From assembly GCA_000004985.1 (NCBI GenBank), contig GG738853.1: a stretch of 64,000 nucleotides of DNA. One strand, written 5' to 3'. This DNA comes from Naegleria gruberi. Lineage: Eukaryota. The position numbers were made by a program, and so were the translations under genes. How positions within the stretch are numbered: position 1 is the stretch's first letter; each line of letters opens with the position of its first letter. The notes below the pieces were generated by a model, which saw nothing but the letters and a program-made list of their open reading frames with translations, did no database searches and was not told the origin of the DNA. Shown piece by piece: positions 1 through 64,000 of this stretch.

Positions 1-113
1 AGGGCAATTAACAAGGAAGTCTTCCACCACTTTGAGTCATACAAAGGAAATAAGTTTTAATAATTCGGAAGAGGTGGCTGTTATTTAAAAATCGAGAATT
101 ATTTGGGAATGTT

Positions 114-2336
114 ATGTGGATGGTGTTGATTTCGTGTATTGTGATGTTTGTGTCGATGCAACAACTTCAGTCATTCAACAGTGTTGCTGCCGCCTCCGAC
201 AATTCTACATTTAGTTGCAGTGTAATTGTAAATAATCAAGCGAATCAGAGTTTATCGGATAGGAATTGTTTGAATGGGGGTAAATGTGTTTTAGAGAAGG
301 GAATTTGTAATTGTACAAGTGGATTTACAGGATCAAATTGCTCTATTACCATTGTTGCACCTATTCCTCAGAGCACCATTAATGAAACAACAAAAAACGA
401 GACTAATTCAACCTCACTTGATAATACCAAGGATATTATCTCTAATACTACAAATAATAGCACAAATCCAGATAATAATATTGTCACTCCTCCAACTTGG
501 AAATGTGTTCAAGGCGTGAATTGTATATTTGGAAATTGTACTTCAGATGGAAAATTTTGTAATTGTAGTATTGAGGCATTTACAGTGAAAAATGAAACCC
601 TTGTAGATCCATTGGATATGGTTTATTGTAATTATAAGAACTGTCCAAATAATTGCTCAATGAATGGTGTTTGTGATTATAGTACTGGACAGTGCATATG
701 CTCTGAGCCTTATTTCAGTAATGATTGTTCTCTAAAGAATTGTACGGTATCATGCGTGAAAGGACAAGGAGATTGTGACTTTAATACTGGAAAATGCAAA
801 TGTAAAGACCCTTATTTTGGAAAAGATTGTTCCTCAATTCAGTGTGCAGATCCATCATGCAATTCTGTAGGAAGATGTAACCATAAGAAGGGATTGTGTG
901 AATGTGATGCTGACCATTTTGGAGATGCTTGTCAATTTTGGCTTTGTAAGAATAACTGTACACAACATGGATTTTGTAACACCACAACTTCACTGTGTTC
1001 ATGTGTTGGAGCCTGGACAGAAAGAGATTGTGGAGTCAATTCAAACGTTGTGGAGATGGGAAAGATCAAAGAAAGCTCAAGAATTATCGGTACTTTATTT
1101 GTATTCCTCGTCCCAATATCATTAGTTATTGGCTCATATTATGTGACATATTCCTACTTTGGAGGCTATTTCTTTTTGATAGTGGAGATTTTCCAATTCA
1201 TTGGTATAACCAGTTTGATTGGAAGTAATAGCCCAGCTCTCTATTTGAAATATTCCTCGTTTTTTGAGTGGTCAAACTTTTTATTTAGCACTGCTGAATC
1301 TGCTGTTGTTCAATCTGCTGCAGTAGAAATTGGTGATATTGTTGTTCGATCAGTAGAAGAGGAACGATTGCTCCTCTACAAATTAATTGGTATTTCATTT
1401 ATTGATAACTTGTAAGTTTACTCTCATTGAAATATTAATCATCTATTTAGTGTATTGATTACAACCTCAATCGCTATTGCCATTATGATTTCAGTTTCAC
1501 TAATCCTTATCAAAGTTATTAGAGAAAAGTATTCCGTTTACAATAACCAAGATATTGATGTAATGAAGGACAGAATATTCATTGTTTCTATTAGGTTATC
1601 CTTGCTTGTTTATTCTGGTATTAGTTTGAGTACATTTTATCAAATCAAAATGACCTTGCTTTCACAAGCTCCTATTGTGACACTTTTTACTGCTCTCTCA
1701 ATATTTGTGGCATTTGTTCTTGGTTTTCCCTTCTTGGCAAGTGTTGTACTCAAAGCCAACAGTGACAAGATTTGTCAAAATACTACACACAAAGACTCTC
1801 CATTTACTCCTCTCCACAATGAATTCAAACCAGCAACATATCAATTCTTATTAATAGTCCTCATTAAGAAATGCGCATTCTCATTTGTTATTGGATTTTT
1901 TGAGGGTATTGAGTTATTGATTGGTCTATTGTGTCTCCAAGTTACTTATTTATTTATTATTCTGATTCTTAGACCATATACCCAACCTGGAAGAAACACC
2001 ATTCAAATCATGGTTGAAGCTGTCAATTTATTCAACATTGTTGTATTGGTTCTATTCAATGCCTTTCCATTTAACTCATTTGCCTCAAATCTCCTTACCA
2101 TCATTACAATTTTCCTTCACTGCTGTATTATTATCCTTGCTGTTGTCATTTGCATCTTTGAAAAGAAGAGAAATACTGAAACAAATTCTTCTGGCTACAG
2201 AGCTGGTCTTTTAACAGAAGAAGAACTTGAAATTCAAGGAACTCACACCATTTTTGAAAGTGATTCTGAAGATGAAAGAGTCAATAATTTAGATTTACGA
2301 TCTGATTTTCATGAAATTGACCTAGATAATAAATAA
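114..2336 (+). CDS. EGF-like, cysteine-rich extracellular domain protein with a multi-pass transmembrane C-terminal half. Exon 1 is 114..1411 and exon 2 is 1451..2336.
   Basis: ORFs 114..1415 and 1455..2336 join in frame across a 39-nt intron. The donor is GTAAGT at 1412, the acceptor is AG at 1449-1450, and the exon ends in phase 2. There are many C-x-C and CxxxxC EGF-type spacings and N-glycosylation sites, followed by several hydrophobic helices. Confidence 0.6.
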
Positions 2337-2401
2337 ATCTAAACAACAACAATAATAAATAATTGGAAAGTTTAAAAATATTTTTTGTTGAATAATAAAA
2401 A

Positions 2402-2893
2402 ATGTTTGAAAGAACTAGAGTTTGTTTAGGAGGTTTGGTTTGGAAGCAAAAGCGATTCAATCAACTTCGTAAGAGAAGAGCCAGAGAATATCAAAATAGA
2501 GTTTTCAATGTTGAGGTAAGCATTTTGTGATTCCGAGGAGAGGAGTACTTACCCGAAATTTATCAAATTGATTGGAAATTAATTTTATATTTTGGATGAT
2601 AATTATTATTATTTGGAATGGAAAATATGAAATAACAACAATAATAATTGGAATCATTTCGACAATAATACCTGATGATGATGACGAATACTTACTTTTA
2701 TTTGAACAACAATAATTAGGACGAACTTAAACATCCATATGCTAGCTTTGCCCCACTCCAAAGAGATAACGGAACTTTGGCCAACTTTAACATCAACAAT
2801 ACTGCTCACCAAAACGAAGTTATCAATCGTATCAACAATGCTTTGAATTCCTCCATTAATAATTTCACTTCAATCTTCCCACGTAAACAATAA
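2402..2893 (+). CDS. Small two-exon protein of about 95 aa and unknown function, with a basic N-terminus (MFERTRVCLGGLVWKQKRFNQLRKRRAREYQNRVFNVE|DELKHPYASFAPLQRD...). Exon 1 is 2402..2515 and exon 2 is 2720..2893.
   Basis: ATG lies in an A-rich context. The donor GTAAGC is at 2516 and the acceptor AG at 2718-2719. Both exons are GC-richer than their flanks and the stop is TAA at 2891. No ORF-track entry covers it because it is split. Confidence 0.3.
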
Positions 2894-3208
2894 AACCCAA
2901 CAAACTAAGTTACACTAATAAAAATTGTGGATAATTTACTACTTTATAAACGAGGATACGGTGTACTGTGATAATAACAAAAACAATACTTTTATAATTT
3001 AAAATTTAATATTAAAAAAACAAAAAAGATTCGCTTTGGTTTTTTTAAAGCCAAAACATTCCGAGCACAAGAACAACAATATCGACACTGTACATAGAGT
3101 ATTATGATTGTATAAATTCTTCAACAGATCAGAGAGTGGATTAATTTGTTTTTTAAAAACCTGTACAACATCAACATCACTTTCTTCTACATATTGATAA
3201 TAATTATA

Positions 3209-4975
3209 ATGGATAAATTATTTAAATTAACAAATGATGAGTTGGATAGTATTAATCTAGTACAATATAAAAAGAAACTTTATCAATTCTTTAATGTCCA
3301 ACAAAATCCTCATGAAAAATCAGCAATTGCTCTCCATATTGAAAGTGTAATATTACCAACCACACAAAATGTATTAAATTATCCTCCTAAACATATTGGA
3401 GAAATTATAACAGAAACACAATTGATAGATCTGTGGAAGAGAAGATTATTATGTTATTTGTATTTGTTTTATGTGGATAACATTCATCCATTACTGTTTC
3501 AGATTGTTCATCATTTGAATTTCTCTATGAATTATTCTTCATCAATGAGTTTGCAACAGATAATTTGGAGTGGAGCCCAACATTTTCCTCCAGAAAGAAG
3601 AAATTGCATTCTTATTGAACTTAATTTACTATTGAGATTAGTTTCCCTTTCATTTAATATCTCCTCCTCTTCTGAATATATAGCTCTCCATGAAATTTCT
3701 GAATATGTTTCAGAAATTAATCTAAATAATCCTGATATACAATGGTTGAAAAAAGCGACTCTAAATTCACTTTTCTCAAGAGAAAATAGTGATGAAGTGT
3801 ATCTTTTCCAACAAATTCAATTCTTGGCAACATCAACCCTTTTAGCCAAAGTTAATGAATTGAGATTACAACATGATTTATTTTCTCTGAAAGGGACAAA
3901 AAATCATGGATTATTCCCAAAGTTGCTTAATGATAAGCAATTTCCATCTCCTAGCAAGCCAACCTATTTCAATTCACCTCCCTTATCTAATTCATTAGTT
4001 GGATTTGAAGAATCTTTAAATAATACTATCACCATATCTCCACTTTCAAAGTTCGAGGCGAAATTTTATCGACCAACCCCACCACTTTTAGAATTTAATC
4101 CTGATTACGAATTTTTATGGATTAATGATGTCAATACATATTCCACCACTAGTTTCACTAATGAAATGAAACAAAACACTGCAGAATTTAAATTAGATCC
4201 TAAATTAGATATTGATAATACTCATCTATTCTGTCTGTATGAGCTAAACTCTACTAATAAGGGAGGGTTTATGAGCTCAAATCACCAACGAAGTCAGCAA
4301 CAATCATCAGTAAGCTCTTCCGAAACCTCTAATTCCTCACAATCTAGTAATGATGGTTTAGTACTAATGAAGCGAGGAAAGACTACTCAAGAAAACGAAA
4401 TGAACGAGCTGTTTTCCAAGGCTTTCAAACAACAGCTTCAACCAGTGCAGATCAAGTACTTGCTGCAAAACTTTGATAAGCTTACCATGTTAACAGATTT
4501 ACTGACTCCAAATAGACTTACAGATTTGGTAAAAAACAATAGAGAAGTTGCAAGCAAATGTCTTCAAGTATTGATACATTCGAATAATAAGCGTTTGGAT
4601 GAATATCTTTCTGTTCTAGTATCTATTCCAGTATCTCTACAATTATTGGAAGCTGTAAATAATCTGCTAAATAAGACAGACAAAATTACTACAGGGATTT
4701 TCACCAAAAATTTAGAAGATTCCAACAGCTCTTCATATTTACACATTCTTCTAAGGAATTGTATCACACACTGTAATCAATCCATGCAAGATCCTCCATC
4801 TCAAACAAGAAAAGTAAGATTAATTTGTGTTTTCGTTCAAAGGCTTATAAGAGAAGAAATTCTAGTTGTAAACCATGACGATTTCATATTTATGGAACTT
4901 CAAAGTTTCTGTATCGAGTTTATGAAAATTAAGGAAGCAGCAGATCTCTTCCAATTACTGAAAGAAAAGATCTAA
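3209..4975 (+). CDS. Conserved-looking soluble protein of about 588 aa and unknown function. A weak, unconfirmed guess is a CNOT11-like protein.
   Basis: A long single ORF (3146..4975) has its first good ATG at 3209 (MDKLFKLTNDE). It is a leucine-rich helical protein with an S/Q-rich linker. Confidence 0.45.
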   Translation: MDKLFKLTNDELDSINLVQYKKKLYQFFNVQQNPHEKSAIALHIESVILPTTQNVLNYPPKHIGEIITETQLIDLWKRRLLCYLYLFYVDNIHPLLFQIVHHLNFSMNYSSSMSLQQIIWSGAQHFPPERRNCILIELNLLLRLVSLSFNISSSSEYIALHEISEYVSEINLNNPDIQWLKKATLNSLFSRENSDEVYLFQQIQFLATSTLLAKVNELRLQHDLFSLKGTKNHGLFPKLLNDKQFPSPSKPTYFNSPPLSNSLVGFEESLNNTITISPLSKFEAKFYRPTPPLLEFNPDYEFLWINDVNTYSTTSFTNEMKQNTAEFKLDPKLDIDNTHLFCLYELNSTNKGGFMSSNHQRSQQQSSVSSSETSNSSQSSNDGLVLMKRGKTTQENEMNELFSKAFKQQLQPVQIKYLLQNFDKLTMLTDLLTPNRLTDLVKNNREVASKCLQVLIHSNNKRLDEYLSVLVSIPVSLQLLEAVNNLLNKTDKITTGIFTKNLEDSNSSSYLHILLRNCITHCNQSMQDPPSQTRKVRLICVFVQRLIREEILVVNHDDFIFMELQSFCIEFMKIKEAADLFQLLKEKI

Positions 4976-4994
4976 TAAAAATTTTCAGAACAAC

Positions 4995-5966
4995 CTAATC
5001 ACTTTCATAATCACTTTCAAAATCGCTGTCAAATTCACCACCAAAGTCATCATCAAAATCAGCAAAAATGTTATCTCTTTTAAGTGCAGATGGATGGGTA
5101 GCATTTCTACGATATTCCACTTTTCCTGAACCTGAAAATGTAGCTCCAATTATTGGTTGACAAGATTTGGATTTCCATTCACCAAGAGGCTTTTCTGAAC
5201 AAAATGCCCTATTCACATAGACAACAAATCTACTTCCCTTAAAATCATACCAAACACTGATAACTCCTCCTCCCATAAGAGGTGCTTGGCAACCATACAT
5301 TATGGAATCCTTAATATTAGTTTCTATCCAGATTACAATTTAAATTATTTTAATAAATCTTACCTGAAACAAATCCAATGTGGAACCCCTTTAAATTTCC
5401 TGTAATTTCAAATTCAAAATAATACCTGTGTGTATCAGATCCATAACTGGTTTGTGATGGCTTAATGGTAAAATCCAAAATTCCACTAGCAACATTACGA
5501 TATGGTCTGACAATAGTGGACTGAACAGTTCCAGACAGTTTTTCTTCATCCTTGAATTTCATAATAGAAAATTGCATATCCAAAAGATTATCAAATAAGT
5601 GTTGAAGGTTATAAAATTTTGCTTCCTCTTTAAATTCATCAATATTTTCCTCATCTCTAACTTTCTCGTAAAACAAGCAACAATCCAAAAAATCCAAGCT
5701 TTGAAATTTCAGATAGAATTTTTCACTAATTAAACTTACATGTATTGAAAAAAGTGGCTTTTTCTCTTTGGTATTTTAATAGTGTTCGTTTTAGAGTTGG
5801 AAAGCAAATTTTCAAAATATTCATAACCTTCAAACCATTCTCTGTTTGCTTCAAAGGTTTTTCCATCATCAAATACTATTTTGACTTGTTCGGAATTAGA
5901 GGATAACAAGTCATCATTCTTTCTCTTCTTGGATGTAGAATCATTAGATAAGGCCTTTCTTTTCAT
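4995..5966 (-). CDS. BTB/POZ (KCTD-like T1 domain) protein. Exons are 5966..5740, 5698..5364 and 5324..4995.
   Basis: Three minus-strand ORFs join in frame through GTAAGT and GTAAGA introns. The sequence IVFDDGKTFEANREWFEGYEYFENLL...FFQYILDFLDCCLFY matches the K-channel tetramerisation-type BTB fold, and the C-terminal tail is acidic. Confidence 0.6.
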
Positions 5967-6116
5967 TTTTTTAATTCATATTCTGTAGGAAATTAACAAG
6001 GCACTATTTTGCTGAAAAATTTAGTGCTGATTAATTTCGTGAGAATTTAAATTTTAATTTTGTTTTTATTATGCCATTCTTGGAAATGGTATTTAAATAA
6101 ATAATCTAAAAATGAT

Positions 6117-7922
6117 TTAGTTTGAGACTACGTCATCAATCTTCAAAAGCATTCTAACTAACTCGGTAGATAAAGCGATAGCACTCAATGTTGTCAGTGT
6201 TGGTTGGATAACATTTTCTTCAACCATATCTGAAATCAAACCCTTCTTAACATTGATACCGGCATTCTTTTCACCGTGCATATGTCTATTTTTGAGTTCA
6301 GTAACAATCTTAATTGGTGACAGACCTGCGTTTTCAGCAAGAGTGGTTGGAATGACTTCCAAACTTTCACCGTATTCACGAACACAATATTGAATAGCAC
6401 CTCTGAGAGTCTTTGAGTATTCAACAAGTCCTAGAGAAATTTCAGTTTCTGGAGCAGAACCACCAGCAATGATACTCTTCTTCTTAACCAAACTTCTAAC
6501 AACGCACAAAGCATCATGGAGGGATCTTTCAGCTTCATCGAGCATCAACTTGTTTGAAGATCTAACCAAACAAGTGACAGTCTTACCTTGAGATGGAATA
6601 CCAGTAATCTTGACAATTCTACCATCACCAGTGTTAACTTCTTCAACTAATCCAGCAGATCCGAGCTTTTCCTTCTTGAATGAATCAATAGAAGAAATTG
6701 GCTTACAGTTCAAAGTCTTTGAAATGAATTCAACATCCTTTCTATCAATATCTTGAATGACCATAATACCCATCTTGGCCAAAAAGTGCAATGACATATC
6801 AGTGGTGGCATCTCTCAAAATAGACTTTTGAATCAAGAGAACATTACATCCTTCCTTCTTGATTTGCTTACAGAGATTGAGCAAATAAGCTCTTTCTTCT
6901 CTCAAAATTCTATCAATTTGTGTATAGTCAGTAATGACAACATTGTTTTCCATATCAGTCTTTGGTGGTGACAATTGGAATTGAATCAAACCAATCTTGG
7001 CATCCTTGATAGAAGTTGGACCACCAGCAGACTTTCTAGTACCTTGATCCAAAACCAAACCTTCAATCAATTCAGTTTCTTCAAGAAGACCTCCCAACTT
7101 TTTAACAATCTTGATATCGTTCAAATCTACATTGGATGCATCCTTTGATTCAACAACACGGAGAACAGCATCAACAGCTAATGGAGCCAAAACATCGGCA
7201 TATTGGTAAACAACCTTTGAACTCAAGGAAGTCTTAGCAGACTTAATCATATTTTCACGATCAGTTAAATCCACTTTAGTAGACATATTATCGAGAATTT
7301 CTTCAGCTTTATCCACACACAATTTGAAAGCATCAGAAATTGTAGTTGGGTGAATACCTCTATCGAGCAAGTTTTGACAAGCAGCAAGCAAAGCTCCAGC
7401 CATAACGACAACGGTAGTAGTACCATCACCAGCTTCAATATCTTGTGATTTTGACAAGGAAACTAACATTTTAGCAGCTGGGTGAGTTGGCTTCATCTTA
7501 TCCAAAATTGTTGCACCATCGTTGGTAATAATGACTTCATCTTTAGGGAGGACAATCATCTTATCCATACCCTTTGGTCCTAAACTAGTTCTGACGGAAT
7601 CAGCCAAAGCTATAATAATGTTGATAATAATGCAAAGTTTTCGGATTTGGATGATGATAATGTTGTTGTTGTTGTTAGTGATGATGCAATTCAATGATGA
7701 TGAATAATATCAAATAGATAAGACAAGTTAATCCATCAAACAATCAATCCACAAAAATACAAATGTATAATTAGTTTCAAAGTTATGATTTTGATTCTTA
7801 CCCTTGGCGGCTTCAATATTTGAGTAACGGACATCCTTTCCTCTTTCCTTTTCATTGACATTGGTTTCACCTTTACCTCTTTGGAAGTTTTGTGTTGGAG
7901 TGGCACCTTGTGTTTGAGACAT
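6117..7922 (-). CDS. cct4: T-complex protein 1 subunit delta (CCT4). Exon 1 is 7922..7802 and exon 2 is 7609..6117.
   Basis: [17 protein letters not shown]...ITNDGATIL...GDGTTTVVV are chaperonin signatures with best recall match to CCT delta. The 5' exon (MSQTQGATP...EAAKG) joins via a GTAAGA donor and a TATAG acceptor to give ...[18 protein letters not shown]. Confidence 0.85.
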
Positions 7923-8478
7923 TTTTTGTATGTTGATGTATAAAGGCTCCCAGGTGTTGTGATTTGTTAAATTTTTTTAATTTTATTAAATGAGGTACGG
8001 AAGCTTGGCGGAAGTTTGTTGTAATTTGAGAGGTTTTGTATGATGAGTGTATTCAACTCAAGTTGTCTTGTATCGATATTTGCATAGGAAACAATATGGT
8101 TTTGTAGTACAAACACATTCAATGTATTTTGGAATGAGGTTTATTAATTTTGTATGATGAAATAATTTTTTTCTTTACTTTCAGCATTCAAGAATATTCA
8201 TTATTTCAAAGTTTTCTACTACCTTTAAATCAATAATGCTCGTTTAGGAATGTTGGGTAGGATATCAAATTATGGTGTGTTAGCCAAAATACATTCAAAT
8301 TTTTCTTCCTCATGGTCAAGTTGTCAACCATATTAATAACTATTGATAATTTTATGATTATTTACCATTCAGAACTATGAATGTTAGGTCTTGGATGTGG
8401 ACAGTTAGTGAGATTGAAAATAAAGAGATTTCATTCGGTTTGTATTGTTCACATTTAAATTGAGATTTATTGGAAAAT

Positions 8479-9234
8479 TTAGTTTTGATTTTCAAGCCAA
8501 GTTTCCTTGATAATCTTAATAGTATCATTGAAAGTCTTAACAGAGTGACCAACAGTACGTTCGTGTGAGAAAATTTCATAATCATTTCCACCTGGTGAAG
8601 TCTTATCACCAAAGAAGTGAATTTCATCGAAACTATCTTGAACGTATTGTAAGCAGAAAGTCTTATCCCATCCTTCTGGGAAAACATCAAAACTGATTTG
8701 ACCACCAATACTATATTTGAGATTGTAATCCTTAAACTTTTCTTGTAATTGTTGAACAAGTTTGGCTCTGATTTGATGTTGATGATCATACTTTTCATAG
8801 TCATCTCTTTCTTCTTGAGAACAATTTCTTCCGATTGGAGAAACATTGAACATTCCCTTTCTGAATTCAATAAAAGTTCCTCTCTTAACAGGAATATCAA
8901 TATCAGCAAGAGCTCTGAGTGTATAGTTTACAAATTCCTTAATTCTATCCTCTCCGAGATAATCCTTGATAGAAGTAACTTTAATAAGTTTACCTGATCC
9001 ATAAGCAACAAGTCCATTCTCAGAAAATACATAATCAAAATCATTCAAAATATTTTCTCCCATTTGTTCATATTGTTTGGCCAAATCGGAACCACCAACA
9101 ATACCAACAGCAACTCCAGATTGTTTTAATTTCATCAAGGTATCGTACATTTCGGTGGTGACTTTGTTTCTAGGAACAGTCAAGGTTCCATCAACATCGA
9201 ACAAGGCTAAGACTCTCTTGGACATTTTTTTCAT
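8479..9234 (-). CDS. pmmA: Phosphomannomutase.
   Basis: LFDVDGTLT is the HAD motif I and the protein is PMM-family throughout (GGSD..., [20 protein letters not shown]). It is a single exon. Confidence 0.85.
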
Positions 9235-9607
9235 TTGATTTTTTAATTGTCGTGTTCATTCGATAAGTTTTTAAACAGAAGTGGTAATAGAACAAGAATA
9301 ATAGAAAGACTCTTGTTAGATAAATACTCTCTAAATTCAAGAACACGATTTTCATATTATTTCCACGTGTTTGATATGTCTGATTGGAAGATGATGAATA
9401 CGTTTTCATACGTTGTTTAATTGACAAGCTTGAAGATTCGTGAGAAAGATATCTTATTATTATTGGGAGAACACGTGTGATTCTTAATAAGAATGTTATC
9501 ATCATCGGAAAACAATTAACAATGTATTTACATTTAAAATACCACAAAGATGGTGATGTTTGCTAAGTTTATGTACAAGACCCTATCTATTATTATTTAA
9601 AATTAAT

Positions 9608-9937
9608 TTACTTCTTAGTCTCCAAAGCCTTGGCCAACATGGACTTGAGTTCTTCAACTTCATTCTTCAACTTGGAAATGTCATCGACATTCTTCTTGTT
9701 GTGAGTTTCAAGTTCTTGCTTGACTTGTTTCTTGACTTCTTCAGTCTTGATATCCATCTTCTTTCCTTGTTGATCAGCCCACTTCAACAACAATTCATAG
9801 TCGTGCTTAGCAGCGTACTTTTCTTCTTCAGAAGTTTCCTTTTCATCAACAGACTTTCCTCTGACGATTGGAGTAGCACAGAATCTACCTCTTTGGACAA
9901 TGACGGCAGCTCTTCTAGTAAGATTAATCAAGGACAT
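9608..9937 (-). CDS. Small mitochondrial coiled-coil protein, possibly the F1-ATPase inhibitor IF1.
   Basis: It is 109 aa with an N-terminal presequence (MSLINLTRRAAVIVQRGRF), then EEEKYAAK and a long K/E-rich coiled coil. Codon usage is strongly G/C-ending (AAG, GTC), typical of highly expressed genes. The opposite-strand ORF 9560..9946 is an antisense artefact. Confidence 0.5.
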   Translation of the reverse strand: MSLINLTRRAAVIVQRGRFCATPIVRGKSVDEKETSEEEKYAAKHDYELLLKWADQQGKKMDIKTEEVKKQVKQELETHNKKNVDDISKLKNEVEELKSMLAKALETKK

Positions 9938-10292
9938 TTTTTTTAATTTTTATTGTTGTAAAAATTAAAATTATTTGTGATGGCATAAAACATTAGTTTC
10001 AATTTTGGTACCTAATTATAAATAGTAGTATTATTTGAGTGTAATATTAACAATTATAAATTTATTTAATTGAGAAATTGTTAACAACTTTATTCAATAA
10101 ATTTGTAAAAATTCAAGTTCCAAGTAAGTACTAATTTTTCTAAAATATTATTTTAGAAATTATTGTTGTAATCTTGTTATTATAATAACTGATCAAATTG
10201 AAAAAGACAAAACGTGAGAGAAGAACACATTATCGATTGCACTGGTCGATCAAATATCTCCTCTTTTCAAACACAAATAAAATTACAAAAAA

Positions 10293-11501
10293 ATGTCTCT
10301 AACTAAAACCTCTGTAAATTTACCTTCGGTGTTTGCTATTCGACCTGAGGTTCGCGTAAAGTTTTTTGATCGTAAATATGAACTTGCCCAAAGGTATGGA
10401 GAAGATAATGTGGTAGAAATTTCGGATACACCAAGGACAAGTTCTCAGCAGTCTGTTGTCTACAACAACAAAATGTTTATTTTTGGAGGAAGAAGTGATT
10501 CGGATGATGTATTTATGTATGATATGAACGAGAATGTGATGGAACGTTTATATGTGAAGGGAACACCTCCAAAAATCAGATTGTATCATAGCATGAATCT
10601 TGATATTAGTAGAGATTGTTTCTATCTTTTTGGAGGAGTTTCTACAAAAAATTCATCTTTATATTTTGCTGATTTATTCAAATTTGATCTGCTTAAATTA
10701 TCTTGGGAAGAGATTAGACAGGATTGTACTTCATTTAAAAAAGATTCATTGGCACTTACTCAGCCAAATCTATACACACCTGTTACTGTTCTTGATTCTA
10801 GATCTGGGCATGTTGGTGCCTATAGAGAGTGTTCAGATACTCTTATAGTATTTGGTGGTTTGAAGAATGGAAACAAAACTAATGATCTTCACGTTTTTGC
10901 TTTTAGTGAGAAAAAGTGGTACAAATATACTCCGATCAATAATGATGTTGTTACTCCGAGATCCTATTGCAATGGACAATATTGCAAGGGAAGTGATGAA
11001 TTAATTGTGTTTGGTGGTGACACACCTTCCTCTCTTACTGGTGACACATTTATTTTGAATTTAACTACTCACTTTTGGACAAAACTTATTATTAATAATC
11101 CTTCTGATACAATGCATACATTCCCACCAGTATTTGGTCATACATCAATAATGGTAGATTTTAAAGGACCACCTTTCTTTTTGATTGCATATGGAGGAAC
11201 TTCAAAGAGCTCACTAAATATTTGTTACTTATTGGATATCACCAACAGAAAATGGACATGCCTTAATAGAGACGATATCAACTTTCCAAAATTGAATTGT
11301 TGCTGTTTAGGATTTCATGGAAATTCAATGTTTCTCTATGGTGGAAGAGATGAAAGTGGACAAAAAACCAATACTTTGCACTCTGTTGGTTTACATGTGC
11401 CAAGTGTAATTTTACGAATTTTCCCAAGAATGGACATAATTATAGAGAATCAATTCAAACTTCTGAGTGATATTACTATCAAATATGAGAGTTTATATTA
11501 A
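10293..11501 (+). CDS. Kelch-repeat (beta-propeller) protein.
   Basis: There are six recurring FGG/YGG blade motifs (FIFGGRSD, YLFGGVS, IVFGGL, IVFGGD, IAYGGT, FLYGGRD). Confidence 0.6.
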   Translation: MSLTKTSVNLPSVFAIRPEVRVKFFDRKYELAQRYGEDNVVEISDTPRTSSQQSVVYNNKMFIFGGRSDSDDVFMYDMNENVMERLYVKGTPPKIRLYHSMNLDISRDCFYLFGGVSTKNSSLYFADLFKFDLLKLSWEEIRQDCTSFKKDSLALTQPNLYTPVTVLDSRSGHVGAYRECSDTLIVFGGLKNGNKTNDLHVFAFSEKKWYKYTPINNDVVTPRSYCNGQYCKGSDELIVFGGDTPSSLTGDTFILNLTTHFWTKLIINNPSDTMHTFPPVFGHTSIMVDFKGPPFFLIAYGGTSKSSLNICYLLDITNRKWTCLNRDDINFPKLNCCCLGFHGNSMFLYGGRDESGQKTNTLHSVGLHVPSVILRIFPRMDIIIENQFKLLSDITIKYESLY

Positions 11502-13058
11502 AAGTTCTTTCAAACATTCTTGAGCATCAACAACAAACTTTTCTTCAGTGTATCTATCAGCACTCTTTCTGGCATTTTCTTGAATTTCTTTCATTTCTTC
11601 AGTGTGATATCTTGACAAAATATCATTGATTGCTTGTGAGTATTCCTTTTCAGTTTCAGCCAAGAAACCAGTCTTGTTTGGAGTGACGATATCAGATTTT
11701 GGTCCTCCAGAATTGTGCGAAAGAGTTATCAAACCAGCAGCCATATATTCAACAACACAAATTCCAAAATGTTCATTCCACATTGAGTGAATTCCTATCA
11801 TAGATTCACCAAGCTTTTCTAATAATTGAGAGAATGGAGCGTTAGTGATAATTTCAAATTGGGATGATGGAATTTCCATATCTTGTGCAAGTTTTTTAAG
11901 ATAGTCAACTCTTGCACTATCTTCTTCATTTCTACAACCTCCCAACAGAATAAGTTTGACATCCTTTTTAGAAATTCTTGTACTTCCTCCCAAATCATAT
12001 TCTTCATTTTTTAAGAATGAAGAGAATGCTCTAACTTGCAGAGCATGATCCTTTTCAGGTCTAAATTGACCAACGGACAAAATGTATGGCTTTCTTGTTT
12101 CATGAGCTAATGGAACAGTTGTTAAATGATCAACATTGCATGGAGGATAGACAATTTCAATATTCAAACGAGATTTTTTGATCTTTCTATTTCTTAACCA
12201 CCACAATGATTTAACATGTCCATGAGTCCAAGTGGAATTTACCATAACCATATCACAGAAGTATCCAGCAAAGAAGCCATAGAGAGCTGAGAAAATCTTG
12301 TAATAAGTCAATTTAAGACTTGTTTTTAAAGTACTGTTAGTAACACTGTCATCATTATTGTAAGCTGTCACTCTTTTAACAACTCTTTCCAACATATCAG
12401 TACTAATGGTTGGATAATGAGTATAAGATCCAACCTTACATCCAGCCAATTTAGCAACAAAGTAAGTAAATGGCAATCCATGAGTATCAATGAAAACATC
12501 AGGTGTATAGGTGCTAACAGCTTCCCATCCTAACATGATACTTGCCAAGCTTTGTCCAATAAGTGTTAATCTTGCTTTTGAAGCTGCTTCCAATAAATCT
12601 CTATTATATAAAAACACAACTTGAACAGGTCTATCCAATTCAATATTAAAAATCTTTTTAACCTTATCAGTAAGAATTTTTTCATATTGTTCTTCAGTGA
12701 TATTTTGAAAAGTTCCATTTTCATTAAGAGGTTTTCCAGAAAAGAGAACAACATGAACATCATCTCTCAATTGTTGAAGTGCTTTAATTATCCACCACAA
12801 AACACGTTCTCCTCCGGCACATCCTTCACTATATGGATGCATAAAAGCAACAACAGTTTCATCTTTTGGTGTTCGGAATTTACTTCTACAAGCCTTCTTT
12901 ATCGATGGGAAATAATTTACTCTGAGATAAATAATCACAAAAATTAAACTGATCACACTCAACACTGATTGATACCACATCAAATGAAACAGTGATGATT
13001 TTAAAATAAAATCAGGAATAATTCCCGATAGAAAAGTCTCTGGTGAAAAGAAGGTCAT
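11493..13058 (-). CDS. alg11: GDP-Man:Man3GlcNAc2-PP-dolichol alpha-1,2-mannosyltransferase (ALG11-like, GT4).
   Basis: There is an N-terminal TM helix, then HPYSEGCAGGERVLW and a C-terminal GT4 core (EHFGICVVEYMAAGLI). It overlaps the Kelch gene 3' end by 9 bp in convergent orientation. Confidence 0.75.
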   Translation of the reverse strand: MTFFSPETFLSGIIPDFILKSSLFHLMWYQSVLSVISLIFVIIYLRVNYFPSIKKACRSKFRTPKDETVVAFMHPYSEGCAGGERVLWWIIKALQQLRDDVHVVLFSGKPLNENGTFQNITEEQYEKILTDKVKKIFNIELDRPVQVVFLYNRDLLEAASKARLTLIGQSLASIMLGWEAVSTYTPDVFIDTHGLPFTYFVAKLAGCKVGSYTHYPTISTDMLERVVKRVTAYNNDDSVTNSTLKTSLKLTYYKIFSALYGFFAGYFCDMVMVNSTWTHGHVKSLWWLRNRKIKKSRLNIEIVYPPCNVDHLTTVPLAHETRKPYILSVGQFRPEKDHALQVRAFSSFLKNEEYDLGGSTRISKKDVKLILLGGCRNEEDSARVDYLKKLAQDMEIPSSQFEIITNAPFSQLLEKLGESMIGIHSMWNEHFGICVVEYMAAGLITLSHNSGGPKSDIVTPNKTGFLAETEKEYSQAINDILSRYHTEEMKEIQENARKSADRYTEEKFVVDAQECLKELLI

Positions 13059-13487
13059 TTTTTTTGATGTTTCTAATTAATTTAAGATTTGAAAATTTGG
13101 AGATGTATTTAACATAATTTTAGTGGCACGTGTTTGAATGAAAAACACGAATATCAAGATTTTTGTTTTGTTACAGGTGTTTGTGTTGTTGTTCCTTGTT
13201 ATTCCTCACGATGAGGAGATTATTAGCCAATCTTTATGGCTTGACCTTTATCGAACTTTTTTATCAAAAACTCTCAAATTCCAATCAGACCACTCTAGAC
13301 GCTCTACTGCACTCAATCTTAACCCAAATCCTTCAAATGTTGCACAGAGTCCTTAATTGCCTAAAAGTGTGGTCTCAGGTCGTTATTGATACAAGATACT
13401 TTGATAAACTTACACCTTTTATAATCGAAACCTTTCTCTCACCGTTCAACAGACACCAAGTTTAAATTTCGAAGGTTATTATCGTAA

Positions 13488-13559
13488 GGGACCATGGTCT
13501 AGTGGTATGATTCTCGCTTTGGGTGCGAGAGGCCGTGGGTTCGATTCCCACTGGTCCCC
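13488..13559 (+). tRNA. tRNA-Pro (UGG).
   Basis: The 72-nt cloverleaf is GGGACCATGGTCTAGTGGTATGATTCTCGCTTTGGGTGCGAGAGGCCGTGGGTTCGATTCCCACTGGTCCCC. The anticodon loop is TTTGGGT and A and B boxes are present. Confidence 0.85.
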
Positions 13560-13716
13560 TTTCCTTTCATGTAACTTTGAAAATTCCAACTTTAATATGT
13601 TTTGCTTATTGGAATTTTGTATAAAATTCGTGTTATTGCCTTAGTTCAATAAATTTAGTTTAAGGTTTAAATTGAGTTTTTTGGGTACCTCCAATAAAAT
13701 TAATTGTAAAACAATC

Positions 13717-13782
13717 CTCCCATGCCGGGAATTGACCCTCCTGGGTGAAAGCCAGGTATCCTAGCCATTGGACTACACGGGA
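13717..13782 (-). pseudogene. Degenerate tRNA-Glu (UUC) copy, 66 nt, with a 6-nt deletion that removes the 5' half of the T-stem and the B box.
   Basis: It is identical to the intact tRNA-Glu at 31313..31384 except that CCGGGT is missing (GAGGGTCAATTCC versus GAGGTCCGGGTTCAATTCC). The 5' flanks are also conserved. Confidence 0.6.
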
Positions 13783-14211
13783 TCTCATTCACAATGAGAA
13801 TATTCTCATTTTATAGATAAATGCTGAAAACTCTCAGATTTTAGAAAACCTCGAGTTCCCCTCTCAAAATAAGACTCAAAAGCCTTAAAAGAATGGTTAT
13901 ACGATCTTGGTACCTGGTAATAAGTACCATCACTGATATTTATCGAAGTGATGAAAATTTGGGTGTACCCAAACGCCTTAATAAAACAAAAGACTACAGC
14001 ACCACAGGTTCCCAAGTTGTCTCCAACCTCAGTACTGATGTGGCTCGACGATGCTTAACTTCTCAAATCGGACGGGATGAGGTGCATTCATCGTGATATG
14101 GCCGTAGCCATTGATAATATCAAAATCTTAATACTGAATAAGAAACCGAATCTTGTACATTAAACATTAATAAGAATAGCGAACTGTTAATTTACGTAAG
14201 CAAAAAAGGAG

Positions 14212-14277
14212 TAGCAAATCTAGGTTTCGATCCTAGGACCTATGGGTTATGAGCCCATCGCGCTGCGCCAATTTGCT
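14212..14277 (-). pseudogene. tRNA-Met (CAU)-like sequence of 66 nt with a collapsed D-arm. It has initiator-like features (A1:U72, GATCGAAAC T-loop).
   Basis: The reverse complement is AGCAAATTGGCGCAGCGCGATGGGCTCATAACCCATAGGTCCTAGGATCGAAACCTAGATTTGCTA. The anticodon stem-loop and T-arm are intact, but only 6 nt lie between the 5' D-stem and the anticodon stem, about 7 nt too few. Confidence 0.45.
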
Positions 14278-14860
14278 TTTCATTTACCTATTAAAATTTA
14301 GTCCAACTTTCAAGCGGTTTAACATGGCCTTTGAGACTTGATCATATTTCTGATTTGTAAGTGTTTCTATATCCATAGTTATCCAATTACATTATTCAAC
14401 ATTCTATCAATCCTCTCTAATCCTAAACAATCACTTCGAATATTAGTTGACTGCCAAGCTCGAATTTGATTCTTAGTCAACAAAATCAATTTGACCGGTT
14501 TAAAAAGTATTTTCCGGTCCTCTCTTCCACCAATCACTCTCTTTACTGACTCGAAAGACGACGTACCTCACAGTTCATACAGTCAAAGACTGTAGCGGGA
14601 CAGTCGCCATATTCCTGGCAGGCTTCCCGTCTAGTAAAATTAATTGAAAAGTTTCAAATTGTTGTAAATCACAACTACACTGTAAATTTGATTCTTTATT
14701 GTTTTAAAGTTGTGCATTTGAAACTCGTTCTTTACAAAGAAGGAATTCTAATATTAAGGTAAAACTAACTTTAAATAATATTTTCAAATACTATACACTT
14801 AATTAAATTTGAAAATATTATTTATATAAATAATAATGAAAAAAAATAAACAATTGGTAT

Positions 14861-16240
14861 TTACATATTTACAGTTTGTTGATTGACTCGTTGTTGAGCT
14901 TGAATTCTTGTTGAGAAACCGTTGAGTCCTCTCTGTTCAACTCTAAATGAAGTGGCACTACAAGCTAATTTCACACTTTCAAATACTTGTTCGCTTGAAA
15001 ATGAAAGTTTGTTGGAAGTATTTGCTGTTGAATTCCTCACAAGTAACTCAGCAACAAAACAAGATAGAAAAGTATCACCAGCTCCAGTTTCGTCCAAAAC
15101 TCTAACTGGTTTGTAGGAAGAGAAATATTTAACAATTGGTGTTGAACTATTTGATCTCAACCTAGGCAAAGACAATTGAATATTTTCTCCTTCGCAAGCA
15201 CAAACACAACCAGATGATCCCATTGTAACTGTTACAATTGGAAATCCATAATTCTTTTGAATATGGTATGCACATTCTTCAGGTGTCATTTCAGAGCTAT
15301 TTGGAATACATTTCTTTGCTTCATCATGATCTAATTTAATGACTGAAATAATCTTACTCAAAGTTTCCAACACTTCCTCTAAATATTCGATAGTATTATG
15401 AGAAACTTGACCACTTTCTGTATCAATTTTTCTCAAATAACCCTGAATATCAGTACAAACTAGAAAATCTGACTGAATTTCTTTAAAAACCTGATTTGTA
15501 AAAGCATTCACAAAGTGATGATCAAACTCTGCAGCTACTGGAACAAAGAGCAATGCTCTAACTTGATGTAATTCTCTAATCATTAAATTAATTGATTCAT
15601 CTTGTTTGAAAATACTTCCTCTATCTCTACAATTCAAGCTTCTACTGTTAGAAGCATTTTCAAGTGAATCAAATGGAGGATATAATAATTCATATTGAGT
15701 TAATTTAGATGATTGATCTTCCTCAACAAGAATCATGTCAAACATTTTCATTCTTTTTAAATGTTTGGCTTCTGACAGATCAGGTTGGAATGTCTTGTGA
15801 AATTGCTTATTAATTATTGGAGATTCACATGCAACCATTGTTATTGAATCATCTTCATTAGCAGCATGTTCCAACCCATTGAAAAACTGACTCAAAATCA
15901 TCACATCATGTTTTCCAATTTTAGTCAATATTTTAGGATGAATTTTAAAATGTTGATTATTAGAATAATACATTTGATTATCAATATTCTTCATATAATG
16001 TTGAAAGGCTAAACATCCAAACATGACTGATCCTCCGAGTGATTTGTTGACTATTTTTCTATATCCTTGATAATGAATTGAATTAGCATCTTCATCGGAA
16101 TTTAATTCTTGTTCAATGTGATGATGTTGTGATGATGAAATACCATTCGGAGTATGTTGGTGATGATCTTTCTCAAAGGTAATAATTGTATCTTGAGTGA
16201 TATTACCAACGAATATTACTTGTTTTTCATTCAACATCAT
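14861..16240 (-). CDS. pfkB-family (ribokinase-like) carbohydrate or nucleoside kinase with a long N-terminal/insert region.
   Basis: The C-terminal region ...VLDETGAGDTFLSCFVAELL carries the pfkB DTxGAGD anion-hole motif, with an upstream GG dipeptide region. It is a single long ORF. Confidence 0.5.
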   Translation of the reverse strand: MMLNEKQVIFVGNITQDTIITFEKDHHQHTPNGISSSQHHHIEQELNSDEDANSIHYQGYRKIVNKSLGGSVMFGCLAFQHYMKNIDNQMYYSNNQHFKIHPKILTKIGKHDVMILSQFFNGLEHAANEDDSITMVACESPIINKQFHKTFQPDLSEAKHLKRMKMFDMILVEEDQSSKLTQYELLYPPFDSLENASNSRSLNCRDRGSIFKQDESINLMIRELHQVRALLFVPVAAEFDHHFVNAFTNQVFKEIQSDFLVCTDIQGYLRKIDTESGQVSHNTIEYLEEVLETLSKIISVIKLDHDEAKKCIPNSSEMTPEECAYHIQKNYGFPIVTVTMGSSGCVCACEGENIQLSLPRLRSNSSTPIVKYFSSYKPVRVLDETGAGDTFLSCFVAELLVRNSTANTSNKLSFSSEQVFESVKLACSATSFRVEQRGLNGFSTRIQAQQRVNQQTVNM

Positions 16241-16731
16241 TTTGGAATATTGACTTGCACCACTTGTTCTTTTTTGATTTAAACGAAGGCAATTTGTTTC
16301 ACTGTGTTTACTTGTTGTCGTTTGCTTCTAGTTTTGGTTTTTTTCTATTAATTACCAATATTCAGTTAAGCGTTTTATATTTATTATTGAGGGACTTTTT
16401 CGTGTACCATAAAATAAGAGGGAGCAACAAGTTTGAACTTTGCAACCGATTTTTCAAATGTTCATCAAGGTTTTCTCAAAGTGTGATTGTGGGCCTAGTA
16501 ACTTGTATCTCTTCAATATGAAATAATGTTGGAAGAAGGTTGTTTAGCTATTGAGATCTATTCTTAACTCAATTAGAATCTAATTCTTATTTTATATTTA
16601 TGATAATAATAGGAGTATTGAAGTGTCAGTGTAAAGGCAGAGAAAGAAAGTTTACAATAATTTATACAATAGCTATTCCATTTACTAATCCAATTTTTGA
16701 CAAAATTTTAGAAATTTAATAATCAAAATAA

Positions 16732-17565
16732 ATGAAATTTATTAAAAAAATGTCTGAAAATAATCTGTTGATTGTTCACGCCTTGAGGAAGACTAATAGC
16801 AGCAGCGATAATGCTACTGTAGAATATACACAAGAGGAAATTTTAGAACAAGTGATCGGGATTGATAATTTTGTGAAGGAGAATAATATTAAATTAAAAT
16901 TACAAACTAAATATTATAGTGCTGATATTAATATACATTTTTGGAATGTTGAAAAGGAGAGTGTTTGTCCTTTTGATTGGAAAAGTTCTTCCGTGCAAGT
17001 GATTGTTGGTATTCCTGATTATCAATCGGATATGGTTTTGGAAGCAATTTTAAAATATAGTAATGAGATTGAATCTGGTTTTATTTATCATTTAGAACAA
17101 CCAAATGAAAAACTGGCAAAAGAATCACAATCTTGGTGTGTTGATAACAATTTTGAAATGGTTGTGAAAAATTTTACTGAAGAAAAAACTGATAATGGAA
17201 TTATTGAGGAGAAACAAGGTATTAAACGATTGATGGAAGCTATTGAATGTACAATGTGGCCAGCAATGAATAGAATTGATCCAAAGGCAGTAAAGGCTCA
17301 ACAAGAATCTTCCAAGAAAGAAGAGAAGCCAATCGAACAAATCAAAGATGCTAAAGAATTATTAGGCAGTGAAGCTGAAATTGTGGAAGAGGATGAAAAA
17401 GAAATTGAATCATTCGAACGTCTAATGCATGAAATTCTCAATATTAGAAAGGATAGTAAAACTATTGGAGATGATGAAAGAAAGAAGAGAGCTGAATTGG
17501 CCACCCTCAAACTCTTGTCAATGATGGGAGATGAAGATGAGTATTTATCTGATGAGGATTATTAA
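16732..17565 (+). CDS. Alpha- and gamma-adaptin-binding protein p34 (AAGAB) homolog.
   Basis: KYYSADINIHFWNV matches the AAGAB core NKYYSADINLCVV. The acidic C-terminus FERLMHEIL...DEDEYLSDEDY resembles the AAGAB tail. Confidence 0.5.
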   Translation: MKFIKKMSENNLLIVHALRKTNSSSDNATVEYTQEEILEQVIGIDNFVKENNIKLKLQTKYYSADINIHFWNVEKESVCPFDWKSSSVQVIVGIPDYQSDMVLEAILKYSNEIESGFIYHLEQPNEKLAKESQSWCVDNNFEMVVKNFTEEKTDNGIIEEKQGIKRLMEAIECTMWPAMNRIDPKAVKAQQESSKKEEKPIEQIKDAKELLGSEAEIVEEDEKEIESFERLMHEILNIRKDSKTIGDDERKKRAELATLKLLSMMGDEDEYLSDEDY

Positions 17566-17644
17566 ACTACTAAAAGTGTAAATAAAGACTTGTCAGTTGA
17601 CTTTCAAGAATGAAAATTGTTTTGAATATAAATTAATTATTTGT

Positions 17645-19422
17645 TTATCTCATATTTCCCATACCACCCATCATTTGTTGTTGTCTTTGTTGATCGTGTT
17701 GATTTTGTTCACTTTCTGGATTCTTGACAGTTTCATCAACTGACAGAACGAGAGTAGCAGCTTCGATCGAGGAAACGAGAGCATTTCTCTTAATGAGAGA
17801 TGGTTCCCAAACAAAGTTGTTAAAATTATCAGCAACATCTTCAGTCTTCATGTCAACACCATACCAAACACCATCCTTGTCTTGATGCTTCTTTCTCAGC
17901 TTATTCAAAATATTTGTAGCATCAAAACCAGCATTTTCAGATAATTGTCTTGGAATAATTTCAAGAGCTTTAGCGAAGGCCAAAATGATTAATTGAGATT
18001 TACCCTTAATACTTCTAGCATGGCTCTTCAAGTGAGCACTGATATCCATTTCAACAGCACCACCACCAGCAACAATTGATGTATTCTTCAAAGTTCTTCT
18101 GACGACCATGATAGCATCGTGCAATGATCTTTCAGCTTCAGCAATGAATTGTTCAGCACCACCACGCAAAACAACAGTAGCAGTCTTGGAGTGAGCACAT
18201 TCAGTGAAAATGTTAAATCTTTCATTACCAACTTGTCTTTCTTCAAAGAGTCCACAAACACCCAAATCAGAATCATTAACCTTTGAGACAGTAGTCAAAA
18301 TCTTAGAACCAGTAGCCTTTGTGACACGGAGCAAATCATCTTCAGCAACACGACCAGCACAGAAAAGTCCTCTATCAGCAAAGTATTGAGTAGCAAGATC
18401 ACCAATGGCCTTCTTGGAAAGGACAATCTTAGCACCACTAGCAACAATCTTTTCCAATTTATCATAAATAATCTTCCATTCAGCATCAACAATAGATTGA
18501 TATTGTTCTGGGTTATTCAACTTGATTTCAGCGTTATCCTTTTCAGCCTTCAATTCAAGTTCAATATTGAGAGTAATAATTTTAGGAGAAATAAACTTCT
18601 TAGGTTGTTGTTCAAAACCAGCATATGAGAAACTCTTCTTGAAAGCAACACCCTTAACGAGGAAAGATTCTTGCATAGAACCACCTGGAACTTGTTTAAC
18701 ACCAATTAAATCAATATCCAAATCATCATCCAATGAAAGAACAGAATCAACAACCATTTCAGAGAAGTGATCGGATTCAATACCACCAATCAATTTAGAT
18801 GAAAGTGATGTTCTGGCAATCTTTCTAAGAAGGTCTCTAGTCTTGTTATTGTCGGTTTTATCAATTTGTACAGCAATTTCTTCCAATCTCTTCAATGCAA
18901 TTCTAAGAGCTTCTCTATAGGCTTTAATGATGAGTTGTGGATGGACACCTTCTTGTATAAATTGTTTGGCTTCCTTCAAGAATTCACCTGCCAAAATTGT
19001 TGTTGTTGTTGTACCATCACCAACTTCACTATCTTGTGATTTAGCAATATCTACTAAAAGTTTAGCTGCTGGATGGACAACATCCAACAATTTAAGAATA
19101 GTGGCACCGTCGTTTGAGATTGTAGCACGACGACCATCGTGTATAAGTTTATCCATTCCTCTAGGACCAAGAGTGGTCTTAATAACATCAACAATAGCAT
19201 AACAAGCGTCAATGTTTGATAAGAGTTGTCCAACACCTTGTGAGGTATCTGTACCATCCTTCAAGAGGATTATGCTAGGTTGCTATAATAATATTCCAAT
19301 ATTATCAATTTGTTGTTGTTGTATATCGAATGATGATGATGAATCCAACAGTTGTTTTCAAAAGAGTTCAAGAAAGTCATCAAAAGTTTTACATTAAAGT
19401 GAGTGTATAAAATCCGTAACAT
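17645..19422 (-). CDS. cct7: T-complex protein 1 subunit eta (CCT7). The main exon is 19282..17645, and a putative 30-nt first exon is 19422..19393.
   Basis: [13 protein letters not shown]...[26 protein letters not shown]...[20 protein letters not shown] and the C-terminal GGMGNMR are CCT-eta hallmarks. The acceptor TTATTATAG at 19283-19284 gives QPSIILLK. The upstream exon ATGTTACGG...TTTAAT|GTAAAA is inferred only. Confidence 0.8.
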
Positions 19423-20129
19423 TAATAGGATGAATATTTGTTAACAACTACTCATTCTTCTAACATACCATCATATGAGACATTTTGTATTCCTAATCTT
19501 TTTGTTGTTGTATCGATTGTACAAAAGGTAGTACTCTGGAGGTTAATAGCAGGGTACTTATTTTTTTCGGATTTGTTTTCCGTGTTTCTTACAAAAATGA
19601 AGGCAAGATGATGAGAGAACATCAACCTACAAAATGTATGACAAGTTAGTTGTTTGTATTATTATTATTAAATAATAGAATAGGCTTGTATTTTGTATGG
19701 TTGAGTTCAACAAGCATATAATCATGTAGGAGAAATTTTGAAGAGGTTAATGGACACTGTAGGATTAGATGATTTTGAATATTATTATGATGACAATTAT
19801 TGTATTTTAAAATCATATTGTTGTTCTTAATAATAGCTGATCTCTTATTGATAATTTTGAGAACATATAAAATTGTTTAAAAAGATGAAGGTCTTTGATC
19901 AATCATATTTAATATTTATTGCTCTATCGTAAAGGTGATGGAAATAAAATCATCTAATTGTCATCACACAATAAAATCTAATTTAAAAAAAAATTATTGT
20001 GATAAAGACAAGAAAATCATCAACAGTTTGTGAGTGTTTATTGCCGATAAAGAGTTGATCATCACATTGTCATCACATCATCATCAGAACAGAATTGAAA
20101 TTATTTATTATTATTAAAAATAGAAGATA

Positions 20130-23100
20130 ATGGATCAATATCAAATTGAATGGAGAACAGCACCCGTTCCTGTTATTGCTCTTGTAAAAAACAAGAGACT
20201 TCATGATGGATTGATTACATGTATTCAAAATAATATTTCTAGAAAGATTAAAATACTTAGCCTCGAGAATGAAAATGAAATAATCAAACCAAAATCAATT
20301 ACTTCCAAATCAAATATTAATTTGTTTGAAAACTTGAGTATGAACTCAATTTTAATATCAAGTAATGTTACTGCTAATTCCGTTATGAATAGTAGTAGTA
20401 GTAATAATAACCAAATATCGTCACCAGTAGTATTAACAAGTCCACCACCTTTACAACCATCATTATCAAGTTCTTCTATCACTTCATCTTCATCATCTAC
20501 ATCTAAAGATTTACCACCACTTCCTTCACATTTGTTAAATAATAATCCTACTAATAGATTTGAAGGAACTAAACCTGCAGGTATATTTAAACGTGGCTGG
20601 TTTAAAAAACATCAAGAATTGATACCAAGTGTTTGTGTAATTATTGTTCATTGGAAATCAGATGAACATTCTACTTGGCGTGCACAAGAAAGTGAAATTG
20701 CTAAAAAAATCTTAGCTGTAAAGGAAACAAGAACAGGAAAAAACACAAAATTTGTTGCAATAATTGTAACAAAGAAATCAACTCCTGTGAGTGAAGTTCA
20801 AGTTGATCCAAACACTTACATGTCAACTGATGATTTTATTTATAATGTCAGAAAAGCAGCTAATTTGGATAGTAAGAATATTATTTTAATGAAAGAATCT
20901 GAAATTAGTGATGATCAATCTTTTAAAACAAAGCTTACAAAACCTATAAAGGAATCTATTGTAAATTACTATAAGGAACAAATGAATATGGTTAAAAAGT
21001 TTAAGAGTGATATTAACAAAACTACTCAACCATATTATTTTGTAAGACATAGAATGAAAGTGGCATTTTACTATGACATTTTGATGAATAGTGGTTTAAC
21101 TACTCAATCGTCTATTCAAAAGATGATTAAATATCTTACACAGGCATATACAGCACTGCAAAATGTGTCAACTACAGATTTTCTTGTAGAGGAAATCAAA
21201 ACTTTGGGAGATATGCTTAATTTTAAACTTTGTTTTATCAAATTATCAGATAAGAAAATTGATATGGCTGTAAAACAATTTTTGAAACACATTTCATGGT
21301 ACAAATTAATTCATGAGGAGGATTATTCATCTAGCTCTATCGATCAATTTAAATTCCATGCAAGAGTTTATTTGCAATACAGAATGATGGGAGAAATTCT
21401 TGAAAGAATTCCACCAAATTTACTTTCACCTGATCAAAGATATCAAAATCCAGGATTTTATTATCAAGCAGCAGCTACACATGCCAAATATAGAAAAACA
21501 TATGCTTCCAATGTATGTGACCTTCACAAGGAATTGGTAGATTCCATATTTGCAGGCAATGAAGAATTGTTAACAAAAATCAAAATTGAAGATTATCACT
21601 ACTTGACTGGATATTATGGTAAAGTGATTGAAATGCCAGAACTTTCAGAAAAATTGAAGGGAAATACTAACGGTATTAATATTAGAAATATCAGAGATAT
21701 TGCTCGTGAGCTAATTCTTGCTAAACATTCAGAAACTATAATTCAAATGTTAACCAATGCTTACAATCACTTCAATGTTAAAAAAGATTCTCAACTTAAA
21801 AGAATGATGTACTATATTGCAAGCAGTATTGCTAGTGAACATTACGAGTCTGGAAACTATGAGAAGAGTAAAGTTTTCTTTGACAAGATTGCCAAACACT
21901 ACAGAAAAGAACAATGGTATGAACTGTTGACAGTAGTGTTACAGAGATCACTGGAATGTTCAAAACAATTGAAACTTTCAAAACAATTTGTTTTACACGC
22001 TCTTGAATTAATTTCAACTTGTAAGTTTAAATGATATAATACTTTTTAACACTAAAATTTCACAGTAATGACAAATCCACTTCAAGAAAAACATCAACAT
22101 TTGAATGATTTATTATTATTTATTAACACACCTGATCAAGTTATTTTACCTCCATTGTCCTCTCCTGTTGTTATAGATATGGACTCTAAAAATGTTTTAT
22201 TCCAACTTAAAACACAATTCAGTGTTCCTTTTGCATCTGTCTACCAACCAATTCAATTTTCAGTTCAAATCACTTCTTATATTCCTTCTGATTTGAGAAT
22301 TTCATCCTTGACAATTTTGTTCAGTGACAAGGAGTATAATATTCATATTCAAGATGGGCAACCAATTCCAATTCCAACATTACCTGATGCTAAAGTGAAA
22401 GAGAGTAATGGTGTTCAACAAGTTAATGAATCAGCTAGTCAATCTGGTGAACCTTTGGATTTGGTTTTGAAGGCAAACTGTCAACCATGTACTTTTAATT
22501 TCCCACTCATAATTAAGCAAAGACAAGATCTTCAATGTTTAGGAGTTTCACTTTCTCTTAAAGGACCAGTTCCAAACCAAGAAATTAGATTCCAGTGGAA
22601 ATTCTTAGATAATGAATATTTCCTAACACTTTTGAAGAGTTACGATTATAGACTTTTCTACTCTGAGGGATTGTTTGTTGAGAGACCTGTTGTGATTATT
22701 ACAGAACCAGAACCTAATCTTTCTCTTTCGTTTGCTCACTTACCTCCAGCTCTTGTAAATGAATATTATAGTATCAGTAAGTTTTCAAGAATTTGAATTA
22801 TTTTTATTAATCCTTGTAAAGAAATAACATTACATTCCAACGATGATCACGTAACTGAAGGAAGGTTGGTCATTGATAACATTCCATCTGTAGAGATTAC
22901 TCACATCTATCAAGATGAATTGGTTCCACTAACAAGCGAGGGTATCAAAGTGCCAGAAATTGTTGCTAATGGAAGTTACAGCGTTATCATTTTCTTGAAA
23001 TGTGAAAAGCCAGGAATCAACAAACTACAGTGTAGAGTCTCTTACGGAACTAAACTTTATCCACAATTAGAAAGAAGTACATCGTTTGATGTTTCTTGTC

Positions 23101-24065
23101 AATATCCATTTGATTCACATTTCCACTTTATGGCTACCAGACAAGCTGAGAGCAAAATTGTAAGAGATGAACAAAGGGATATTGTACTCAATGAGAATGA
23201 AATGATGTTCAGACTCTTACCATCTCAAAGAGTATCATTCTACCAAAAAATTATTAGTAATGTTAGTCAAAATATTTCAGTCTCAGATCCATTTGCCAAG
23301 GACAAGACACAATCAGGATTTTCTTATTTGGAAGGTTTTTCAGTTCTGCAAGCCATTGCTCTTCAAACTTCTCTCAAATGTACTACTCCTTATTCTGTAA
23401 ATTTGGAAGAAGTATCAATTGATTCCTCTGATAAGTTTATGTGTATGACTTCAACTGATTATACCTCTACTCTCTATGCAAACTCTTACAAGACCTATCT
23501 TGAAGATAAGGATGAACATAGTTCTTGTTTTGTAATTGTTCCAAGAGAGATTGGAAAGAATGTTCCTGTTGGAAATATTCGTATTGCACTTAAAAGAGCT
23601 GAACCAATTAATATTGATGAGATTGATCCAATACTTGTAGAGAAATTTAATTTAGCGAGAATTGAATATTCAACTCAACTTCCTCCTCTCAATATTATTG
23701 ATCCAGGTGTTACAGTAAGCTTTTGCTCACCTTTCGAAGCTTTTGTTGGTACTTCTATCAAATGTAGTTTAATTGTTGAGAACAATACACCACAAGTACA
23801 ACAAGTTCAATTATTCGTATCAGAAAATCCAACCTATCAACCATTCTTCTACTCTGGTACTACCAATTTGAGATTTTCTATTTTACCTTATCAAAGTAGA
23901 GAATTGGTTTATAATTTTGTTCCTATCATGACAGGATTAATTGAATTCCCAAAGTTTTCATTAGGAAATTTGAAAAAACAAGTTCACATCCTCAATGATG
24001 ATGAGAAATGGACAATCTACATTCATGAAAAGAATACATTGCCTGAAACTTTTAACATGCAATAA
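20130..24065 (+). CDS. trappc11: Trafficking protein particle complex subunit 11 (TRAPPC11 / Foie-gras-Gryzun family). Exons are 20130..22020, 22066..22776 and 22822..24065.
   Basis: GWFKKHQELIPSVCVIIVHW...GKNTKFVAIIVTKK and QNPGFYYQAAATHAKYRK match the TRAPPC11 N-terminal Foie-gras domain. Three ORF-track pieces join via a GTAAGT...CACAG intron (22021..22065) and a 45-nt GTAAGT...AAAG intron (22777..22821). The second junction is less certain. Confidence 0.7.
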
Positions 24066-24121
24066 ACCATCAATCATTTTGACCTTTAATTTAAAATCAA
24101 AAAAAAAGAAACTGAAAAAGA

Positions 24122-25423
24122 ATGAACACTCATTTCAATGATCTTTCCATTGTTTTTGATCAATCATCATCGGAATGTTTTCATTCAATTGACAATAATC
24201 AATTATTATCATCACCATCCACCACCAACTATGAAATGTTAAAAATCAAGATGAAACAAACAAAATATGAAACATTGGAAAATCAAGTAACAAATCTCTT
24301 TGAACAAAAAGAAATTGTCAAACAATTTTGGAAATTGGAAAGAGAATTTAAATATCTATCTCCCAAGGTACCCAATTATCGATCAATTTTATTACAGGTC
24401 ATTAATAGAAGTTCTGGAATGGTATTACAATATGCAACTAATGAATTGAAGAATGATATTCAGGTGGTGACAAGTGCCTTTATGAAAACTGCTCGTTCTA
24501 TTCAATTTGTTTCGAATAAGTATATTGTAATGAAACTTATAAAAGGGACAAGCTATGCTCCACACCGTTTACAATATTTAAGTGAAGAAATGGCAAGAGA
24601 TGATGAAATTATTCTTGCACTTATTTCACTTTCAAAAATTGGAACTGAAAAATTTATTGAACAACTAAAATTGGATTTTCACACAAATTTCAGAATTAAT
24701 CCAAATGTAATAATGAAATGTTTTTTACAATGCCATTGGATGATTAAATTTGCAGATGAATCACTAAGGGACAATGAAGAATTCATGCTAAAGGCAATGG
24801 AAACCTATCCTAAAACATTATACTACATTTCAGATAGATTGAAACTAAACAAGTCATTTATTCTCAAAGCTGTTAACACAAATGGAAGAGTTTATAATTT
24901 TCTTTCTCCTGAATTTCAAAATGATACTGAAATTATTTCAACAGCTGTGAAACGAAATGGATTTATTTTTGCCTCAATACCAAGAAAATTTCACTCCAAT
25001 AAGGAAATTTTATTGAGTGCCTTCATTGATGGATGTGACAGATATAATGGAAACAATTTTTACACAGTCAATGGTCAATATCGATTCATTTTTAAACAAG
25101 TTCCAAAGGCACTGAAAAGCGATAGAGAACTTGCATTGTCACTTGTTCAAAGATTTGGATATTCTATTTATTATTTGAGCAGAGATTTGATTAATGACAG
25201 AGAAATTGTGTTAAAAGCCATTGAAAATTGTTATTTCTCTATTATGGTAGTTTACAAACATATCTTTGTGTATAGAGATGATGAAATTATGAAATTGGCA
25301 GCAAGACAATATCAACCATCGTCATCATTATCACTACAACTTGATAGGAAATTAAGACGAGAAATTGAGGATGAAAAATATTCTAAACGATCTTCATTTT
25401 CATGGAACAAGTATCAGTACTAA
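24122..25423 (+). CDS. DUF4116 repeat protein.
   Basis: There are tandem repeats of about 30 aa of the form [ED]xxxLKAVxxNGxxLxxxSxELxNDxEIVxxA. Confidence 0.5.
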   Translation: MNTHFNDLSIVFDQSSSECFHSIDNNQLLSSPSTTNYEMLKIKMKQTKYETLENQVTNLFEQKEIVKQFWKLEREFKYLSPKVPNYRSILLQVINRSSGMVLQYATNELKNDIQVVTSAFMKTARSIQFVSNKYIVMKLIKGTSYAPHRLQYLSEEMARDDEIILALISLSKIGTEKFIEQLKLDFHTNFRINPNVIMKCFLQCHWMIKFADESLRDNEEFMLKAMETYPKTLYYISDRLKLNKSFILKAVNTNGRVYNFLSPEFQNDTEIISTAVKRNGFIFASIPRKFHSNKEILLSAFIDGCDRYNGNNFYTVNGQYRFIFKQVPKALKSDRELALSLVQRFGYSIYYLSRDLINDREIVLKAIENCYFSIMVVYKHIFVYRDDEIMKLAARQYQPSSSLSLQLDRKLRREIEDEKYSKRSSFSWNKYQY

Positions 25424-25548
25424 GTGAAAATTCGCAATTTATACTTTTTCATAGATTTTTCATAGAGAATGAATCTATGTTATTAATGAGGTAGAAAATC
25501 TCAATAATAAAAAATCCAATTTTTCAATTATTTTTTCTTTAAAAAAAA

Positions 25549-26127
25549 ATGTCAAAACATCGATGGAAATGTGATTTACTTTTGTTATTGTTTATTATTG
25601 TAATTATTGTTATTGGATTGAGTTCAATTCCGATGTGGATTTTTTATTCGAAAGTTGATTCTCAAGCAATGAAAATTCTAAATGATGAAAATTTGTTAAT
25701 TGATGCACTAGTTGAAAATGGAACATTTAATTGTGGAATGGATGTGAATTTATTGGAATATTGCTTTCCACTTGTTAGAATGAATAATTTATTTCCTTTT
25801 CGAATTTCTAATAATTTATTAGAATCTAATTATACCATATTGAGAAGTACTACATTTTACACCTATAAAATACCTCAAAATGGACAATTAATTCAATTAT
25901 ATATTGATAGTAATTCAACGCCTGCAACTTCATTATTTATTACATTTGATAAGAGTGAAAATTTCACAAGTTTACAATTATTTCAAATTTACAATTCTCT
26001 AAAATGGGAAGGAAATGTTTTATTTTTTATTGCATGCATTGCTTGTCTGATTGCATTTGTTGGTTGTTGTGGAGGAAGTGTATGGACTATTTATTATTGT
26101 TGTAATTTGAGAGGTCAATTAAGTTAA
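25549..26127 (+). CDS. Small membrane protein with an N-terminal TM helix and a Cys-rich C-terminal TM helix.
   Basis: It is a 192-aa ORF with an A-rich ATG context and hydrophobic segments at both ends (CCGGSVWTIYYCC). Confidence 0.35.
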   Translation: MSKHRWKCDLLLLLFIIVIIVIGLSSIPMWIFYSKVDSQAMKILNDENLLIDALVENGTFNCGMDVNLLEYCFPLVRMNNLFPFRISNNLLESNYTILRSTTFYTYKIPQNGQLIQLYIDSNSTPATSLFITFDKSENFTSLQLFQIYNSLKWEGNVLFFIACIACLIAFVGCCGGSVWTIYYCCNLRGQLS

Positions 26128-26352
26128 TATTGATTTAATGAGTTTGATTATACTTTGAAAATCCAGTGGAAGTTTCCGTTCAAGAAGATCAAAATTCTTG
26201 ACAGACCTTGTAGCTATTTCAAGTCGAATGTGATCGATACAGATGATAATTATCAATTTTATTAAGGAATGGTTGACAACTCTTTAACAGAAAATAAATA
26301 ATTAGTAAGCTAGGACCTTAGTGCTTCATATTTTTTGATCATCTTTCAAGAA

Positions 26353-26423
26353 GCATTAGTAGTGTAACGGTATCATACCAGCCTTCCAAGCTGGTGACCC
26401 GGGTTCGACTCCCGGCTAATGCA
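26353..26423 (+). tRNA. tRNA-Gly (UCC).
   Basis: The sequence is GCATTAGTAGTGTAACGGTATCATACCAGCCTTCCAAGCTGGTGACCCGGGTTCGACTCCCGGCTAATGCA, 71 nt, with anticodon loop CTTCCAA. Confidence 0.85.
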
Positions 26424-27026
26424 ATTCAATTTTACAGTTGATAGAAATAAGTTTTTCTCTTTTTTCATTAATTAAAACCTTAAACAGCAGTTCAAAATGA
26501 AATTAATAAAGTGCAAATTGAATAAATTGCTATTATTTGATCCTTTGAAAATTGTAACTGCTCAGAACCACTTGTAGATTCCAAAGTTCATTAAATAATT
26601 AACAGAATTGACTTGTTGAGATTTCTTGTTCTCTAACCAACAAGAAATCTCAGCTACTTAATCTTCACAAAAGAAGAATAAGAAGAATAAGAAAATTATG
26701 AAGGAATTTGTGAGAAAAAACATGTAAACAAATGGTTTCATCTATTGACGAGGATGAGTATGAACAATATTCAATCAATTCTAAATTCTAAATATTTAAT
26801 AAATTGTTTAACGAAATGGATTGATTGTCTGTTGATGGTTTTTGGAGTGCATGAGAGGATTTACACCAGCTGAGCTCTATCTATCTCTTGGATTATTAAG
26901 GCGAGGAATCTACTAACCAATACCCTCAGAAATGGTTTCCAACAACTTGTAAAAAGCACTAATCAATCTTCAAGAAACGGTGCCATTCTTAAAGACATGT
27001 TGATATCAGCTAAACTAAAATTGAAT

Positions 27027-27097
27027 TGCATTAGCCGGGAGTCGAACCCGGGTCACCAGCTTGGAAGGCTGGTATGATACCGTTACACTACTAATGC
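27027..27097 (-). tRNA. tRNA-Gly (UCC), an inverted duplicate of 26353..26423.
   Basis: It is the exact reverse complement of the first copy, and the flanks are also mirrored. Confidence 0.85.
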
Positions 27098-27737
27098 TTC
27101 TTGTAAGATGATCAAAAAATATGAACCACCAAGTGGTAGCCATGATAATTTTCATGGAAACAATTATATTTTTTGGTAATTAATTCGATATCCAATACTT
27201 GAACATAGAAATGCGTATGGAACTAATAATTATAATTAATGTTTCAATAAAATATACTTGCTTCCGTATAACATGTCAGATTCCTTTGTTGTCACAGATC
27301 TAACATGTAAAGAAAGATACAAGCAGAGCTGAAAATTACCTTTTTTGTTGTTCTTTCAAAGCGTACAAATGAAATTGAAACTTCATGGGTGAAAAAATTT
27401 TACTGTTTTGCATTCATTCTTTGTTCTAACAGTAAAGATTCCAATAGGTAAATTAACATGTCAATATTGTTGCAATGTGTTGTTATCACCTGGCATAACA
27501 ATATCTGATATTAAATCCATTCTTATGACCATGTTCGTGATGTAAGCTTCAAATGTCATTGTACAAAATTAATCTTGTCATTCCAATTCCAACCATTGAA
27601 CCATATCATGTAAGTTTTAGTTGATTCACAACCTCCCAAAACGAAAGAAATCTCCAAATAATGTTCCATCGCCATTGACAAAAATAGAGCTATTTCGAAG
27701 AGCTTGAAAGATTACTCTCATACAGTTTCGAATAGGA

Positions 27738-28031
27738 TTGCTGCACAGCAAAACTATTGCACAACAAACTTCTTTGCAAAAAAGTATGACTAATAAGCAC
27801 ACAACCAACAACTCTTCTGATTCTCAATTATTTTCCTCATCAATCCCACCTATTCACTTCATTCCACCTACTACTACTGTCATCATTAATACAACTAATG
27901 TAATAACAAACGCAGCGAATGTGAATAATAATAATATGGTAAATGTTGATTTGCTTCTTTCTAATGAGAGTGCCACCAGAAACATTGGTAATTTAGTTCC
28001 GCATGAATTAAATAATTTTTTTCCAATGTGA
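27738..28031 (+). CDS. Hypothetical S/T/N-rich small protein of 97 aa. This is a doubtful call.
   Basis: It is an isolated ORF in an otherwise gene-poor stretch with no recognisable domain. Confidence 0.15.
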   Translation: MLHSKTIAQQTSLQKSMTNKHTTNNSSDSQLFSSSIPPIHFIPPTTTVIINTTNVITNAANVNNNNMVNVDLLLSNESATRNIGNLVPHELNNFFPM

Positions 28032-28237
28032 TGATTAATTATGATGACCAATGGAGTCCAGCCTTGCCAATCACATCTGAAAGCCTTGAAGCATACAGAC
28101 AAATGTAAATGTGTATATTATAGGATGCGTGAGAATATCGTACGCATATGTTTCTGCTTTTTTGAATACTAATAATATTCATCAAATGTTAAATTTCTTC
28201 TCGAGATGATGGAAGATAAAACTCCCTTTGTAATATT

Positions 28238-28403
28238 ACTCTCTCAACATGTACTTCTAATAAAGTAAACCAAATTACTTTAAACTCTTCAATGTAGTAG
28301 ATCCCAAACATCTTGTTGTACAACTTTTAATATTACACACTCTCTCAACATGTATTTCTAATAAAGTAAAAAACCAAATTACTTTAAACTCTTCAATGTA
28401 GTA
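28238..28403. repeat. Two copies of a direct repeat of about 63 bp (28238..28300 and 28338..28403), 37 bp apart.
   Basis: The first copy is ctctcaacatgtaCttctaataaagtaaaccaaattactttaaactcttcaatgtagtag and the second is ...catgtaTttctaataaagtaaaaaaccaaattactttaaactcttcaatgtagtag. Confidence 0.6.
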
Positions 28404-28774
28404 GAGGTAATAGTTAATTACTGGCATTCAACTTATAGTAGTAGATGAATGGTATTATGATGATACTGGAGAGGGTTAGAATCGGTTAGTAGAGAGAATT
28501 GCATTTTGAATAGATTCTATCAAAAATGATAACATAACATGTTTACATTTTGTTTGAATTTTTTTGTCGTCCCAAAACGTCCTGAAAAATATTTTAATGA
28601 AACGTTTACAATTGAATTTCTGTTCCAATTTGGACTATGTGTTTCCAAATCTATTAATAAAATCATATTGTAAAAATCTAGAATACTGTATTGTAATAGT
28701 ACTCTTAACAAATTCCTTAACTTTCTTTAAATAGAGTGAAATAAAAAGATGAATTAAGATTTTTCTAAAAAAAA

Positions 28775-29432
28775 ATGCTCAACAATTCATCATCAGCATT
28801 GTCATCATTAAATTTATCAAGGCTTCTTTTAATAATAGGATTTGCAAGTTTTTATTGCTTGTTTGTTTATTGTGATTTTCCCGTTGATGTTAAAGAATTA
28901 AATATTAAAAATATATATGCAGATGATTCAGTGGATTGTAACGAATTTGATTATTATTATTTCAATGTTCCGAAGGATTTTAAAGTACAACGATTTTATT
29001 TATCATTCCGTTTTACAAATGATGATGAAGATAAGAGTGATAAACCTGCTCTAGCAATTTATTTTAAAATAGGAAAATTAGCAAATGAAACTGATTATGA
29101 TGCAATGACAAATTCACCTGATATTCCAATTGCTTTTGATAAAATTCCACCTGATACTAATTGTTATTTAACTATTGCAGGTAAAGGAATGTGTAAACAA
29201 GGATTTGAAACTACGAATCATTATTATTTTAAAGGATATTTGGATAAACAAGGACCTATTCCAGAGTAAGTTTTTTTTAATGAGAATTAATGAAAAATTG
29301 AAATGTGAAAGTTGGGCATTATTTGTAATTATTATTGGAGGTTCAATTATACTTTGCATTTCTTTGGTTGCTTGTGTATCTGCCTATAGATATTATCAAT
29401 TTAAGAGAAGACATTATGAAGTTTTGGAATAA
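28775..29432 (+). CDS. Type I membrane protein with a signal peptide, an ectodomain of about 140 aa and a C-terminal TM plus basic tail. Exon 1 is 28775..29265 and exon 2 is 29312..29432.
   Basis: The donor is GTAAGT at 29266 and the acceptor is AG at 29310-29311. The junction ...QGPIPD|WALFVIIIGGSIILC... gives a hydrophobic helix followed by RYYQFKRRHYEVLE. Confidence 0.5.
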
Positions 29433-30250
29433 GAATTATTGAAAAATATAATTGAGGATTCTAAATGAGAGCGAGCTGTTGTTTACAAGATGTGATGTTG
29501 TGAAACTAAAAGAGTAAAGTTTATTGACATTAAGCCAACATTATTATTACATACTTTGTTGATCTACCATCAGTTGCAAATTGTAAAAAATCGTAGTGGA
29601 AAATAGTCTGCAGAAACACAAAAAAAAACGAACGTACGAATATATTGATGAACATTCTTACAACACCATCAGTAACGTGGAGATAAATAATAGTTTAAAC
29701 ACCAAACATAAGAAGGGCAATAAGTAAACAACTGGTGGTCCAAAACACCCATTTTTTTATCTGACTAAAGGGGAGATGGATGCAATTAGTAAAGCTGTGG
29801 ATAGTGAAAAGCAGAAGTTGTATCAACAAACAACATTTTAAAATGTAACAACGATAGAAGGATCCACAAGTTTATCAATCATTAAAAGAAATCATCCAAA
29901 TCTCTGTCCTCCCTTTCTTGTTCTTAATCACTATTTTTTTACAAACGAGTTTAGTCTAGACTGCAAAAACCAGACTGCCAATTGGTCACAAAACATTTAA
30001 CAGTATTCTCTCATGAAATTCGAATACATGAATTAAATGAAATGGTTCAGAAAGATATGAATGAAATGATTGATAATGAGAATACTTTGGAAAGCTGAGT
30101 TGATATTTGAATAGTAAATTGAATCAGTTTTCTATCCAAATTTGGAACCTTACATCCAACTATTTTCAGCTTGTCCCAAATGAAAAACAATTCGAAATGG
30201 TTTAAATTAGCACCATCTGGTTGAACTATCCAATCCAACAAAAACAAAAA

Positions 30251-31222
30251 ATGAAAGCAAATCTAATCTTTTCAATTGCAATTCTACTCTTGCTTGCAAT
30301 CCTCTCAGTTCAAGCAAGTGATAGCTATCAAACTAAACCTCCAGTTGTCGTAGTTGACAAGTATCACAAGCCAAAGGTTTGTAAGAGAAAATGCTTAAAG
30401 CATAAGTGGATTAAGAAGTGTTTGAAACATAAACTCGTTGGTCAAAAGAAGGTCTGTGATCAATATGCAATTGTCGGTGCTGGCAAATGTCTCAAACATA
30501 AGAAATATTCCAAATGTGACAAGTACAGTAAGCCAACAAAGAAGTGTGTCTTGCATGCATACAAGATTGTTGGATGTGCCAAGAAGAAGTACTGGAAAGT
30601 TTGCGATTCTTATGGAACTAAGAAGATTTGCATCAAGAAGGGTTTCAAGAAGTTCTGTGCCAAGTACAAGATTATCAACAAGTGTTTCAAGAAGGGTTTC
30701 AAGAAGGTCTGTAAGAAATTCAAGAAGGTTCCAATCAAGAAGTGTGAAAAGAAGAAGATCTGTGACAAGTACACTGTTGATTCTTACAATAAGAAGGTTG
30801 CCAAATGTAGATATGTTAAAAAGTGCAAGATTGTCTCCTGGGCAAAGAAATGTGCCAAGTATAAGAAGGTTAAATACTGTAAGGAAAGAAAATCTTTCAA
30901 GAAGTGTTGTCTCATTAAGAAGAAATTCTTCTGTGCCAAGCATAAGACCATCAAGTTCTGTAAACACAAGAAGACTCTCTCCAAATGTGTCAAATATAAC
31001 AAGAAGAAGTATTGTGCCAAGTCAATTGTCATTCCACCAAGATGTATCAAGAAGAAGTATTATAAGAAGTGTGTGAAACGTTCAAAGGGAAAGAAGATTT
31101 GTAAGAAATTCAAATTAGTTGGTGGAAAGAAGAAGTGTTGCAAGTCAATTAAGAAGAAGATTTGTATCAAGAGAAAGACATGTAAGAAGCCAACAAAACC
31201 AATCGTCAAACCATCCTTGTAA
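30251..31222 (+). CDS. Secreted, extremely lysine- and cysteine-rich polycationic protein of about 320 aa with Lys near 35% and Cys near 13%. Function is unknown.
   Basis: The signal peptide is MKANLIFSIAILLLLAILSVQA. The mature part is built from degenerate K-x-C modules (CLKHKWIKKCLKHK..., KKVCKKFKKVPIKKCEKKKICDKY...). Codons are strongly biased to AAG/TGT, unlike the neighbouring genes, and local GC is elevated. Confidence 0.6.
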   Translation: MKANLIFSIAILLLLAILSVQASDSYQTKPPVVVVDKYHKPKVCKRKCLKHKWIKKCLKHKLVGQKKVCDQYAIVGAGKCLKHKKYSKCDKYSKPTKKCVLHAYKIVGCAKKKYWKVCDSYGTKKICIKKGFKKFCAKYKIINKCFKKGFKKVCKKFKKVPIKKCEKKKICDKYTVDSYNKKVAKCRYVKKCKIVSWAKKCAKYKKVKYCKERKSFKKCCLIKKKFFCAKHKTIKFCKHKKTLSKCVKYNKKKYCAKSIVIPPRCIKKKYYKKCVKRSKGKKICKKFKLVGGKKKCCKSIKKKICIKRKTCKKPTKPIVKPSL

Positions 31223-31312
31223 AATAGTTGACAAATTTTTCTCTAATTACCTGTAAAATAACAAGAGAATTAATAAAGTATTGAACTTTAACAAAATTCA
31301 ATGCAAAATATC

Positions 31313-31384
31313 CTCCCATGCCGGGAATTGAACCCGGACCTCCTGGGTGAAAGCCAGGTATCCTAGCCATTGGACTACACGGGA
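31313..31384 (-). tRNA. tRNA-Glu (UUC).
   Basis: The reverse complement is TCCCGTGTAGTCCAATGGCTAGGATACCTGGCTTTCACCCAGGAGGTCCGGGTTCAATTCCCGGCATGGGAG, 72 nt, with anticodon loop CTTTCAC. It sits 90 bp downstream of the K/C-rich gene. Confidence 0.85.
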
Positions 31385-31837
31385 TCTCATTCATGATGAA
31401 AACATTCCCATTTCATAGATAAAACACACAAATTGACCATAATCTGTTGGCACTTGCAGTGAACAACCACTCCCAGTTGCCATCAAGACTGGTTGTAGTT
31501 TCCACTTGATTTTAAATCTTGTTCTCTTAGTATTTACGTTGTACATCGGAGCCTTCATACACGCTCTTTATGTTATTTTAATGAAGGATTAAATAAATTG
31601 ATTTTATTAACATCTAGACTTGTCCCTAGTTGTAAAATGATATACGAGTTAGGCATAGGGCAAGGTTGTGAACATTGTTATGTCCGTGATGATTCGGTCC
31701 TTTTTATTAGATCCGTCATCAAAATAACCATGTCAATAACCATCTTTTTGACATGTTCAAGTTGTTGGTTGGTTACAAACACACACTCATTTAGTCAGTT
31801 TTCAGCAATCAATGAAAAACTATCATCTTTAAAAAAA

Positions 31838-34800
31838 ATGAAAGATAATACTTGGTTCACAACAAGTCTTATCATTCAACTCTTTATATTGTTATTAATA
31901 TGTGTCAGTAGTAGTGATGTAATAACATCAGTCAATGGTCAAACAATTCAAGATGATATTTATATTGTTCCAATTCCAAAAGTAGTAACACCTGAATATG
32001 GATCACTTTCATTAACCCCACAAGTTTATTATTTTAATTCATCATATTCATCCAGTTCATTACAATATTTATATTCCATGTCAGATGGTTCAACATTGAA
32101 AAGTGGCATGTCATTCACATCAAATGGTTTATTTACATTTTATCCAAATCCATCACAAATTGGTCAATTTAATATATTAAGAAATGTATCATATTATAAT
32201 AGTGATAACAAGTTTACAATAATTTCACACACCATTACAATTCAAGTAATTTCATCACCTTCCAATAATGGTAATCAATTACAATTATTATTTTCAGATA
32301 ATTTCACATTTAATTTATCAAATTGGAATTTAATTGATGGAACAATGAAATTACAATCAAATCAATTAAATTTATTCCAAAATAATACAATTTTAACAAG
32401 TGTTAAATATTTTGATATTTTTAATAATAATAATAATGGTTTAACTTTTACTTTTAATTTATTAACTTCATGGACTTCTACAAGAGGTATATTACTATAT
32501 ATAGATAAATTGAATTATTATGAAATTAATTTATCAAATTCACCTTTAACTATTAAACGTTATTTAAATGGTGAATTAACAATTGTATTACAAAGTACTA
32601 AATTATTACAAGTTCATACTTCAAATTATTATTCAAGTTATAAATTATTTTTACAATTTACTAAAAATGGAATTTTAATCAATTTGGCTAAAATTGGAAC
32701 ATTATCAAGTGATTATTATTTAAATGTAATTGATAATTTTACTAATATGGAATTATTTAAAAATATTAAATTTGGATTTTTTGATAAAAGTGCATCTTCA
32801 CCAACTGTGTCCACTTTTAAAGTTTTACAATTTCAAGTTTTTAATGGAAAATTAATTCACACCAGACAAGCACAAACTTATCATGTTGATGCAACTAATG
32901 GAAATGATTTAAATGATGGGTTAACAAAATCAACTGCTTTAAAAACATTAAATACAGCTCAATATCAATTATTACCTGATGATACTTTACTAGTTTATGA
33001 TTCTATTTATAGAGAAAGTTTCCAAATTAATAGAGAAGCATCAATTTATCATCCAATTACAATTAAAGCAGTTAATCAACCAACTACTACAACTACCACA
33101 TTTACAACAACACCATATACTCATACATCAATTATTGATGGTTCACTTGTATTAGATAATTCTAAATTAACTAAAATTAGTAATAGTAACATTTATCAAA
33201 CCTATATTAAATTTACACCAGATGTAGTTTATTTAAATGGTGTGAAAATGAGTTTAGCAATGAAACCACTTCCAGCTGATTTACAAGATGAATATTTTAC
33301 AGATAATTATATTCATCCATTAAATAATTCAAAATTTCATCTGATAATTTATTAATTTATTTAAAATTAGATGAAATGTTTAAATATGATTCATTTGGTA
33401 ATAGAGTTTCAGATAATTATTGGAATGGTGCTGATTTATATCATTATTATTATGGAGCTAATATTGTTTTCACACGTAGAATTTTATCTTACAATGCATC
33501 AACCAATACTATTGGAATGGAATATAGAGATTCTATATGGGGACAATTAATTATTTCAACAAGTGATTTCTATGCTATTGGTAATCATGTTGGTTGTTTT
33601 TCACAAGCTAATCAATATGTTTCCTCTAATAATCAAATATCAGTTTCATTGAGTAGTGATCCATATTATATTCAATCTAATTCTCTATTATTAGAAGTAT
33701 CATCTCTCTCGAATGGTATTAAATTTACAAATGGAATGGAAGGTATTAGAGTTCAAGGATTAATGATTAGAAAATTCACAAGTGATGGAATTCAATGTTC
33801 TTCTCAATGTAATAATATTGTTCAACTAAATATAATGGTGGATCAGGTGTCAGTTTCACATCCTCTCAAAACATACTCATTGATGGAGGTGAACATTCAC
33901 AAAATTTCAATAATGGAATTAATTTTGGAGGTGGAATGAAAGATTCAACTATTGAAAATTCCTACGTTCATGAAAATGTCAATAATGGTATTTGGGTAGG
34001 TAATGGTGGTTCCAATCTATTCTATTGTTGGAATATTCTATTAAAATCTAATAAGGTTGGACCACATTTTAGTCAACGTCTCCATCCAGATAATATTCAA
34101 TTAGCTAGTTCACATAATGTAACATTAGATTCTAATATTCTCATTCAATCAGGTGGTGATCAAAATATGTGGATGGAACAAAATGGTCTCGTCACATTTA
34201 AAAGAAATATTTTCATTAATGGACCACTTGGTTTAAATCATGCATTGAATTTAGTATTAATTAATAATATATTTTATCAATCATGGATGAGATATTCATT
34301 TAAATTTGAAAATTATGTTACTTATAGTTCACTTGTTGGTTTACAAAGTGTTTTAGATTGGAATCAAATGTTTAATAGTTTAAATAGTAGTACTACTACC
34401 ATTAATGGAAATGATTTACCTAATATACTTGTTTGGAAAGATTTAAATTTACAAATATCAAATAGAATTAAATCATATTCATCTTTTAATTTATTAACTA
34501 ATTCAGATAAAAATGATTTAATTAATCATTTAAATAATATTATTAATAATACTTTATTTATGAAAGAACATAAAGATTTAGTATTACCTTTATTAGGAAA
34601 ATCAAATGTTGCATATCCATATTGGACTGCAATTACTAAACGTGGATTATTAGATAATTCAACAGGTCAATTCAATTTAATGACAAGTGACATTTCAATC
34701 ATTGAAGAAGTTAGAGGTTTAACACGTGCTATTTTAGATGAATTAGTTTTTGATGGAATTTTATCAAAATCTTTAATGACATTTTATCCAAGAATTGTTT

Positions 34801-35336
34801 CAATTAAGAATAATGCATTTATTAATTCAAATTTACAATTACCAAATTCATCTTATAGTTTATTACCATATTGGGATTCAGATTTTAATTATATTGAACA
34901 AGGAACACCTTATCATGCAAATATTTGGAAAACATTGACTGGACCTAATACTATATTTGAAACATCATTGACCAATACTACTTTCTATTTTAAGAATATG
35001 ACATTGTATGATTTCCATTTAAATTGTAATAATCAAAATATTTCATTAATTGATAGAGGAATTAATGTTGGTGAATTTTATAATGATAAAGCACCTGACA
35101 TTGGTGCCTATGAATCTAATTGTAATAATAATAATTTAAATCCACAACCATCATCAACAACAAAACCTTCAACATCTGTAAATTCACCACAACCATCAAA
35201 ATCACCACAACCAAATAATTCAAAAATTGTTTCACTTGGTTCATCAATTAATGTTGGAGGAGGTATTGGTAGTGGTTTAATATTGATTGGATGGATAATG
35301 GTGATGATGGTTGTTGTACTCAACACAATGTTTTAA
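31838..35336 (+). CDS. Large type I membrane protein in which the reading frame is broken twice, possibly a pseudogene. It has a signal peptide, an N-terminal lectin/LamG-like region, a bacterial-type right-handed parallel beta-helix (pectin-lyase fold) module, an S/P/T-rich stalk and a C-terminal TM.
   Basis: Three ORF-track pieces (31598..33355, 33376..33939, 33936..35336) run in different frames. The motif YHVDATNGNDLNDGLTKSTALKTLNTAQYQLLPDDTLLVYDSIY, followed by repeated NGI/GG beta-helix rungs, is typical of bacterial beta-helix proteins. The frame shifts at about 33355-33376 and about 33830-33850 lie in A/T runs with no GT..AG intron. Confidence 0.45.
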
Positions 35337-35703
35337 TAAATTTATTGTTCTAATCCAAAAATGTTTGATTTTCCACAAAAGTAAATACTAATAATTTAGA
35401 AATTTTGTAAAGTTAATCTCAATCAAGAAGTGTAATCTATGTTCATCCAATATATATGCCTAACCAATCAACAAGATTATCAATCTGATGATCATTCAAT
35501 AAGTATCTTCTCCACAATGTATGGTCACTTCAGGGTATCTATTGATTTTTTTTTCTTATTGGTTTATTTTATCAAAATTTCCAATAATAGACCACAGCCA
35601 TCTAAAAAGGATGATAATCTGTTTTTGTTCTTGAGAAAAAAACTGTTAAGCCGTCTCTTTGAAAACCAAATAGAAAAAAATCACATTATATTCTGTATCA
35701 TAA

Positions 35704-37176
35704 AATGTCTGTCGTCGTTCCAAAGGATGTTCCTACATTGGGTATTTTAGTTGGTGGTGGTCCAGCCCCAGGTATGTATTCTGTGTTGTATTCATAAATA
35801 ATAATAGTTGTGATGATTTTAATGTCATGATGATGCTGATGTAAATTTAACCTTACATACAAAATTTTGATCATTTCTATTATGATGTATTTCCGTGATT
35901 CCTATGATGATTAATATTTCCTATTAACAATTGAATAATCATTTACATATCTTTTAATTTAGGTATTAACGGAGTTATCAGTTCTGTTACTATTGAAGCA
36001 ATTAATAATGGATATCGTGTTTTGGGATTCTTGGAAGGTTTTAATTATTTGATTGCTCAAGATGATTCTAAAATTGTTGAATTGACCATTGATGCAGTTT
36101 CTCGTATTCACTTTGAAGGTGGAAGTATTTTGAAGACTTCACGTGCTAATCCAACTAAGAAGGCTGAAGATTTGACCAAGTGTGTCAAACAATTACAAAA
36201 ATTCAATGTTTCTCTTTTAGTTACAATTGGTGGTGATGATACTGCATTCAGTAGTATGAGTATTGCTAAGGCTGCTAATAATGAAATTCACGTTTGTCAC
36301 GTTCCAAAGACTATTGATAACGATTTACCATTGCCATATGGTATTCCAACATTTGGTTATGAAACTGCTCGTGAATTTGGTGCTTCTGTTGTTCGTAGTT
36401 TAATGTCAGATGCTCAAACTGCTTCACGTTATTTCATTGTTGTTGCTATGGGTAGACAAGCTGGTCATTTGGCTTTGGGTATTGGTAAATCTGCTGGTGC
36501 TCATTTAACTTTAATTCCAGAAGAATTCACCAATGAAGCTGGTGAAATTCAAGTTACTTTTAAGAGAATTTGTGATCTTATTGAATCAAGTATTATTAAG
36601 AGATTAGCTTTGGGTAAAGATCATGGTGTCATTATCTTGGCTGAAGGTTTATTGGAATACATGTCAACTGAAGAATTGAAACAAGCATTCGGAAATCAAT
36701 TGAAATATGATGCTCACGATCACATTATGTTGGCTGAATTGGATTTCGGACGTCTTGTTCGTGATGAAATGAGAGATCGTGTCTCTAAACGTGGATTGAA
36801 ATTTGCTTTCACTGAAAAGAATTTGGGTTATGAATTGAGATGTGTTTCTCCAAATGCTTTTGATCGTGAATATACTCGTGATTTGGGTAATGGCGCTGCT
36901 CGTTATTTATTATCTGGTGGTAATGGTGCTTTGATTAGTGTTCAAGGTGATAAGATGGTTCCAATGAATTTCGAAGATTTGAAGAATCCAAAGACTGGTA
37001 AGACTCGTACTCGTCAAGTTGATATTAAGAGTGAAGGTTTCCAAGTTGCTAAGAGATATATGATTCGTTTGACTTCTAAGGATTTGAATGATCAAGAATT
37101 CCTTGCTCGTTTGGCTCAAGCTGCCAAGATGTCTGTAACTGAATTTGTTGAAACTTATGGATATTTGGTTCAATAA
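35704..37176 (+). CDS. Phosphofructokinase-family enzyme with a PPi-dependent-type signature. Exon 1 is 35704..35770 and exon 2 is 35963..37176.
   Basis: Exon 1 encodes MSVVVPKDVPTLGILVGGGPAPG, then a GTATGT intron to the AG at 35961-35962. The core carries GGGPAPGINGVI, LLVTIGGDDT (GGDDT rather than GGDGS), PKTIDNDL (Lys) and VVAMGRQAGHLAL. The Gly-to-Asp and Gly-to-Lys substitutions are the classical PPi-PFK discriminators. Confidence 0.7.
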
Positions 37177-37353
37177 TTTGAATAACTTGTAAATAATAAT
37201 AATAATAACAATCAATAACATTTGAAACTCTCTTTTAATTCATAAATTGGTCAATCGATTAAGAACAATGAATCCAATTAAAAACGTTTTAAACAATTCA
37301 ACAGTTAGAAAATTCCCGCCATCCCGCAACCAAACTTTTGAAAAAATAAAAAA

Positions 37354-40300
37354 ATGCAAACAAACGAAGGCTCGGGATCAGAAATGTCTTCTTCCTCATC
37401 ATCAACATCATCCGCTGCCCAACAACAACTGCAGCAACAAGAACAACAATATAACGAACAAGGTGAAGATTTTCCTTCTCTTTTTATTCGTGCTGCTTCC
37501 TTCTCCTCTTCATCAGAGTCTGACGACATAATTCCTAATCATCAACAACATACCACCCAACCAATCAAAACATATGAATCCAAGATTAATTATGAACATC
37601 AAATGGTAATTGATAATGAAGAATCGGAATTAAACTTATCGCCAAGGAGAAGTTCTAGAAAGAAAACGCCAAAAAAACAATTCAGTCCAACCCACAAAGA
37701 GCAATCTGATAAAAAAACTACACCTTCTAAAATACAGATTCCACCATCACCAATACAATCACAAGTTATTCAACATGATTATCCATTTGGAGAACCTTGG
37801 ACACAAGAAGAACTTTCAACTTTTTTAGAAGGGTTCAACAAGTATAAAACTGATTGGGGTATGATCAAACCACTTTTACCAAGTAGAAGTGTTTCTATGA
37901 TTAATTCACTTTACGAAACTCACAAAAGATTTATTGAAGCAGACTGTGGTTTAGATGTGAAAAAATTACAATTTCATGATATTCACTTGGATTACATATC
38001 ATTCAAACAACAACAAATGATTCCATCTCCTCAACCACAACAATTCCAACAACTTCCACCACAACCTATTCCACCAAGAGCAAAGAATTCTGCTAGAAAA
38101 CGTTTGCAAGATGAATTTGATGCCATCTCATCACCTAAGAAGAAAGGTTCACCAAGACAACGTTTTTCAAAAACCTCTAAAATAATACCTACCACCAGTA
38201 ATTCAAATACCCTAATTCCAAACTTTAAAAGAAAACAAAAAATAATAATGGAACAATTACCACTTGAAGTAATTGAATCATTCCAATCAGATTCAGATAC
38301 TGTAACATTAACAAGCTCTCAAAGTTCTCTTTCTGTTTCAAATACTGAAAGTCAACCAACTTCACCACCTCCACCACAATCCCTTCAATCTCCATTATCA
38401 CCAACAAGTGATCTTTCCTCTTTCACAGCAGCTATTGGAATGTTATCACCTGATAGTAAAAAGAATTATGAAAAGAACAAAATGTTACCAATCAAACTAA
38501 GAAAGAAGGGTACTCACGGTAATCCTTTGCTAAAATATATTCAAATTGCTAATGGAGATCAAAATGATACAGAATTGTTAGAATCAGCTCAAAATGCTGG
38601 AATGAAAATTGTAAAAATACTATCAAGAAAGAAAACAAGAACATTTTGCTCAAGTGAATGGTTTTACCCAACGATAGACTTTGGATTTTTCGAAAAGAAT
38701 GAATTTTTGGAATGCTTATCTTGCTTGGATGAACCATATAGAAATAGAAAATCCTTTAAAAAATCAGAACTTAAAGGTTTAAGAGCAGAAATGTGTAAAA
38801 AGTTTGGTAAACCAAGAAGATTTTCTCAAGCTTATTTAAAACAAGAAAGAGCCAAGCTGGAAATGAATAGAAGTTTTGCTAGAGAATACTATCAAAAGTT
38901 TAAACAAGTATATCAACTCTCTCAAGATAATCAACCATTTGTTCCTCCTCCAGTCATTATGGACTACCCACTTGTATCTGAACTTCAATTTATTGAAAGA
39001 TTGGCTGCTCCATTTAAAAAGAACGATCAAGTTTTGGTTTTAAATCCAGAAACCCAACATGTACAACTTGCTACAATAATGGATGATATTCCTCATTCAA
39101 AAACAGATTATAGAGTTAAATTTTTATACACTAAAGAGGAACGTATAGTCCAAGATACAGAAATTATGCAATTAGGAACTGTTTCAGTATTACCAGTTCA
39201 AAGAAGAGTACCAGAAATGTTCAGACCTGTCATTCAAGATGGAATTCTCCCACCACAAACTCCACCAAGAAAAAGCAATTATAGTTTCCTCTCAGGTGAT
39301 AATAATTTGAACAATAGTATGTTATCTGCATCCTCACCACATTCCCCATTCTTTTCGAATAATCATCCAATTTTCCAAAGTCCTCCGTCATCAGCCAATG
39401 ATATTCATGATAATGGGGCTTCATTACAAACCCCAACAAAGAAACAAAAACTGGATGGTGGGTTAATGTCACCAAGTAATATATTTGCAAGTCCAAATAT
39501 GGAGAGTCATGAATTTTCTAATCCATTATCCTCTCCACAACACGGATTTGCTCAAAATCAACCACCTCCAGTTATGGCTACTGGTATTGTTGATCTTTCA
39601 AATCCATCTCAAGAAGTTGTTAGAAATATTTCCAAATGCATATTTTTATTAAGAAAGAAACATGAACACATGGTATTATTTAAAAATTTGAATGAAAAGG
39701 CGAGACATGCCATGATGAAACACTCTTTAGCTATGGCCTCATCTAATACATCAGAAGAAGGATCAAGCTCTTCTGTGACTCCAATAATATTTCAAAAATC
39801 ATTCTGTATTGAATATACCAAATTGGTACTTGATTTGAGTAAGATTAATAATGAATTGGAAGTTTTATTACCTCAAGTTAGAAGCTACAGTTCAACTCCA
39901 AATTATGCAACAACTAATTATCCTATCCATAGTATTTTTTCTCAATCAATCACAAAACAATCAACTTTCCTTTTCCAAAAACAAACAAATGGACCAGCAA
40001 GACAACAAATGTGTCAAGATATATTTGAGTCAAATAGAAATCATGCTAAAGATATTGTAAATTGTGTAATGGCTCAATTATTAACACAACTTCCATCCAC
40101 TACCTCTGAAAATGGTAAAACACTTTCATCAAATGTTATACAAACATGTCATGGAAAGATTGGAGATTGTATTGCTTTACTATTGCATTTAAGAGCTTGT
40201 AGTATTAATCTTGGTATTTTAGAAAATAATGATATTGATCTAATGCTTGATGCTGGTTTAATGGCATTGAAAGAACCAAATCAATCTGATGAAATATCTC

Positions 40301-40356
40301 AATATATTACTTTCATCAAGGATACTTTCTTGAGGACAAGAAATGATGAACAATAA
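37354..40356 (+). CDS. lin9: LIN-9 / Mip130 / ALY family protein (DIRP domain), a DREAM/MuvB complex subunit homolog.
   Basis: A SANT/Myb-like segment (WTQEELSTFLEGFNKYKTDWGMI) is followed by the DIRP region (KPRRFSQAYLKQERAKLE...) and by ...PPVIMDYPLVSELQFIERL...YRVKFLYTKE, which matches the conserved LIN9 tail. Confidence 0.6.
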   Translation: MQTNEGSGSEMSSSSSSTSSAAQQQLQQQEQQYNEQGEDFPSLFIRAASFSSSSESDDIIPNHQQHTTQPIKTYESKINYEHQMVIDNEESELNLSPRRSSRKKTPKKQFSPTHKEQSDKKTTPSKIQIPPSPIQSQVIQHDYPFGEPWTQEELSTFLEGFNKYKTDWGMIKPLLPSRSVSMINSLYETHKRFIEADCGLDVKKLQFHDIHLDYISFKQQQMIPSPQPQQFQQLPPQPIPPRAKNSARKRLQDEFDAISSPKKKGSPRQRFSKTSKIIPTTSNSNTLIPNFKRKQKIIMEQLPLEVIESFQSDSDTVTLTSSQSSLSVSNTESQPTSPPPPQSLQSPLSPTSDLSSFTAAIGMLSPDSKKNYEKNKMLPIKLRKKGTHGNPLLKYIQIANGDQNDTELLESAQNAGMKIVKILSRKKTRTFCSSEWFYPTIDFGFFEKNEFLECLSCLDEPYRNRKSFKKSELKGLRAEMCKKFGKPRRFSQAYLKQERAKLEMNRSFAREYYQKFKQVYQLSQDNQPFVPPPVIMDYPLVSELQFIERLAAPFKKNDQVLVLNPETQHVQLATIMDDIPHSKTDYRVKFLYTKEERIVQDTEIMQLGTVSVLPVQRRVPEMFRPVIQDGILPPQTPPRKSNYSFLSGDNNLNNSMLSASSPHSPFFSNNHPIFQSPPSSANDIHDNGASLQTPTKKQKLDGGLMSPSNIFASPNMESHEFSNPLSSPQHGFAQNQPPPVMATGIVDLSNPSQEVVRNISKCIFLLRKKHEHMVLFKNLNEKARHAMMKHSLAMASSNTSEEGSSSSVTPIIFQKSFCIEYTKLVLDLSKINNELEVLLPQVRSYSSTPNYATTNYPIHSIFSQSITKQSTFLFQKQTNGPARQQMCQDIFESNRNHAKDIVNCVMAQLLTQLPSTTSENGKTLSSNVIQTCHGKIGDCIALLLHLRACSINLGILENNDIDLMLDAGLMALKEPNQSDEISQYITFIKDTFLRTRNDEQ

Positions 40357-40471
40357 AAATTTGATGTCTTTTTAATTCTCTTCCCGCCATTTTAAAAAAT
40401 AACTGTTTTCTAAATTACAACTTTCAGCGCCAAAATTTTAATTTAGCTTTAAAAAAAAATTAAGGGTCTGA

Positions 40472-42607
40472 ATGTCATCATCATCTTCGTCAAGTAGAGA
40501 AGGGAAAATTAAGAAAAGCCTTCCACCTAAGATACACCAATCTCCAAATAGCAGCAGCAGTAGCAGTAGCAGCTATGGTAGTGATGATAGTTTTACTACA
40601 AATTCATCACTAGTAACTTCTAGTTTGGCTGCAGATTCGGAAGAAATTAATTATGCTGCTAATACATCAACAAGTCATTTGACAACAACACACCGTTCCG
40701 GAAGTGGATCTGATTCTGATTCTGAATTTCTACCATCTTCAAAACCACAAATTCCACCTTCAAATAAGAATATTTTCAATCCACCTTCATCAATATCATC
40801 TGAAAAACCACCTTTACATTATGTTCATAAGCATTACCATCACTATACTGATACAAGCCAAAATTCAAAATTATCTGGAGCTTCACAATCCTTGAGATCA
40901 TCTGTTTCCACCTCAACTAGTTCTTCCTCAAAGATTCATCAAACAAATATTGATAGTATATCCTCATCATCTCTTTCTTCTTCTTCAAGGAGAATGGGAC
41001 AAGGAGTAGCGCCACCATCTTCAACTTTATCAAGTACAATTCTTACAAATACCACGGCTGCCTCGCCACCAATGCAACACGACAGTAAAGCTATTTTGTC
41101 TGCTCTTCAGTCACTGCAAGAAAAGATCAAAACATTGCAAACAAGAGTTGATGAATTGGAAAGAGAAAAAGTTGAACAAAGGCATAGATATGAACAGGAA
41201 CTGTTTTCACTCAAAATGAAGTTAGAAAGTGAAAGAGATTCCTACAAGGAACAATTGGATATCACTCGTACTGAATGTAAAAGATATAGTGATAAATTGA
41301 CTGAAACTGAAAAGGAGCTAACTCAATGTAAAGATTCTAGAAGAGAAATCAGTACCAATAATAGTAAATCTCAACAGAGAACTCTTGAGCTTGAAAGAAA
41401 ATCCAATACACTTGAAACAGAATTGCTAGATCTTAAAGAAAATCACTCTAGGTTGAATAATCTTTATGAACAATCTTTGAATAAGATTGAAGAACTCCAA
41501 TCTAATTTGGTTAAATATCATAGAAGAAAGGAGAGATTAGAAGTTGAAAAGAAAGAGCTTGATACTGCTCTTAAGGAAATGATTGACCTTCACCAACAAT
41601 TTGTTAATCAAACACTAGGAGAACAAACTACTCAAAACCATATGTCTTCATCTCAACACATTCATCATCAACAACAACAATATGTTTCAAATAATCATCA
41701 CAATCATGTCCATAATTCAAACACTATCAAATCATCTCCTATGGTTCAACAACCAGCTATAATACCACAACAAACAATAAGCCCACCACCTAGATCATCC
41801 TCCCCAACAATGGATAAGAAAAAGAAGAAGTTAGCAAGCTTGGCACGTCCTAAATCTGCTGGTGTTCTCCAACCAACAATAAGCTCTTCAAGAAAGAAAA
41901 GAAGAGAACAAACTTCTAAGAGAATGACAGCTGTTCACTACTCAACCAATCAAATTCCTGTGAGTAGTTCCGCCCAACAACAACTACAACAACCATATGT
42001 TAATCAATCTGCTACAAATATAATTTCTAAGCTTTCCTTAAATAAGAACCTTCATGAGAGACTTAAAAAGTCCAATAACAATACTGCACCACCTTTCTTG
42101 CCTAATAGCTTTAACAGCAATTCTAGGACCTTCCACGCTGCAGGACAAGCTCAGAATCTTCTAAGCACAACAGTTGGAATTGGTAAAAAAGAATCCACAA
42201 ATTATTACGGAGCCAACGAACACGCTCAGGACAGAGAGCATATTCAAGTTCTGAGAGAGGTTGATGCATTCAACAGTGGTGAAGAAATAAGGGATTGTAT
42301 CGCTCAACTCGAAGAAGAATATTTACAATCTCAGGAACAGTACAAGCTCTACTTGAGTAAGCTGTCTGAACCAGAAGTGAATATTGATTTTGTCAAGGAA
42401 CAACTCAAATATTTGACAGAGTCAATGGATAGAAAGAATAAGCAACTGAATACTTTGAAGACTTATCATTTGAGTGTTTGCGAAAGAATTCGAGATGCAA
42501 CATCACCACCAAAAATTAGGGGTAGTGAAAAGAGAGTTCAAGCTCTTCGATTGTTTAATGACTTGAGAAAATTACAACAGCAAGGAACTGTTGCAAATCA
42601 CTGCTAG
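40472..42607 (+). CDS. Ser-rich / coiled-coil protein of unknown function.
   Basis: It is a 711-aa single ORF with a poly-Ser N-terminus, a central heptad-repeat region (LQTRVDELEREKVEQRHRYEQE...) and an H/Q/N-rich low-complexity region. Confidence 0.45.
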   Translation: MSSSSSSSREGKIKKSLPPKIHQSPNSSSSSSSSYGSDDSFTTNSSLVTSSLAADSEEINYAANTSTSHLTTTHRSGSGSDSDSEFLPSSKPQIPPSNKNIFNPPSSISSEKPPLHYVHKHYHHYTDTSQNSKLSGASQSLRSSVSTSTSSSSKIHQTNIDSISSSSLSSSSRRMGQGVAPPSSTLSSTILTNTTAASPPMQHDSKAILSALQSLQEKIKTLQTRVDELEREKVEQRHRYEQELFSLKMKLESERDSYKEQLDITRTECKRYSDKLTETEKELTQCKDSRREISTNNSKSQQRTLELERKSNTLETELLDLKENHSRLNNLYEQSLNKIEELQSNLVKYHRRKERLEVEKKELDTALKEMIDLHQQFVNQTLGEQTTQNHMSSSQHIHHQQQQYVSNNHHNHVHNSNTIKSSPMVQQPAIIPQQTISPPPRSSSPTMDKKKKKLASLARPKSAGVLQPTISSSRKKRREQTSKRMTAVHYSTNQIPVSSSAQQQLQQPYVNQSATNIISKLSLNKNLHERLKKSNNNTAPPFLPNSFNSNSRTFHAAGQAQNLLSTTVGIGKKESTNYYGANEHAQDREHIQVLREVDAFNSGEEIRDCIAQLEEEYLQSQEQYKLYLSKLSEPEVNIDFVKEQLKYLTESMDRKNKQLNTLKTYHLSVCERIRDATSPPKIRGSEKRVQALRLFNDLRKLQQQGTVANHC

Positions 42608-42717
42608 TCAATGTATATCATCTATCAATGTTCAAGAGAGAACTTTAAATAAAGAAAGCATTTAAAAATTTACAACCTTGTAAATATTTCAATGGTTATC
42701 AAGTCTTCTATGCATTC

Positions 42718-42760
42718 AAGTATAGATGTAAAAACGTTCAGCAGCTGCTAACGTTTTTAC
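42718..42760. repeat. Near-perfect 43-bp palindrome (15-bp arms around an 11-nt internally palindromic loop), 110 bp downstream of the coiled-coil gene stop.
   Basis: The sequence is agatgtaaaaacgtt-cagcagctgcta-acgtttttacatct. Confidence 0.6.
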
Positions 42761-43110
42761 ATCTGTGTTGTATCTCCCATCCTTCTCTCTCACTATTATC
42801 TAATATCTGAAAAGGACATCAAAAGAGTCATTTTTGGCTCCTAGCCTTAGTTTTATTTAAAAAAATAGCTCTACTACAGCATCAGCAGGTTTTTTTGAGC
42901 ACCAGCTACAACAAACTAGTACAAAACCTTCCTAACTTTCTCTAACTCTAAATTGTACAAAGTATGTAATATTATTAATTTAATAGTAGTGATTGTAATG
43001 ATTATCTTTATATTCCGTTATTTAAATAATTTTGCACTTCATCTTTTTCATCATCATTAATACAACAACAATAATAATAACAATAACAACAATAATAACA
43101 AAACAATAGA

Positions 43111-44299
43111 ATGTCTACTCCGACAATGACAGCAGAGTTTGACGATAGTCATTTAACTACGTTTAAATTTGGACAGTCTGATGCTCATATGCATGACTCA
43201 CTCGATCCTTCCCAATGGAAAATAACAGATTTTGAATTGTTAGAAATTATTGGTACTGGTACTTTTGGTAGTGTTAGATTAGTTAAACATAAACATACAC
43301 AACAATACTATGCTATGAAAATTATTAAAAAGTATGATGTAATTAGAATGAAACAAGTAGAACATATCATTAGTGAGAAGAATATTCTCTCTCAAGTTGA
43401 TCATCCTTTCATTGTTAGACTTTATAGAACATTCCAAGATGAAAATTATTTATTCATGATTATGGAATATGTGTGCGGAGGTGAATTGTTTTCACATTTG
43501 AGACGTGTTGGTAAATTCCCTAATGATGTTGCAAAGTTTTATGCTGCTGAAATTATTTTAGCTATGGAATATCTTCATATGAAGAATATTGTTTATCGTG
43601 ATTTGAAACCAGAAAATGTTTTATTAGATAATGATGGTCATGTAAAAATTACTGATTTTGGTTTTGCTAAGAAGGTTCTTGACCGTACGTGGACTTTATG
43701 TGGTACTCCTGAATATTTAGCGTAGGTTTTTATTAATCTCTTAATATTTAAATTACTCTTTAATCTCTTAATCATAATGATAATACTCTTAATCATTCTG
43801 ATAATCTAAATCATCTAATTATTTTATTATGAATAGTCCTGAAATTATTCAATCTAAGGGTCATGGTAAAGCTGTTGACTGGTGGGCATTAGGTATTCTT
43901 ATTTATGAAATGTTAGTTGGTTATCCACCATTCTTTGATGATTCACCTTTCAAAATTTATGAAAAGATTTTACAAGGAAAGGTTGAATTTCCAAGATTTA
44001 TGGATCCAATGGCTCGTGATTTAATTAAACGTCTCTTAACTACAGATAAGATGAAACGTTTGGGTAATTTGAAAGGAGGTGCTGCTGATATTAAGGAACA
44101 CAAATGGTTTAAGGGTGTTGATTGGGATGAATTATATAATAGACAAATTGCATCTCCAATTCCTGTCAAGATTAGTTTTGCAGGTGATTCTAGATACTTT
44201 GAAACTTATCCGGAATCTCAAGATCATTGTATTCACCACACTGGTACTCCACATCAACAATTATCTGCTGATGTTCAAGCTCTATTTGATGGTTTTTAA
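43111..44299 (+). CDS. AGC-family protein kinase resembling the cAMP-dependent protein kinase catalytic subunit. Exon 1 is 43111..43721 and exon 2 is 43837..44299.
   Basis: It carries [42 protein letters not shown] and GTPEYLA|[19 protein letters not shown], with a C-terminal FxxF (ALFDGF). The intron is GTAGGT...AATAG, exon 1 ends in phase 2, and it interrupts subdomain VIII exactly. Confidence 0.75.
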
Positions 44300-45977
44300 T
44301 TTTTATTAAATGTATGTGAGAATACTGTATATACATCAAATAAAGTTATACATATTGTCACTGTACTTTTACTAAACAAGGTTTTAAACACTTGTTTCCA
44401 TTCATTTGTAAATAATGATTGAATAGTTTTCAAATCAATAACAATGTCAATAAAACACCAAAATCTAATCCATTCACAACCCCAATCTAATTCAATTGGA
44501 ATTCTAATGACTTGTTCCCTTGTTAATGATGGTGGTGAGGTTGGTGATGGTGATTCATCATGATTTTTATCATTATTCATTGTTTCATCTCCATTTGTTG
44601 TAGCAGTAGTAGTTGAATCATTTCCATTCACCGTCATTGTATCATCATTATTTTCATTATAATAAGAATTATCAAATTCAATTGACCATCTAGATCTAAA
44701 ACCAATACTAAATAAATATAATTGTTCATAAAATTTTGAAGTCATGTAATAAAATAGAGTATTATAAAATTTTCCATACGATTGAAATAAACCTCCAACA
44801 GAATGTTCAGCAGTTGCAACTTGTAAATCAATGAAATAACGTAAAATTTTAGAAATTTGAACAAGAATATTTCTACACTTGTTAATTAAATGAATAATTC
44901 TATTCAATTTTGATAAATAATTCATATTATTAGAATTTTTATAATTATTTAAAATTCTCAATTCAGGTAAAAGTTCATTATCTAAAATAGGAGGTGGTGG
45001 TAATTCAACTTTAGAAAAAACTTCTTGTTGATCATAATATTCTTTCCATTTTTGTAAAAATACTTGTTGTGAATTTTCTGAAAAAGGAGTCCATAATAAA
45101 CCTCTTTTTGTTAAAGAAATATTAAAATCATTTAATAAATTTGATCTAATTTGTAAACTATATCCTTTTATAGAAGTAGAAATTCCATAAATTAATTTTT
45201 TAAAATTATGAAAATTCATAATTGATAAACTTAAATATAAATATCTTGCTAAATAAGGAATATAAAATTTTCTTCTTAACATTAATTTAGTAATAAAATC
45301 TTTAATTTTCATTTGATATCCAAAATTAGTAGATAATTTATATTTACCAAAAATAAAACCAATATAATTAATTAAAATTAAATATAATTTTGATTTTTCA
45401 TTAAAAGGTTTATGTAAATGTAATTTAAATATACCATATATATATTTCATATCTAAATATTTAAATAATTTTTTAAAATAATTTTTAAAATAATTTATAT
45501 TTTTTTCATTTAATTTAATTTTATATTTAAATGTTTCTCTATTTGTATAATTTTCATTTCCAATATTAGAATTAAATGTATTATAAAAGGAAGTATATTG
45601 ATTATATTCTTCTTCTTGTTCTCTTTGCATTTCTTCAATATCATCATCTTGATAATAAATATTATTTCCATCTTTGGTAATATTATATATATCATAATGA
45701 TATTCACTTCCAATTGAATATCCTATTTTTTTATCTAATTGAATAAAACTTTATATATTTTATAATAATATTTAAAAATTATATTTAATTAATATTAAAA
45801 TTATATTTAATTAATATTATATTTAAATTAAAAAAAAACATACTTTATAGGTATTTGTAAATTATGAGTAGGATAACATCTCATTGAAATATCAAATGTA
45901 GCATATTCTAAATCCCATGGATGTGTATCTTCATAAGAATCCCAATTTAATGATGCATTTAATTTATATATTTCCAT
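44296..45977 (-). CDS. Hypothetical protein of about 530 aa and unknown family. Exon 1 is 45977..45844 and exon 2 is 45748..44296.
   Basis: Exon 1 encodes MEIYKLNASLNWDSYEDTHPWDLEYATFDISMRCYPTHNLQIPIK, then a GTATGT intron to the acceptor ATAAAG. The rest is Y/K/N-rich with a conserved-looking C-terminus (DWGCEWIRFWCFIDIVIDL). It overlaps the kinase gene 3' end by 4 bp. Confidence 0.4.
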
Positions 45978-46411
45978 TTTTTAATATTATTATTAATATT
46001 AATATATTATTATATTATTATTAGTATGTTATCAATTAGTTATATTGTTGAATTATGTTATTATATTGTTTGTTACATGAATTCCGAGAGTATGATCATT
46101 ATTTGTTGTTGTTGTTGTTGTTGTTGTAAATATAACAATAGAAGTGATGTTATTTTTTTCACGTATTAATGAAGGCTTGTTTCTAATTCAACATTATTAT
46201 CATCATAATAAAGTTTCAATGAATAATTTAAAGAAGAAATAAACATTGGAATTCAAATGTCCAAGTCTAGACTTGAGAATAATTGAATGGCCATTAGAAA
46301 GAATTTTCATGACATTATTCCCGCCATAAATTAAATCTACAGTTGTTTTATTCAAATATTAAAAAAAAAGTGTAAATAATTGAGGAGGGAAATTTTAAGA
46401 AAATAATAATA

Positions 46412-46687
46412 ATGGACAATCAAGTGTTGTATTCAGCAGAACAAATTCAAATTCCCAATGATTTAGGAGAAGTTCTTAAACAATATACAAAGGATGCTAT
46501 CAGAGCCTCACCAGCTGATTTGATCCGATGGAGTGCAAAGTAAGTATTATTATTCCATATAATCAATAATTTAGCCTTCCTTACATGAAACAGTTATTTT
46601 GCAACCAAGACTAATAAACCACTTCCATTCCCTAATGTTCCTCTCACTAACACTACCCCTACTAGTACTACTGCTCAAAGTAAATAA
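46412..46687 (+). CDS. Stand-alone RIIa (PKA regulatory-subunit dimerisation/docking) domain mini-protein of about 73 aa. Exon 1 is 46412..46539 and exon 2 is 46594..46687.
   Basis: IQIPNDLGEVLKQYTKDAIRASPADLIRWSA|NYF fits the RIIa consensus (IPxGLxxLLxxFxxEVLRxQPxDLxxFAAxYF). The intron is GTAAGT...AACAG. Confidence 0.5.
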
Positions 46688-46880
46688 TAGAAATATTAAT
46701 AGCAAAATGACGTTTGTTGCCAACTCACACAATGTAAATATCTCGAAAACATCTTCCTAATAATATATCATTGCCCAACAATGCATATTGTTCAATACAG
46801 CAAATAACTGTAATTGTCTTGCAAAACACGTATTGGTGATTTCATCATTCAATTTGAAAATAAAAATAGCAAACAAAAAA

Positions 46881-48453
46881 ATGAAAATATTTAAACTTTT
46901 AATTGTATTATTATTTTTGATTTCATCAATAGTACTTGTTGCTAATTGTTCAGATGCTACTTCAACTGCTGGTAGTGAAAATATAGAAATTAAAAGTAAA
47001 TTAAATGATCAACAAAATACATATACACAAGATTCATTATTGGGAAATGGTATTTTAACTGGAATTAAAAAGGATGGAACAATTGATAGTATTATTGCTC
47101 AATATAAACAATTAGATAATGAATATATTAAATCTAATAATATTGATAATGGTGATGAAAAGAAGGAAGATATTACAATTGAAAATCCATCAGTAACAAC
47201 TCCTACAACACCTACTACTACACCAACAACAACAACACCACCTATTGATATTACAACACCATCATTACCTAGTACTGTTAATAATCCAATTGATGAAAAA
47301 CCAAAAGATATTGAATTGCCACCATTGGAAGAAAAGAAATCATCAACTGAATCATCAAAACCAACAGTTGATACTCCAACAACAACAACAAAAACAACAA
47401 CAACTACTACTACAACTCCATTACAAGATAAACCTGGAAAGGAAGAAGAATCAGCTGCTGAACAAAAATTGAGAGAAGAAATTAGTAAACTTAAGGCTAA
47501 ACTTGAAGAAATTCAAAAGAAGGAACAAGAAAAGTCAACACCAACAGCACCAATTGAAAAACAAAATAAGCCTATTACAATTGAAAATCCATCACCAGTA
47601 ATAACTCCTACAACAACAACAACTCAACCAAAGGCTGAAAAATCAATTGAAACTACTAAACCATCTACAACTACTACTACTACACCTTCTAAACCATCTA
47701 CAACTACAACTACAACTATTCCATCTAAAATTGATAATAAGAGTAGTACTCCAAGTAAACAGACAACATCATCTACTACTAGTAAAACATCGACAACAAC
47801 AACAACTCCTAATACTACTACTAACAAATCAACAACAACAACTACACCAACAAACAAACAATCATCATCTACTACTAGTAGCAGTTCATCATCAACAAGT
47901 AAATCATCTTCCAAATCAAAGAATAAGTCTACAACAAGTAGTACAACAAGTAAGAATAAGACTAAACCATCAAGTACTTCTCCAACTACCAACAACAAAC
48001 AATCATCATCTGCTAGTACTACTTCTACAACTCCGACAACAAAAACTCCAACAACAACAACAACTCCAAGTAACAAACAATCATACTACCACTGGTTCTA
48101 CTACTACTACTTCCAATACTAATAAACCAAGTAGTACTACTTCTACAACAACAACTCCAAGTAACAAACAACCAATTCAACCTAATAAGAATACAGTTGT
48201 ACGTCCAACACTTAAAGAAGAAGAAGAAAAGAATAATGGAATATCACAAGTATTTATATTTGGATTTGGTATAATTCTATTTTTAGTAATTATTGCAATT
48301 TTCTTTTTATTTATGAGAAAGAGAAAACCAACATTAAAATATGAACCAGTTTCACAATATGAAAATGATTCAATTCAAAATAATGATAATTCCATTGTTG
48401 AATTAGATGATAAACATAAAGTAATTAATGAACCTGTTGATTTGGAAATTTAA
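46881..48453 (+). CDS. Mucin-like Thr/Ser/Pro-rich type I membrane glycoprotein with a signal peptide, a PTT(T)n repeat ectodomain, a TM and a short cytoplasmic tail. It has an apparent frameshift near 48075-48095.
   Basis: ORF 46788..48122 carries the signal peptide MKIFKLLIVLLFLISSIVLVANC and the Thr-rich repeats. ORF 47647..48453 carries more Thr-rich repeats plus the TM (IFIFGFGIILFLVIIAIFFLF) and tail. The two are offset by one base at ...AACAAACAATCATACTACCACTGG.... Confidence 0.45.
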
Positions 48454-48846
48454 ATAAATTCAAATATTATATATTACAATTATTATGTTATGTGTGTGTA
48501 TTTATTATTATTATAAAGTATTATTAATGGAGTGTGTGTATATTACAGTTAATCTAATATCAATGATTCAATCAAATAATTACATAAAAAAATTAACAAT
48601 AAAAAAAATGTCCAATCAACATGATTCCGATTCCAATTCATCATCATCATCATCTAAACAACAATTACATCATGATTCAAATAATTCAAATAATTCAAAT
48701 AATTCAAATAATATAATACAAATAATAATAATTCAAATATAAAAAAAACAAGATTTGAACGTGAAATTGAATCATTAACAAAACAAACGATTGAATTAGA
48801 AAATGTAGAAAATAAATTAAAACAATTATTTCCACAAGAATATGCA

Positions 48847-49299
48847 ATGAATAATTCAAACAAATTTGAAAATGATCAAATATTAAGACATCAAGATCCA
48901 ACTGTTAAATATTTTACTTTAATTGGAGGTTCAATTGGTGCAATTTCAAGTGCTTATTTACTTTATCAACCAATTGATAAATTTGGAAGATTATTTTTTA
49001 AACAATTTACTTCAAATTATAGAATTAGATATTATTTTACAATTCCAACTTTTACTTTTTTAACAATTACTATAAGTGGTATTTTATCAGGTTTATATCC
49101 ATATGGTACACATAGAATTATGAAATTTTTAAATAATCAATTTAATATTGATGTTAATGATAATTTTGATGATTTTTTAATTTCTGGTTTACCTTTAACT
49201 AAAAATGATTTACTTTCTCATTTAAATAAATTTAATAATAATAATAATAATAAATTAATTATTAATAATTTAATTATAATAAAATTAAAATTAAATTAA
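48847..49299 (+). CDS. Small hypothetical membrane protein of 150 aa. It possibly extends 5' into ORF 48485..48742 through an A8 homopolymer.
   Basis: The ORF has two hydrophobic segments. The upstream in-frame sequence (KKTRFEREIESLTKQTIELENVENKLKQLFPQEYA) has no ATG. Confidence 0.25.
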   Translation: MNNSNKFENDQILRHQDPTVKYFTLIGGSIGAISSAYLLYQPIDKFGRLFFKQFTSNYRIRYYFTIPTFTFLTITISGILSGLYPYGTHRIMKFLNNQFNIDVNDNFDDFLISGLPLTKNDLLSHLNKFNNNNNNKLIINNLIIIKLKLN

Positions 49300-49319
49300 T
49301 ATTATGTTTAAAATTATTT

Positions 49320-50462
49320 TTATTTATTTAAATTAATATATTTAACATTTAATTCAATACCATTATTACTTTGATTTCTAAAAATGGAATTAAAATTATC
49401 ATTTTTTAAATTATTTGAATAATCAAATGCAATTCCCATACTTTCAGTACTAAAAGTATAACCAAATTCTAATTGATCATAATCAGTAACTTTACATGAT
49501 AAACATCCAATTTTTCTTTCATTTGTAAAATTAATTAAATTACCATAAATAGAAAATAAAGCTTGTTCCATTGGAATTTCAAATATTTTATCAACTAGAT
49601 AATTTGACATTTGATTTAACATGATATCTTCACCAATTCCACTAAAATTACTTGCAATTTGTATAAAATTATCATTATCACTATCTTGTACATATTTAGT
49701 ATCTGAATAACATCCACTTCCATATATAGAAGCTTCACCAATTCTACCTGAATATTTTAATGATATTCCACCACTACTAACACCTGATGATAATATTCCA
49801 TTATAATATATTATACATCCAACTGTATCATATNNNNNNNNNNNNNNNNNNNNNNNNNNNNNNNNNNNNNNNNNNNNNNNNNNATTATTTAAATTATTTA
49901 TATTATTATTACCATTTATATTATTATTATTAAAATTATAAATAGATGAAAAACATAAACATGCATCACATTCAACTAAACCATTTCTATTTAAATTACT
50001 ACCATATCCAGCATTTGTAAATGGTGAATTTTCTAAAATAGAAATAGCATATGAACATGCATTTAAACATTTTTTTATTTTTTCATTTTCATCATTTTTA
50101 TTTATAAATTTACTATTATTTAAATTATTTAAATTATTAAAATATTGATTAATAGTTTGTTGTATAGATTGTTTCATTAAATTTCTATATAAATTATTAT
50201 TATTAATAGAATGATATCCTGCTCCACAATGAACTGCAATAAAATATACATCATCTTCATCTTCATCATCTTTTAAATCATTATTTAAATCATTATTTAA
50301 ATTATTATATTCTATTATTTCATTATTATTATTATTATCTTGTTGTTGTTGAATAGATAAAGATGATGATGATGAATTATTCCGATCAACATGTTGATGA
50401 TGATTAACTTGTTCACTCATTTTTTTAAAGTTTATAATAGAAAAAAACAAATTGTAACACAC
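49320..50462 (-). CDS. Threonine aspartase 1 (Taspase-1, asparaginase-2 / Ntn-hydrolase family), interrupted by a 50-N scaffold gap.
   Basis: FIAVHCGAGYHS, LENSPFTNAGYGSNLNRNGLVECDA and DTVGCIIY...SSGGISLKYSGRIGEASIYGSGCY match the Taspase-1 core, including the Thr nucleophile of DTVG. Confidence 0.65.
   Translation of the reverse strand: MCYNLFFSIINFKKMSEQVNHHQHVDRNNSSSSSLSIQQQQDNNNNNEIIEYNNLNNDLNNDLKDDEDEDDVYFIAVHCGAGYHSINNNNLYRNLMKQSIQQTINQYFNNLNNLNNSKFINKNDENEKIKKCLNACSYAISILENSPFTNAGYGSNLNRNGLVECDACLCFSSIYNFNNNNINGNNNINNLNNXXXXXXXXXXXXXXXXXYDTVGCIIYYNGILSSGVSSGGISLKYSGRIGEASIYGSGCYSDTKYVQDSDNDNFIQIASNFSGIGEDIMLNQMSNYLVDKIFEIPMEQALFSIYGNLINFTNERKIGCLSCKVTDYDQLEFGYTFSTESMGIAFDYSNNLKNDNFNSIFRNQSNNGIELNVKYINLNK
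49834..49883. other. Assembly gap of 50 N.
   Basis: A run of n characters sits inside the Taspase-1 coding region. Confidence 0.99.
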
Positions 50463-50582
50463 AACTATTTCAAATTTAATTTTATTACATTTTCAATACA
50501 TACAATACTTTTAATACATATGATTCAGATTACAAAATATATAAATAAATATATAAACACATAATAATAAATATATAAAATA

Positions 50583-51836
50583 TTATTGTAAAATATTATA
50601 CATTAATAATTCTAAAATATTTGTAATTAAAATAACATGTTTACAACTTTGTATATTTTTAGAATCACATACTAATAATGGTAATTGATAATTAATAGCT
50701 AATTCAATAGAATTATTTAATAAATTTAAATGATTATTATTTAAATATTTAATTAAATTATTTTCATTTTCATTATTAAAAGTATTTAATAACATTATTT
50801 CCATTACATCTAATTGTTCTTCATCATCTTTAAATTTACTACCAATTAATGAATTTGATTTTACTTTTAATCCATTTATAGATTCATTTGTATCTAATTT
50901 CCATATTGGTATATTTAATAAATTATTTAAATTTTCATTAAATAAATAAATTACATAAGTTTTACCTGAATATAAATTTGCTGAAAATATTGATTTTCTT
51001 GAATGTGGTGATTTTATACCACCATGATCTTGAAATGATATTTGTATATATTTACTATTATTATTATTATTATTATTACTATTTATAGAATTATTTAAAT
51101 TATTAAATTCAATTAAATTATTATTATTATTAATAAATAATTCAAATGATTTCATTACAATTCTAAAATCAATAGTTTGATCATATTTATTAAAATCTTG
51201 ATCAATTTTATCACAAATATTATTAACAAATTTAGATTTACCTGTTTTAGAATTACCTTTTACATGAATTCTAAAAAATAAATTAGTTAAATCATCTGAT
51301 CTATTATTAAATTGTGTTTTTGTAATTTCTTTAAATTTAAAATAATATTTTGTAATTGTTTGACATAAAATTCTTTCATTTTTTAAATTATTTAATTTTA
51401 AATTTTTAATTTTATCAGAATTAAATGGAAAATATAATATTCCAATTTCATTTTTTAATAAATATTTCCATATTTGATCACATGGTGTTTTTATTTCATT
51501 ATTTAAATTATTATTTAAAATAGATTGACCACAAATATATTCATACCAATCTTTATTTAACATTGATAATAATGTTAATTCATAAGTATTTAAAAATGAT
51601 ATTATTTCAAATGTCATTTCATGTGTTAAATCAAAATTATTATTAAATATAAATGAAATTGTTTTAATTGATGTACTTGTTGTTGTAGTTGTTGTACTTG
51701 TAGTTGTAGTAGTAGTTGTATTATTATCATTATTATCATTGTTATCATTGTTAATAGTAGTTGTATTATTATCAATTAAATGATGATCGGAAGGATCTTC
51801 TTGTTGATCAATAATAATATGATTATTGTTGATCAT
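50583..51836 (-). CDS. F-box-like domain protein with a P-loop small-GTPase-like central region.
   Basis: The N-terminal part has poly-N/T runs and then an F-box-like segment (MTFEIISFLNTYELTLLSMLNKDWYEYI). Later there is a G1-like motif (GNSKTGKS), a DxxG-like motif (QDHGG) and a beta-strand pattern. The gene is very AT-rich. Confidence 0.4.
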   Translation of the reverse strand: MINNNHIIIDQQEDPSDHHLIDNNTTTINNDNNDNNDNNTTTTTTTSTTTTTTSTSIKTISFIFNNNFDLTHEMTFEIISFLNTYELTLLSMLNKDWYEYICGQSILNNNLNNEIKTPCDQIWKYLLKNEIGILYFPFNSDKIKNLKLNNLKNERILCQTITKYYFKFKEITKTQFNNRSDDLTNLFFRIHVKGNSKTGKSKFVNNICDKIDQDFNKYDQTIDFRIVMKSFELFINNNNNLIEFNNLNNSINSNNNNNNNSKYIQISFQDHGGIKSPHSRKSIFSANLYSGKTYVIYLFNENLNNLLNIPIWKLDTNESINGLKVKSNSLIGSKFKDDEEQLDVMEIMLLNTFNNENENNLIKYLNNNHLNLLNNSIELAINYQLPLLVCDSKNIQSCKHVILITNILELLMYNILQ

Positions 51837-53308
51837 TTTTTTTTAATTTGATAGAGAAATGTGTGGATTGTATGAGTAGAAGAAATTGTACAAAGAATAA
51901 TAAGAACATGGAACAATTACATGTTCAGTGTTCAACATATCCTCAAAAGCATTTAAAGGAAAACAGCTGTTTTGTGACATCAATTGCTGGTGGTTTCTTG
52001 CATGGATTCGTATATAAGTGGCTCTTATGAGTCCTCAATCCATGATTCTGCTTATTGTTCCAACTGAACCAAAGAATAAGGATGTTAATCATTCAGTTGT
52101 AAATTACTGAAAAGTTTTCTGAATTGGAAGAACATTAAAAGGTCAAACATTTAGAAGATCAAATTCAAATTGAGAAAAAGATAAGAACAAGAAGGATAGA
52201 CAAGAGGAAGCCAGACATAAGAAGGATGTAGAAGACAGAAAGAAGAAGGAAGAGGAAGATCGTTTGAGAAAAGCCCAATTAGAAGAGGATGATTAGAAGA
52301 TGAAAGAAAGAGAAAAGCCTAAATTGAAGAAGAACGTAGGAGAAAGGCAGATTTGGAAGAGGAAAACAAGAAGAGCAACCTGCTCAAGAGGAAGAGGAAA
52401 AGAAAAAGGTTAAATGAGTGAGGTCATGAAAGATCTCCTTTCCAAGTCTGCAACAGAAGTACTCGTTATCAATCATTTGAAGGAATTAACGTCGATTACA
52501 AGGCCTCATTCATCATCATTTTTTGGAAAATACTTTAATAGCTTGGTTTTGTAAACTTTGGAGAGGATCGCAATTTTGGCGTCGATTTGATGTAAATGGA
52601 ACCACAAGGATTGAGCACAAATATTCGTTATGGTAAACAAAATCATTATGTTATCAAACAAACTAGCCGTTCCATTTTAAAATGTAGATTTCGTCTAGAT
52701 GGAACCACCAAAGGTGAGTCAACACGTGCCGATTTCACAACATATTACAATCGTTCCAAGCTGTTGGCCAATCGACAAATTAGCACATAATTTCATAATA
52801 GCGCAATATGATTATTTCACCTACCATTTGGACTACTCATAATTTATCCTTATAATAGAGTTACTTATCTTAACCACTTTGATTTTGTATTCTACTCTTC
52901 TGTTAAAAATATTTGATGATCCTTGGATTCTGTTACTGGTAGTACACTTACACTAAATACTTACGTTGTCTGTCCTGCATGTCTGTTCTGCGACCATTCT
53001 ATGAAGTTTCAAAATGAATTGTGTAAATAATATGCCAATGTCAGAAAAGCAAAGCAACAATTCGATATGTAAAGTTTAAAACAAAATTGAACGCATATGT
53101 ATTCAGAGATATGGTATCTTTAACAATCTTCAGTAGTTATTTTGTTTTACACACTTACACAATTTTGTAGATTCAGTAATGCATTTCTACTCACAAATGA
53201 GAACTGTACTGATTAACGAAGCTGACCCTCCAAACCAATAAAGAAAAATTGAATATTTTGTTTATTTTATTCCGAAAGTTCTAAGTCAATGGTTTTCCAT
53301 TTGGCCAA

Positions 53309-54415
53309 TCAGGCATCTTCATCTTCTTTATATTGAAAGTCTTTGTTGTGATCTTTTAATTGGTTCATTTCACTCAAGTATTTTGTTCCTTCATCACCAA
53401 TATAGTTGTTGTTAATATAAAGATACATTATTTCTTTCAATTCACTTATGTATTTAACTCCTTCATCTCTAATCTTATTGTAGGAAATATCAAGATGGGT
53501 CAATTGTTTCAATCCACTCAAATATTTAATTCCTTCATCACCAATGTCATTACAAGAAATATCAAGATCCATTAATTGTTTCAATTCACATAAATATTTA
53601 GCTCCCTCATCACCAATTTGATTGTTAGAAATATTAAGAAGTATTAAATGTTTTAATTCACTTAAATATTTTGCTCCTTCATTTCCAATTTGATTGTTAT
53701 TAATATAAAGATCAGTTAATTGTTTCAATTCTCCAATATATTTAGATCCTTCATCACCTATACGATTATCTTGAATATTAAGATAGGTCAATTGTTTTAA
53801 TTCACTTAAATATTTTGCTCCTTCATCATCAATATTATTTTTATCAATAATAAGAATGGTCAATTGTTTCAATTCACTTATATATTTTGATCCTTTAGCA
53901 CCAATATTATTTTTATCAATAATAAGAAAAGTTAATTGTTTCAATTCACTTAAATATTTAGCTCCATATTCAGAAATACCATTATTACGAATATCAAGAG
54001 TGGTCAATTGTTTCAATTCACTTATAAATCTAACACCCTCATCACCTATATAACTATCATAAATATGAAGTTTTTTTAATTGTTTCAATTCACTTAAATG
54101 ATTTAATGCTTCTCCTTCTTTAATTCTAATTTTAAGTTTTGTTAATGATTTCATCATTTTTAATTTTTTAACAGTATTAATAGTGCTGGCAGTAGTACTA
54201 ACATGAAGATTACAACATGTTGATAAAATAACATTCAACCACTGTTTAGATACCAATGTACAATTCAAGATAATAAAATTAAAATCATCAAAGAAGGAAA
54301 TTATTTCATATATTATATCATTATGAAATTTATAATCATTGTGTGACAAGTTCTCCATCCTTGTTTGAACCATGTTAGTTGAATGTTGTGTACACAATGT
54401 TGGGAGTTTTTCCAT
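53309..54415 (-). CDS. F-box / leucine-rich-repeat protein (RNI-like LRRs).
   Basis: An N-terminal F-box-like segment (IIYEIISFFDDFNFIILNCTLVSKQWLNVIL) is followed by about 12 tandem 24-aa repeats of the form ELKQLTxLxIxxNxIGDEGAKYLS. The repeats are also highly similar at the DNA level. Confidence 0.6.
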   Translation of the reverse strand: MEKLPTLCTQHSTNMVQTRMENLSHNDYKFHNDIIYEIISFFDDFNFIILNCTLVSKQWLNVILSTCCNLHVSTTASTINTVKKLKMMKSLTKLKIRIKEGEALNHLSELKQLKKLHIYDSYIGDEGVRFISELKQLTTLDIRNNGISEYGAKYLSELKQLTFLIIDKNNIGAKGSKYISELKQLTILIIDKNNIDDEGAKYLSELKQLTYLNIQDNRIGDEGSKYIGELKQLTDLYINNNQIGNEGAKYLSELKHLILLNISNNQIGDEGAKYLCELKQLMDLDISCNDIGDEGIKYLSGLKQLTHLDISYNKIRDEGVKYISELKEIMYLYINNNYIGDEGTKYLSEMNQLKDHNKDFQYKEDEDA

Positions 54416-55396
54416 TTTTTTTTAATAATGTTGTGATTGATCAACCAAGTTTATTATTATATATGGTCAACTCAACATTCAAATTAAAGATCAATTACAC
54501 AATATCAATGACTATAATTTAGATATTTAAATATGCTACATTCTATTTATTCAAGTTAAATTATCATCATGATGGTTTTAATGTTATTATTCGGATCTGT
54601 TTAAATTTTTGAATTAATTGAAAAATCCAAACTTTAGAACTCAATCAATGGGGAAAAAGAGAATGTCTAGTTTCTCCATATCATATTCCAATGTACCAAT
54701 GTATAATTTGATTCATTGAAAAGTGAAAAGTTTCTCTGCCAAATATTATGGAAATTGGAAGTGATTGTTTATATTTATTACTTATTTTAATAGTTAGGCC
54801 TTCTTTGAGCATTTGATAAGAGAGCACTCTCCAAGTTGCCAATTCCATTTTATTAATTTAATGTAATTGTTACAATATAAAGATTTGATTTTTTAAATTT
54901 ATACTATTATATAATAGTATTTTAATGCACTTATGCATGACATGATATGAAATTATTATTTCAACAAATCACTTTACATATTTAGTGCATGCATATTAAT
55001 CAAGTATTAATAAGGACCCTTAGATATTTTTATTAATAATTGATCATCACTCTATTATTCCTAAAAAGCTCTCATCATTAAAAATTAACATTTATATTTT
55101 ATCACATCTTAAACTTCTTAATATCCAAGAATGACTTAATAGTTAGGACTATTATTTAACTGAACCTTATCGATAGGCCCAAATAAGTACTAAATATCAA
55201 ACAAAATGAATAACGCGAAATTTTCTCGCTTTTTAAATTGATTGGTTGTTTTAATCACAGATTACAATGATTTTCACAACGCAAGCACTCCGTTATCATA
55301 TCATTCGACAAAGGTCACCTTTTGAAAAATCGCTTTACGGACTCTAATTTGGAGCGTTCACATTCCACTCTACACCTCAACAATAATATAAAAAAA

Positions 55397-57232
55397 ATGT
55401 TCAAATCAATTGCTCAACCAATTATCAAGAAGGCTAATCAAACAACACCAATTAAATCTGCTGTTGTTCAATCTAGATTCCTCAGCAAGGTTGTTAAAGA
55501 TGCCAAGACTGCTGTTCAAGATATTCCTGATGGTGCTACACTGTATGTATTAATATAATTTATTAATTTATTAATTTTTATAAATATATATTAATATTAA
55601 TATGATGATGATTGATCAATATGATGATGATATTACTATTATATTACAATCTATTATCTAAACACTCCCATAACCACTAAACTATAATCTAAAATCACAC
55701 CAATCTACTATTTAAACTACTTATCTACACTTAATCACACCAATCTAAATCACCAATCTACAATCTACAATCTACACTAAATCTACAATCTAAACACAAT
55801 GTAAAAACTCTCTTAATATTATTTAAATAGTTGTGTTGGTGGATTTGGTTTATCTGGTACACCACAAAAATTGATTGAAGCCTTGAGAGATTTGGGTAGT
55901 AAAAATTTAACAATTGTTTCAAATAATTGTGGTGTTGATGATTGGGGATTAGGATTATTATTATCTAATGGACAAATTAAAAGAATGGTTTCATCCTATG
56001 TTGGTGAAAATGCAACATTTGAAAAATTATATTTAGGAGGACATTTAGAAGTTGAATTACTTCCACAAGGTACATTAGCTGAAAAGTTAAGAGCTGGTGG
56101 TGCTGGTATTCCTGCATTCTTTACACCTACTGCTGTTGGTACTGTTATTCAAGAAGGTGGTTTTGCTATTAAATTTAAACCAAATTCAAAGGAAATTGAA
56201 ATTGCTTCTAAACCAAGAGAAGTTAGAGAATTTAATGGTAGAAAATATTTAATGGAAGAATGGATTAGAGGTGATTTTGCTTTAATTAAGGGATGGAAAG
56301 CTGATGAACATGGTAATGTTGTTTTTAGAAGAACTGCTAGAAATTTCAATCCAATGTGTGGTCAAGCTGGTAAAATTTGTATTGTTGAAGTTGAAGAATT
56401 AGTTAAACCAGGTGAAATTGATCCAGATCATGTTCATTTACCAGGTGTTTTTGTTGATAGAATTTATTTAGCTGAACCATATGAAAAGAGAATTGAAAAG
56501 AGAACTCTTTCTAAACCTACTGATGCTAATTCATCATCATCATCTTCTACTTCTTCAAATGATCCATCAAAATGGGATACACGTGAACGTATTGTTAGAA
56601 GAACTGCATTAGAATTCCAAGATGGAATGTATGTTAATTTAGGTATTGGTATTCCAACACTTGCATCCAATCATTTACCAAAAGGTGTTACCATTACTTT
56701 ACAATCTGAAAATGGTATTTTAGGTATGGGACCATATCCAACACCTGGTAATGAACATGCTGATTTGATTAATGCAGGTAAAGAAACAATTACAACATTA
56801 CCTGGATCATCAACATTTTCTTCATCTGATTCATTTGGTATTATTAGAGGTGGTCATATTGATTTGACTGTTTTGGGTGCTTTACAAGTATCTGAAAGTG
56901 GTGATTTAGCCAATTGGATTATTCCAGGTAAAATGGTTAAAGGTATGGGTGGTGCTATGGATTTAGTTTCATCTGGTTCACGTGTTGTTGTTACAATGGA
57001 ACATACTGCTAAGGGTAATTCTCCAAAGATTTTGAAATCATGTTCTTTACCTTTAACTGGTAAACAAGTTGTTAATAGAATTATTACTGAATTGGCTGTA
57101 TTTGATGTTACTCCACAAGGTTTAGTTTTAATTGAACATTTCCCTGGTGTTACTGTTGATGAAATTAAATCAAAGACTGAAGCTAACTTTATTGTTTCTG
57201 ATCAATTGAAGGAAATGCAATTTGTTCAATAA
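55397..57232 (+). CDS. oxct: Succinyl-CoA:3-ketoacid coenzyme A transferase (SCOT/OXCT, CoA-transferase family I). Exon 1 is 55397..55542 and exon 2 is 55831..57232.
   Basis: Exon 1 encodes a mitochondrial presequence ending DIPDGATL. A 288-nt GTATGT intron follows. Exon 2 encodes [15 protein letters not shown]...[12 protein letters not shown]...GGAMDLV, collinear with mammalian OXCT1. Confidence 0.85.
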
Positions 57233-57313
57233 ATTTATAATTTTTATTTAATTTTAATACTAATATTTAATAATATTTGACTGTTTTAATAATAATTTTT
57301 TAAATTTGAAATT

Positions 57314-58501
57314 TTATTGAATTGGAATGTATTCTTCTTCATGTTGTTGAGGTGGATGTTGTAGTGATGGAATAATTAGTGTTGAAATTGACTTGTTATT
57401 TTTATAATAATAAAATTGAATAGCAATAATAAAACTAAATAATAAAGTAAAAATACTTCCTAAAATGTAAGGAAATGTTGAAACTACATCCATTGTATTT
57501 GTAATATAAAATAATATTATACTTATTAAATACAATACTTGTGTTAATGTATCAATAATAAACATTAATAACTATAAATATATTTAATAATTAATCATAA
57601 TTAAATTAATTTTGTTAAAAATAATTAAATAAATAAATTTAAAACAAATTATTTCAAAACTTACAGATAAACCTTCAACACTCTTCTTTTTATAATTTTT
57701 AATAATTTGTGGAATGTATGCAATAATATAACAAGTACATGATATATATGAAATTATAATTCCAATTATATTTGCAATTTCATTATCATTATTAATAATT
57801 GAAGTATTACATAATTTTACAGTACTGCTACCATCACCACTACTACTACTAATAAATATATTAAAAAATAATAATAAAACAAATAAAGAAATAATCCAAT
57901 GTGAATTTAATTGATTATATTTTAATTGATTAAATTTTTTTAAAATAAAATTAAAAAATAAAATAAATAATTTTTCATAATAACAATATTGAGTAATAAT
58001 TAAAATATCCATAAAAACATAATAAATAGCTAAATATAATTGAGTAGGTAATTGATTTGTTAAAATACAACCAATTAAATTAGTAACATCACCAATCATC
58101 CAAATAAGGAATAAATAAATTGATAAACCTTTTGCAGATTTAAATACAAAATTTTTAATAACTTGTGGAAATAAACTAATCATACTTGTTAATATACTTA
58201 ATAATCCTAATATATAACTTGTTATTTCATTTGTTTCATAAAAACATTCTCTAAATATTAATGCAATAAATTCATTATAATGATTATTTCCTTTTTTAGT
58301 AGGTAAACATTGACATAAAAATGATGAAAATAATATTTCTTGATTATTTTCATTATTATTATTTAATAAAAATGTTTCATTATTAAATAATATAGGTAAT
58401 GATGATGATGATGATGAATAAAATGATAAAAATTGTTTACTATTCATTTCAGTGCATTTTTTTAAAAAAATCTTTACAATAAAATTATTTTTTATTATCA
58501 T
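57314..58501 (-). CDS. PQ-loop repeat (7-TM, cystinosin/Ypq-like) membrane protein. Exon 1 is 58501..57665 and exon 2 is 57571..57314.
   Basis: It has two PQ motifs (LFPQVIKNFVFKSAKGLS and YIPQIIKNYKKKSVEGLS). A GTAAGT intron starts at 57664 and the TATAG acceptor ends at 57572, joining ...VEGLS|LLMFIIDTLTQ.... Seven hydrophobic helices can be counted. Confidence 0.55.
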
Positions 58502-59004
58502 AATATTATCATCAATATTATCATTAACATATTATTATTATTAGATATAATATTATTATTATTTTCAATATTAATAGTAAAATCATCATGATAATAAGGA
58601 CCAAATAAATCTCTAAATAAAGCATATGAACATAATTTAGTAGTATAATATGTTTTTAAATAAAAATTAGATAATGGTAATGATATTTGATAAAATAAAA
58701 ATCCAAATGTTAATCCAGTTGATATTTGTGTTAGAGTATTAATATATTTATTAGATATCTTTTTAAATGATTTTTGAAATATAAATAAAGATGAAAATGT
58801 TCCGATTATTGAAAATGGATATTTAATTAATGTTGAATATCCATCTTGTGGTATTTTAATCATTAATGATGTTAAATAGGCTCTTTTTGTATATTTATAT
58901 TTACTATTATTATTATTATTATTATTATTGGATGATGATGATGGTATTGTTGTTGTTATTGATGATGATTTGAGTTGTTGTTGTGTAGTTGAATTATTTT
59001 CCAT
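58498..59004 (-). CDS. Hypothetical small membrane protein of 168 aa. Its TGA stop overlaps the ATG of the PQ-loop ORF (ATGA), so the two may be one gene joined by an unrecognised intron or frameshift.
   Basis: It has an S/N-rich N-terminus and two hydrophobic segments, and sits in a different frame from the downstream ORF. Confidence 0.3.
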   Translation of the reverse strand: MENNSTTQQQLKSSSITTTIPSSSSNNNNNNNNSKYKYTKRAYLTSLMIKIPQDGYSTLIKYPFSIIGTFSSLFIFQKSFKKISNKYINTLTQISTGLTFGFLFYQISLPLSNFYLKTYYTTKLCSYALFRDLFGPYYHDDFTINIENNNNIISNNNNMLMIILMIIL

Positions 59005-59059
59005 TTTTTATTATTGAATTATGAAAAGATAAATTGATTGTGTGTGTTTATTATTTATA

Positions 59060-61939
59060 TTATAAATCTTCTTCTTCAAGAGGATCTGAATGTTTATGTT
59101 CTGTTGTTGTGGTATTGTGATTAGAATGTTCAAGACTTGAATCATTCTTTTCCTCATTATCATTATGAGGTGGTTGTTCAATGGTAATATCTTGATGTTT
59201 TGTATCCTCAGCCTTAACAATGTGATGTTCCTTCTTTGTATCATCAATTTCATGAACATCATTGAGAGGACTATCATCTCTATTAGTTTTAATAATTTTA
59301 TAATTCTCTTCATATTGAATAATATTTAAACCAGTTTGTTGATGAACATGTTCCAACACTAAAGGTAAAGTTAATTGAGTTGATTTTGTTAAATCTTGCA
59401 TTGTTAAATGATTGGATTGAATTTGTTTCTTAATTAATTCAGTTTCTTCAGGTTTAAAATCAAATAATAAATTAAATAGAGGCATTACAATAAATTCAAT
59501 AAAACCAGTTTGACATTTTGGTACATTTTGAGTATTTCTATCCATAAAAGGTGAAATATCAATTTTTAAATTTCTTTCAGTATCACCCTGATTATAAAAT
59601 TCAGTCATTACTCTATTAACCCATTTACCATAAACTTGATATGATTTTGTTGGATTTGAAACATCTGCACATTTAATTATTACTTTTAATAAGGCTAATA
59701 AACATTCCTTTCTTTCAATACTAAACTTTTCCTTATTAAATATATCATTGGATTTAATTTGACCAACAATTAAGAAATGTTGACTTATATCTGTTGCTAA
59801 TATCATTTCAACTATTAATTCTCTTAAATATTCATATTGATTACTTGACATATTTACAAATATATTAAATTCTTCCTTTCCTAGTATTTTAAATAAATTA
59901 TAACAATGAAAATTTTCTAAAATTGAACGATCATTAAACATGATTGCCTTTTCACTTCTTGTTTTCTTTTCAAATAAATTTGTAACTCCTGGATGACAAA
60001 CATCATGAGCTAAACATGCAACAACTAATGCTAATATATCTAATGGTACTAGATTGAAATTTAAATTATTTTCTAATGTAAAATTATTAAATTGAATAGA
60101 TTGAGATGATTGTGACTGTGATTGTGTTGATTGTGATTGAGATTGAGGTGAATGAGGTGAAGATGGACTTGTATGTGAAAAACATTTAACATATAAACTA
60201 ATAGCAGTTTGAACAACATCAGTTGCATGACAATTATTATGATATGGATTATTAAAATAATTAGATTCTACTTGTTTTAAGAATTTCTTCAAAGTACCAA
60301 TTGGTATATTCAATGGTCCAATTAAATCAAATGTTTGAAATATATATAAACATGTATAATATAATGGTTCACCTTCTGCAATCTTATTAAATTCAAATAC
60401 ATCAAATTTAAAATAATCCAATAAATTTTCTTTTAAATATTCCTTAACTTTCAATGGAATATCATCCTTAGGTACAATTGCTAATGAATCTTTGGCACTC
60501 TTTCTACCTATTGAACTCATTTCTTTTAAATAATTTGTAAATACTAATGCTTTAGTATATGCCTTAATACGTTTCTTCCATGATAAATCTGTACTATCTT
60601 CAACAAGTGATCCATGTAATACTTCAGATGATAACCATTTTTGTGTTTCAGAATCATGTTCATCTGATATTAAAATATCTTTAACAGTTGATTTAACTCC
60701 CATATTATGTGATGATGCTTTTGATACTAATAAACTTGCTAATGGTGATTTTGTTGAATTGGTGGCTGTTGGATCTGTTAAAATTAATTCAATTCTTGAA
60801 ACTAATTGTCTCACTTCATCATTTTCATGAGCTTTTAAAGAAGATATCAATTCAGTTAAATTACTACTAGTAGCACCACCTTTAGAATGATGATCATTAG
60901 ATACACTTGCTGTTATTGGTTGTGATGGTGGAGCTAAATCTTCTGGTGTAATTGGAGTATGTGGATCATCTTCAATTTTCTTAATATCATCACCCAGAAA
61001 TCCATCCTCTTCTTCATTAACATCTTGATTTGATGATCTTTGAGAAGATAAATGTAAAACTTCAACAGTTAAATTCTTTTCAGATTCTTGTTTTAATTTT
61101 AATTCCAAACTATGTTGTCTTTCTAAATCATCCTTCTTTTCAGAATCAAATTTTTGTTTCTGCAATTTTGAATATTTTGTAATCATCATAAAAGTATCTC
61201 TAATGTTAATATCAATATTATGTTTTAGAGGATATAAATGTAATGCAATTGTAATAACTTTTCCAACATCATTTTTCAATTTTTGGAAAACTTCAATTGA
61301 TTCATCTGGTTGAGGTTCAATTGTTAATTCTGAATTAAGAACACAATTTTGAACTGATAGAATAAATAAAGATAATTGTTCCTTTTCATTCGATGGACTA
61401 TCTTCAAATACCATAAATTTATCTTGATGAATACTTTCAGCATCTCTAATATGATAATAAAACTTATCTAAACCATCAGATAGAGAATAAATAACAATAT
61501 TCTTATCTACATTTGAAAATACACAAAACATAAAATCACTCTCCATTAATTGATGAGTGTTATAAGCAATTACCTCATCCATTCTATATAATACTCTCAT
61601 TAAATCTGTTTCCTTATCTTGATGTAAATCTTTACATGTTATATATCTTAGTGATTTTCCTTTTGGTATTTCAACTATAACAGAAGATTCAAAGGCTTCA
61701 TTGGATGAAGTGGTATCTTCCTTCTTTTCTTCTGCTTCATCCTTTATATTTGAAATTGGTTGAACAAGTGTAGATTGTGCTTTTTCATCCCTTGTTGATC
61801 GTTCTTGATGTGCTATTGTTGTAGTTGCTGATTTCCCCACATCTTGTGGTACATCATTGTCTTTATAACGATCATGACTATTTTGCTGAGGTTGAACACT
61901 ATTTGTTGTTGCACATCCAGCTGCATTACCCATTTTCAA
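59060..61939 (-). CDS. Class I 3',5'-cyclic nucleotide phosphodiesterase with a long N-terminal regulatory region and a probable N-myristoylation site.
   Basis: YHNNCHATDV, LAHDVCHPGVTN...FNDRSILENFH and ATDISQHF are the HD-domain signatures of PDEase_I. The N-terminus MKMGNAAGC fits MGxxx[SAG] if translation starts at the second Met. Confidence 0.75.
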   Translation of the reverse strand: MKMGNAAGCATTNSVQPQQNSHDRYKDNDVPQDVGKSATTTIAHQERSTRDEKAQSTLVQPISNIKDEAEEKKEDTTSSNEAFESSVIVEIPKGKSLRYITCKDLHQDKETDLMRVLYRMDEVIAYNTHQLMESDFMFCVFSNVDKNIVIYSLSDGLDKFYYHIRDAESIHQDKFMVFEDSPSNEKEQLSLFILSVQNCVLNSELTIEPQPDESIEVFQKLKNDVGKVITIALHLYPLKHNIDINIRDTFMMITKYSKLQKQKFDSEKKDDLERQHSLELKLKQESEKNLTVEVLHLSSQRSSNQDVNEEEDGFLGDDIKKIEDDPHTPITPEDLAPPSQPITASVSNDHHSKGGATSSNLTELISSLKAHENDEVRQLVSRIELILTDPTATNSTKSPLASLLVSKASSHNMGVKSTVKDILISDEHDSETQKWLSSEVLHGSLVEDSTDLSWKKRIKAYTKALVFTNYLKEMSSIGRKSAKDSLAIVPKDDIPLKVKEYLKENLLDYFKFDVFEFNKIAEGEPLYYTCLYIFQTFDLIGPLNIPIGTLKKFLKQVESNYFNNPYHNNCHATDVVQTAISLYVKCFSHTSPSSPHSPQSQSQSTQSQSQSSQSIQFNNFTLENNLNFNLVPLDILALVVACLAHDVCHPGVTNLFEKKTRSEKAIMFNDRSILENFHCYNLFKILGKEEFNIFVNMSSNQYEYLRELIVEMILATDISQHFLIVGQIKSNDIFNKEKFSIERKECLLALLKVIIKCADVSNPTKSYQVYGKWVNRVMTEFYNQGDTERNLKIDISPFMDRNTQNVPKCQTGFIEFIVMPLFNLLFDFKPEETELIKKQIQSNHLTMQDLTKSTQLTLPLVLEHVHQQTGLNIIQYEENYKIIKTNRDDSPLNDVHEIDDTKKEHHIVKAEDTKHQDITIEQPPHNDNEEKNDSSLEHSNHNTTTTEHKHSDPLEEEDL

Positions 61940-62635
61940 ACTATTAAAACCTAGAGTGAGTTAGAAGTTATATATTATTTTGATGATAATAATGTTGATA
62001 ATATACAGTGGTTGCAATACGTTTGAATCCACTGAAAGAAGAGACTCTGCAAAGCCTTTAAACTTGTTTTTTTAATCTCTACATATTTGTAACGATTTGT
62101 AGTTTGTGGGCGGGAAAAAATACTTTACTGTTTTGGATTGTCCACCTTGTACGTATTGGTCATTGAGAATCTATAAGGTACAACAATGTTTGAAATAGTC
62201 ATGGATTGGTTTGTCTCTCTAATCACATCTAGTTGTCACATCGATGAAGATCACTTGAACTTGCAACATTTAAAGAATGAAATCTCTCTATGGTTTTGGA
62301 TATTTAGCTAATTGATATAAACTCTCCAATTAATAACAACTGTTTAATAAATATCTGATGATGAGGTGGTACGTGGTTAATACTTGTTGATCTCAAAATT
62401 AAGAAAGGAGAGAGAAAATTATCAAATAATAAGTAGTGTTAAAGTTGTAAATGACCGTTTATATATTACACGAGTAATACCCATACCTAATTTGAAATTA
62501 TGAAAATATGATTAATAAGGTAATTTCTTAATAAATCAATATATAAAAAAATTAAAGAATTTTTAAGGTTCTTCCCCTCACTGATTATTTTCCATAATAT
62601 ATTCATCTATCATCATCATCACACTTAATAATTAA

Positions 62636-63919
62636 ATGATCAAAATATTAAATCCTCTATTACTATGCCTATTAATATTATTATTTCTAATTAATAATAT
62701 TAAATGTGCATCATTTACAACAAGTTATTCAATGAAAACATGTTCATTATCAAATTCATTATTATCCAATTCTAATAGTGATATATTTACATCTACATCT
62801 ACTACATCATCTGGATGTTCCTCATCATCAACATTTCAAATTGCCATTAAATTTGGAGATGAAGGAGTTCCACGTGATTTAAAACTCTCACTCTCAAAAG
62901 ATGATAAAATTCAAAATAGTTTAGATTCAACTGATTTTTATTCATTATCTAATGATATTATTATTAAAATAGAAAGAACTGATTTAAAAGTATCATATCC
63001 ATTAACTTTTATTAAAACATTAAAAAATTCATATGAAACTATTGAAACAAGTGTTAAAGATTGTAATAATTTAAATAATAATAATATGGATGAATATTCT
63101 AAATGTTGTGGACCCTATTATTATAATGATAATTCAAATTCAAATTTAAATTCAAATAAATATTATAATATTAGAAAATTAAATTATAATACTACCAATT
63201 ATAATCAATATGAAATTGGAAAATCACAATTACAATATTATATTCAATTTACAATACAACAATTAGATTTAAAATATAGTTTAATGTTATCAAATAATCA
63301 AAAATCATTAATTTTTAAAGGAATTAAAATTTCAATTGAAAATGATTTTTTAAAATTAACAAATTTAGATTTTTATTATTTAACACATTATTATATTATA
63401 CCTGAAAATCAATTAGATGGTTTTGTAATTCCTAAAAATTTAATTAATAAAGATATAAATAAAATTGGAATTACTAAAGAAATTTATAAAAATAATATTA
63501 ATTGTAATGATGAATTAGGTGATATAGTTACCATATTAGGAAATAATAATATATATGATCAATTTTATAGTTTTAGATCTAAATTTTTATTAAATTTAAT
63601 TGATGATTGTTATTTTAAAGATAAAAATCAAAATTTAATTAATTTTAATTGTGTAAAAACTATTAAAAATACAATTTTAATTAATTTACCATTTGGAGAT
63701 TCAAATTCATTTTCATTATTAAAATTAAAATCAAATCCAAATATAGTATCAAAAGGTTCTTTTAAAATTGATAATTATTTAATTTCTATTTATTTAGATA
63801 TTTTTAATAATATTGAATCTGATGGTTTAGTTGAAATTACTTTAATTGATTGTTGTATTTTACAAAATAATAATTTTATTTGTAATGTATGTTTTTTTAT
63901 TAATATATTTTTAATTTAA
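62636..63919 (+). CDS. Secreted or type I hypothetical protein with a signal peptide (MIKILNPLLLCLLILLFLINNIKCA). It is N/I/K-rich with no recognisable domain.
   Basis: It is a 427-aa ORF whose hydrophobic N-terminus is followed by a polar, Cys-containing sequence. Confidence 0.35.
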   Translation: MIKILNPLLLCLLILLFLINNIKCASFTTSYSMKTCSLSNSLLSNSNSDIFTSTSTTSSGCSSSSTFQIAIKFGDEGVPRDLKLSLSKDDKIQNSLDSTDFYSLSNDIIIKIERTDLKVSYPLTFIKTLKNSYETIETSVKDCNNLNNNNMDEYSKCCGPYYYNDNSNSNLNSNKYYNIRKLNYNTTNYNQYEIGKSQLQYYIQFTIQQLDLKYSLMLSNNQKSLIFKGIKISIENDFLKLTNLDFYYLTHYYIIPENQLDGFVIPKNLINKDINKIGITKEIYKNNINCNDELGDIVTILGNNNIYDQFYSFRSKFLLNLIDDCYFKDKNQNLINFNCVKTIKNTILINLPFGDSNSFSLLKLKSNPNIVSKGSFKIDNYLISIYLDIFNNIESDGLVEITLIDCCILQNNNFICNVCFFINIFLI

Positions 63920-64000
63920 TTATTTTTATATTTTATTTAATATTTTTATTTAATTATTAAATATAGAAAACATCAAGTCAATTTACTCAAAAAAGAATAT

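Follow-up and report, generated by a model that had tools for sequence, protein, structure and literature searches.

A small RNA polymerase III gene cluster with two probable young tRNA pseudogenes between ALG11 and a PfkB-like gene of Naegleria gruberi

The closest known arrangement of 5S rRNA and tRNA genes to the one described here is the array unit of Entamoeba; according to a published account (PMC2652664), these units are repeated in long tandem arrays whose spacers consist of short tandem repeats. In Naegleria gruberi, 279 putative 5S genes without linkage to the rDNA plasmid have been reported (PMC3369914), and 924 tRNA genes and pseudogenes were reported in a study that also associated tRNA genes with rearrangements (PMC2888827). 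We analyzed the ALG11/PfkB-like intergenic region of N. gruberi nuclear DNA (13059..14860, 1.8 kb) within a stretch of 64,000 nucleotides, hereafter the window. The region is best explained as, and very probably represents, a small RNA polymerase III gene cluster with two young tRNA pseudogenes. It shares with the Entamoeba unit the occurrence of tRNA and 5S genes together in a short repeated unit of a protist genome, but differs in that the block is known in no more than two versions; neither tandem repetition nor a second copy of the block was found within the 64-kb window. With the tRNA clusters and pseudogenes of other eukaryotes (Bermudez-Santana et al. 2010, PMC2888827), the locus has in common a spacing of less than 1 kb, a poorly conserved gene order, rapid turnover, decay by small deletions and an association with rearrangement breakpoints, whereas its two pseudogenes would be unusually fresh for their kind, each having a single 6-nt lesion and a known intact sister. 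Given the published numbers of 5S genes and of tRNA genes and pseudogenes, the cluster can be understood as ordinary gene-family turnover; it is real but ordinary. Its value lies mainly in annotation, with the organism assignment corrected, one 5S gene added and two tRNA calls flagged as pseudogenes.

Table 1. Coordinates of the genes, flanks, terminators and duplicated segments discussed in the text (window positions)
Feature	Position	Strand	Evidence or remark
ALG11 mannosyltransferase ORF, 521 aa	11493..13058	-	100% identical to N. gruberi NCBI protein
tRNA-Pro(UGG), intact	13488..13559	+	ARAGORN; Rfam tRNA model 62.4 bits, full length
Block common to window and L025, minimum extent	13509..14637		BLASTN, MAFFT
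tRNA-Glu(UUC), probable pseudogene, 66 nt	13717..13782	-	Rfam 38.9 bits; no ARAGORN call
5' flank common to both Glu copies, 39 nt	13783..13821	-	matches 31385..31423
T-run TTTGTTTTATT, likely Pol III terminator	13980..13990	-	directly 3' of 5S
5S rRNA gene, full length, canonical	13991..14109	-	Rfam RF00001 105.4 bits, E = 4e-22
T6 run, likely Pol III terminator	14202..14207	-	5 nt downstream of initiator copy; + strand gcAAAAAAgg
Initiator tRNA-Met(CAU), probable pseudogene, 66 nt	14212..14277	-	Rfam 53.3 bits; ARAGORN calls Met
Spacer without annotation	14278..14637		~360 nt; part of block common to window and L025
PfkB-like ORF, 459 aa	14861..16240	-	100% identical to NAEGRDRAFT_57217
Intact tRNA-Glu(UUC), older paralog of 13717 copy	31313..31384	-	ARAGORN; Rfam 67 bits

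Gene content and base composition

ARAGORN and Rfam/Infernal searches identified four RNA polymerase III genes in 13059..14860 (Table 1), and no Rfam family other than the tRNAs and 5S was found either in 13000..15500 at E < 10 or in the whole window at E < 1. The two flanking ORFs, ALG11 and PfkB-like, each match a protein of N. gruberi with 100% identity, in disagreement with the dictyostelid host assumed by the first-pass annotation. The tRNA-Pro(UGG) gene had been described as intact, and the ARAGORN match and its Rfam score of 62.4 bits bear this out; like the 5S rRNA gene it is intact, and both are presumably functional.

The 5S gene covers positions 1-120 of its Rfam model (RF00001), scoring 105.4 bits compared to a gathering score of 38, and has a TATA-like element (TATTAAG) at about -24. 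It is 100% identical to the 5S gene of an unrelated locus (L026) whose flanks differ, and 92% identical to that of a related Naegleria (L027). Between the N. gruberi 5S copies and the latter, 38 of 39 helix pairs are kept and four helix pairs carry compensatory double changes; T-runs likewise lie 3' of the 5S genes at both of these loci. A scan of bacterial and archaeal genomes with the 5S core gave no matches. The gene thus resembles the dispersed N. gruberi 5S genes (PMC3369914) in its full length with an internal control region, its upstream TATA-like element, its T-run terminator and its identity to the copy at the unrelated locus, but unlike them it is solitary rather than tandem and has tRNA genes on both sides. 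A candidate degenerate second 5S copy near 14600, suggested by GCCATAT...CCCGTC motifs in 14280..14860, was rejected because local alignment scored it no higher than expected from shuffled sequences.

The DNA from 13800 to 14650 had been described as GC-shifted and without a convincing ORF. A modest shift is present, and no ORF in 13059..14860 exceeds 69 aa, but a full-length 5S gene sits there. The RNA genes have a GC content of 0.50-0.60 and the spacers of 0.24-0.37, and the non-genic DNA of the block has a GC content of 0.323 compared to about 0.29 for the non-ORF DNA of the window as a whole. Since the 5S and tRNA genes are GC-rich, most of the shift is contributed by the RNA genes themselves, and the only GC-rich patch without explanation is 14582..14637 (56 nt, GC 0.54). 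The spacer 14278..14637 has no Rfam matches at E < 10. A structured RNA in 14500..14645 was considered and rejected (fold z-scores of only -1.4 and -2.3), as was a protein-coding remnant in the spacers, the ORFs of which have no Pfam match. The 5S gene, which lies midway in the DNA described as GC-shifted, was overlooked at the first reading.

Lesions in the two 66-nt tRNA genes

Alignment of the Glu copy at 13717 to the intact gene at 31313..31384 and to the intact gene of a metagenome contig described below (L025:209-280) revealed a 6-nt gap (ACCCGG, + strand, after 13735) and an additional substitution at 13736. With the missing segment, both the variable loop and the 5' T-stem strand are gone. 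Thus the first-pass annotation was correct about the loss of 6 nt but not about the destruction of the B box, which differs from the intact sequence at one position (GGGTCAATTCC versus GGTTCAATTCC). The Rfam score is 38.9 bits at 13717 compared to 67 bits for both intact genes, a drop of 28 bits, and the covariance-model alignment contains a gap and non-canonical pairs. In the predicted fold the T-stem is down to 3 bp and all other stems are perfectly paired, and the copy does not have the five-bp T-stem, 7-nt T-loop and variable loop of a functional tRNA. Judging from this alignment and predicted fold, a transcript of the copy cannot be expected to form a normal T-arm or variable loop. A TTTT run is located 7 nt downstream.

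The shared 5' flank that had been noticed between the copies at 13717 and 31313 was confirmed: 33 of 39 nt are identical, with ATGAGA/TCTCAT palindromes inside, and this common flank supports the proposed duplication linking the two genes. In comparison with the 6 differences in 39 nt of flank, the gene body has at most one substitution in 65 nt relative to the 31313 paralog (P = 2.5e-4 under equal rates). Because the body is far less substituted than the flank, we conclude that the copy was kept up as a gene until not long before it suffered the deletion.

The second short gene had been described as a Met(CAU)-like copy missing about 7 nt of the D-arm. The D-arm is indeed short, but the loss amounts to 6 nt of the D-loop (CGCTTC, + strand, after 14260), including G18/G19, and the gene is an initiator. 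Eukaryotic initiator tRNA-Met is distinguished by an A1:U72 pair, an anticodon stem with three G:C pairs, and the T-loop residues A54 and A60. The copy has A1:U72, a GGG/CCC anticodon stem and an AUCGAAA T-loop, so that its identity is apparent from the sequence AGCAAAU...AUGGGCUCAUAACCCAU...AUCGAAA...AUUUGCUA. Its D-arm sequence, TGGCGCAG-CGC-GATGGG, corresponds to TGGCGCAG-(A/C)GGAAGCG(C/T)-GATGGG in canonical initiators. Its Rfam score is 53.3 bits, compared to 64 bits for the intact initiator gene of L025 (a drop of 11 bits); six D-loop positions are absent from the covariance-model alignment, and the predicted fold has a D-arm of 3 bp with a 3-nt loop, the remaining stems being perfectly paired. 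The G18/G19 contribution of the D-loop to the tRNA elbow is missing. A metagenome scan for Naegleria-type initiator tRNAs, in which any D-loop gap of 1-12 nt was allowed, gave 21 canonical eukaryotic initiators, none of them from Naegleria. The D-loop segment is 9 or 11 nt long in all 21, compared to 3 nt here, and (A/C)GGAAG or an equivalent is present in every one of them as well as in the intact sister gene of L025. A short GCG direct repeat flanks the segment deleted from the window copy, which suggests replication slippage.

The Rfam scores of the three tRNA loci (62.4 bits for Pro, 53.3 for the initiator and 38.9 for Glu) are therefore reduced in the two short copies, yet both exceed the tRNA gathering score of 29 bits, and ARAGORN also calls the Met copy. 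The deletion junctions of the 66-nt genes read CCAGGAGGGTCAATT and GGCGCAGCGCGATGGG. Both deletions are of exactly 6 nt and fall in the two tRNA genes on either side of the 5S gene, a coincidence that counts against the present reading, although indel placement shows no enrichment in genes (see below).

A second version of the block

A search of a protein collection with a spurious ORF overlapping the 5S gene found a second version of the block, and three contigs with relatives of this ORF were fetched. The second version, L025, is a 1354-nt contig of ENA metagenome ERZ929261, in which the 3' part of tRNA-Pro(+), tRNA-Glu(-), 5S(-), initiator tRNA(-) and a spacer of ~360 nt follow one another in the same order as in the window. 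Positions 1-1153 of L025 align to window 13509-14650 by BLASTN, and where alignable the contig is about 99% identical to window 13509..14637, with ~7 isolated substitutions (about 0.7%) and 8 indels in a MAFFT alignment. Because L025 begins inside tRNA-Pro, the left end of the block is not delimited; the portion of tRNA-Pro(UGG) that is present is identical to the window. Both tRNA genes that are short in the window are intact in L025 (Glu, 72 nt and 67 bits; initiator, normal length and 64 bits), and the differences inside the two short genes are limited to the 6-nt gaps and one base. In the 5S gene of L025, which scores 92.3 bits, 2 nt are inserted and one base is substituted. Within the spacer, 14553..14581 is rearranged in L025, and the GC-rich end, 14582..14633, is identical in the two versions. 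Since the ~99% identical contig carries intact tRNA genes, the two deletions represent the derived state, arose recently and are confined to the window copy; the lesions are found in the window copies and are absent from the L025 sister and the 31313 paralog. These findings support the earlier suggestion that tRNA copies at this locus were inactivated by small deletions.

L025 and the window are homologous up to about 14633-14637, where the match ends sharply. To the right of this break, the AT-rich 3' region of the PfkB-like gene follows in the window, whereas L025 contains unrelated DNA, including ...CCCGTCTAAATCATTAAGTG..., followed by a tRNA-Glu(+) gene that forms 100-nt inverted arms with the other Glu gene of the contig. 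The sharp end and the different right flanks favor a paralogous segmental duplicate. Alternatively, L025 could represent this locus as it exists in a different strain or haplotype, in which case the deletions would be strain polymorphisms and no recent 1.1-kb duplication would be involved. We regard this as possible but somewhat doubtful: the substitution level of about 0.7% is close to the 0.41% that separates the window from another contig of ERZ929261 (L001) over the Kelch/ALG11 region (99.59% identical), and strain NEG-M is heterozygous by earlier report, but the abrupt stop at about 14637, the replacement of the PfkB-like 3' region by unrelated DNA with a tRNA-Glu(+) gene, and a 40-nt internal duplication carried by L025 argue for a paralog. 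The pseudogene reading stands whether L025 is a paralog or an allele or strain variant.

The deletions could also be artefacts of sequencing, cloning or assembly, such as Sanger compressions or deletion of hairpin DNA in E. coli, the locus being intact in reality. Such an origin would account for the position of both deletions in GC-rich hairpin arms, in a window that is a draft with a 50-N gap, and for the intact state of both genes in the ~99% identical block of a strain that is ~99.6% identical elsewhere. Nevertheless, we consider it improbable, because six other indels and ~7 substitutions also separate the window from L025, more than two errors in a single underlying sequence would produce, so that the two are distinct sequences; moreover, the change in the Glu copy is complex, combining a deletion with a substitution, and the right flanks are wholly different beyond 14637. 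No independent assembly representing the window copy came up in exact-protein look-ups.

Decay of the tRNA copies and the setting of the cluster

The likeliest course of events for the two probable pseudogenes is that a single microdeletion of 6 nt, within an arm that forms a hairpin, disabled each copy. For the initiator, the deletion would have arisen by replication slippage across the GCG repeat, leaving a copy without the D-loop G18/G19 needed for the tRNA elbow. With A and B boxes and T-run terminators nearly intact, the short copies may still be transcribed, and their transcripts would be expected to misfold and be degraded. The block is at least 1.13 kb long, and its ~99% identical second version would stem from a recent segmental duplication or else from the corresponding locus of a different strain or haplotype; a further, older duplicate of the tRNA-Glu unit lies at 31313. 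If this is correct, the locus provides a clean example of tRNA gene death, in which one microdeletion in a hairpin arm occurs in an otherwise perfect gene whose intact sister is still recognizable. Comparison of the window with L025 did not reveal an enrichment of indels in genes (of the 8 indels, 3 or more would fall in RNA genes with P = 0.39, and 2 or more in the two tRNAs with P = 0.27), a pattern that fits random decay, with nothing pointing to targeting.

The first-pass annotation had raised the possibility of a decayed retroelement of the TRE/DGLT type, or another mobile element, inserted beside tRNA genes. The existence of the block in at least two near-identical versions, its sharp right boundary and its location at a synteny breakpoint relative to other Naegleria speak for such an insertion, but it is highly unlikely in view of the remaining evidence. 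The host is not a dictyostelid, and with two ordinary N. gruberi nuclear genes as flanks the dictyostelid retroelement framing has no basis. The longest ORF in 13059..14860 is at most 69 aa, without a Pfam match below E = 0.04, and the ORF list and Pfam contain no coding remnants of a reverse transcriptase, endonuclease or integrase in this interval. Terminal direct and inverted repeats were searched for and none were found, and the 5S and tRNA genes account for the excess of GC. A scan for the 35-nt core of the GC-rich patch found a single occurrence in the 64-kb window and none in viral contigs. The resemblance to Dictyostelium TRE5, TRE3 and DGLT-A loci is therefore limited to closeness to tRNA genes; the heterolobosean host and the lack of coding remnants and repeats set this locus apart.

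It is just as unlikely that the 66-nt copies are functional, transcribed tRNA-like RNAs, acting as arm-reduced tRNAs, decoys or precursors of regulatory fragments. In favor of this, pairing is perfect in every stem that remains, the A and B boxes are nearly intact, T-run terminators are present, and both copies exceed the Rfam gathering score. However, this near-identity to the parent genes is also the expectation for a very young pseudogene, the short forms are private to one copy whose sister is canonical, and all 21 initiator matches, each from a non-Naegleria eukaryote, have a full D-loop. To our knowledge, cytosolic tRNAs universally require G18/G19 and the T-stem. The predicted folds do resemble the D-arm- or T-arm-reduced cloverleaves of nematode and mite mitochondria, but those tRNAs are organellar, conserved across species and served by adapted translation factors, unlike the nuclear, single-copy lesions found here in genes that have canonical sisters. 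There is accordingly only a very slight chance that the 66-nt genes are alive with a role of their own, or that a hairpin-directed 6-nt microdeletion recurrently silences surplus tRNA genes beside 5S.

The cluster of RNA polymerase III genes with two probable young pseudogenes has no counterpart beside ALG11 in the relatives that were compared: neither tRNA nor 5S genes lie next to ALG11 in L003 (a relative with an ALG11 identity of 74%) or in N. fowleri (L002), and no tRNA/5S cluster lies downstream of the N. fowleri PfkB-like gene (L028, L029). In L003, the gene upstream of ALG11 is the counterpart of window 17044..17541 on the opposite strand, so that gene order is rearranged. The presence of the RNA polymerase III block where gene order differs fits the reported link of tRNA genes with rearrangements (PMC2888827).

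Two versions of the Pol III block

In the sister copy of the Pol III block carried by L025, a metagenome contig from a near-identical Naegleria strain, the loop C region of the 5S gene (L025:470-590) carries an insertion of 2 nt plus a single substitution, and the gene scores 92.3 bits versus 105.4 bits for its counterpart in the window. The damaged gene therefore differs between the two versions of the block. The GC-rich segment that closes the block is free of differences from L025 and can form two hairpins; searches of Rfam and Pfam with this segment returned zero matches.

Features in and around the Pol III block and at the tRNA-Gly pair
Feature	Position	Strand	Remarks
Two small ORFs that overlap (72 aa and 100 aa)	13138..13465	+	between ALG11 start and tRNA-Pro
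39-nt tRNA-Glu 5' flanks	13783..13821 and 31385..31423		immediately upstream of each copy
GC-rich segment, 52-56 nt	14582..14637		GC 0.54; extreme end of shared block
Region compared with L003:2-547	16732..17565	+	
tRNA-Gly(UCC) gene 1	26353..26423	+	identical to gene 2
tRNA-Gly(UCC) gene 2	27027..27097	-	identical to gene 1

Flanking sequences and gene order

Both tRNA-Glu flanks contain nested ATGAGA/TCTCAT palindromes (AATGAGAATATTCTCATT, then TCTCATTGTGAATGAGA). Because a third tRNA-Glu (L025:1256-1327) lacks the 39-nt flank, the shared sequence reflects common descent and not a universal promoter element. On the ALG11 side of the block, the DNA holding the two small ORFs has a GC content of 0.35-0.41 and neither ORF matched anything in Pfam; candidate readings of this stretch are a small gene missing from the annotation and a 5' UTR or promoter region. 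In L003, a contig from a Naegleria relative, the neighbor of ALG11 (L003:2-547) is a homologue of window positions 17044..17541 (46% amino acid identity) in reversed orientation, and thus the Pol III block, together with the PfkB-like gene, sits where gene order varies between species.

Inverted tRNA pairs and repetitive coding stretches

The tRNA-Gly(UCC) pair lies within inverted arms of 118 nt each (26317..26434 and 27016..27133), which are 97% complementary and separated by 581 nt. A comparable inverted pair, of tRNA-Glu genes, brackets the 5S gene in L025, and pairs of tRNA genes in inverted orientation may be common across the N. gruberi genome. Elsewhere in the window, at least nine tandem copies of a 72-nt unit (53278..54153; 66-76% identity) lie within an ORF (53309..54415, minus strand) that probably encodes a repeat-containing protein. 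A long, low-complexity repetitive coding stretch rich in ACN/CCN (Thr/Pro-type; 47170..48175) falls inside ORFs 46788..48122 and 47647..48453. Finally, a run of 50 N at 49834..49883 marks an assembly gap, and the window is therefore draft assembly.

Follow-up and report, generated by a model that had tools for sequence, protein, structure and literature searches.

The closest described counterparts of the locus reported here are the homogeneous anti-parallel tDNA pairs, in which fewer than 1000 nt separate two oppositely oriented genes for one amino acid, as tallied in the genomic survey of Bermudez-Santana et al. (2010; PMC2888827). In Naegleria gruberi, that survey counted 924 tDNAs and 77 adjacent tDNA pairs within 1 kb, compared with 39.35 expected at random; the same-amino-acid pairs comprised 8 in the '++', 4 in the '+-', and 0 in the '-+' arrangement, for which 1.02, 0.51, and 0.51, respectively, were expected (PMC2888827, Additional file 2). 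The survey provides counts only and describes neither shared flanks from −36 to +11 nor sharp unit boundaries, and we found nothing beyond it in the literature on Naegleria tRNA gene organization. Pairs and triplets of tRNA genes with identical anticodons are described for Dictyostelium discoideum (Eichinger et al. 2005, as cited in PMC8163159); these likewise place identical tRNA genes near each other in a compact, A+T-rich protist genome, but N. gruberi belongs to another supergroup (Heterolobosea, Discoba). Similarities in architecture also exist to tRNA-derived SINEs and to MITE/foldback elements, which are short non-coding units featuring tRNA-like Pol III promoters and inverted termini. 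Lastly, inverted repeats that destabilize DNA, such as closely spaced inverted Alu pairs in yeast, have very short spacers; the pair described below has near-perfect arms of more than 100 nt as they do, but its arms are separated by 581 nt of unique sequence.

The window, i.e., the whole 64,000-nucleotide stretch of DNA that was analyzed, contains a CCT/TCP-1 eta ORF (17645-19264, − strand) that matches a Naegleria gruberi protein at 100% identity along its entire length and is 90% identical to that of N. lovaniensis and 83% identical to that of Willaertia magna; when an independent assembly of the pair was sought, this gene was found only on metagenome contigs of 2-3.5 kb. Because of this identity, the window is N. 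gruberi nuclear DNA and not that of a social amoeba. The original prediction had assumed a dictyostelid host, which is incorrect, and the dictyostelid precedent of paired tRNA genes therefore applies by analogy only.

ARAGORN identified five tRNA genes in the window, two of which are 71-nt genes for tRNA-Gly with the anticodon tcc (UCC). As had been predicted from the sequence, these two genes are identical and face each other across roughly 600 bp, the measured distance from gene to gene being 603 nt. Both copies were independently matched to the Rfam tRNA family RF00005 with a cloverleaf fold and a score well above its gathering score of 29, and by score, anticodon, internal promoter boxes, and oligo-T tract both belong to the nuclear tRNA class, isoacceptor Gly-UCC. 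A convergent pair reads '+ then −' from either strand, so that this pair, with its two genes 603 nt apart, fits the '+-' class of the survey (PMC2888827). The convergent same-amino-acid arrangement is thus one already tallied for N. gruberi, where it is uncommon, yet about eight times as frequent as expected by chance. Coordinates of these genes and of the other features discussed below are collected in Table 1.

Table 1 Features of the tRNA-Gly pair and of other Pol III genes and hairpins in the window.
Feature	Position	Strand	Remarks
tRNA-Pro(UGG)	13488-13559	+	
Decayed tRNA-Glu copy	13717-13782	-	Rfam 38.9 bits; not called by ARAGORN; 6-nt T-arm deletion
5S rRNA gene	13991-14109	-	105 bits
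tRNA-Met(CAU)	14211-14277	-	Initiator-like: A1, three G-C pairs in anticodon stem, ATCGAAA T-loop
Perfect hairpin	14775-14821		
Left inverted-repeat arm	26317-26434	+	36-nt 5' flank, 71-nt gene, 11-nt trailer
Shared -28..-8 stretch, left	26325-26345	+	TTCATATTTTTTGATCATCTT; identical in both copies; T/A-rich, TATA-like core
tRNA-Gly(UCC), left copy	26353-26423	+	ARAGORN (anticodon tcc); Rfam RF00005, 69.3 bits
T4 run, left gene	26430-26433	+	Putative Pol III terminator; 6 nt past gene
Unique spacer	26435-27015	.	581 nt; 29.9% GC
Back-up T5 and T6 runs, left gene	26452-26456 and 26460-26465	+	
Spacer hairpin (perfect, 26617-26652)	26617-26630 / 26639-26652	.	14-bp stem, 8-nt loop; extendable to 26615-26654
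Next T-run (T5), right gene	26951-26955	-	
Right inverted-repeat arm	27016-27133	-	Counterpart of left arm
T4 run, right gene	27017-27020	-	AAAA on + strand; 6 nt past gene
tRNA-Gly(UCC), right copy	27027-27097	-	ARAGORN (anticodon tcc); Rfam RF00005, 69.3 bits
Shared -28..-8 stretch, right	27105-27125	-	Matches left copy
tRNA-Glu(UUC)	31313-31384	-	ARAGORN
Perfect hairpin	42724-42764		

The similarity between the two copies extends beyond the genes on either side. A repeat search identified two inverted arms of 118 nt, 97.5% complementary and 581 nt apart (self-blastn E = 1.3e-52), which agrees with the 120-bp arms originally proposed; the whole arm-spacer-arm structure measures 817 nt. When the arms were compared position by position, three mismatches were found, at −33, −29, and −7 relative to the tRNA 5' end (26320/27130, 26324/27126, and 26346/27104). 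All three lie in the flanks, which match at 44 of 47 positions (3/47 differences), compared with 0/71 differences in the genes, although this contrast is only marginal (p = 0.06 for chance placing all three in the 47 flank positions). On the upstream side, the shared flank of 36 nt is very close to the predicted length of about 35 bp. On the downstream side, pairwise alignment yielded only 11 shared nucleotides, ATTCAATTTTA, rather than the predicted 20 or so, with the similarity stopping just past the T4 run. No further copy of the arms or of the spacer was detected by self-blastn in the 64-kb window.

Each arm contains what appears to be a complete Pol III unit. The A-box-like sequence TAGTGTAACGG (positions 8-18) and the B-box GGTTCGACTCC are intact in each tRNA-Gly gene, and both copies are apparently intact as judged from their sequences. 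The −28 to −8 stretch would be a candidate for an upstream Pol III promoter element of the TFIIIB type. A search for oligo-T terminators between the genes, as had been suggested, found a T4 run 6 nt after each gene and additional T-runs further into the spacer; with its own T4 run and back-up T-runs, transcription by Pol III from either gene should stop long before the opposite arm. Neither an external B box nor the remnant of a tRNA-targeting retroelement was seen adjoining the Gly genes.

The remaining Pol III genes of the window, other than tRNA-Glu, form a compact cluster at 13077-14863, the second longest ORF-free stretch; the longest, 26125-28768 (2,644 nt), holds the Gly pair. To the right of the pair, the latter stretch also contains two direct copies of a sequence of about 75-80 nt (28228-28301 and 28325-28405; 89% identical, 97 nt start-to-start), a repeat not reported by Tandem Repeats Finder at score 40. 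Apart from a T/A-rich patch, the regions upstream of the Gly, Glu, Pro, Met, and 5S genes bear no relation to one another; common descent of a small copied unit is therefore a better explanation for the identity of flanks within a family than selection on a shared motif.

The outer ends of the arms are sharp. When we aligned the 40, 80, or 150 nt just outside the two arms by Smith-Waterman, the scores were no better than those of shuffled sequences, with 169 to 1308 of 2000 shuffles reaching the observed score. A duplication that has diverged by about 6% would stay recognizable beyond the arms, and none was seen, from which it follows that the copied unit had discrete ends at approximately −36 and +11. 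A decayed larger palindrome or segmental duplication was rejected on the same grounds, i.e., that the similarity ends abruptly at the arm ends in both self-blastn and Smith-Waterman comparisons. Together, the arms and their sharp ends make the footprint of an inverted duplication with preserved flanks, one of the possibilities raised in the original prediction, the best reading of the locus. We consider it probable that the pair is an inverted duplicate of a discrete tRNA-Gly(UCC) Pol III unit, neither copy of which appears damaged: a complete unit would have been duplicated in inverted orientation, 581 nt apart, and the second copy would have arisen when a discrete stretch of about 118 bp was duplicated at the DNA level, and not by a large segmental duplication that later decayed. 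The absence of differences in the gene, compared with three in the flanks, would fit purifying selection, possibly aided by gene conversion between the arms.

The 118-nt terminal inverted repeats enclosing a non-coding core are also what would be expected if the 817-nt structure were a foldback or MITE-like element with tRNA-bearing termini, or if the two copies were tRNA-derived SINEs. We regard this as very improbable. No target-site duplication borders the structure (26307-26316 and 27134-27143 were compared by inspection), and neither its spacer nor its arms have another copy in the window, the 64-kb extent within which copy number was judged. The arms also share 36 nt of untranscribed DNA upstream of the gene, which a retrocopy of a Pol III transcript would not be expected to include, they lack an A-rich tail, and each contains a full canonical tRNA gene. 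By these features, the pair belongs to neither the MITE/foldback nor the SINE/retrocopy class.

A second tRNA family in the window is bounded in a similar way. The intact tRNA-Glu gene and the decayed tRNA-Glu copy lie 17.6 kb apart in direct orientation; they match at 33 of 40 positions from −40 to −1 and at only 12 of 60 beyond −40, and they also share a trailer of about 25 nt with two T-runs. The Gly pair and the Glu pair thus have a copy unit with the same sharp bounds. As the source of these copies, retroposition of Pol III transcripts is a poor fit, given the 36-40 nt of similarity upstream of the mature 5' end and the lack of a tail and of a target-site duplication.

That tRNA-Glu units of equal extent are found 17.6 kb apart in direct orientation indicates that such units disperse, and raises the alternative that the second Gly copy was inserted independently, as a dispersed tRNA-Gly cassette landing by chance or by preference near an existing tRNA gene. 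The sharp unit ends and the large number of tDNAs in N. gruberi (PMC2888827) are compatible with this alternative, which we nevertheless consider unlikely. The 4 convergent same-amino-acid pairs within 1 kb far exceed the genome-wide expectation of about half a pair, and this excess of close convergent pairs indicates that proximity favors local copying or targeting; in addition, neither arm is flanked by a target-site duplication.

The spacer between the arms is probably best described as ordinary intergenic DNA. It has no ORF of at least 50 codons wholly inside it, shares no repeat with the rest of the window, and gave no match in Rfam besides the tRNAs. A hidden gene, non-coding RNA, or transposon remnant was sought both in the spacer and in the adjacent region 27134-28768, and no Rfam match beyond chance was obtained; mir-7 scored E = 0.56, and the SpF41 matches merely overlap the tRNAs. 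The spacer had been described as compositionally unlike typical AT-rich intergenic DNA, but its GC content of 29.9% is ordinary compared with the window mean of 29.2% (28.7% in ORF-free and 29.4% in ORF-like DNA, the latter defined as lying inside stop-to-stop ORFs of at least 120 codons and the former as lying outside these). The expectation of very A+T-rich intergenic DNA arose because a dictyostelid host was assumed, and the assignment to Naegleria removes the basis of the claim.

The spacer does contain a separate perfect hairpin, as predicted, although not the 13-bp one proposed at 26626..26660: its stem is 14 bp and lies slightly further to the left (Table 1). Its predicted DNA fold has an energy of −12.6 kcal/mol (z = −4.4). 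Only three perfect hairpins in the window combine a stem of 14 bp or more with a 3-20-nt loop, compared with 0.13 expected from shuffles, and their sequences are unrelated. The hairpin at 14775-14821 lies 40 nt past a PfkB-like ORF (14861-16240, − strand), and that at 42724-42764 lies 117 nt past another ORF (40472-42607, + strand). Such perfect hairpins may mark transcript ends.

To place the pair in its genomic context, the window was compared with the CCT-eta/TRAPPC11 loci of three relatives: N. lovaniensis (L013, PYSW02000022.1), Willaertia magna (L014), and a Logan contig (L001, SRR29240419). For the TRAPPC11-like ORF, one homolog was identified, with 69% identity. By tblastx, the gene order in N. 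lovaniensis and the Logan contig is TRAPPC11(−), CCT(+), ELP6, PFK(+), DIRP(+), whereas that of the window is CCT(−), TRAPPC11(+), an 11.6-kb segment (24.1-35.6 kb), PFK(+), DIRP(+). From these differences in order, the CCT-TRAPPC11 block (17645-24065) is inverted relative to PFK-DIRP. ELP6, which occupies the junction in the relatives' loci, was not detected in the window. Besides the Gly pair and the tRNA-Glu gene, the 11.6-kb segment contains a DUF4116 gene, a 192-aa ORF, and other ORFs; it has no tblastx counterpart in the loci of N. lovaniensis, W. magna, or the Logan contig. No tRNA gene is present in the matching loci of the three relatives (20-22 kb each), and no orthologous site for the Gly pair was found in them, hence there is no intergenic counterpart to compare. 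From this comparison, the Gly pair appears to be lineage-specific. The absence of the segment agrees with published remarks that synteny between N. gruberi and N. fowleri is lower than expected (PMC6125883). Within the same segment, a 585-aa ORF (31598-33355) adjacent to the tRNA-Glu gene had no homolog in a search of 5.8 billion proteins and no Pfam match, and a 333-aa, Lys/Cys-rich ORF (30221-31222) with reiterated KKC/KHK motifs and a signal-like N-terminus likewise had no Pfam match.

The location of the pair in this segment, next to the two-gene block whose orientation is reversed compared with N. lovaniensis, together with its predicted fold, might suggest that the inverted repeat itself is functional or destabilizing, whether as a fragile cruciform or hairpin site, a hotspot for flipping of the spacer, or a source of hairpin RNA or small RNAs. 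Folded as single-stranded DNA, the region 26300-27150 brings the arms together into a near-perfect stem (−194 kcal/mol, z = −19), a value that describes a potential only. A long unique spacer, here of 581 nt, makes cruciform extrusion from duplex DNA very unfavorable. The pair thus shares with cruciform-prone repeats the long, near-perfect arms (118 nt, 97.5%) but not the short or absent spacer, and the large cruciform originally envisaged is a thermodynamic possibility for single-stranded DNA that is unlikely to form here. Small RNAs seeded by anti-parallel tRNA pairs have been the subject of speculation (PMC2888827), which we count in favor of a function; against it, given the T4 and back-up T-runs, Pol III would not be expected to read through both arms. 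We found no evidence for the recombination hotspot that had also been suggested, as 2.2 kb and two ORFs separate the pair from the edge of the inverted block. Traces of a larger, decayed palindrome were likewise absent. On balance, a functional or destabilizing role of the repeat is improbable. If the pair is instead an inverted duplicate of a Pol III unit, the most likely effect of having both copies would simply be a higher gene dosage of one glycine isoacceptor.

The window has a single assembly gap, 50 N at 49834-49883, within the most A+T-rich part of the sequence (48-52 kb, 17-20% GC), and the presence of a gap could be taken to favor a chimeric or fold-back join as the origin of the arrangement. 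Fold-back assembly artifacts are typically perfect palindromes without unique spacers, which counts against this reading; the arms differ at three positions and enclose 581 nt of unique sequence, the structure is small, and the gap lies 22.7 kb away. An artifact is accordingly a far-fetched explanation of the pair.

A metagenome scan with the full 71-mer of the tRNA-Gly gene gave no match, and its 31-nt core was found at 11 metagenome loci. These were considered as possible relatives of the Gly genes and rejected, since they read as archaeal-type or virus-like tRNAs; four of them are canonical 71-nt genes, which match at only 55 of 71 positions and have unrelated flanks. On three A+T-rich metagenome contigs (L003, L006, and L011), a tRNA-Gly(UCC)-like gene that ARAGORN did not call has an insert of about 16 nt in its T-loop (TTTTAAAAGAAATT...), which we read as an archaeal-type non-canonical intron unrelated to the window.

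On its own, the Gly pair matters little, being one more local tRNA-gene duplication in an organism with an unusually large tDNA complement; the correction of the taxon from a dictyostelid to Naegleria gruberi is a useful outcome in itself. Of wider relevance are the two tRNA families with the same sharp flank limits. Tentatively, and with a good deal of doubt, the roughly 900 tRNA genes of N. gruberi could have increased in number as discrete cassettes of DNA, about 120-140 bp long and each spanning the footprint of the Pol III complex from approximately −36/−40 to just past the oligo-T terminator, by DNA-templated copying. The copying would then involve neither retroposition nor segmental duplication but a process such as template switching or the repair of breaks at tRNA genes, and the inverted Gly pair and the pair of Glu gene and pseudogene might be two snapshots of this process. 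If such flank limits hold genome-wide, they would inform how tRNA gene families have expanded in this lineage.

Follow-up and report, generated by a model that had tools for sequence, protein, structure and literature searches.

Palindromic cysteine spacing in a Lys/Cys-rich secreted-type protein of Naegleria suggests a disulfide-laddered beta-hairpin

The Lys- and Cys-rich protein studied here carries a palindromic cysteine pattern: the Cys spacings of its N-arm (residues 44-171) are the mirror image of those of its C-arm (residues 186-311), and the centre of the palindrome is the tip loop between them. We suggest that the chain may adopt a new architecture, a two-stranded beta-ribbon of about 125 residues per arm, stapled by about 15 cross-strand disulfides every 9 residues, which would be the longest such hairpin known. 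We put the odds of this at about even, a joint estimate for the laddered polycationic nanorod of ~35-40 nm and for its bivalent polymerisation into an extracellular lattice in Naegleria. The window is the whole stretch of DNA that was analysed, 64,000 nucleotides long; the features of the locus are collected in Table 1.

Table 1. Features of the locus, with their positions in the window and the grounds for each assignment.
Feature	Positions	Strand	Basis or remark
Complete single-exon CDS, 323 aa + stop	30251..31222	+	intact ORF, colinear paralogs/orthologs, dN/dS
Signal peptide, residues 1-22 (MKANLIFSIAILLLLAILSVQA)	30251..30316	+	-3/-1 rule; predicted cut after V-Q-A
Flexible N-terminal tail of the mature protein, residues 23-43 (SDSYQTKPPVVVVDKYHKPKV)	30317..30379	+	pLDDT, motifs
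N-arm, residues 44-171, 15 Cys mostly 9 apart	30380..30763	+	Cys spacing, AF2
Predicted hairpin tip loop, residues 172-185 (DKYTVDSYNKKVAK), internal V-D-S-Y	30764..30805	+	palindrome centre, AF2
C-arm, residues 186-311, 17 Cys	30806..31183	+	Cys spacing, AF2
C-terminal K/P-rich tail (KKPTKPIVKPSL) + stop codon	31184..31222	+	sequence, pLDDT
Spurious ORF, 190 aa	30395..30967	-	antisense, made by the AAG/TGT-rich repeat; not a gene
Spurious ORF, 212 aa	30438..31076	+	alternative frame, Arg/Ser-rich; not a gene
tRNA-Glu(UUC), neighbour gene	31313..31384	-	convergent; 90 nt downstream of the CDS stop

Gene and locus

The span 30221-31400, proposed earlier for the gene, does contain a real one, but position 30221 starts a TTG and the right end takes in a tRNA gene; the start codon is the ATG at 30251 and the CDS ends at 31222. 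The tRNA-Glu is found where it had been placed, beyond the stop codon, and there is no evidence of a functional tie between it and the polylysine gene. A DUF4116 gene is a neighbour in the window. The homology search with a downstream AT-rich ORF gave no matches, low-complexity words having possibly saturated its candidate list, and an AT-rich ORFan in the window is without a viral relative in the viral-contig scan.

The two long overlapping ORFs that the earlier note had put down to the repeat are present, and they are indeed its by-products. Since the repeat yields long spurious frames of this kind in two other frames, the CDS itself might be taken for one more chance open frame in low-complexity AAG/TGT-rich DNA, with no real gene behind it. 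We see next to no chance of this. The frame has a dN/dS of 0.14 at dS ~1.0, it starts with a signal peptide, and its homologs from three Naegleria species and environmental data are colinear. The homology and selection signals all lie in the plus frame of the CDS, and the spurious-ORF reading was rejected on these selection and conservation data.

Codon usage and base composition

The codon AAG stands at 83 of the 108 Lys positions (77%), short of the "almost every Lys" that had been claimed. Local GC is above the window mean as proposed (35.5% in the CDS, 29.2% in the window), but it is no higher than in several upstream genes (31-37.5%). GC3 is 0.49 in the CDS, compared with at most 0.31 in all 30 other long ORFs.

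The choice of the Lys codon depends on its context. When the next codon starts with A, the AAG:AAA ratio is 47:1, and otherwise it is 36:24 (p = 1e-6); AAA-AAA pairs are absent from the CDS, and its longest A run is 5. The ortholog shows the effect too, and so does the genome at large. Poly(A)-tract avoidance accounts for much of the AAG bias, and a protein with 33% Lys provides a natural clean case of codon choice set in this way. There is also a residual bias of the expression type, conserved in the ortholog: AAG is at 60% outside the A-context against a background of 34%, TTC is used in 10/11 cases, and non-Lys GC3 is 0.35. This residue is what stands of the suggested ribosomal-protein-like codon bias, whose AAG component is largely context-driven.

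Composition and parts of the protein

The intact ORF opens with a signal-peptide-like N-terminus, after which the predicted mature chain starts with SDSY and continues for ~300 residues consisting mainly of K, C and hydrophobic or aromatic residues. The signal peptide is conserved in all full-length homologs and is modelled by AlphaFold2 (AF2) as a helix at residues 3-18. The 323-aa sequence has no hydrophobic GPI or TM signal and no KDEL, and the protein is probably secreted; N-glycosylation sequons are absent. It has 108 Lys (33%), 32 Cys, 18 Tyr and ~38 aromatic residues, with a net charge of ~ +104; in the mature protein of ~301 residues Lys:Arg is 107:6. The description of a secreted-type, extremely polycationic Lys/Cys protein is borne out by the signal peptide and the composition; the count of ~100 Lys given with it holds, and that of ~45 Cys is too high.

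The ends of the chain are flexible in the model, with pLDDT below 50 at residues 21-41 and 319-323. The N-terminal tail contains D-S-Y and D-K-Y/K-P motifs, a motif type that recurs across the family. D-S-Y occurs three times in the window protein: as S23-D-S-Y in the N-terminal tail, as V176-D-S-Y in the tip loop and as C118-D-S-Y inside the N-arm beside a rung Cys. The last one departs from the pattern of termini and loops; apart from it, D-[ST]-Y(-K-P) motifs are found only in the flexible ends and loops of the family. Versions of the form D-[ST]-Y-K-P(-P-K-K) have been multiplied in tandem at the C-terminal ends of P0022 and the N. fowleri protein, and the long-form subfamily is without a D-[STP]-Y motif.

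Family and selection

The protein belongs to an uncharacterised, Naegleria-restricted family with the members NAEGRDRAFT_76199, NAEGRDRAFT_67458, NAEGRDRAFT_66117 and NAEGRDRAFT_57793, N. fowleri FDP41_004030 and N. lovaniensis C9374_009239. Full-length homologs are retrieved by the single-query search at E 7.5e-57 to 2.7e-84. Over its last 128 aa the protein shares ~97% identity with N. gruberi XP_002668872, and the CDS is the ortholog of the C-terminal part of NAEGRDRAFT_76199, a mis-modelled N. gruberi gene whose model is a fusion with a SAM/PB1 protein. A profile search among 1.84 billion representatives gave 17 matches at E <= 0.001, of which ~15 are credible and two look like spurious repeat matches. 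Two metagenome scans found no family member.

All named homologs being from Naegleria and the organism N. gruberi-like, the dictyostelid framing of the earlier note falls away, and its comparisons with spore-coat and prestalk proteins are beside the point; a dictyostelid origin was rejected on these homologs and on the DUF4116 neighbour. The absence of a described family, on the other hand, is confirmed by the lack of a Pfam, PDB-sequence or fold match, and no homology to a known family was seen. Pfam returned zero families for the window protein at E up to 10 and nothing above the gathering threshold for eight homologs at E up to 1; no profile in Pfam-A matched, including dictyostelid spore-coat/prestalk repeats, EGF-like, granulin and chitin- or cellulose-binding modules. 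Searches of PDB chains by sequence (phmmer and profile searches) gave no credible match.

The gene is under strong purifying selection. The L002 ortholog, at 81% DNA identity and dS ~1.0, gives the dN/dS of 0.14 (0.11 in the ladder), with Cys kept at 30/31 positions and Lys at 94/105. The ends of the L002 contig are without a poly(A) tail and without a tRNA. Across the family the Lys content ranges from 12% to 33%, and the ladder geometry is conserved.

Palindromic cysteine ladder

The Cys residues had been described as loosely spaced, every 7-10 residues, in degenerate modules such as K-K-C-x-K-x-K and C-A-K-Y-K. We find a sharp mode at exactly 9 (14/31 spacings, a count reached in 0/20000 shuffles), so that the sequence reads as ~30 degenerate nonapeptides, each with a Cys at its end. 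What those modules belong to is a palindromic pattern of the cystine-ladder type, which the first reading had overlooked. From the outer end inward, the paired spacings of the family run 4/7, 10/9, 12/12, 11/10, 9/9, 10/10 and then in 9/9 runs. In the window protein they are 4/6, 9/9, 12/12, 11/10, 9/9, 10/10, 10/9 and five times 9/9, with the innermost 11/9 and 6/6 followed by a 15-residue tip loop.

The mirror alignment of the Cys spacings is better than 1000/1000 shuffles in 10/10 family members. It also beats the direct-repeat alignment in 10/10 members, the cost of the latter being ~2x the mirror cost, and internal direct duplication was rejected on this ground as the source of the pattern. 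A polyprotein precursor of antimicrobial peptides (AMPs) was likewise rejected, because the units are degenerate, a conserved Cys framework is mirrored over the full length, and spacer or processing architectures are absent.

The two arms also change together. In at least five cases, a lineage-specific indel or rung loss in one arm has its counterpart at the same rung of the other. In P0003 both the 12/12 and the 11/10 spacing are reduced to 9/9; where the other members read 9/9, N. lovaniensis and Ngru_66117 show 15/21 and 17/21; the N. fowleri clade has lost one whole rung (17/18); P0023 and P0014 share an 11/11, and P0014 has a 13/13. The rung sums are near constant, for example 384 over ten consecutive rungs in N. 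fowleri.

Of the 17 Cys in the C-arm, 15 mirror a Cys of the N-arm. The two extras come from the CC doublets 219/220 and 296/297 and are assigned, on the sequence pattern, as C220 and C297. Every short-form member has exactly two unpaired Cys; in the 66117 clade there is one.

Predicted fold

With a 15-sequence alignment, AF2 predicts a single giant beta-hairpin (mean pLDDT 80.5, 143 residues at or above 90, pTM 0.31; the low pTM is expected for a rod). The main strands, 96-171 and 186-261, enclose the tip at 172-185, where pLDDT is low at 176-182; further strands continue with short breaks toward the chain termini, at 48-92 and 265-308. The five models agree, with mean pLDDT from 61.6 to 80.5, and an earlier run with a 3-sequence alignment alone already gave the central hairpin. 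The AF2 hairpin is independent of the palindromic Cys evidence. We infer the disulfide map and the rod length from a model of a polycationic two-stranded ribbon, ~35-40 nm long, with ~15 disulfide rungs and two spare Cys. Foldseek found no match at E <= 0.001 in the PDB and none in BFVD.

The nine-residue period is odd; in a regular antiparallel ribbon successive rungs would alternate between hydrogen-bonded and non-hydrogen-bonded sites, so that the real geometry must include twist or bulges. The two ribbon faces are alike in composition (K 23 vs 30, hydrophobic 22 vs 18) and show no facial amphipathicity. Placing a charge of +104 on a ribbon of two strands carries a high electrostatic cost in the absence of counter-polyanions.

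The same repeat could be arranged otherwise, in a rival to the proposed architecture and not to the proposed function. Its nonapeptides may be wound into a beta-roll or solenoid, or strung out as small C-x8-C loops closed by sequential disulfides, the AF2 hairpin then being an artefact of a shallow, repetitive alignment. Beta-rolls built from nine-residue repeats are known in RTX proteins, and a regular two-stranded ladder accommodates an odd period poorly. The cross-strand residue-pair statistics do not prefer the proposed register over shifted ones, and the pTM of 0.31 was obtained with only 15 aligned sequences. However, neither a solenoid nor a string of loops predicts mirror symmetry, whereas the irregular spacings are mirrored in every member (0/1000 shuffles each) and indels and rung losses come in pairs, one in each arm. 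The agreement of the five models also speaks against it, and conserved loops do not alternate with variable linkers along the Cys spacings. Hence, we regard this arrangement as improbable and retain the hairpin.

Proposed role as an extracellular strut

We suggest that the protein may serve as a rigid, cross-linkable cationic strut in an anionic extracellular matrix, and of such matrices the Naegleria cyst wall is the most plausible. This role, which we infer as a whole by analogy, is given a probability of about 0.4.

Step 1: The 22-residue signal peptide would be removed, and in the ER the N-arm and the C-arm would pair antiparallel.

Step 2: About 15 cross-strand disulfides would zip the arms into a long twisted two-stranded beta-ribbon with ~125 residues per arm, ~35-40 nm in length and with a charge of ~ +104. 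Both chain termini with their D-S-Y/K-P tails would then lie at one end of the rod and the V-D-S-Y tip loop at the other. The two Cys without a ladder partner, one per CC doublet, would be free for intermolecular disulfides.

Step 3: The rod would bind acidic or glycan polymers by electrostatics and through its ~38 aromatic residues, and the strut would be locked in place by disulfide cross-links, perhaps also by Tyr-based ones. Bivalent through the two spare Cys and the Tyr/Lys/Pro end motifs, such nanorods could polymerise extracellularly, including in N. fowleri. We note, speculatively, that the rung period of ~30 Å (9 x 3.3-3.4 Å) equals three chitobiose/cellobiose repeats, and the rod may serve as a ruler for wall microfibrils, or as their clamp.

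Several observations point to the strut. The signal peptide comes without a TM, GPI or retention signal, spare Cys are kept (two per short-form member, one in the 66117 clade), and the D-[ST]-Y(-K-P) motifs sit in flexible ends and loops, as tandem copies in the N. fowleri protein and P0022. Lys content varies from 12% to 33% on a conserved ladder geometry, the ribbon is not facially amphipathic, and the residual codon bias of the high-expression type is kept in the ortholog. We found no transcript or proteome record of the family by locus tag, by SRA/ENA accession or in the N. fowleri cyst/trophozoite RNA-seq study, and the accessible part of the N. gruberi differentiation RNA-seq supplement holds no family record.

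The main rival of the strut is an antibacterial or agglutinating polycation, secreted or phagosomal, which would bind anionic bacterial envelopes (LPS, teichoic acids) as an enlarged analogue of the stapled beta-hairpin AMPs or in the manner of granule polycations such as eosinophil major basic protein. Naegleria feeds on bacteria, and such a diet fits this role, as do the net charge of ~ +104 behind a signal peptide and a predicted stapled hairpin that is formally the motif of protegrin, tachyplesin and the theta-defensins. The residual codon bias would suit an abundant trophozoite product. We nevertheless consider this role unlikely. The protein departs from most of the defining features of beta-hairpin AMPs, namely length, charge, Arg enrichment and amphipathicity. 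Its dN/dS of 0.11-0.14 and the exact conservation of the rung geometry across species are unlike typical fast-evolving effectors, and paralogs retain the ladder at only 12-20% Lys, so that charge is not the conserved core. A classical antimicrobial peptide is made somewhat less likely by the missing amphipathic face and by the strong purifying selection. In the accessible part of the N. fowleri secretome/proteome supplement tables the family is absent by locus tag/accession, a weak point, since the protein would be cut into tiny pieces by trypsin and may be listed there under another identifier.

Less probable still is a general polyanion binder or adhesive. On the cell surface or inside secretory vesicles the rod would bind or condense polyphosphate, acidic glycans or extracellular DNA, or else it would glue the amoeba or cyst to negatively charged substrates like the Lys/Tyr-rich mussel adhesive proteins. 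The extreme Lys density, the 18 Tyr and the K-P/Y-K motifs in the flexible ends would suit it, as would the lack of a catalytic or lectin domain and of N-glycosylation sequons. Such a binder leaves unexplained the precise ladder and the two spare Cys of the low-Lys paralogs. It overlaps with the wall strut and does not exclude it.

Significance

If the ladder-hairpin is true, it represents a fold class absent from the PDB, in which rigid protein nanorods with covalent staples and a high charge would find a natural template. The family includes a homolog in the brain-eating N. fowleri (FDP41_004030), and a component of the cyst wall or surface would be a genus-specific marker and a target for understanding the resistance of cysts to disinfection. 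Lys recurs every ~3 residues, so that standard tryptic proteomics is all but blind to the protein, and this, together with the mis-modelled N. gruberi ortholog, helps to explain why the family has gone unnoticed.

Comparison with known systems

The only PDB objects that Foldseek retrieved, weakly (E 0.2-5, TM <= 0.12), are the stem hairpins of lysenin, aerolysin and anthrax PA. Like the predicted ribbon, the stems of beta-pore-forming toxins are very long two-stranded hairpins. However, they have 30-50 residues per strand, are amphipathic, lack disulfides and exist only laterally assembled in barrels.

Periodic Cys in a secreted wall-type protein are also known from the COWP/OWP proteins of the apicomplexan oocyst wall, which have a Cys every 10-12 residues or so and are thought to give rigidity by disulfide cross-linking. 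Unlike the Naegleria protein, COWPs lack a polybasic character; their multi-Cys domains are repeated, and some are rich in His. We know of no palindromic single-hairpin topology described for them, and the Pfam scan and family profile searches detected no COWP/OWP homology. Extensins and other plant Pro-rich wall proteins with PPVYK-type repeats, as well as mussel foot proteins with Y-K-P-rich decapeptides, cross-link their matrix by oxidation of Tyr/DOPA. Basic Lys/Tyr/Pro motifs are common to these and to our protein, where the motif is limited to termini and loops and the bulk is the putative cystine ladder.

In the "cystine ladder" of protegrins, tachyplesins, gomesin and theta-defensin we meet, as predicted for our protein, a cationic product of the secretory pathway folded as a single antiparallel hairpin with cross-strand disulfides. 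Beta-hairpin AMPs are 11-25 aa long, with 1-4 disulfides and a charge of +1 to +8, Arg-rich and amphipathic (PMC13001179). By these features the Naegleria protein agrees, at the level of prediction, in the disulfide-cyclised hairpin and differs in length, charge/Arg content and amphipathic faces: it has ~300 aa, ~15 rungs 9 residues apart, a charge of ~ +104 and Lys:Arg of 107:6, without an amphipathic face and without sequence homology.

A comparable setting for the proposed strut is that of the amoebal cyst-wall proteins, which include Acanthamoeba Jonah with its Thr/Lys/Cys-rich domain, the Acanthamoeba Leo/Leo-TKH lectins and the Entamoeba Jacob lectins (PMC6541295). Their units are compact lectin domains with 6 or 8 Cys or else CAA/CBM49 modules, separated by spacers, whereas the Naegleria protein would be one continuous ladder without a lectin domain or Pfam match, and its location in the wall is conjectural. 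Both are of the secreted type, Cys-rich, lineage-specific and without TM or GPI anchors, and both have low-complexity segments that are basic and Lys-rich. Jonah, Leo and Jacob proteins are abundant in the protist wall, and the Thr/Lys/Cys-rich and basic Thr/Lys/His-rich segments of known amoebal cyst-wall proteins (PMC6541295) are a further ground for suggesting that the Naegleria protein may serve as a matrix strut.

Gene structure and family

The region holds a single, intact, intron-less ORF, whose mechanical start is a TTG at 30221; biologically, it starts with the ATG at 30251. The N-terminus read from this ATG is MKANLIFSIAILLLLAILSVQA followed by SDSYQ... and has signal-peptide form. 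The product (the window protein) has 323 residues, of which Lys accounts for 108 (33.4%) and Cys for 32 (9.9%), with 6 Arg and just 9 acidic residues (Asp plus Glu); the mature form has a computed pI of 10.1 and a net charge of about +104. The secreted-type Lys/Cys-rich ORF described in an earlier note is real, as are two long overlapping ORFs and a minus-strand tRNA-Glu(UUC) 90 nt downstream, though several numbers and the taxon were off. The count of about 45 Cys was too high, and the spacing, given there as roughly 7-10 residues, is exactly 9 in 14 of 31 intervals, which was reached by 0 of 20000 shuffles. Some 30 degenerate nine-residue units, hydrophobic-K-x-K-x-x-K-x-C, make up the chain.

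A single-sequence search of 5.8 billion proteins returned three matches only, two of them Naegleria gruberi proteins and the third a sequence of a soil read set. NAEGRDRAFT_67458 is a colinear paralog of 301 aa (47-50% identity). Over its last 128 residues, XP_002668872 (NAEGRDRAFT_76199) shares about 97% identity with the window protein; these residues, 316-443, correspond to the C-arm of the window protein (residues 186-311; compared with window 30764..31219). Residues 1 to about 293 are an unrelated SAM/PB1 protein, fused N-terminally in the public model and with no counterpart found anywhere within the window. The public model is therefore a mis-modelled chimera. It is without the N-terminal half (the N-arm, residues 44-171 of the window protein), and its 39.8-kb scaffold may thus contain a gap or misassembly.

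The family was widened by two successive profile searches, the first against 1.84 billion representatives, which added N. fowleri FDP41_004030, N. lovaniensis C9374_009239, N. gruberi NAEGRDRAFT_66117, about 10 environmental sequences and a long-form subfamily (NAEGRDRAFT_57793, ~710 aa, extended at the N-terminus by a Cys-module domain). All named members are annotated as hypothetical and none is mentioned in the searchable literature; no Pfam domain was found in any member scanned, nor any PDB sequence match. The family is uncharacterised and, among named members, confined to Naegleria. Hence, the claim of an undescribed family holds for Pfam, PDB sequences and folds, and the dictyostelid assignment made with it does not, the named homologs being from Naegleria. 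The DUF4116 protein of the window fits this taxon, as the DUF4116 repeat family is expanded in Naegleria.

In long-form members (P0024, P0016 and P0023, residues ~100-370; contig L003, 10001..12223) we also observe an N-terminal array of ~40-residue modules, in which the Cys are spaced 18-5-5-12 or 18-5-5-8 (CPxGxK...C....C....C is one example). The array has no Pfam match and may be a second undescribed Cys-module.

Palindromic cysteine spacing and predicted fold

Cys spacing is conserved across the family and palindromic, the intervals of the two arms agreeing rung by rung from the ends inward. In the window protein they are (N-arm/C-arm) 4/6, 9/9, 12/12, 11/10, 9/9, 10/10, 10/9, 9/9 (five times), 11/9 and 6/6, with a 15-residue tip loop containing V-D-S-Y at the centre. 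As a strictly periodic array is trivially mirror-symmetric, only the irregular spacings are informative. The mirror alignment was better than 1000 of 1000 order-shuffles in all 10 of 10 members, at about half the cost of the direct-repeat alignment, and the rung sums (i + j) are near-constant, for example 384 over ten consecutive rungs in N. fowleri.

Lineage-specific spacing changes occur on both arms at the matching rung. Both arms are shorter in the homolog P0003 (12/12 and 11/10 become 9/9 and 9/9); N. lovaniensis and NAEGRDRAFT_66117 carry insertions (15/21 and 17/21 versus 9/9 elsewhere) with D-x-Y motifs in both loops; the N. fowleri clade has lost one whole rung (17/18 versus 11/9 + 6/9 in P0007/P0020); P0023 and P0014 share a paired change to 11/11, and P0014 has another to 13/13. 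Such changes are the protein counterpart of compensatory changes in an RNA helix. The 15 rungs take 30 Cys and leave two partnerless, one in each CC doublet (219/220, 296/297); other short-form members likewise have exactly two spare Cys, at differing positions, and the 66117 clade has one.

As a line of evidence separate from the spacing, AlphaFold2, run on a 15-sequence alignment, gave one giant hairpin (mean pLDDT 80.5; 143 residues at 90 or above), and the central hairpin was already present in a separate three-sequence run. The pTM is 0.31, from a shallow alignment, a low value being expected for a rod. We suggest that the palindromic cystine ladder implies a giant single hairpin, and give this topology a probability of roughly two in three; the disulfide map is drawn from the mirrored spacing. 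Inter-chain, arm-swapped pairing would fit the palindrome equally well, and cross-strand residue statistics did not single out the proposed register. With the odd period of 9, a regular ribbon would alternate between hydrogen-bonded and non-hydrogen-bonded rung sites, so that the single hairpin would need twist or bulges.

Foldseek against the PDB gave nothing at E <=0.001, the weak best matches being long stem hairpins of pore-forming toxins, and the BFVD fold search gave no match. "Cystine ladders" in the searchable literature have 2-4 rungs. We rate the architecture as new, without a sequence or fold relative of known structure. The earlier reading of a secreted, polycationic protein of an undescribed family stands, the palindromic ladder having been overlooked in it.

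Features of the window and residue ranges of the predicted hairpin
Feature	Coordinates	Strand	Remarks
Secreted-looking Cys-rich ORF	114..1415	+	EGF/teneurin-type EGF repeats; unrelated to ladder family
CCT/TCP-1 chaperonin subunit gene	6117..7568	-	AAG preference 0.82
Short tRNA-Met	14211..14277	-	ARAGORN; 67 nt; anticodon position 27 versus usual ~33-34
CCT/TCP-1 chaperonin subunit gene, different	17645..19156	-	AAG preference 0.70
DUF4116 protein	24122..25423	+	Five repeats (E = 1e-54)
tRNA-Gly(UCC)	26353..26423	+
tRNA-Gly(UCC)	27027..27097	-
Stop codon of window-protein gene	31220-31222	+
AT-rich ORF	31598..33355	+	572-585 aa; internal hydrophobic segment; N/T-rich tracts; directly downstream of tRNA-Glu
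Low-GC3 ORF	44296-45630
Low-GC3 ORF	49320-50420
Low-GC3 ORF	50583-51836
Low-GC3 ORF	57584-58501
Low-GC3 ORF	62636-63919
N-arm strands	residues 48-92 (short breaks), 96-171		AlphaFold2
Hairpin tip	residues 172-185		AlphaFold2
C-arm strands	residues 186-261, 265-308		AlphaFold2

Selection and codon usage

The Logan contig L002 (SRR32051688, 1343 bp) carries an ortholog with 81% DNA identity to the window gene. At a dS of ~1.0, dN/dS is 0.14 overall and 0.11 within the ladder region, and Cys is kept at 30 of 31 and Lys at 94 of 105 aligned positions; purifying selection thus acts on the Cys framework as well as on the polybasic character, and the window gene is, by the same comparison, a functional one. 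The ortholog is intact except for one in-frame TGA (L002 620..640) in place of GGA (Gly108), which is either an error of the reads or the assembly or a nonsense change (allele) of very recent origin.

At 0.49, the CDS has the highest GC3 among the window's 31 long ORFs, of which the remainder reach at most 0.31; of its 11 Phe codons, 10 are TTC. AAG encodes 83 of 108 Lys, so that "almost every Lys" was an overstatement, and the choice is strongly context-dependent: AAG:AAA is 59:6 next to another Lys and 24:19 for isolated Lys, 47:1 before a codon beginning with A and 36:24 before other bases (p = 1.3e-6 for the next-base effect). There are no AAA-AAA pairs, and the longest A run is 5. The effect is repeated in the L002 ortholog (34:7 in A context versus 28:28) and in 13 other window ORFs (AAG 53% versus 34%). 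Much of the bias, earlier called ribosomal-protein-like, is therefore poly(A)-tract avoidance, the gene having 108 Lys codons. Beyond this, a residual bias is real (AAG 60% outside A context versus 34% background; non-Lys GC3 0.35) and is consistent with high expression, without proving it. It is comparable to or stronger than that of the two CCT/TCP-1 genes, which lie on the same strand ~10 kb apart and whose strong AAG preference makes them an internal reference for expression-type codon bias.

Other features of the window

The window is heterogeneous in composition (1..31500 versus 31600..64000). ORFs up to ~31.5 kb have GC3 of 0.20-0.31, and many of those beyond it fall to a GC3 of 0.03-0.11 and 16-25% total GC and contain poly-N/poly-T tracts (examples in the table). 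The latter, interspersed with ordinary genes (PFK, DIRP/Myb, PDEase), had no Pfam match where scanned and could be ORFans that evolve fast, or DNA of foreign or viral origin. The AT-rich ORF next to the tRNA-Glu likewise had no Pfam match, and no homolog in the 5.8-billion-protein search, whose candidate list may have been saturated with low-complexity words. The two tRNA-Gly(UCC) genes are 100% identical and inverted, ~600 bp apart, within a 118-bp inverted repeat (97.5% identity). The tRNA-Met could be atypical or degenerate, or a false call.

Possible function

Several features speak for an extracellular component of structural, cross-linkable character, more than for an enzyme, a lectin or an antimicrobial peptide of the classical kind. 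The window protein carries a signal peptide and lacks TM, GPI and retention signals as well as N-glycosylation sequons; the predicted rigid rod geometry is kept across paralogs whose Lys content ranges from 12% to 33%; one or two Cys per molecule are spare. The predicted ribbon has no facial amphipathicity, which, with the strong purifying selection, points the same way, as do the D-[ST]-Y(-K-P) motifs, placed in flexible termini, the tip and mirrored bulges and amplified in tandem at the C-terminus (IDSYKP four times in the N. fowleri protein, VDTYKPPKK four times in P0022).

An antibacterial or agglutinating polycation seems unlikely: the protein could still act like a beta-hairpin antimicrobial peptide, but lies outside that class in its length, charge, Arg>Lys balance and amphipathicity. 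A general polyanion binder or adhesive is somewhat less probable again. No expression or localisation records for the family were found in the literature and dataset search, and absence from tryptic proteomes says little with Lys at about every third residue.

As the best single hypothesis, and a tentative one, we propose that the protein would be a cationic strut with a disulfide ladder, set in the Naegleria cyst wall or another extracellular matrix. The D-[ST]-Y(-K-P) motifs are similar to the Tyr/Lys/Pro motifs by which plant Pro-rich wall proteins and mussel adhesives are cross-linked. In its Lys/Cys-rich basic sequence the protein is also like amoebal cyst-wall proteins, which have Thr/Lys/Cys-rich or basic Thr/Lys/His-rich segments (PMC6541295).

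Follow-up and report, generated by a model that had tools for sequence, protein, structure and literature searches.

An ORF-free segment between two minus-strand genes of Naegleria gruberi, possibly the relic of a decayed protein-coding gene

The locus and its neighbours

Naegleria gruberi is a heterolobosean amoeboflagellate. In the 64-kb stretch of its DNA analysed here (the window), 1,472 nt at positions 51837–53308 lie between two minus-strand ORFs, and no frame there is open for more than 64 codons. The segment, longer than any other part of the window without an identified gene, is bounded on one side by the ATG of the first ORF, and on the other by the stop codon of the second. The segment and its neighbours are as follows:

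50583–51836, minus strand: left neighbour, a 417-aa ORF of GC content 0.16 with a sub-threshold F-box match; its start codon abuts the segment.
51837–53308, no strand assigned: the ORF-free segment, of GC content 0.334; its longest stop-to-stop ORF has 64 codons.
53309–54415, minus strand: right neighbour, a 368-aa leucine-rich-repeat (LRR) ORF with a sub-threshold N-terminal F-box match; its stop codon abuts the segment.

The initial annotation of this DNA, made from the letters alone, placed the segment between two minus-strand F-box genes. Both ORFs are present, and on that strand, but the F-box label corresponds to Pfam matches that fall below threshold: the F-box family (PF00646) scores 19.3 bits in the left gene and 18.3 bits in the right, where the gathering score is 20.5, and searches of the N-terminal regions alone give E values of about 1e-3 to 2e-3. 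The right neighbour is a clear LRR protein (LRR_6, E = 4e-41), organized in units of 24 aa and containing nine 72-nt units in its DNA (repeat family D1). An identical sequence context, TTAAAAAAAAATG, directly precedes the start codons of both minus-strand neighbours (51836–51848 and 54415–54427, in the minus-strand reading).

Dictyostelids, which the initial annotation took as its frame of reference because of the AT-rich ORFs nearby, are the wrong one: the ORF at 14861–16240 (minus strand) is 100% identical to N. gruberi NAEGRDRAFT_57217 (XP_002680588.1), and the window therefore belongs to that organism. The reference annotation of N. gruberi is, however, poor around this locus. JGI gene model P0003 (334 aa) maps to 49.3–51.8 kb, starts at the ATG of the left ORF (51836), and fuses the start and the end of that F-box-like ORF with an Asparaginase_2 gene, across a gap of 50 Ns at 49834–49883. 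The LRR ORF on the other side is intact, and has no identical protein among 5.8 billion; its best matches are N. gruberi paralogues, 38–68% identical. The locus serves as a reminder that the reference is unreliable here, and that the segment has no annotated model is for this reason weak evidence when taken alone. What counts is the absence of any open frame.

Base composition

The segment was originally described as compositionally anomalous, with a GC content clearly higher than even that of coding regions. Its GC is 0.334 overall, 0.34–0.37 in 300-nt windows across 51950–53000, and 0.35 in the core. The flanking ORFs have GC contents of 0.160 (left) and 0.251 (right), and against these two unusually AT-rich neighbours the description is correct. 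Against the rest of the window it is not: most of the long ORFs have GC contents of 0.29–0.37, and most 1-kb bins lie between 0.27 and 0.37. The segment is thus at the local norm, and it is the flanking genes that are the outliers. The contrast arises because those neighbours are so rich in A and T, and it took on the look of an anomaly because Naegleria sequence was being judged by dictyostelid standards.

What is truly odd about the composition of this neighbourhood is not the GC-normal segment, but a set of extremely AT-rich genes. ORFs of GC 0.16–0.20, with runs of Asn or Thr, occur at 44299–51842, 57587–59007 and 62636–63916, and conserved families are among them (Asparaginase_2 at 49320–50462 and PQ-loop at 57584–58501). 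They sit beside ORFs of GC 0.30–0.37, such as the CoA-transferase gene at 55397–57232, and the switch from one composition to the other is abrupt and occurs at gene boundaries. Elsewhere, a strong A+C skew marks 47000–48200 (GC skew reaches -0.68 and AT skew +0.49). This stretch lies inside two long plus-strand ORFs, 46788–48122 and 47647–48453, both without a Pfam match. Long ORFs overlap on opposite strands around the same 47000–48200 stretch, and also at 30206–31219.

Compared with other spacers, rather than with genes, the segment does stand out. Apart from the spacer that carries a cluster of 5S rRNA and tRNA genes, it has the highest GC content of any spacer in the window, the ordinary ones ranging from 0.21 to 0.30. 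A second measure, independent of reading frame, is the fraction of bases that fall in A/T-only runs of at least 8 nt. The median of this fraction is 0.09 in coding ORFs and 0.23 in the 12 ordinary ORF-free spacers of the window (range 0.125–0.38); in the segment it is 0.06, and over positions 51866–52781 it is only 0.02. The segment is unlike an ordinary Naegleria spacer, and in composition it resembles coding DNA.

Reading frames, codon usage and homologues

If this is coding DNA, it is not intact. That no long ORF survives in the segment, as the initial annotation stated, is borne out by the maximum of 64 codons, but this length is not above chance: in Markov-1 simulations the mean is 86 codons, and 94% of the simulated sequences contain an ORF at least as long as this one. 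‘Stop-riddled’, another of the terms applied to the segment, is accurate, and at the same time describes no more than the normal look of non-coding DNA. A spliced gene is no better hidden. A dynamic-programming search for ATG-to-stop frames, in which GT..AG introns of 45–400 nt were allowed, recovers the CoA-transferase gene as a control (288-nt intron, 516 codons, 314 bits). In the segment its best results are 59–94 codons with 27–29 bits on the plus strand and 2 bits on the minus strand, within the range of other spacers. The segment holds no intact gene, spliced or unspliced. Several features can nevertheless be set out within it:

51866–52781, plus strand: putative protein-coding relic, with coding-like codon usage running through about nine frame changes and two stop codons.
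52140–52420, plus strand: purine-rich tract, 78% A+G, GC 0.37, with a GC skew of 0.49 and an AT skew of 0.53.
52251–52363, plus strand: three copies of the peptide unit EE[DE]RxRKAx[LI]EE[DE]; the DNA copies (repeat family D3) start at 52251, 52295 and 52325.
52596–52790, plus strand: the longest ORF (64 aa) and best non-repetitive coding-like patch, with a window score of 0.32 against a real-gene mean of 0.37.
52782–53308, no strand assigned: remainder of the segment, in which all frames are negative for coding signal; GC 0.306, A/T-run fraction 0.11, no unusual folding.

The last of these, the remainder, presumably corresponds to the LRR gene's 3′ untranslated region and terminator.

Codon usage was scored with a log-odds table trained on 18–19 long ORFs of the window, on which scale real genes average 0.37 bits per codon. 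Patches of the plus strand are at that level, in frame +1 over 52137–52350 (0.31–0.45) and in frame 0 around 52617–52737 (0.32), and a weaker patch is found in frame +2 over 51837–52020 (0.08–0.16). A local path search that tolerates frameshifts and stops, charging 7 bits for each change of frame or stop codon, follows the plus strand from 51866 to 52781 through nine frame changes and two stops and returns a score of 33.0 bits, a figure with some overfitting built in, since the search selects the best path; the minus strand scores 6.6. Markov-1 sequences subjected to the same search score 10.6 ± 2.8, with a maximum of 20.4, and shuffles of the segment in blocks of 30, 60 or 120 nt score 10–11 ± 3, none of 200 reaching 33. 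With the purine tract deleted, the segment scores 19.2 and its shuffles 8.1 ± 2, at most one in 200 of which reaches 19.2.

The result depends on the price of a frameshift. At penalties of 4–5 bits the segment scores 54–65, against maxima of 28–33 among 28 control spacer strands, and at every penalty up to 7 bits it exceeds all 28. At penalties of 10 bits or more, it scores 23.8—this being the purine-tract ORF alone—against a control maximum of 27.8, and is no outlier. For calibration, a real gene burdened with nine indels and 20–30% random substitutions scores 27–45. At penalties of up to 7 bits, then, host-like codon usage is found on one strand, broken by frameshifts and stops, as expected of a pseudogene.

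The purine tract calls for separate treatment. At 281 nt, it is the sole 280-nt stretch in the 64 kb with at least 72% purine or pyrimidine, and it is built from imperfect repeats at spacings of 24, 30 and 44 nt (families D3, D7 and D13), with periods of 24 and 10. It translates as a peptide rich in Glu, Lys and Arg (E/K/R) in all three plus-strand frames. The segment had been read as broken charged-repeat coding sequence in several frames, and the three peptides quoted in support are present exactly as they were written; the charge in more than one frame, however, is an effect of the purine tract.

Within the tract, the three unit copies read EEDRLRKAQLEED, EDERKRKA*IEEE and EEERRRKADLEEE. 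The spacing of 44 nt from copy 1 to copy 2 is not divisible by 3, which puts copy 1 in another frame than the other two. In copy 2 a TAA stands at the position where the others have CAA and GAT. Residues of the unit are kept by different codons—Arg by CGT, AGA and CGT, Ala by GCC, GCC and GCA, Leu/Ile by TTA, ATT and TTG—and five of the eight differences between copies 1 and 3 fall at third positions, an excess that is not significant. The pattern fits a charged repeat that was once translated and has since undergone one indel and one C-to-T change, and is suggestive in this respect, not significant. Another apparent duplication, RFDVNGTT and RFRLDGTT, 103 nt apart, was not used as evidence; the similarity spans only about 40 nt.

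No parent or orthologue that can be aligned to the segment came to light in Pfam, among the 5.8 billion proteins, or among the ORFs of the window. Searched in six frames, the segment matches no Pfam family even at E values up to 1, and matches none of the 5.8 billion proteins, the N. gruberi proteome included, at E ≤ 0.01; the similarity to transposon or other proteins that the initial annotation had in mind is thus absent from both. The 64-aa ORF, compared with 1.84 billion representative proteins, has a single match (E = 2e-4, 36% identity over 36 residues). The protein matched is bacterial and contains 11 Big_7 repeats, and the match was rejected as due to chance, inflated by those repeats. 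A 307-aa reconstruction, made by joining the frames, finds only noise from its charged region in Pfam and only noise in a search of PDB sequences, and is not similar to any other ORF of the window. Nor was a second copy of the segment, a point that the initial annotation proposed to check, found by blastn or tblastx within the 64 kb. Phage and plasmid collections do not match it, and two scans of JGI metagenomes, with 24-mers and 26-mers, gave no match for the locus. Exact-protein look-ups, made in search of independent copies, likewise yielded no Naegleria gene positions. The literature searched contains general statements on N. gruberi repeats, and nothing specific to this locus.

One database sequence does match another part of the window. 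Contig k127_445462 of ENA ERZ929261 (run ERR1078381, project PRJEB11402) is 99.6% identical to positions 10242–12935, 11 of the 2,694 nt being mismatched, and does not extend to the segment. The contig is labelled as metagenome, and the sample accordingly contained DNA of a close N. gruberi strain.

What the segment may once have been

Taken together, the choice lies between a gene that has died and DNA that never was one, and a few less promising readings besides. The best reading, in our view an even bet, is that the segment is a decayed protein-coding gene of the plus strand, of no recognizable family. This gene would have been divergent from the F-box-like gene and convergent with the LRR gene, and would have included a charged, E/K/R-rich repeat region, probably a coiled coil or a single helix. 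Its reading frame would then have been destroyed by indels and nonsense mutations. The segment is unlikely to be translated now, and its DNA probably serves only as a spacer, in which the left gene has its promoter and the right gene its 3′ end. On this account, we infer, the codon signal reflects the former gene, the parent of which has no recognizable family, and the present role is that of spacer only.

The evidence for a dead gene is positive, but statistical, and comes from this window alone. Several things count against it. Nine frame changes in 0.9 kb amount to heavy decay, and yet the codon bias has been retained, together with a GC content of 0.35. No homologue was found in any frame, and the path score ceases to be an outlier at the higher penalties. 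The segment resembles a unitary, or orphan, pseudogene of the kind left as a gene relic in eukaryotic spacers: as in these, the codon signal is confined to one strand and broken up by frameshifts and premature stops, an intact ORF is lacking, and the composition is still coding-like. It differs in that the usual proof, an alignment to a functional relative, is missing, and statistics from the window stand in its place.

The repeated unit can be compared in the same way with the charged, E/K/R-rich regions of known proteins. An alternating acidic and basic pattern is typical of charged repeat regions of the coiled-coil or single alpha-helix type, and the segment has such a unit, three times over. 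Its copies, however, lie in two frames, one of them contains a stop, and no significant match to a protein or Pfam family accompanies them.

The alternative that survives best is that the segment is an ordinary spacer that was never a gene, made up of promoter and 5′ sequence belonging to the F-box-like gene, a 3′ untranslated region and terminator that belong to the LRR gene, and a low-complexity, purine-rich tract; it may be transcribed as unstructured non-coding RNA. Such a reading accords with the length of the longest ORF, which is not above chance, with the empty homology searches, and with the unexceptional coding score at high frameshift penalties. A purine tract gives an E/K/R reading whatever the frame, and other spacers of about 1–2.6 kb exist in the window. 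What speaks against it is a strand-specific codon signal that, at penalties up to 7, rises above every shuffle and control, even when the purine tract is left out; an A/T-run content, 0.02–0.06, lower than in any of the 12 ordinary spacers; and a GC content that no other spacer without RNA genes equals. We regard an ordinary spacer as possible, if somewhat unlikely.

A live gene might also look broken, either from indel errors in a draft Sanger assembly or as a null allele in this strain. Codon usage and GC content have stayed coding-like, the 50-N scaffold gap is 2 kb away, and the reference annotation is, as noted, unreliable here, with one fused model and one LRR ORF that matches no annotated protein. 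Against this, the adjoining ORFs, of 417 and 368 codons, are both intact, which suggests that local sequence quality is good. About nine indels and two stops in 0.9 kb are also too many: the error rate expected of a Sanger assembly of multi-fold coverage is far lower. This makes an error or a null allele quite improbable.

A degraded fragment of a mobile element was the reading preferred initially, with a decayed gene as second choice. We would reverse that order, since codon usage lends support to the decayed gene and nothing comparable supports the element. The segment shares with degraded transposable elements its broken, coding-like frames and a composition that differs from that of its immediate neighbours, and N. 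gruberi does contain some transposons, most of its repeats being unclassified (PMC12344493). It does not share their other features. In six frames, at E values up to 1, there is no transposase, reverse transcriptase, integrase or other domain; the protein, phage and plasmid searches and those for further copies within the window found nothing, as described above; long direct terminal repeats are absent from the segment; and its GC content equals the norm of the host. The best pair of inverted termini, flanked by TA at 51871–51901 and 52811–52841, was rejected: it matches at 22 of 31 positions, which is the level of chance (shuffles average 22.4, with a maximum of 24). The odds of a mobile element appear to us very long.

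Equally slim is the chance that the locus is functional in some unconventional way, either as a purine-rich long non-coding RNA, derived from a dead gene and transcribed in divergent orientation to the F-box-like gene, or, less plausibly, as a recoded gene that depends on frameshifting. Were one of these true, it would fit with a GC content that has not drifted down to the 0.21–0.30 of ordinary spacers.

A structured non-coding RNA gene, to which one might be led by the segment being GC-normal and ORF-free like the 5S/tRNA cluster spacer (13077–14863), can be set aside as barely credible: nothing matches at Rfam gathering thresholds, the only two matches at E values up to 1 are at noise level (19–21 bits against gathering scores of 50–90), and 38 overlapping 150-nt windows, folded on both strands, have z-scores of just -1.5 to +1.4.

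The segment in itself matters little; at best, it adds one more instance of a gene dying in a protist genome densely packed with genes.

Small RNA genes are present elsewhere in the window. The 1.8-kb cluster spacer contains a 5S rRNA gene at 13991–14109 (minus strand, 105 bits), a tRNA-Pro gene at 13488–13559 (plus strand) and a tRNA-Met gene at 14211–14277 (minus strand), along with a weaker tRNA-like match at 13717–13782 (minus strand, 38.9 bits, by Rfam only). Farther along, the two 118-nt arms of an inverted duplication, complementary at 97%, occupy 26317–26434 and 27016–27133, with 581 nt between them, and each arm carries a tRNA-Gly(TCC) gene.
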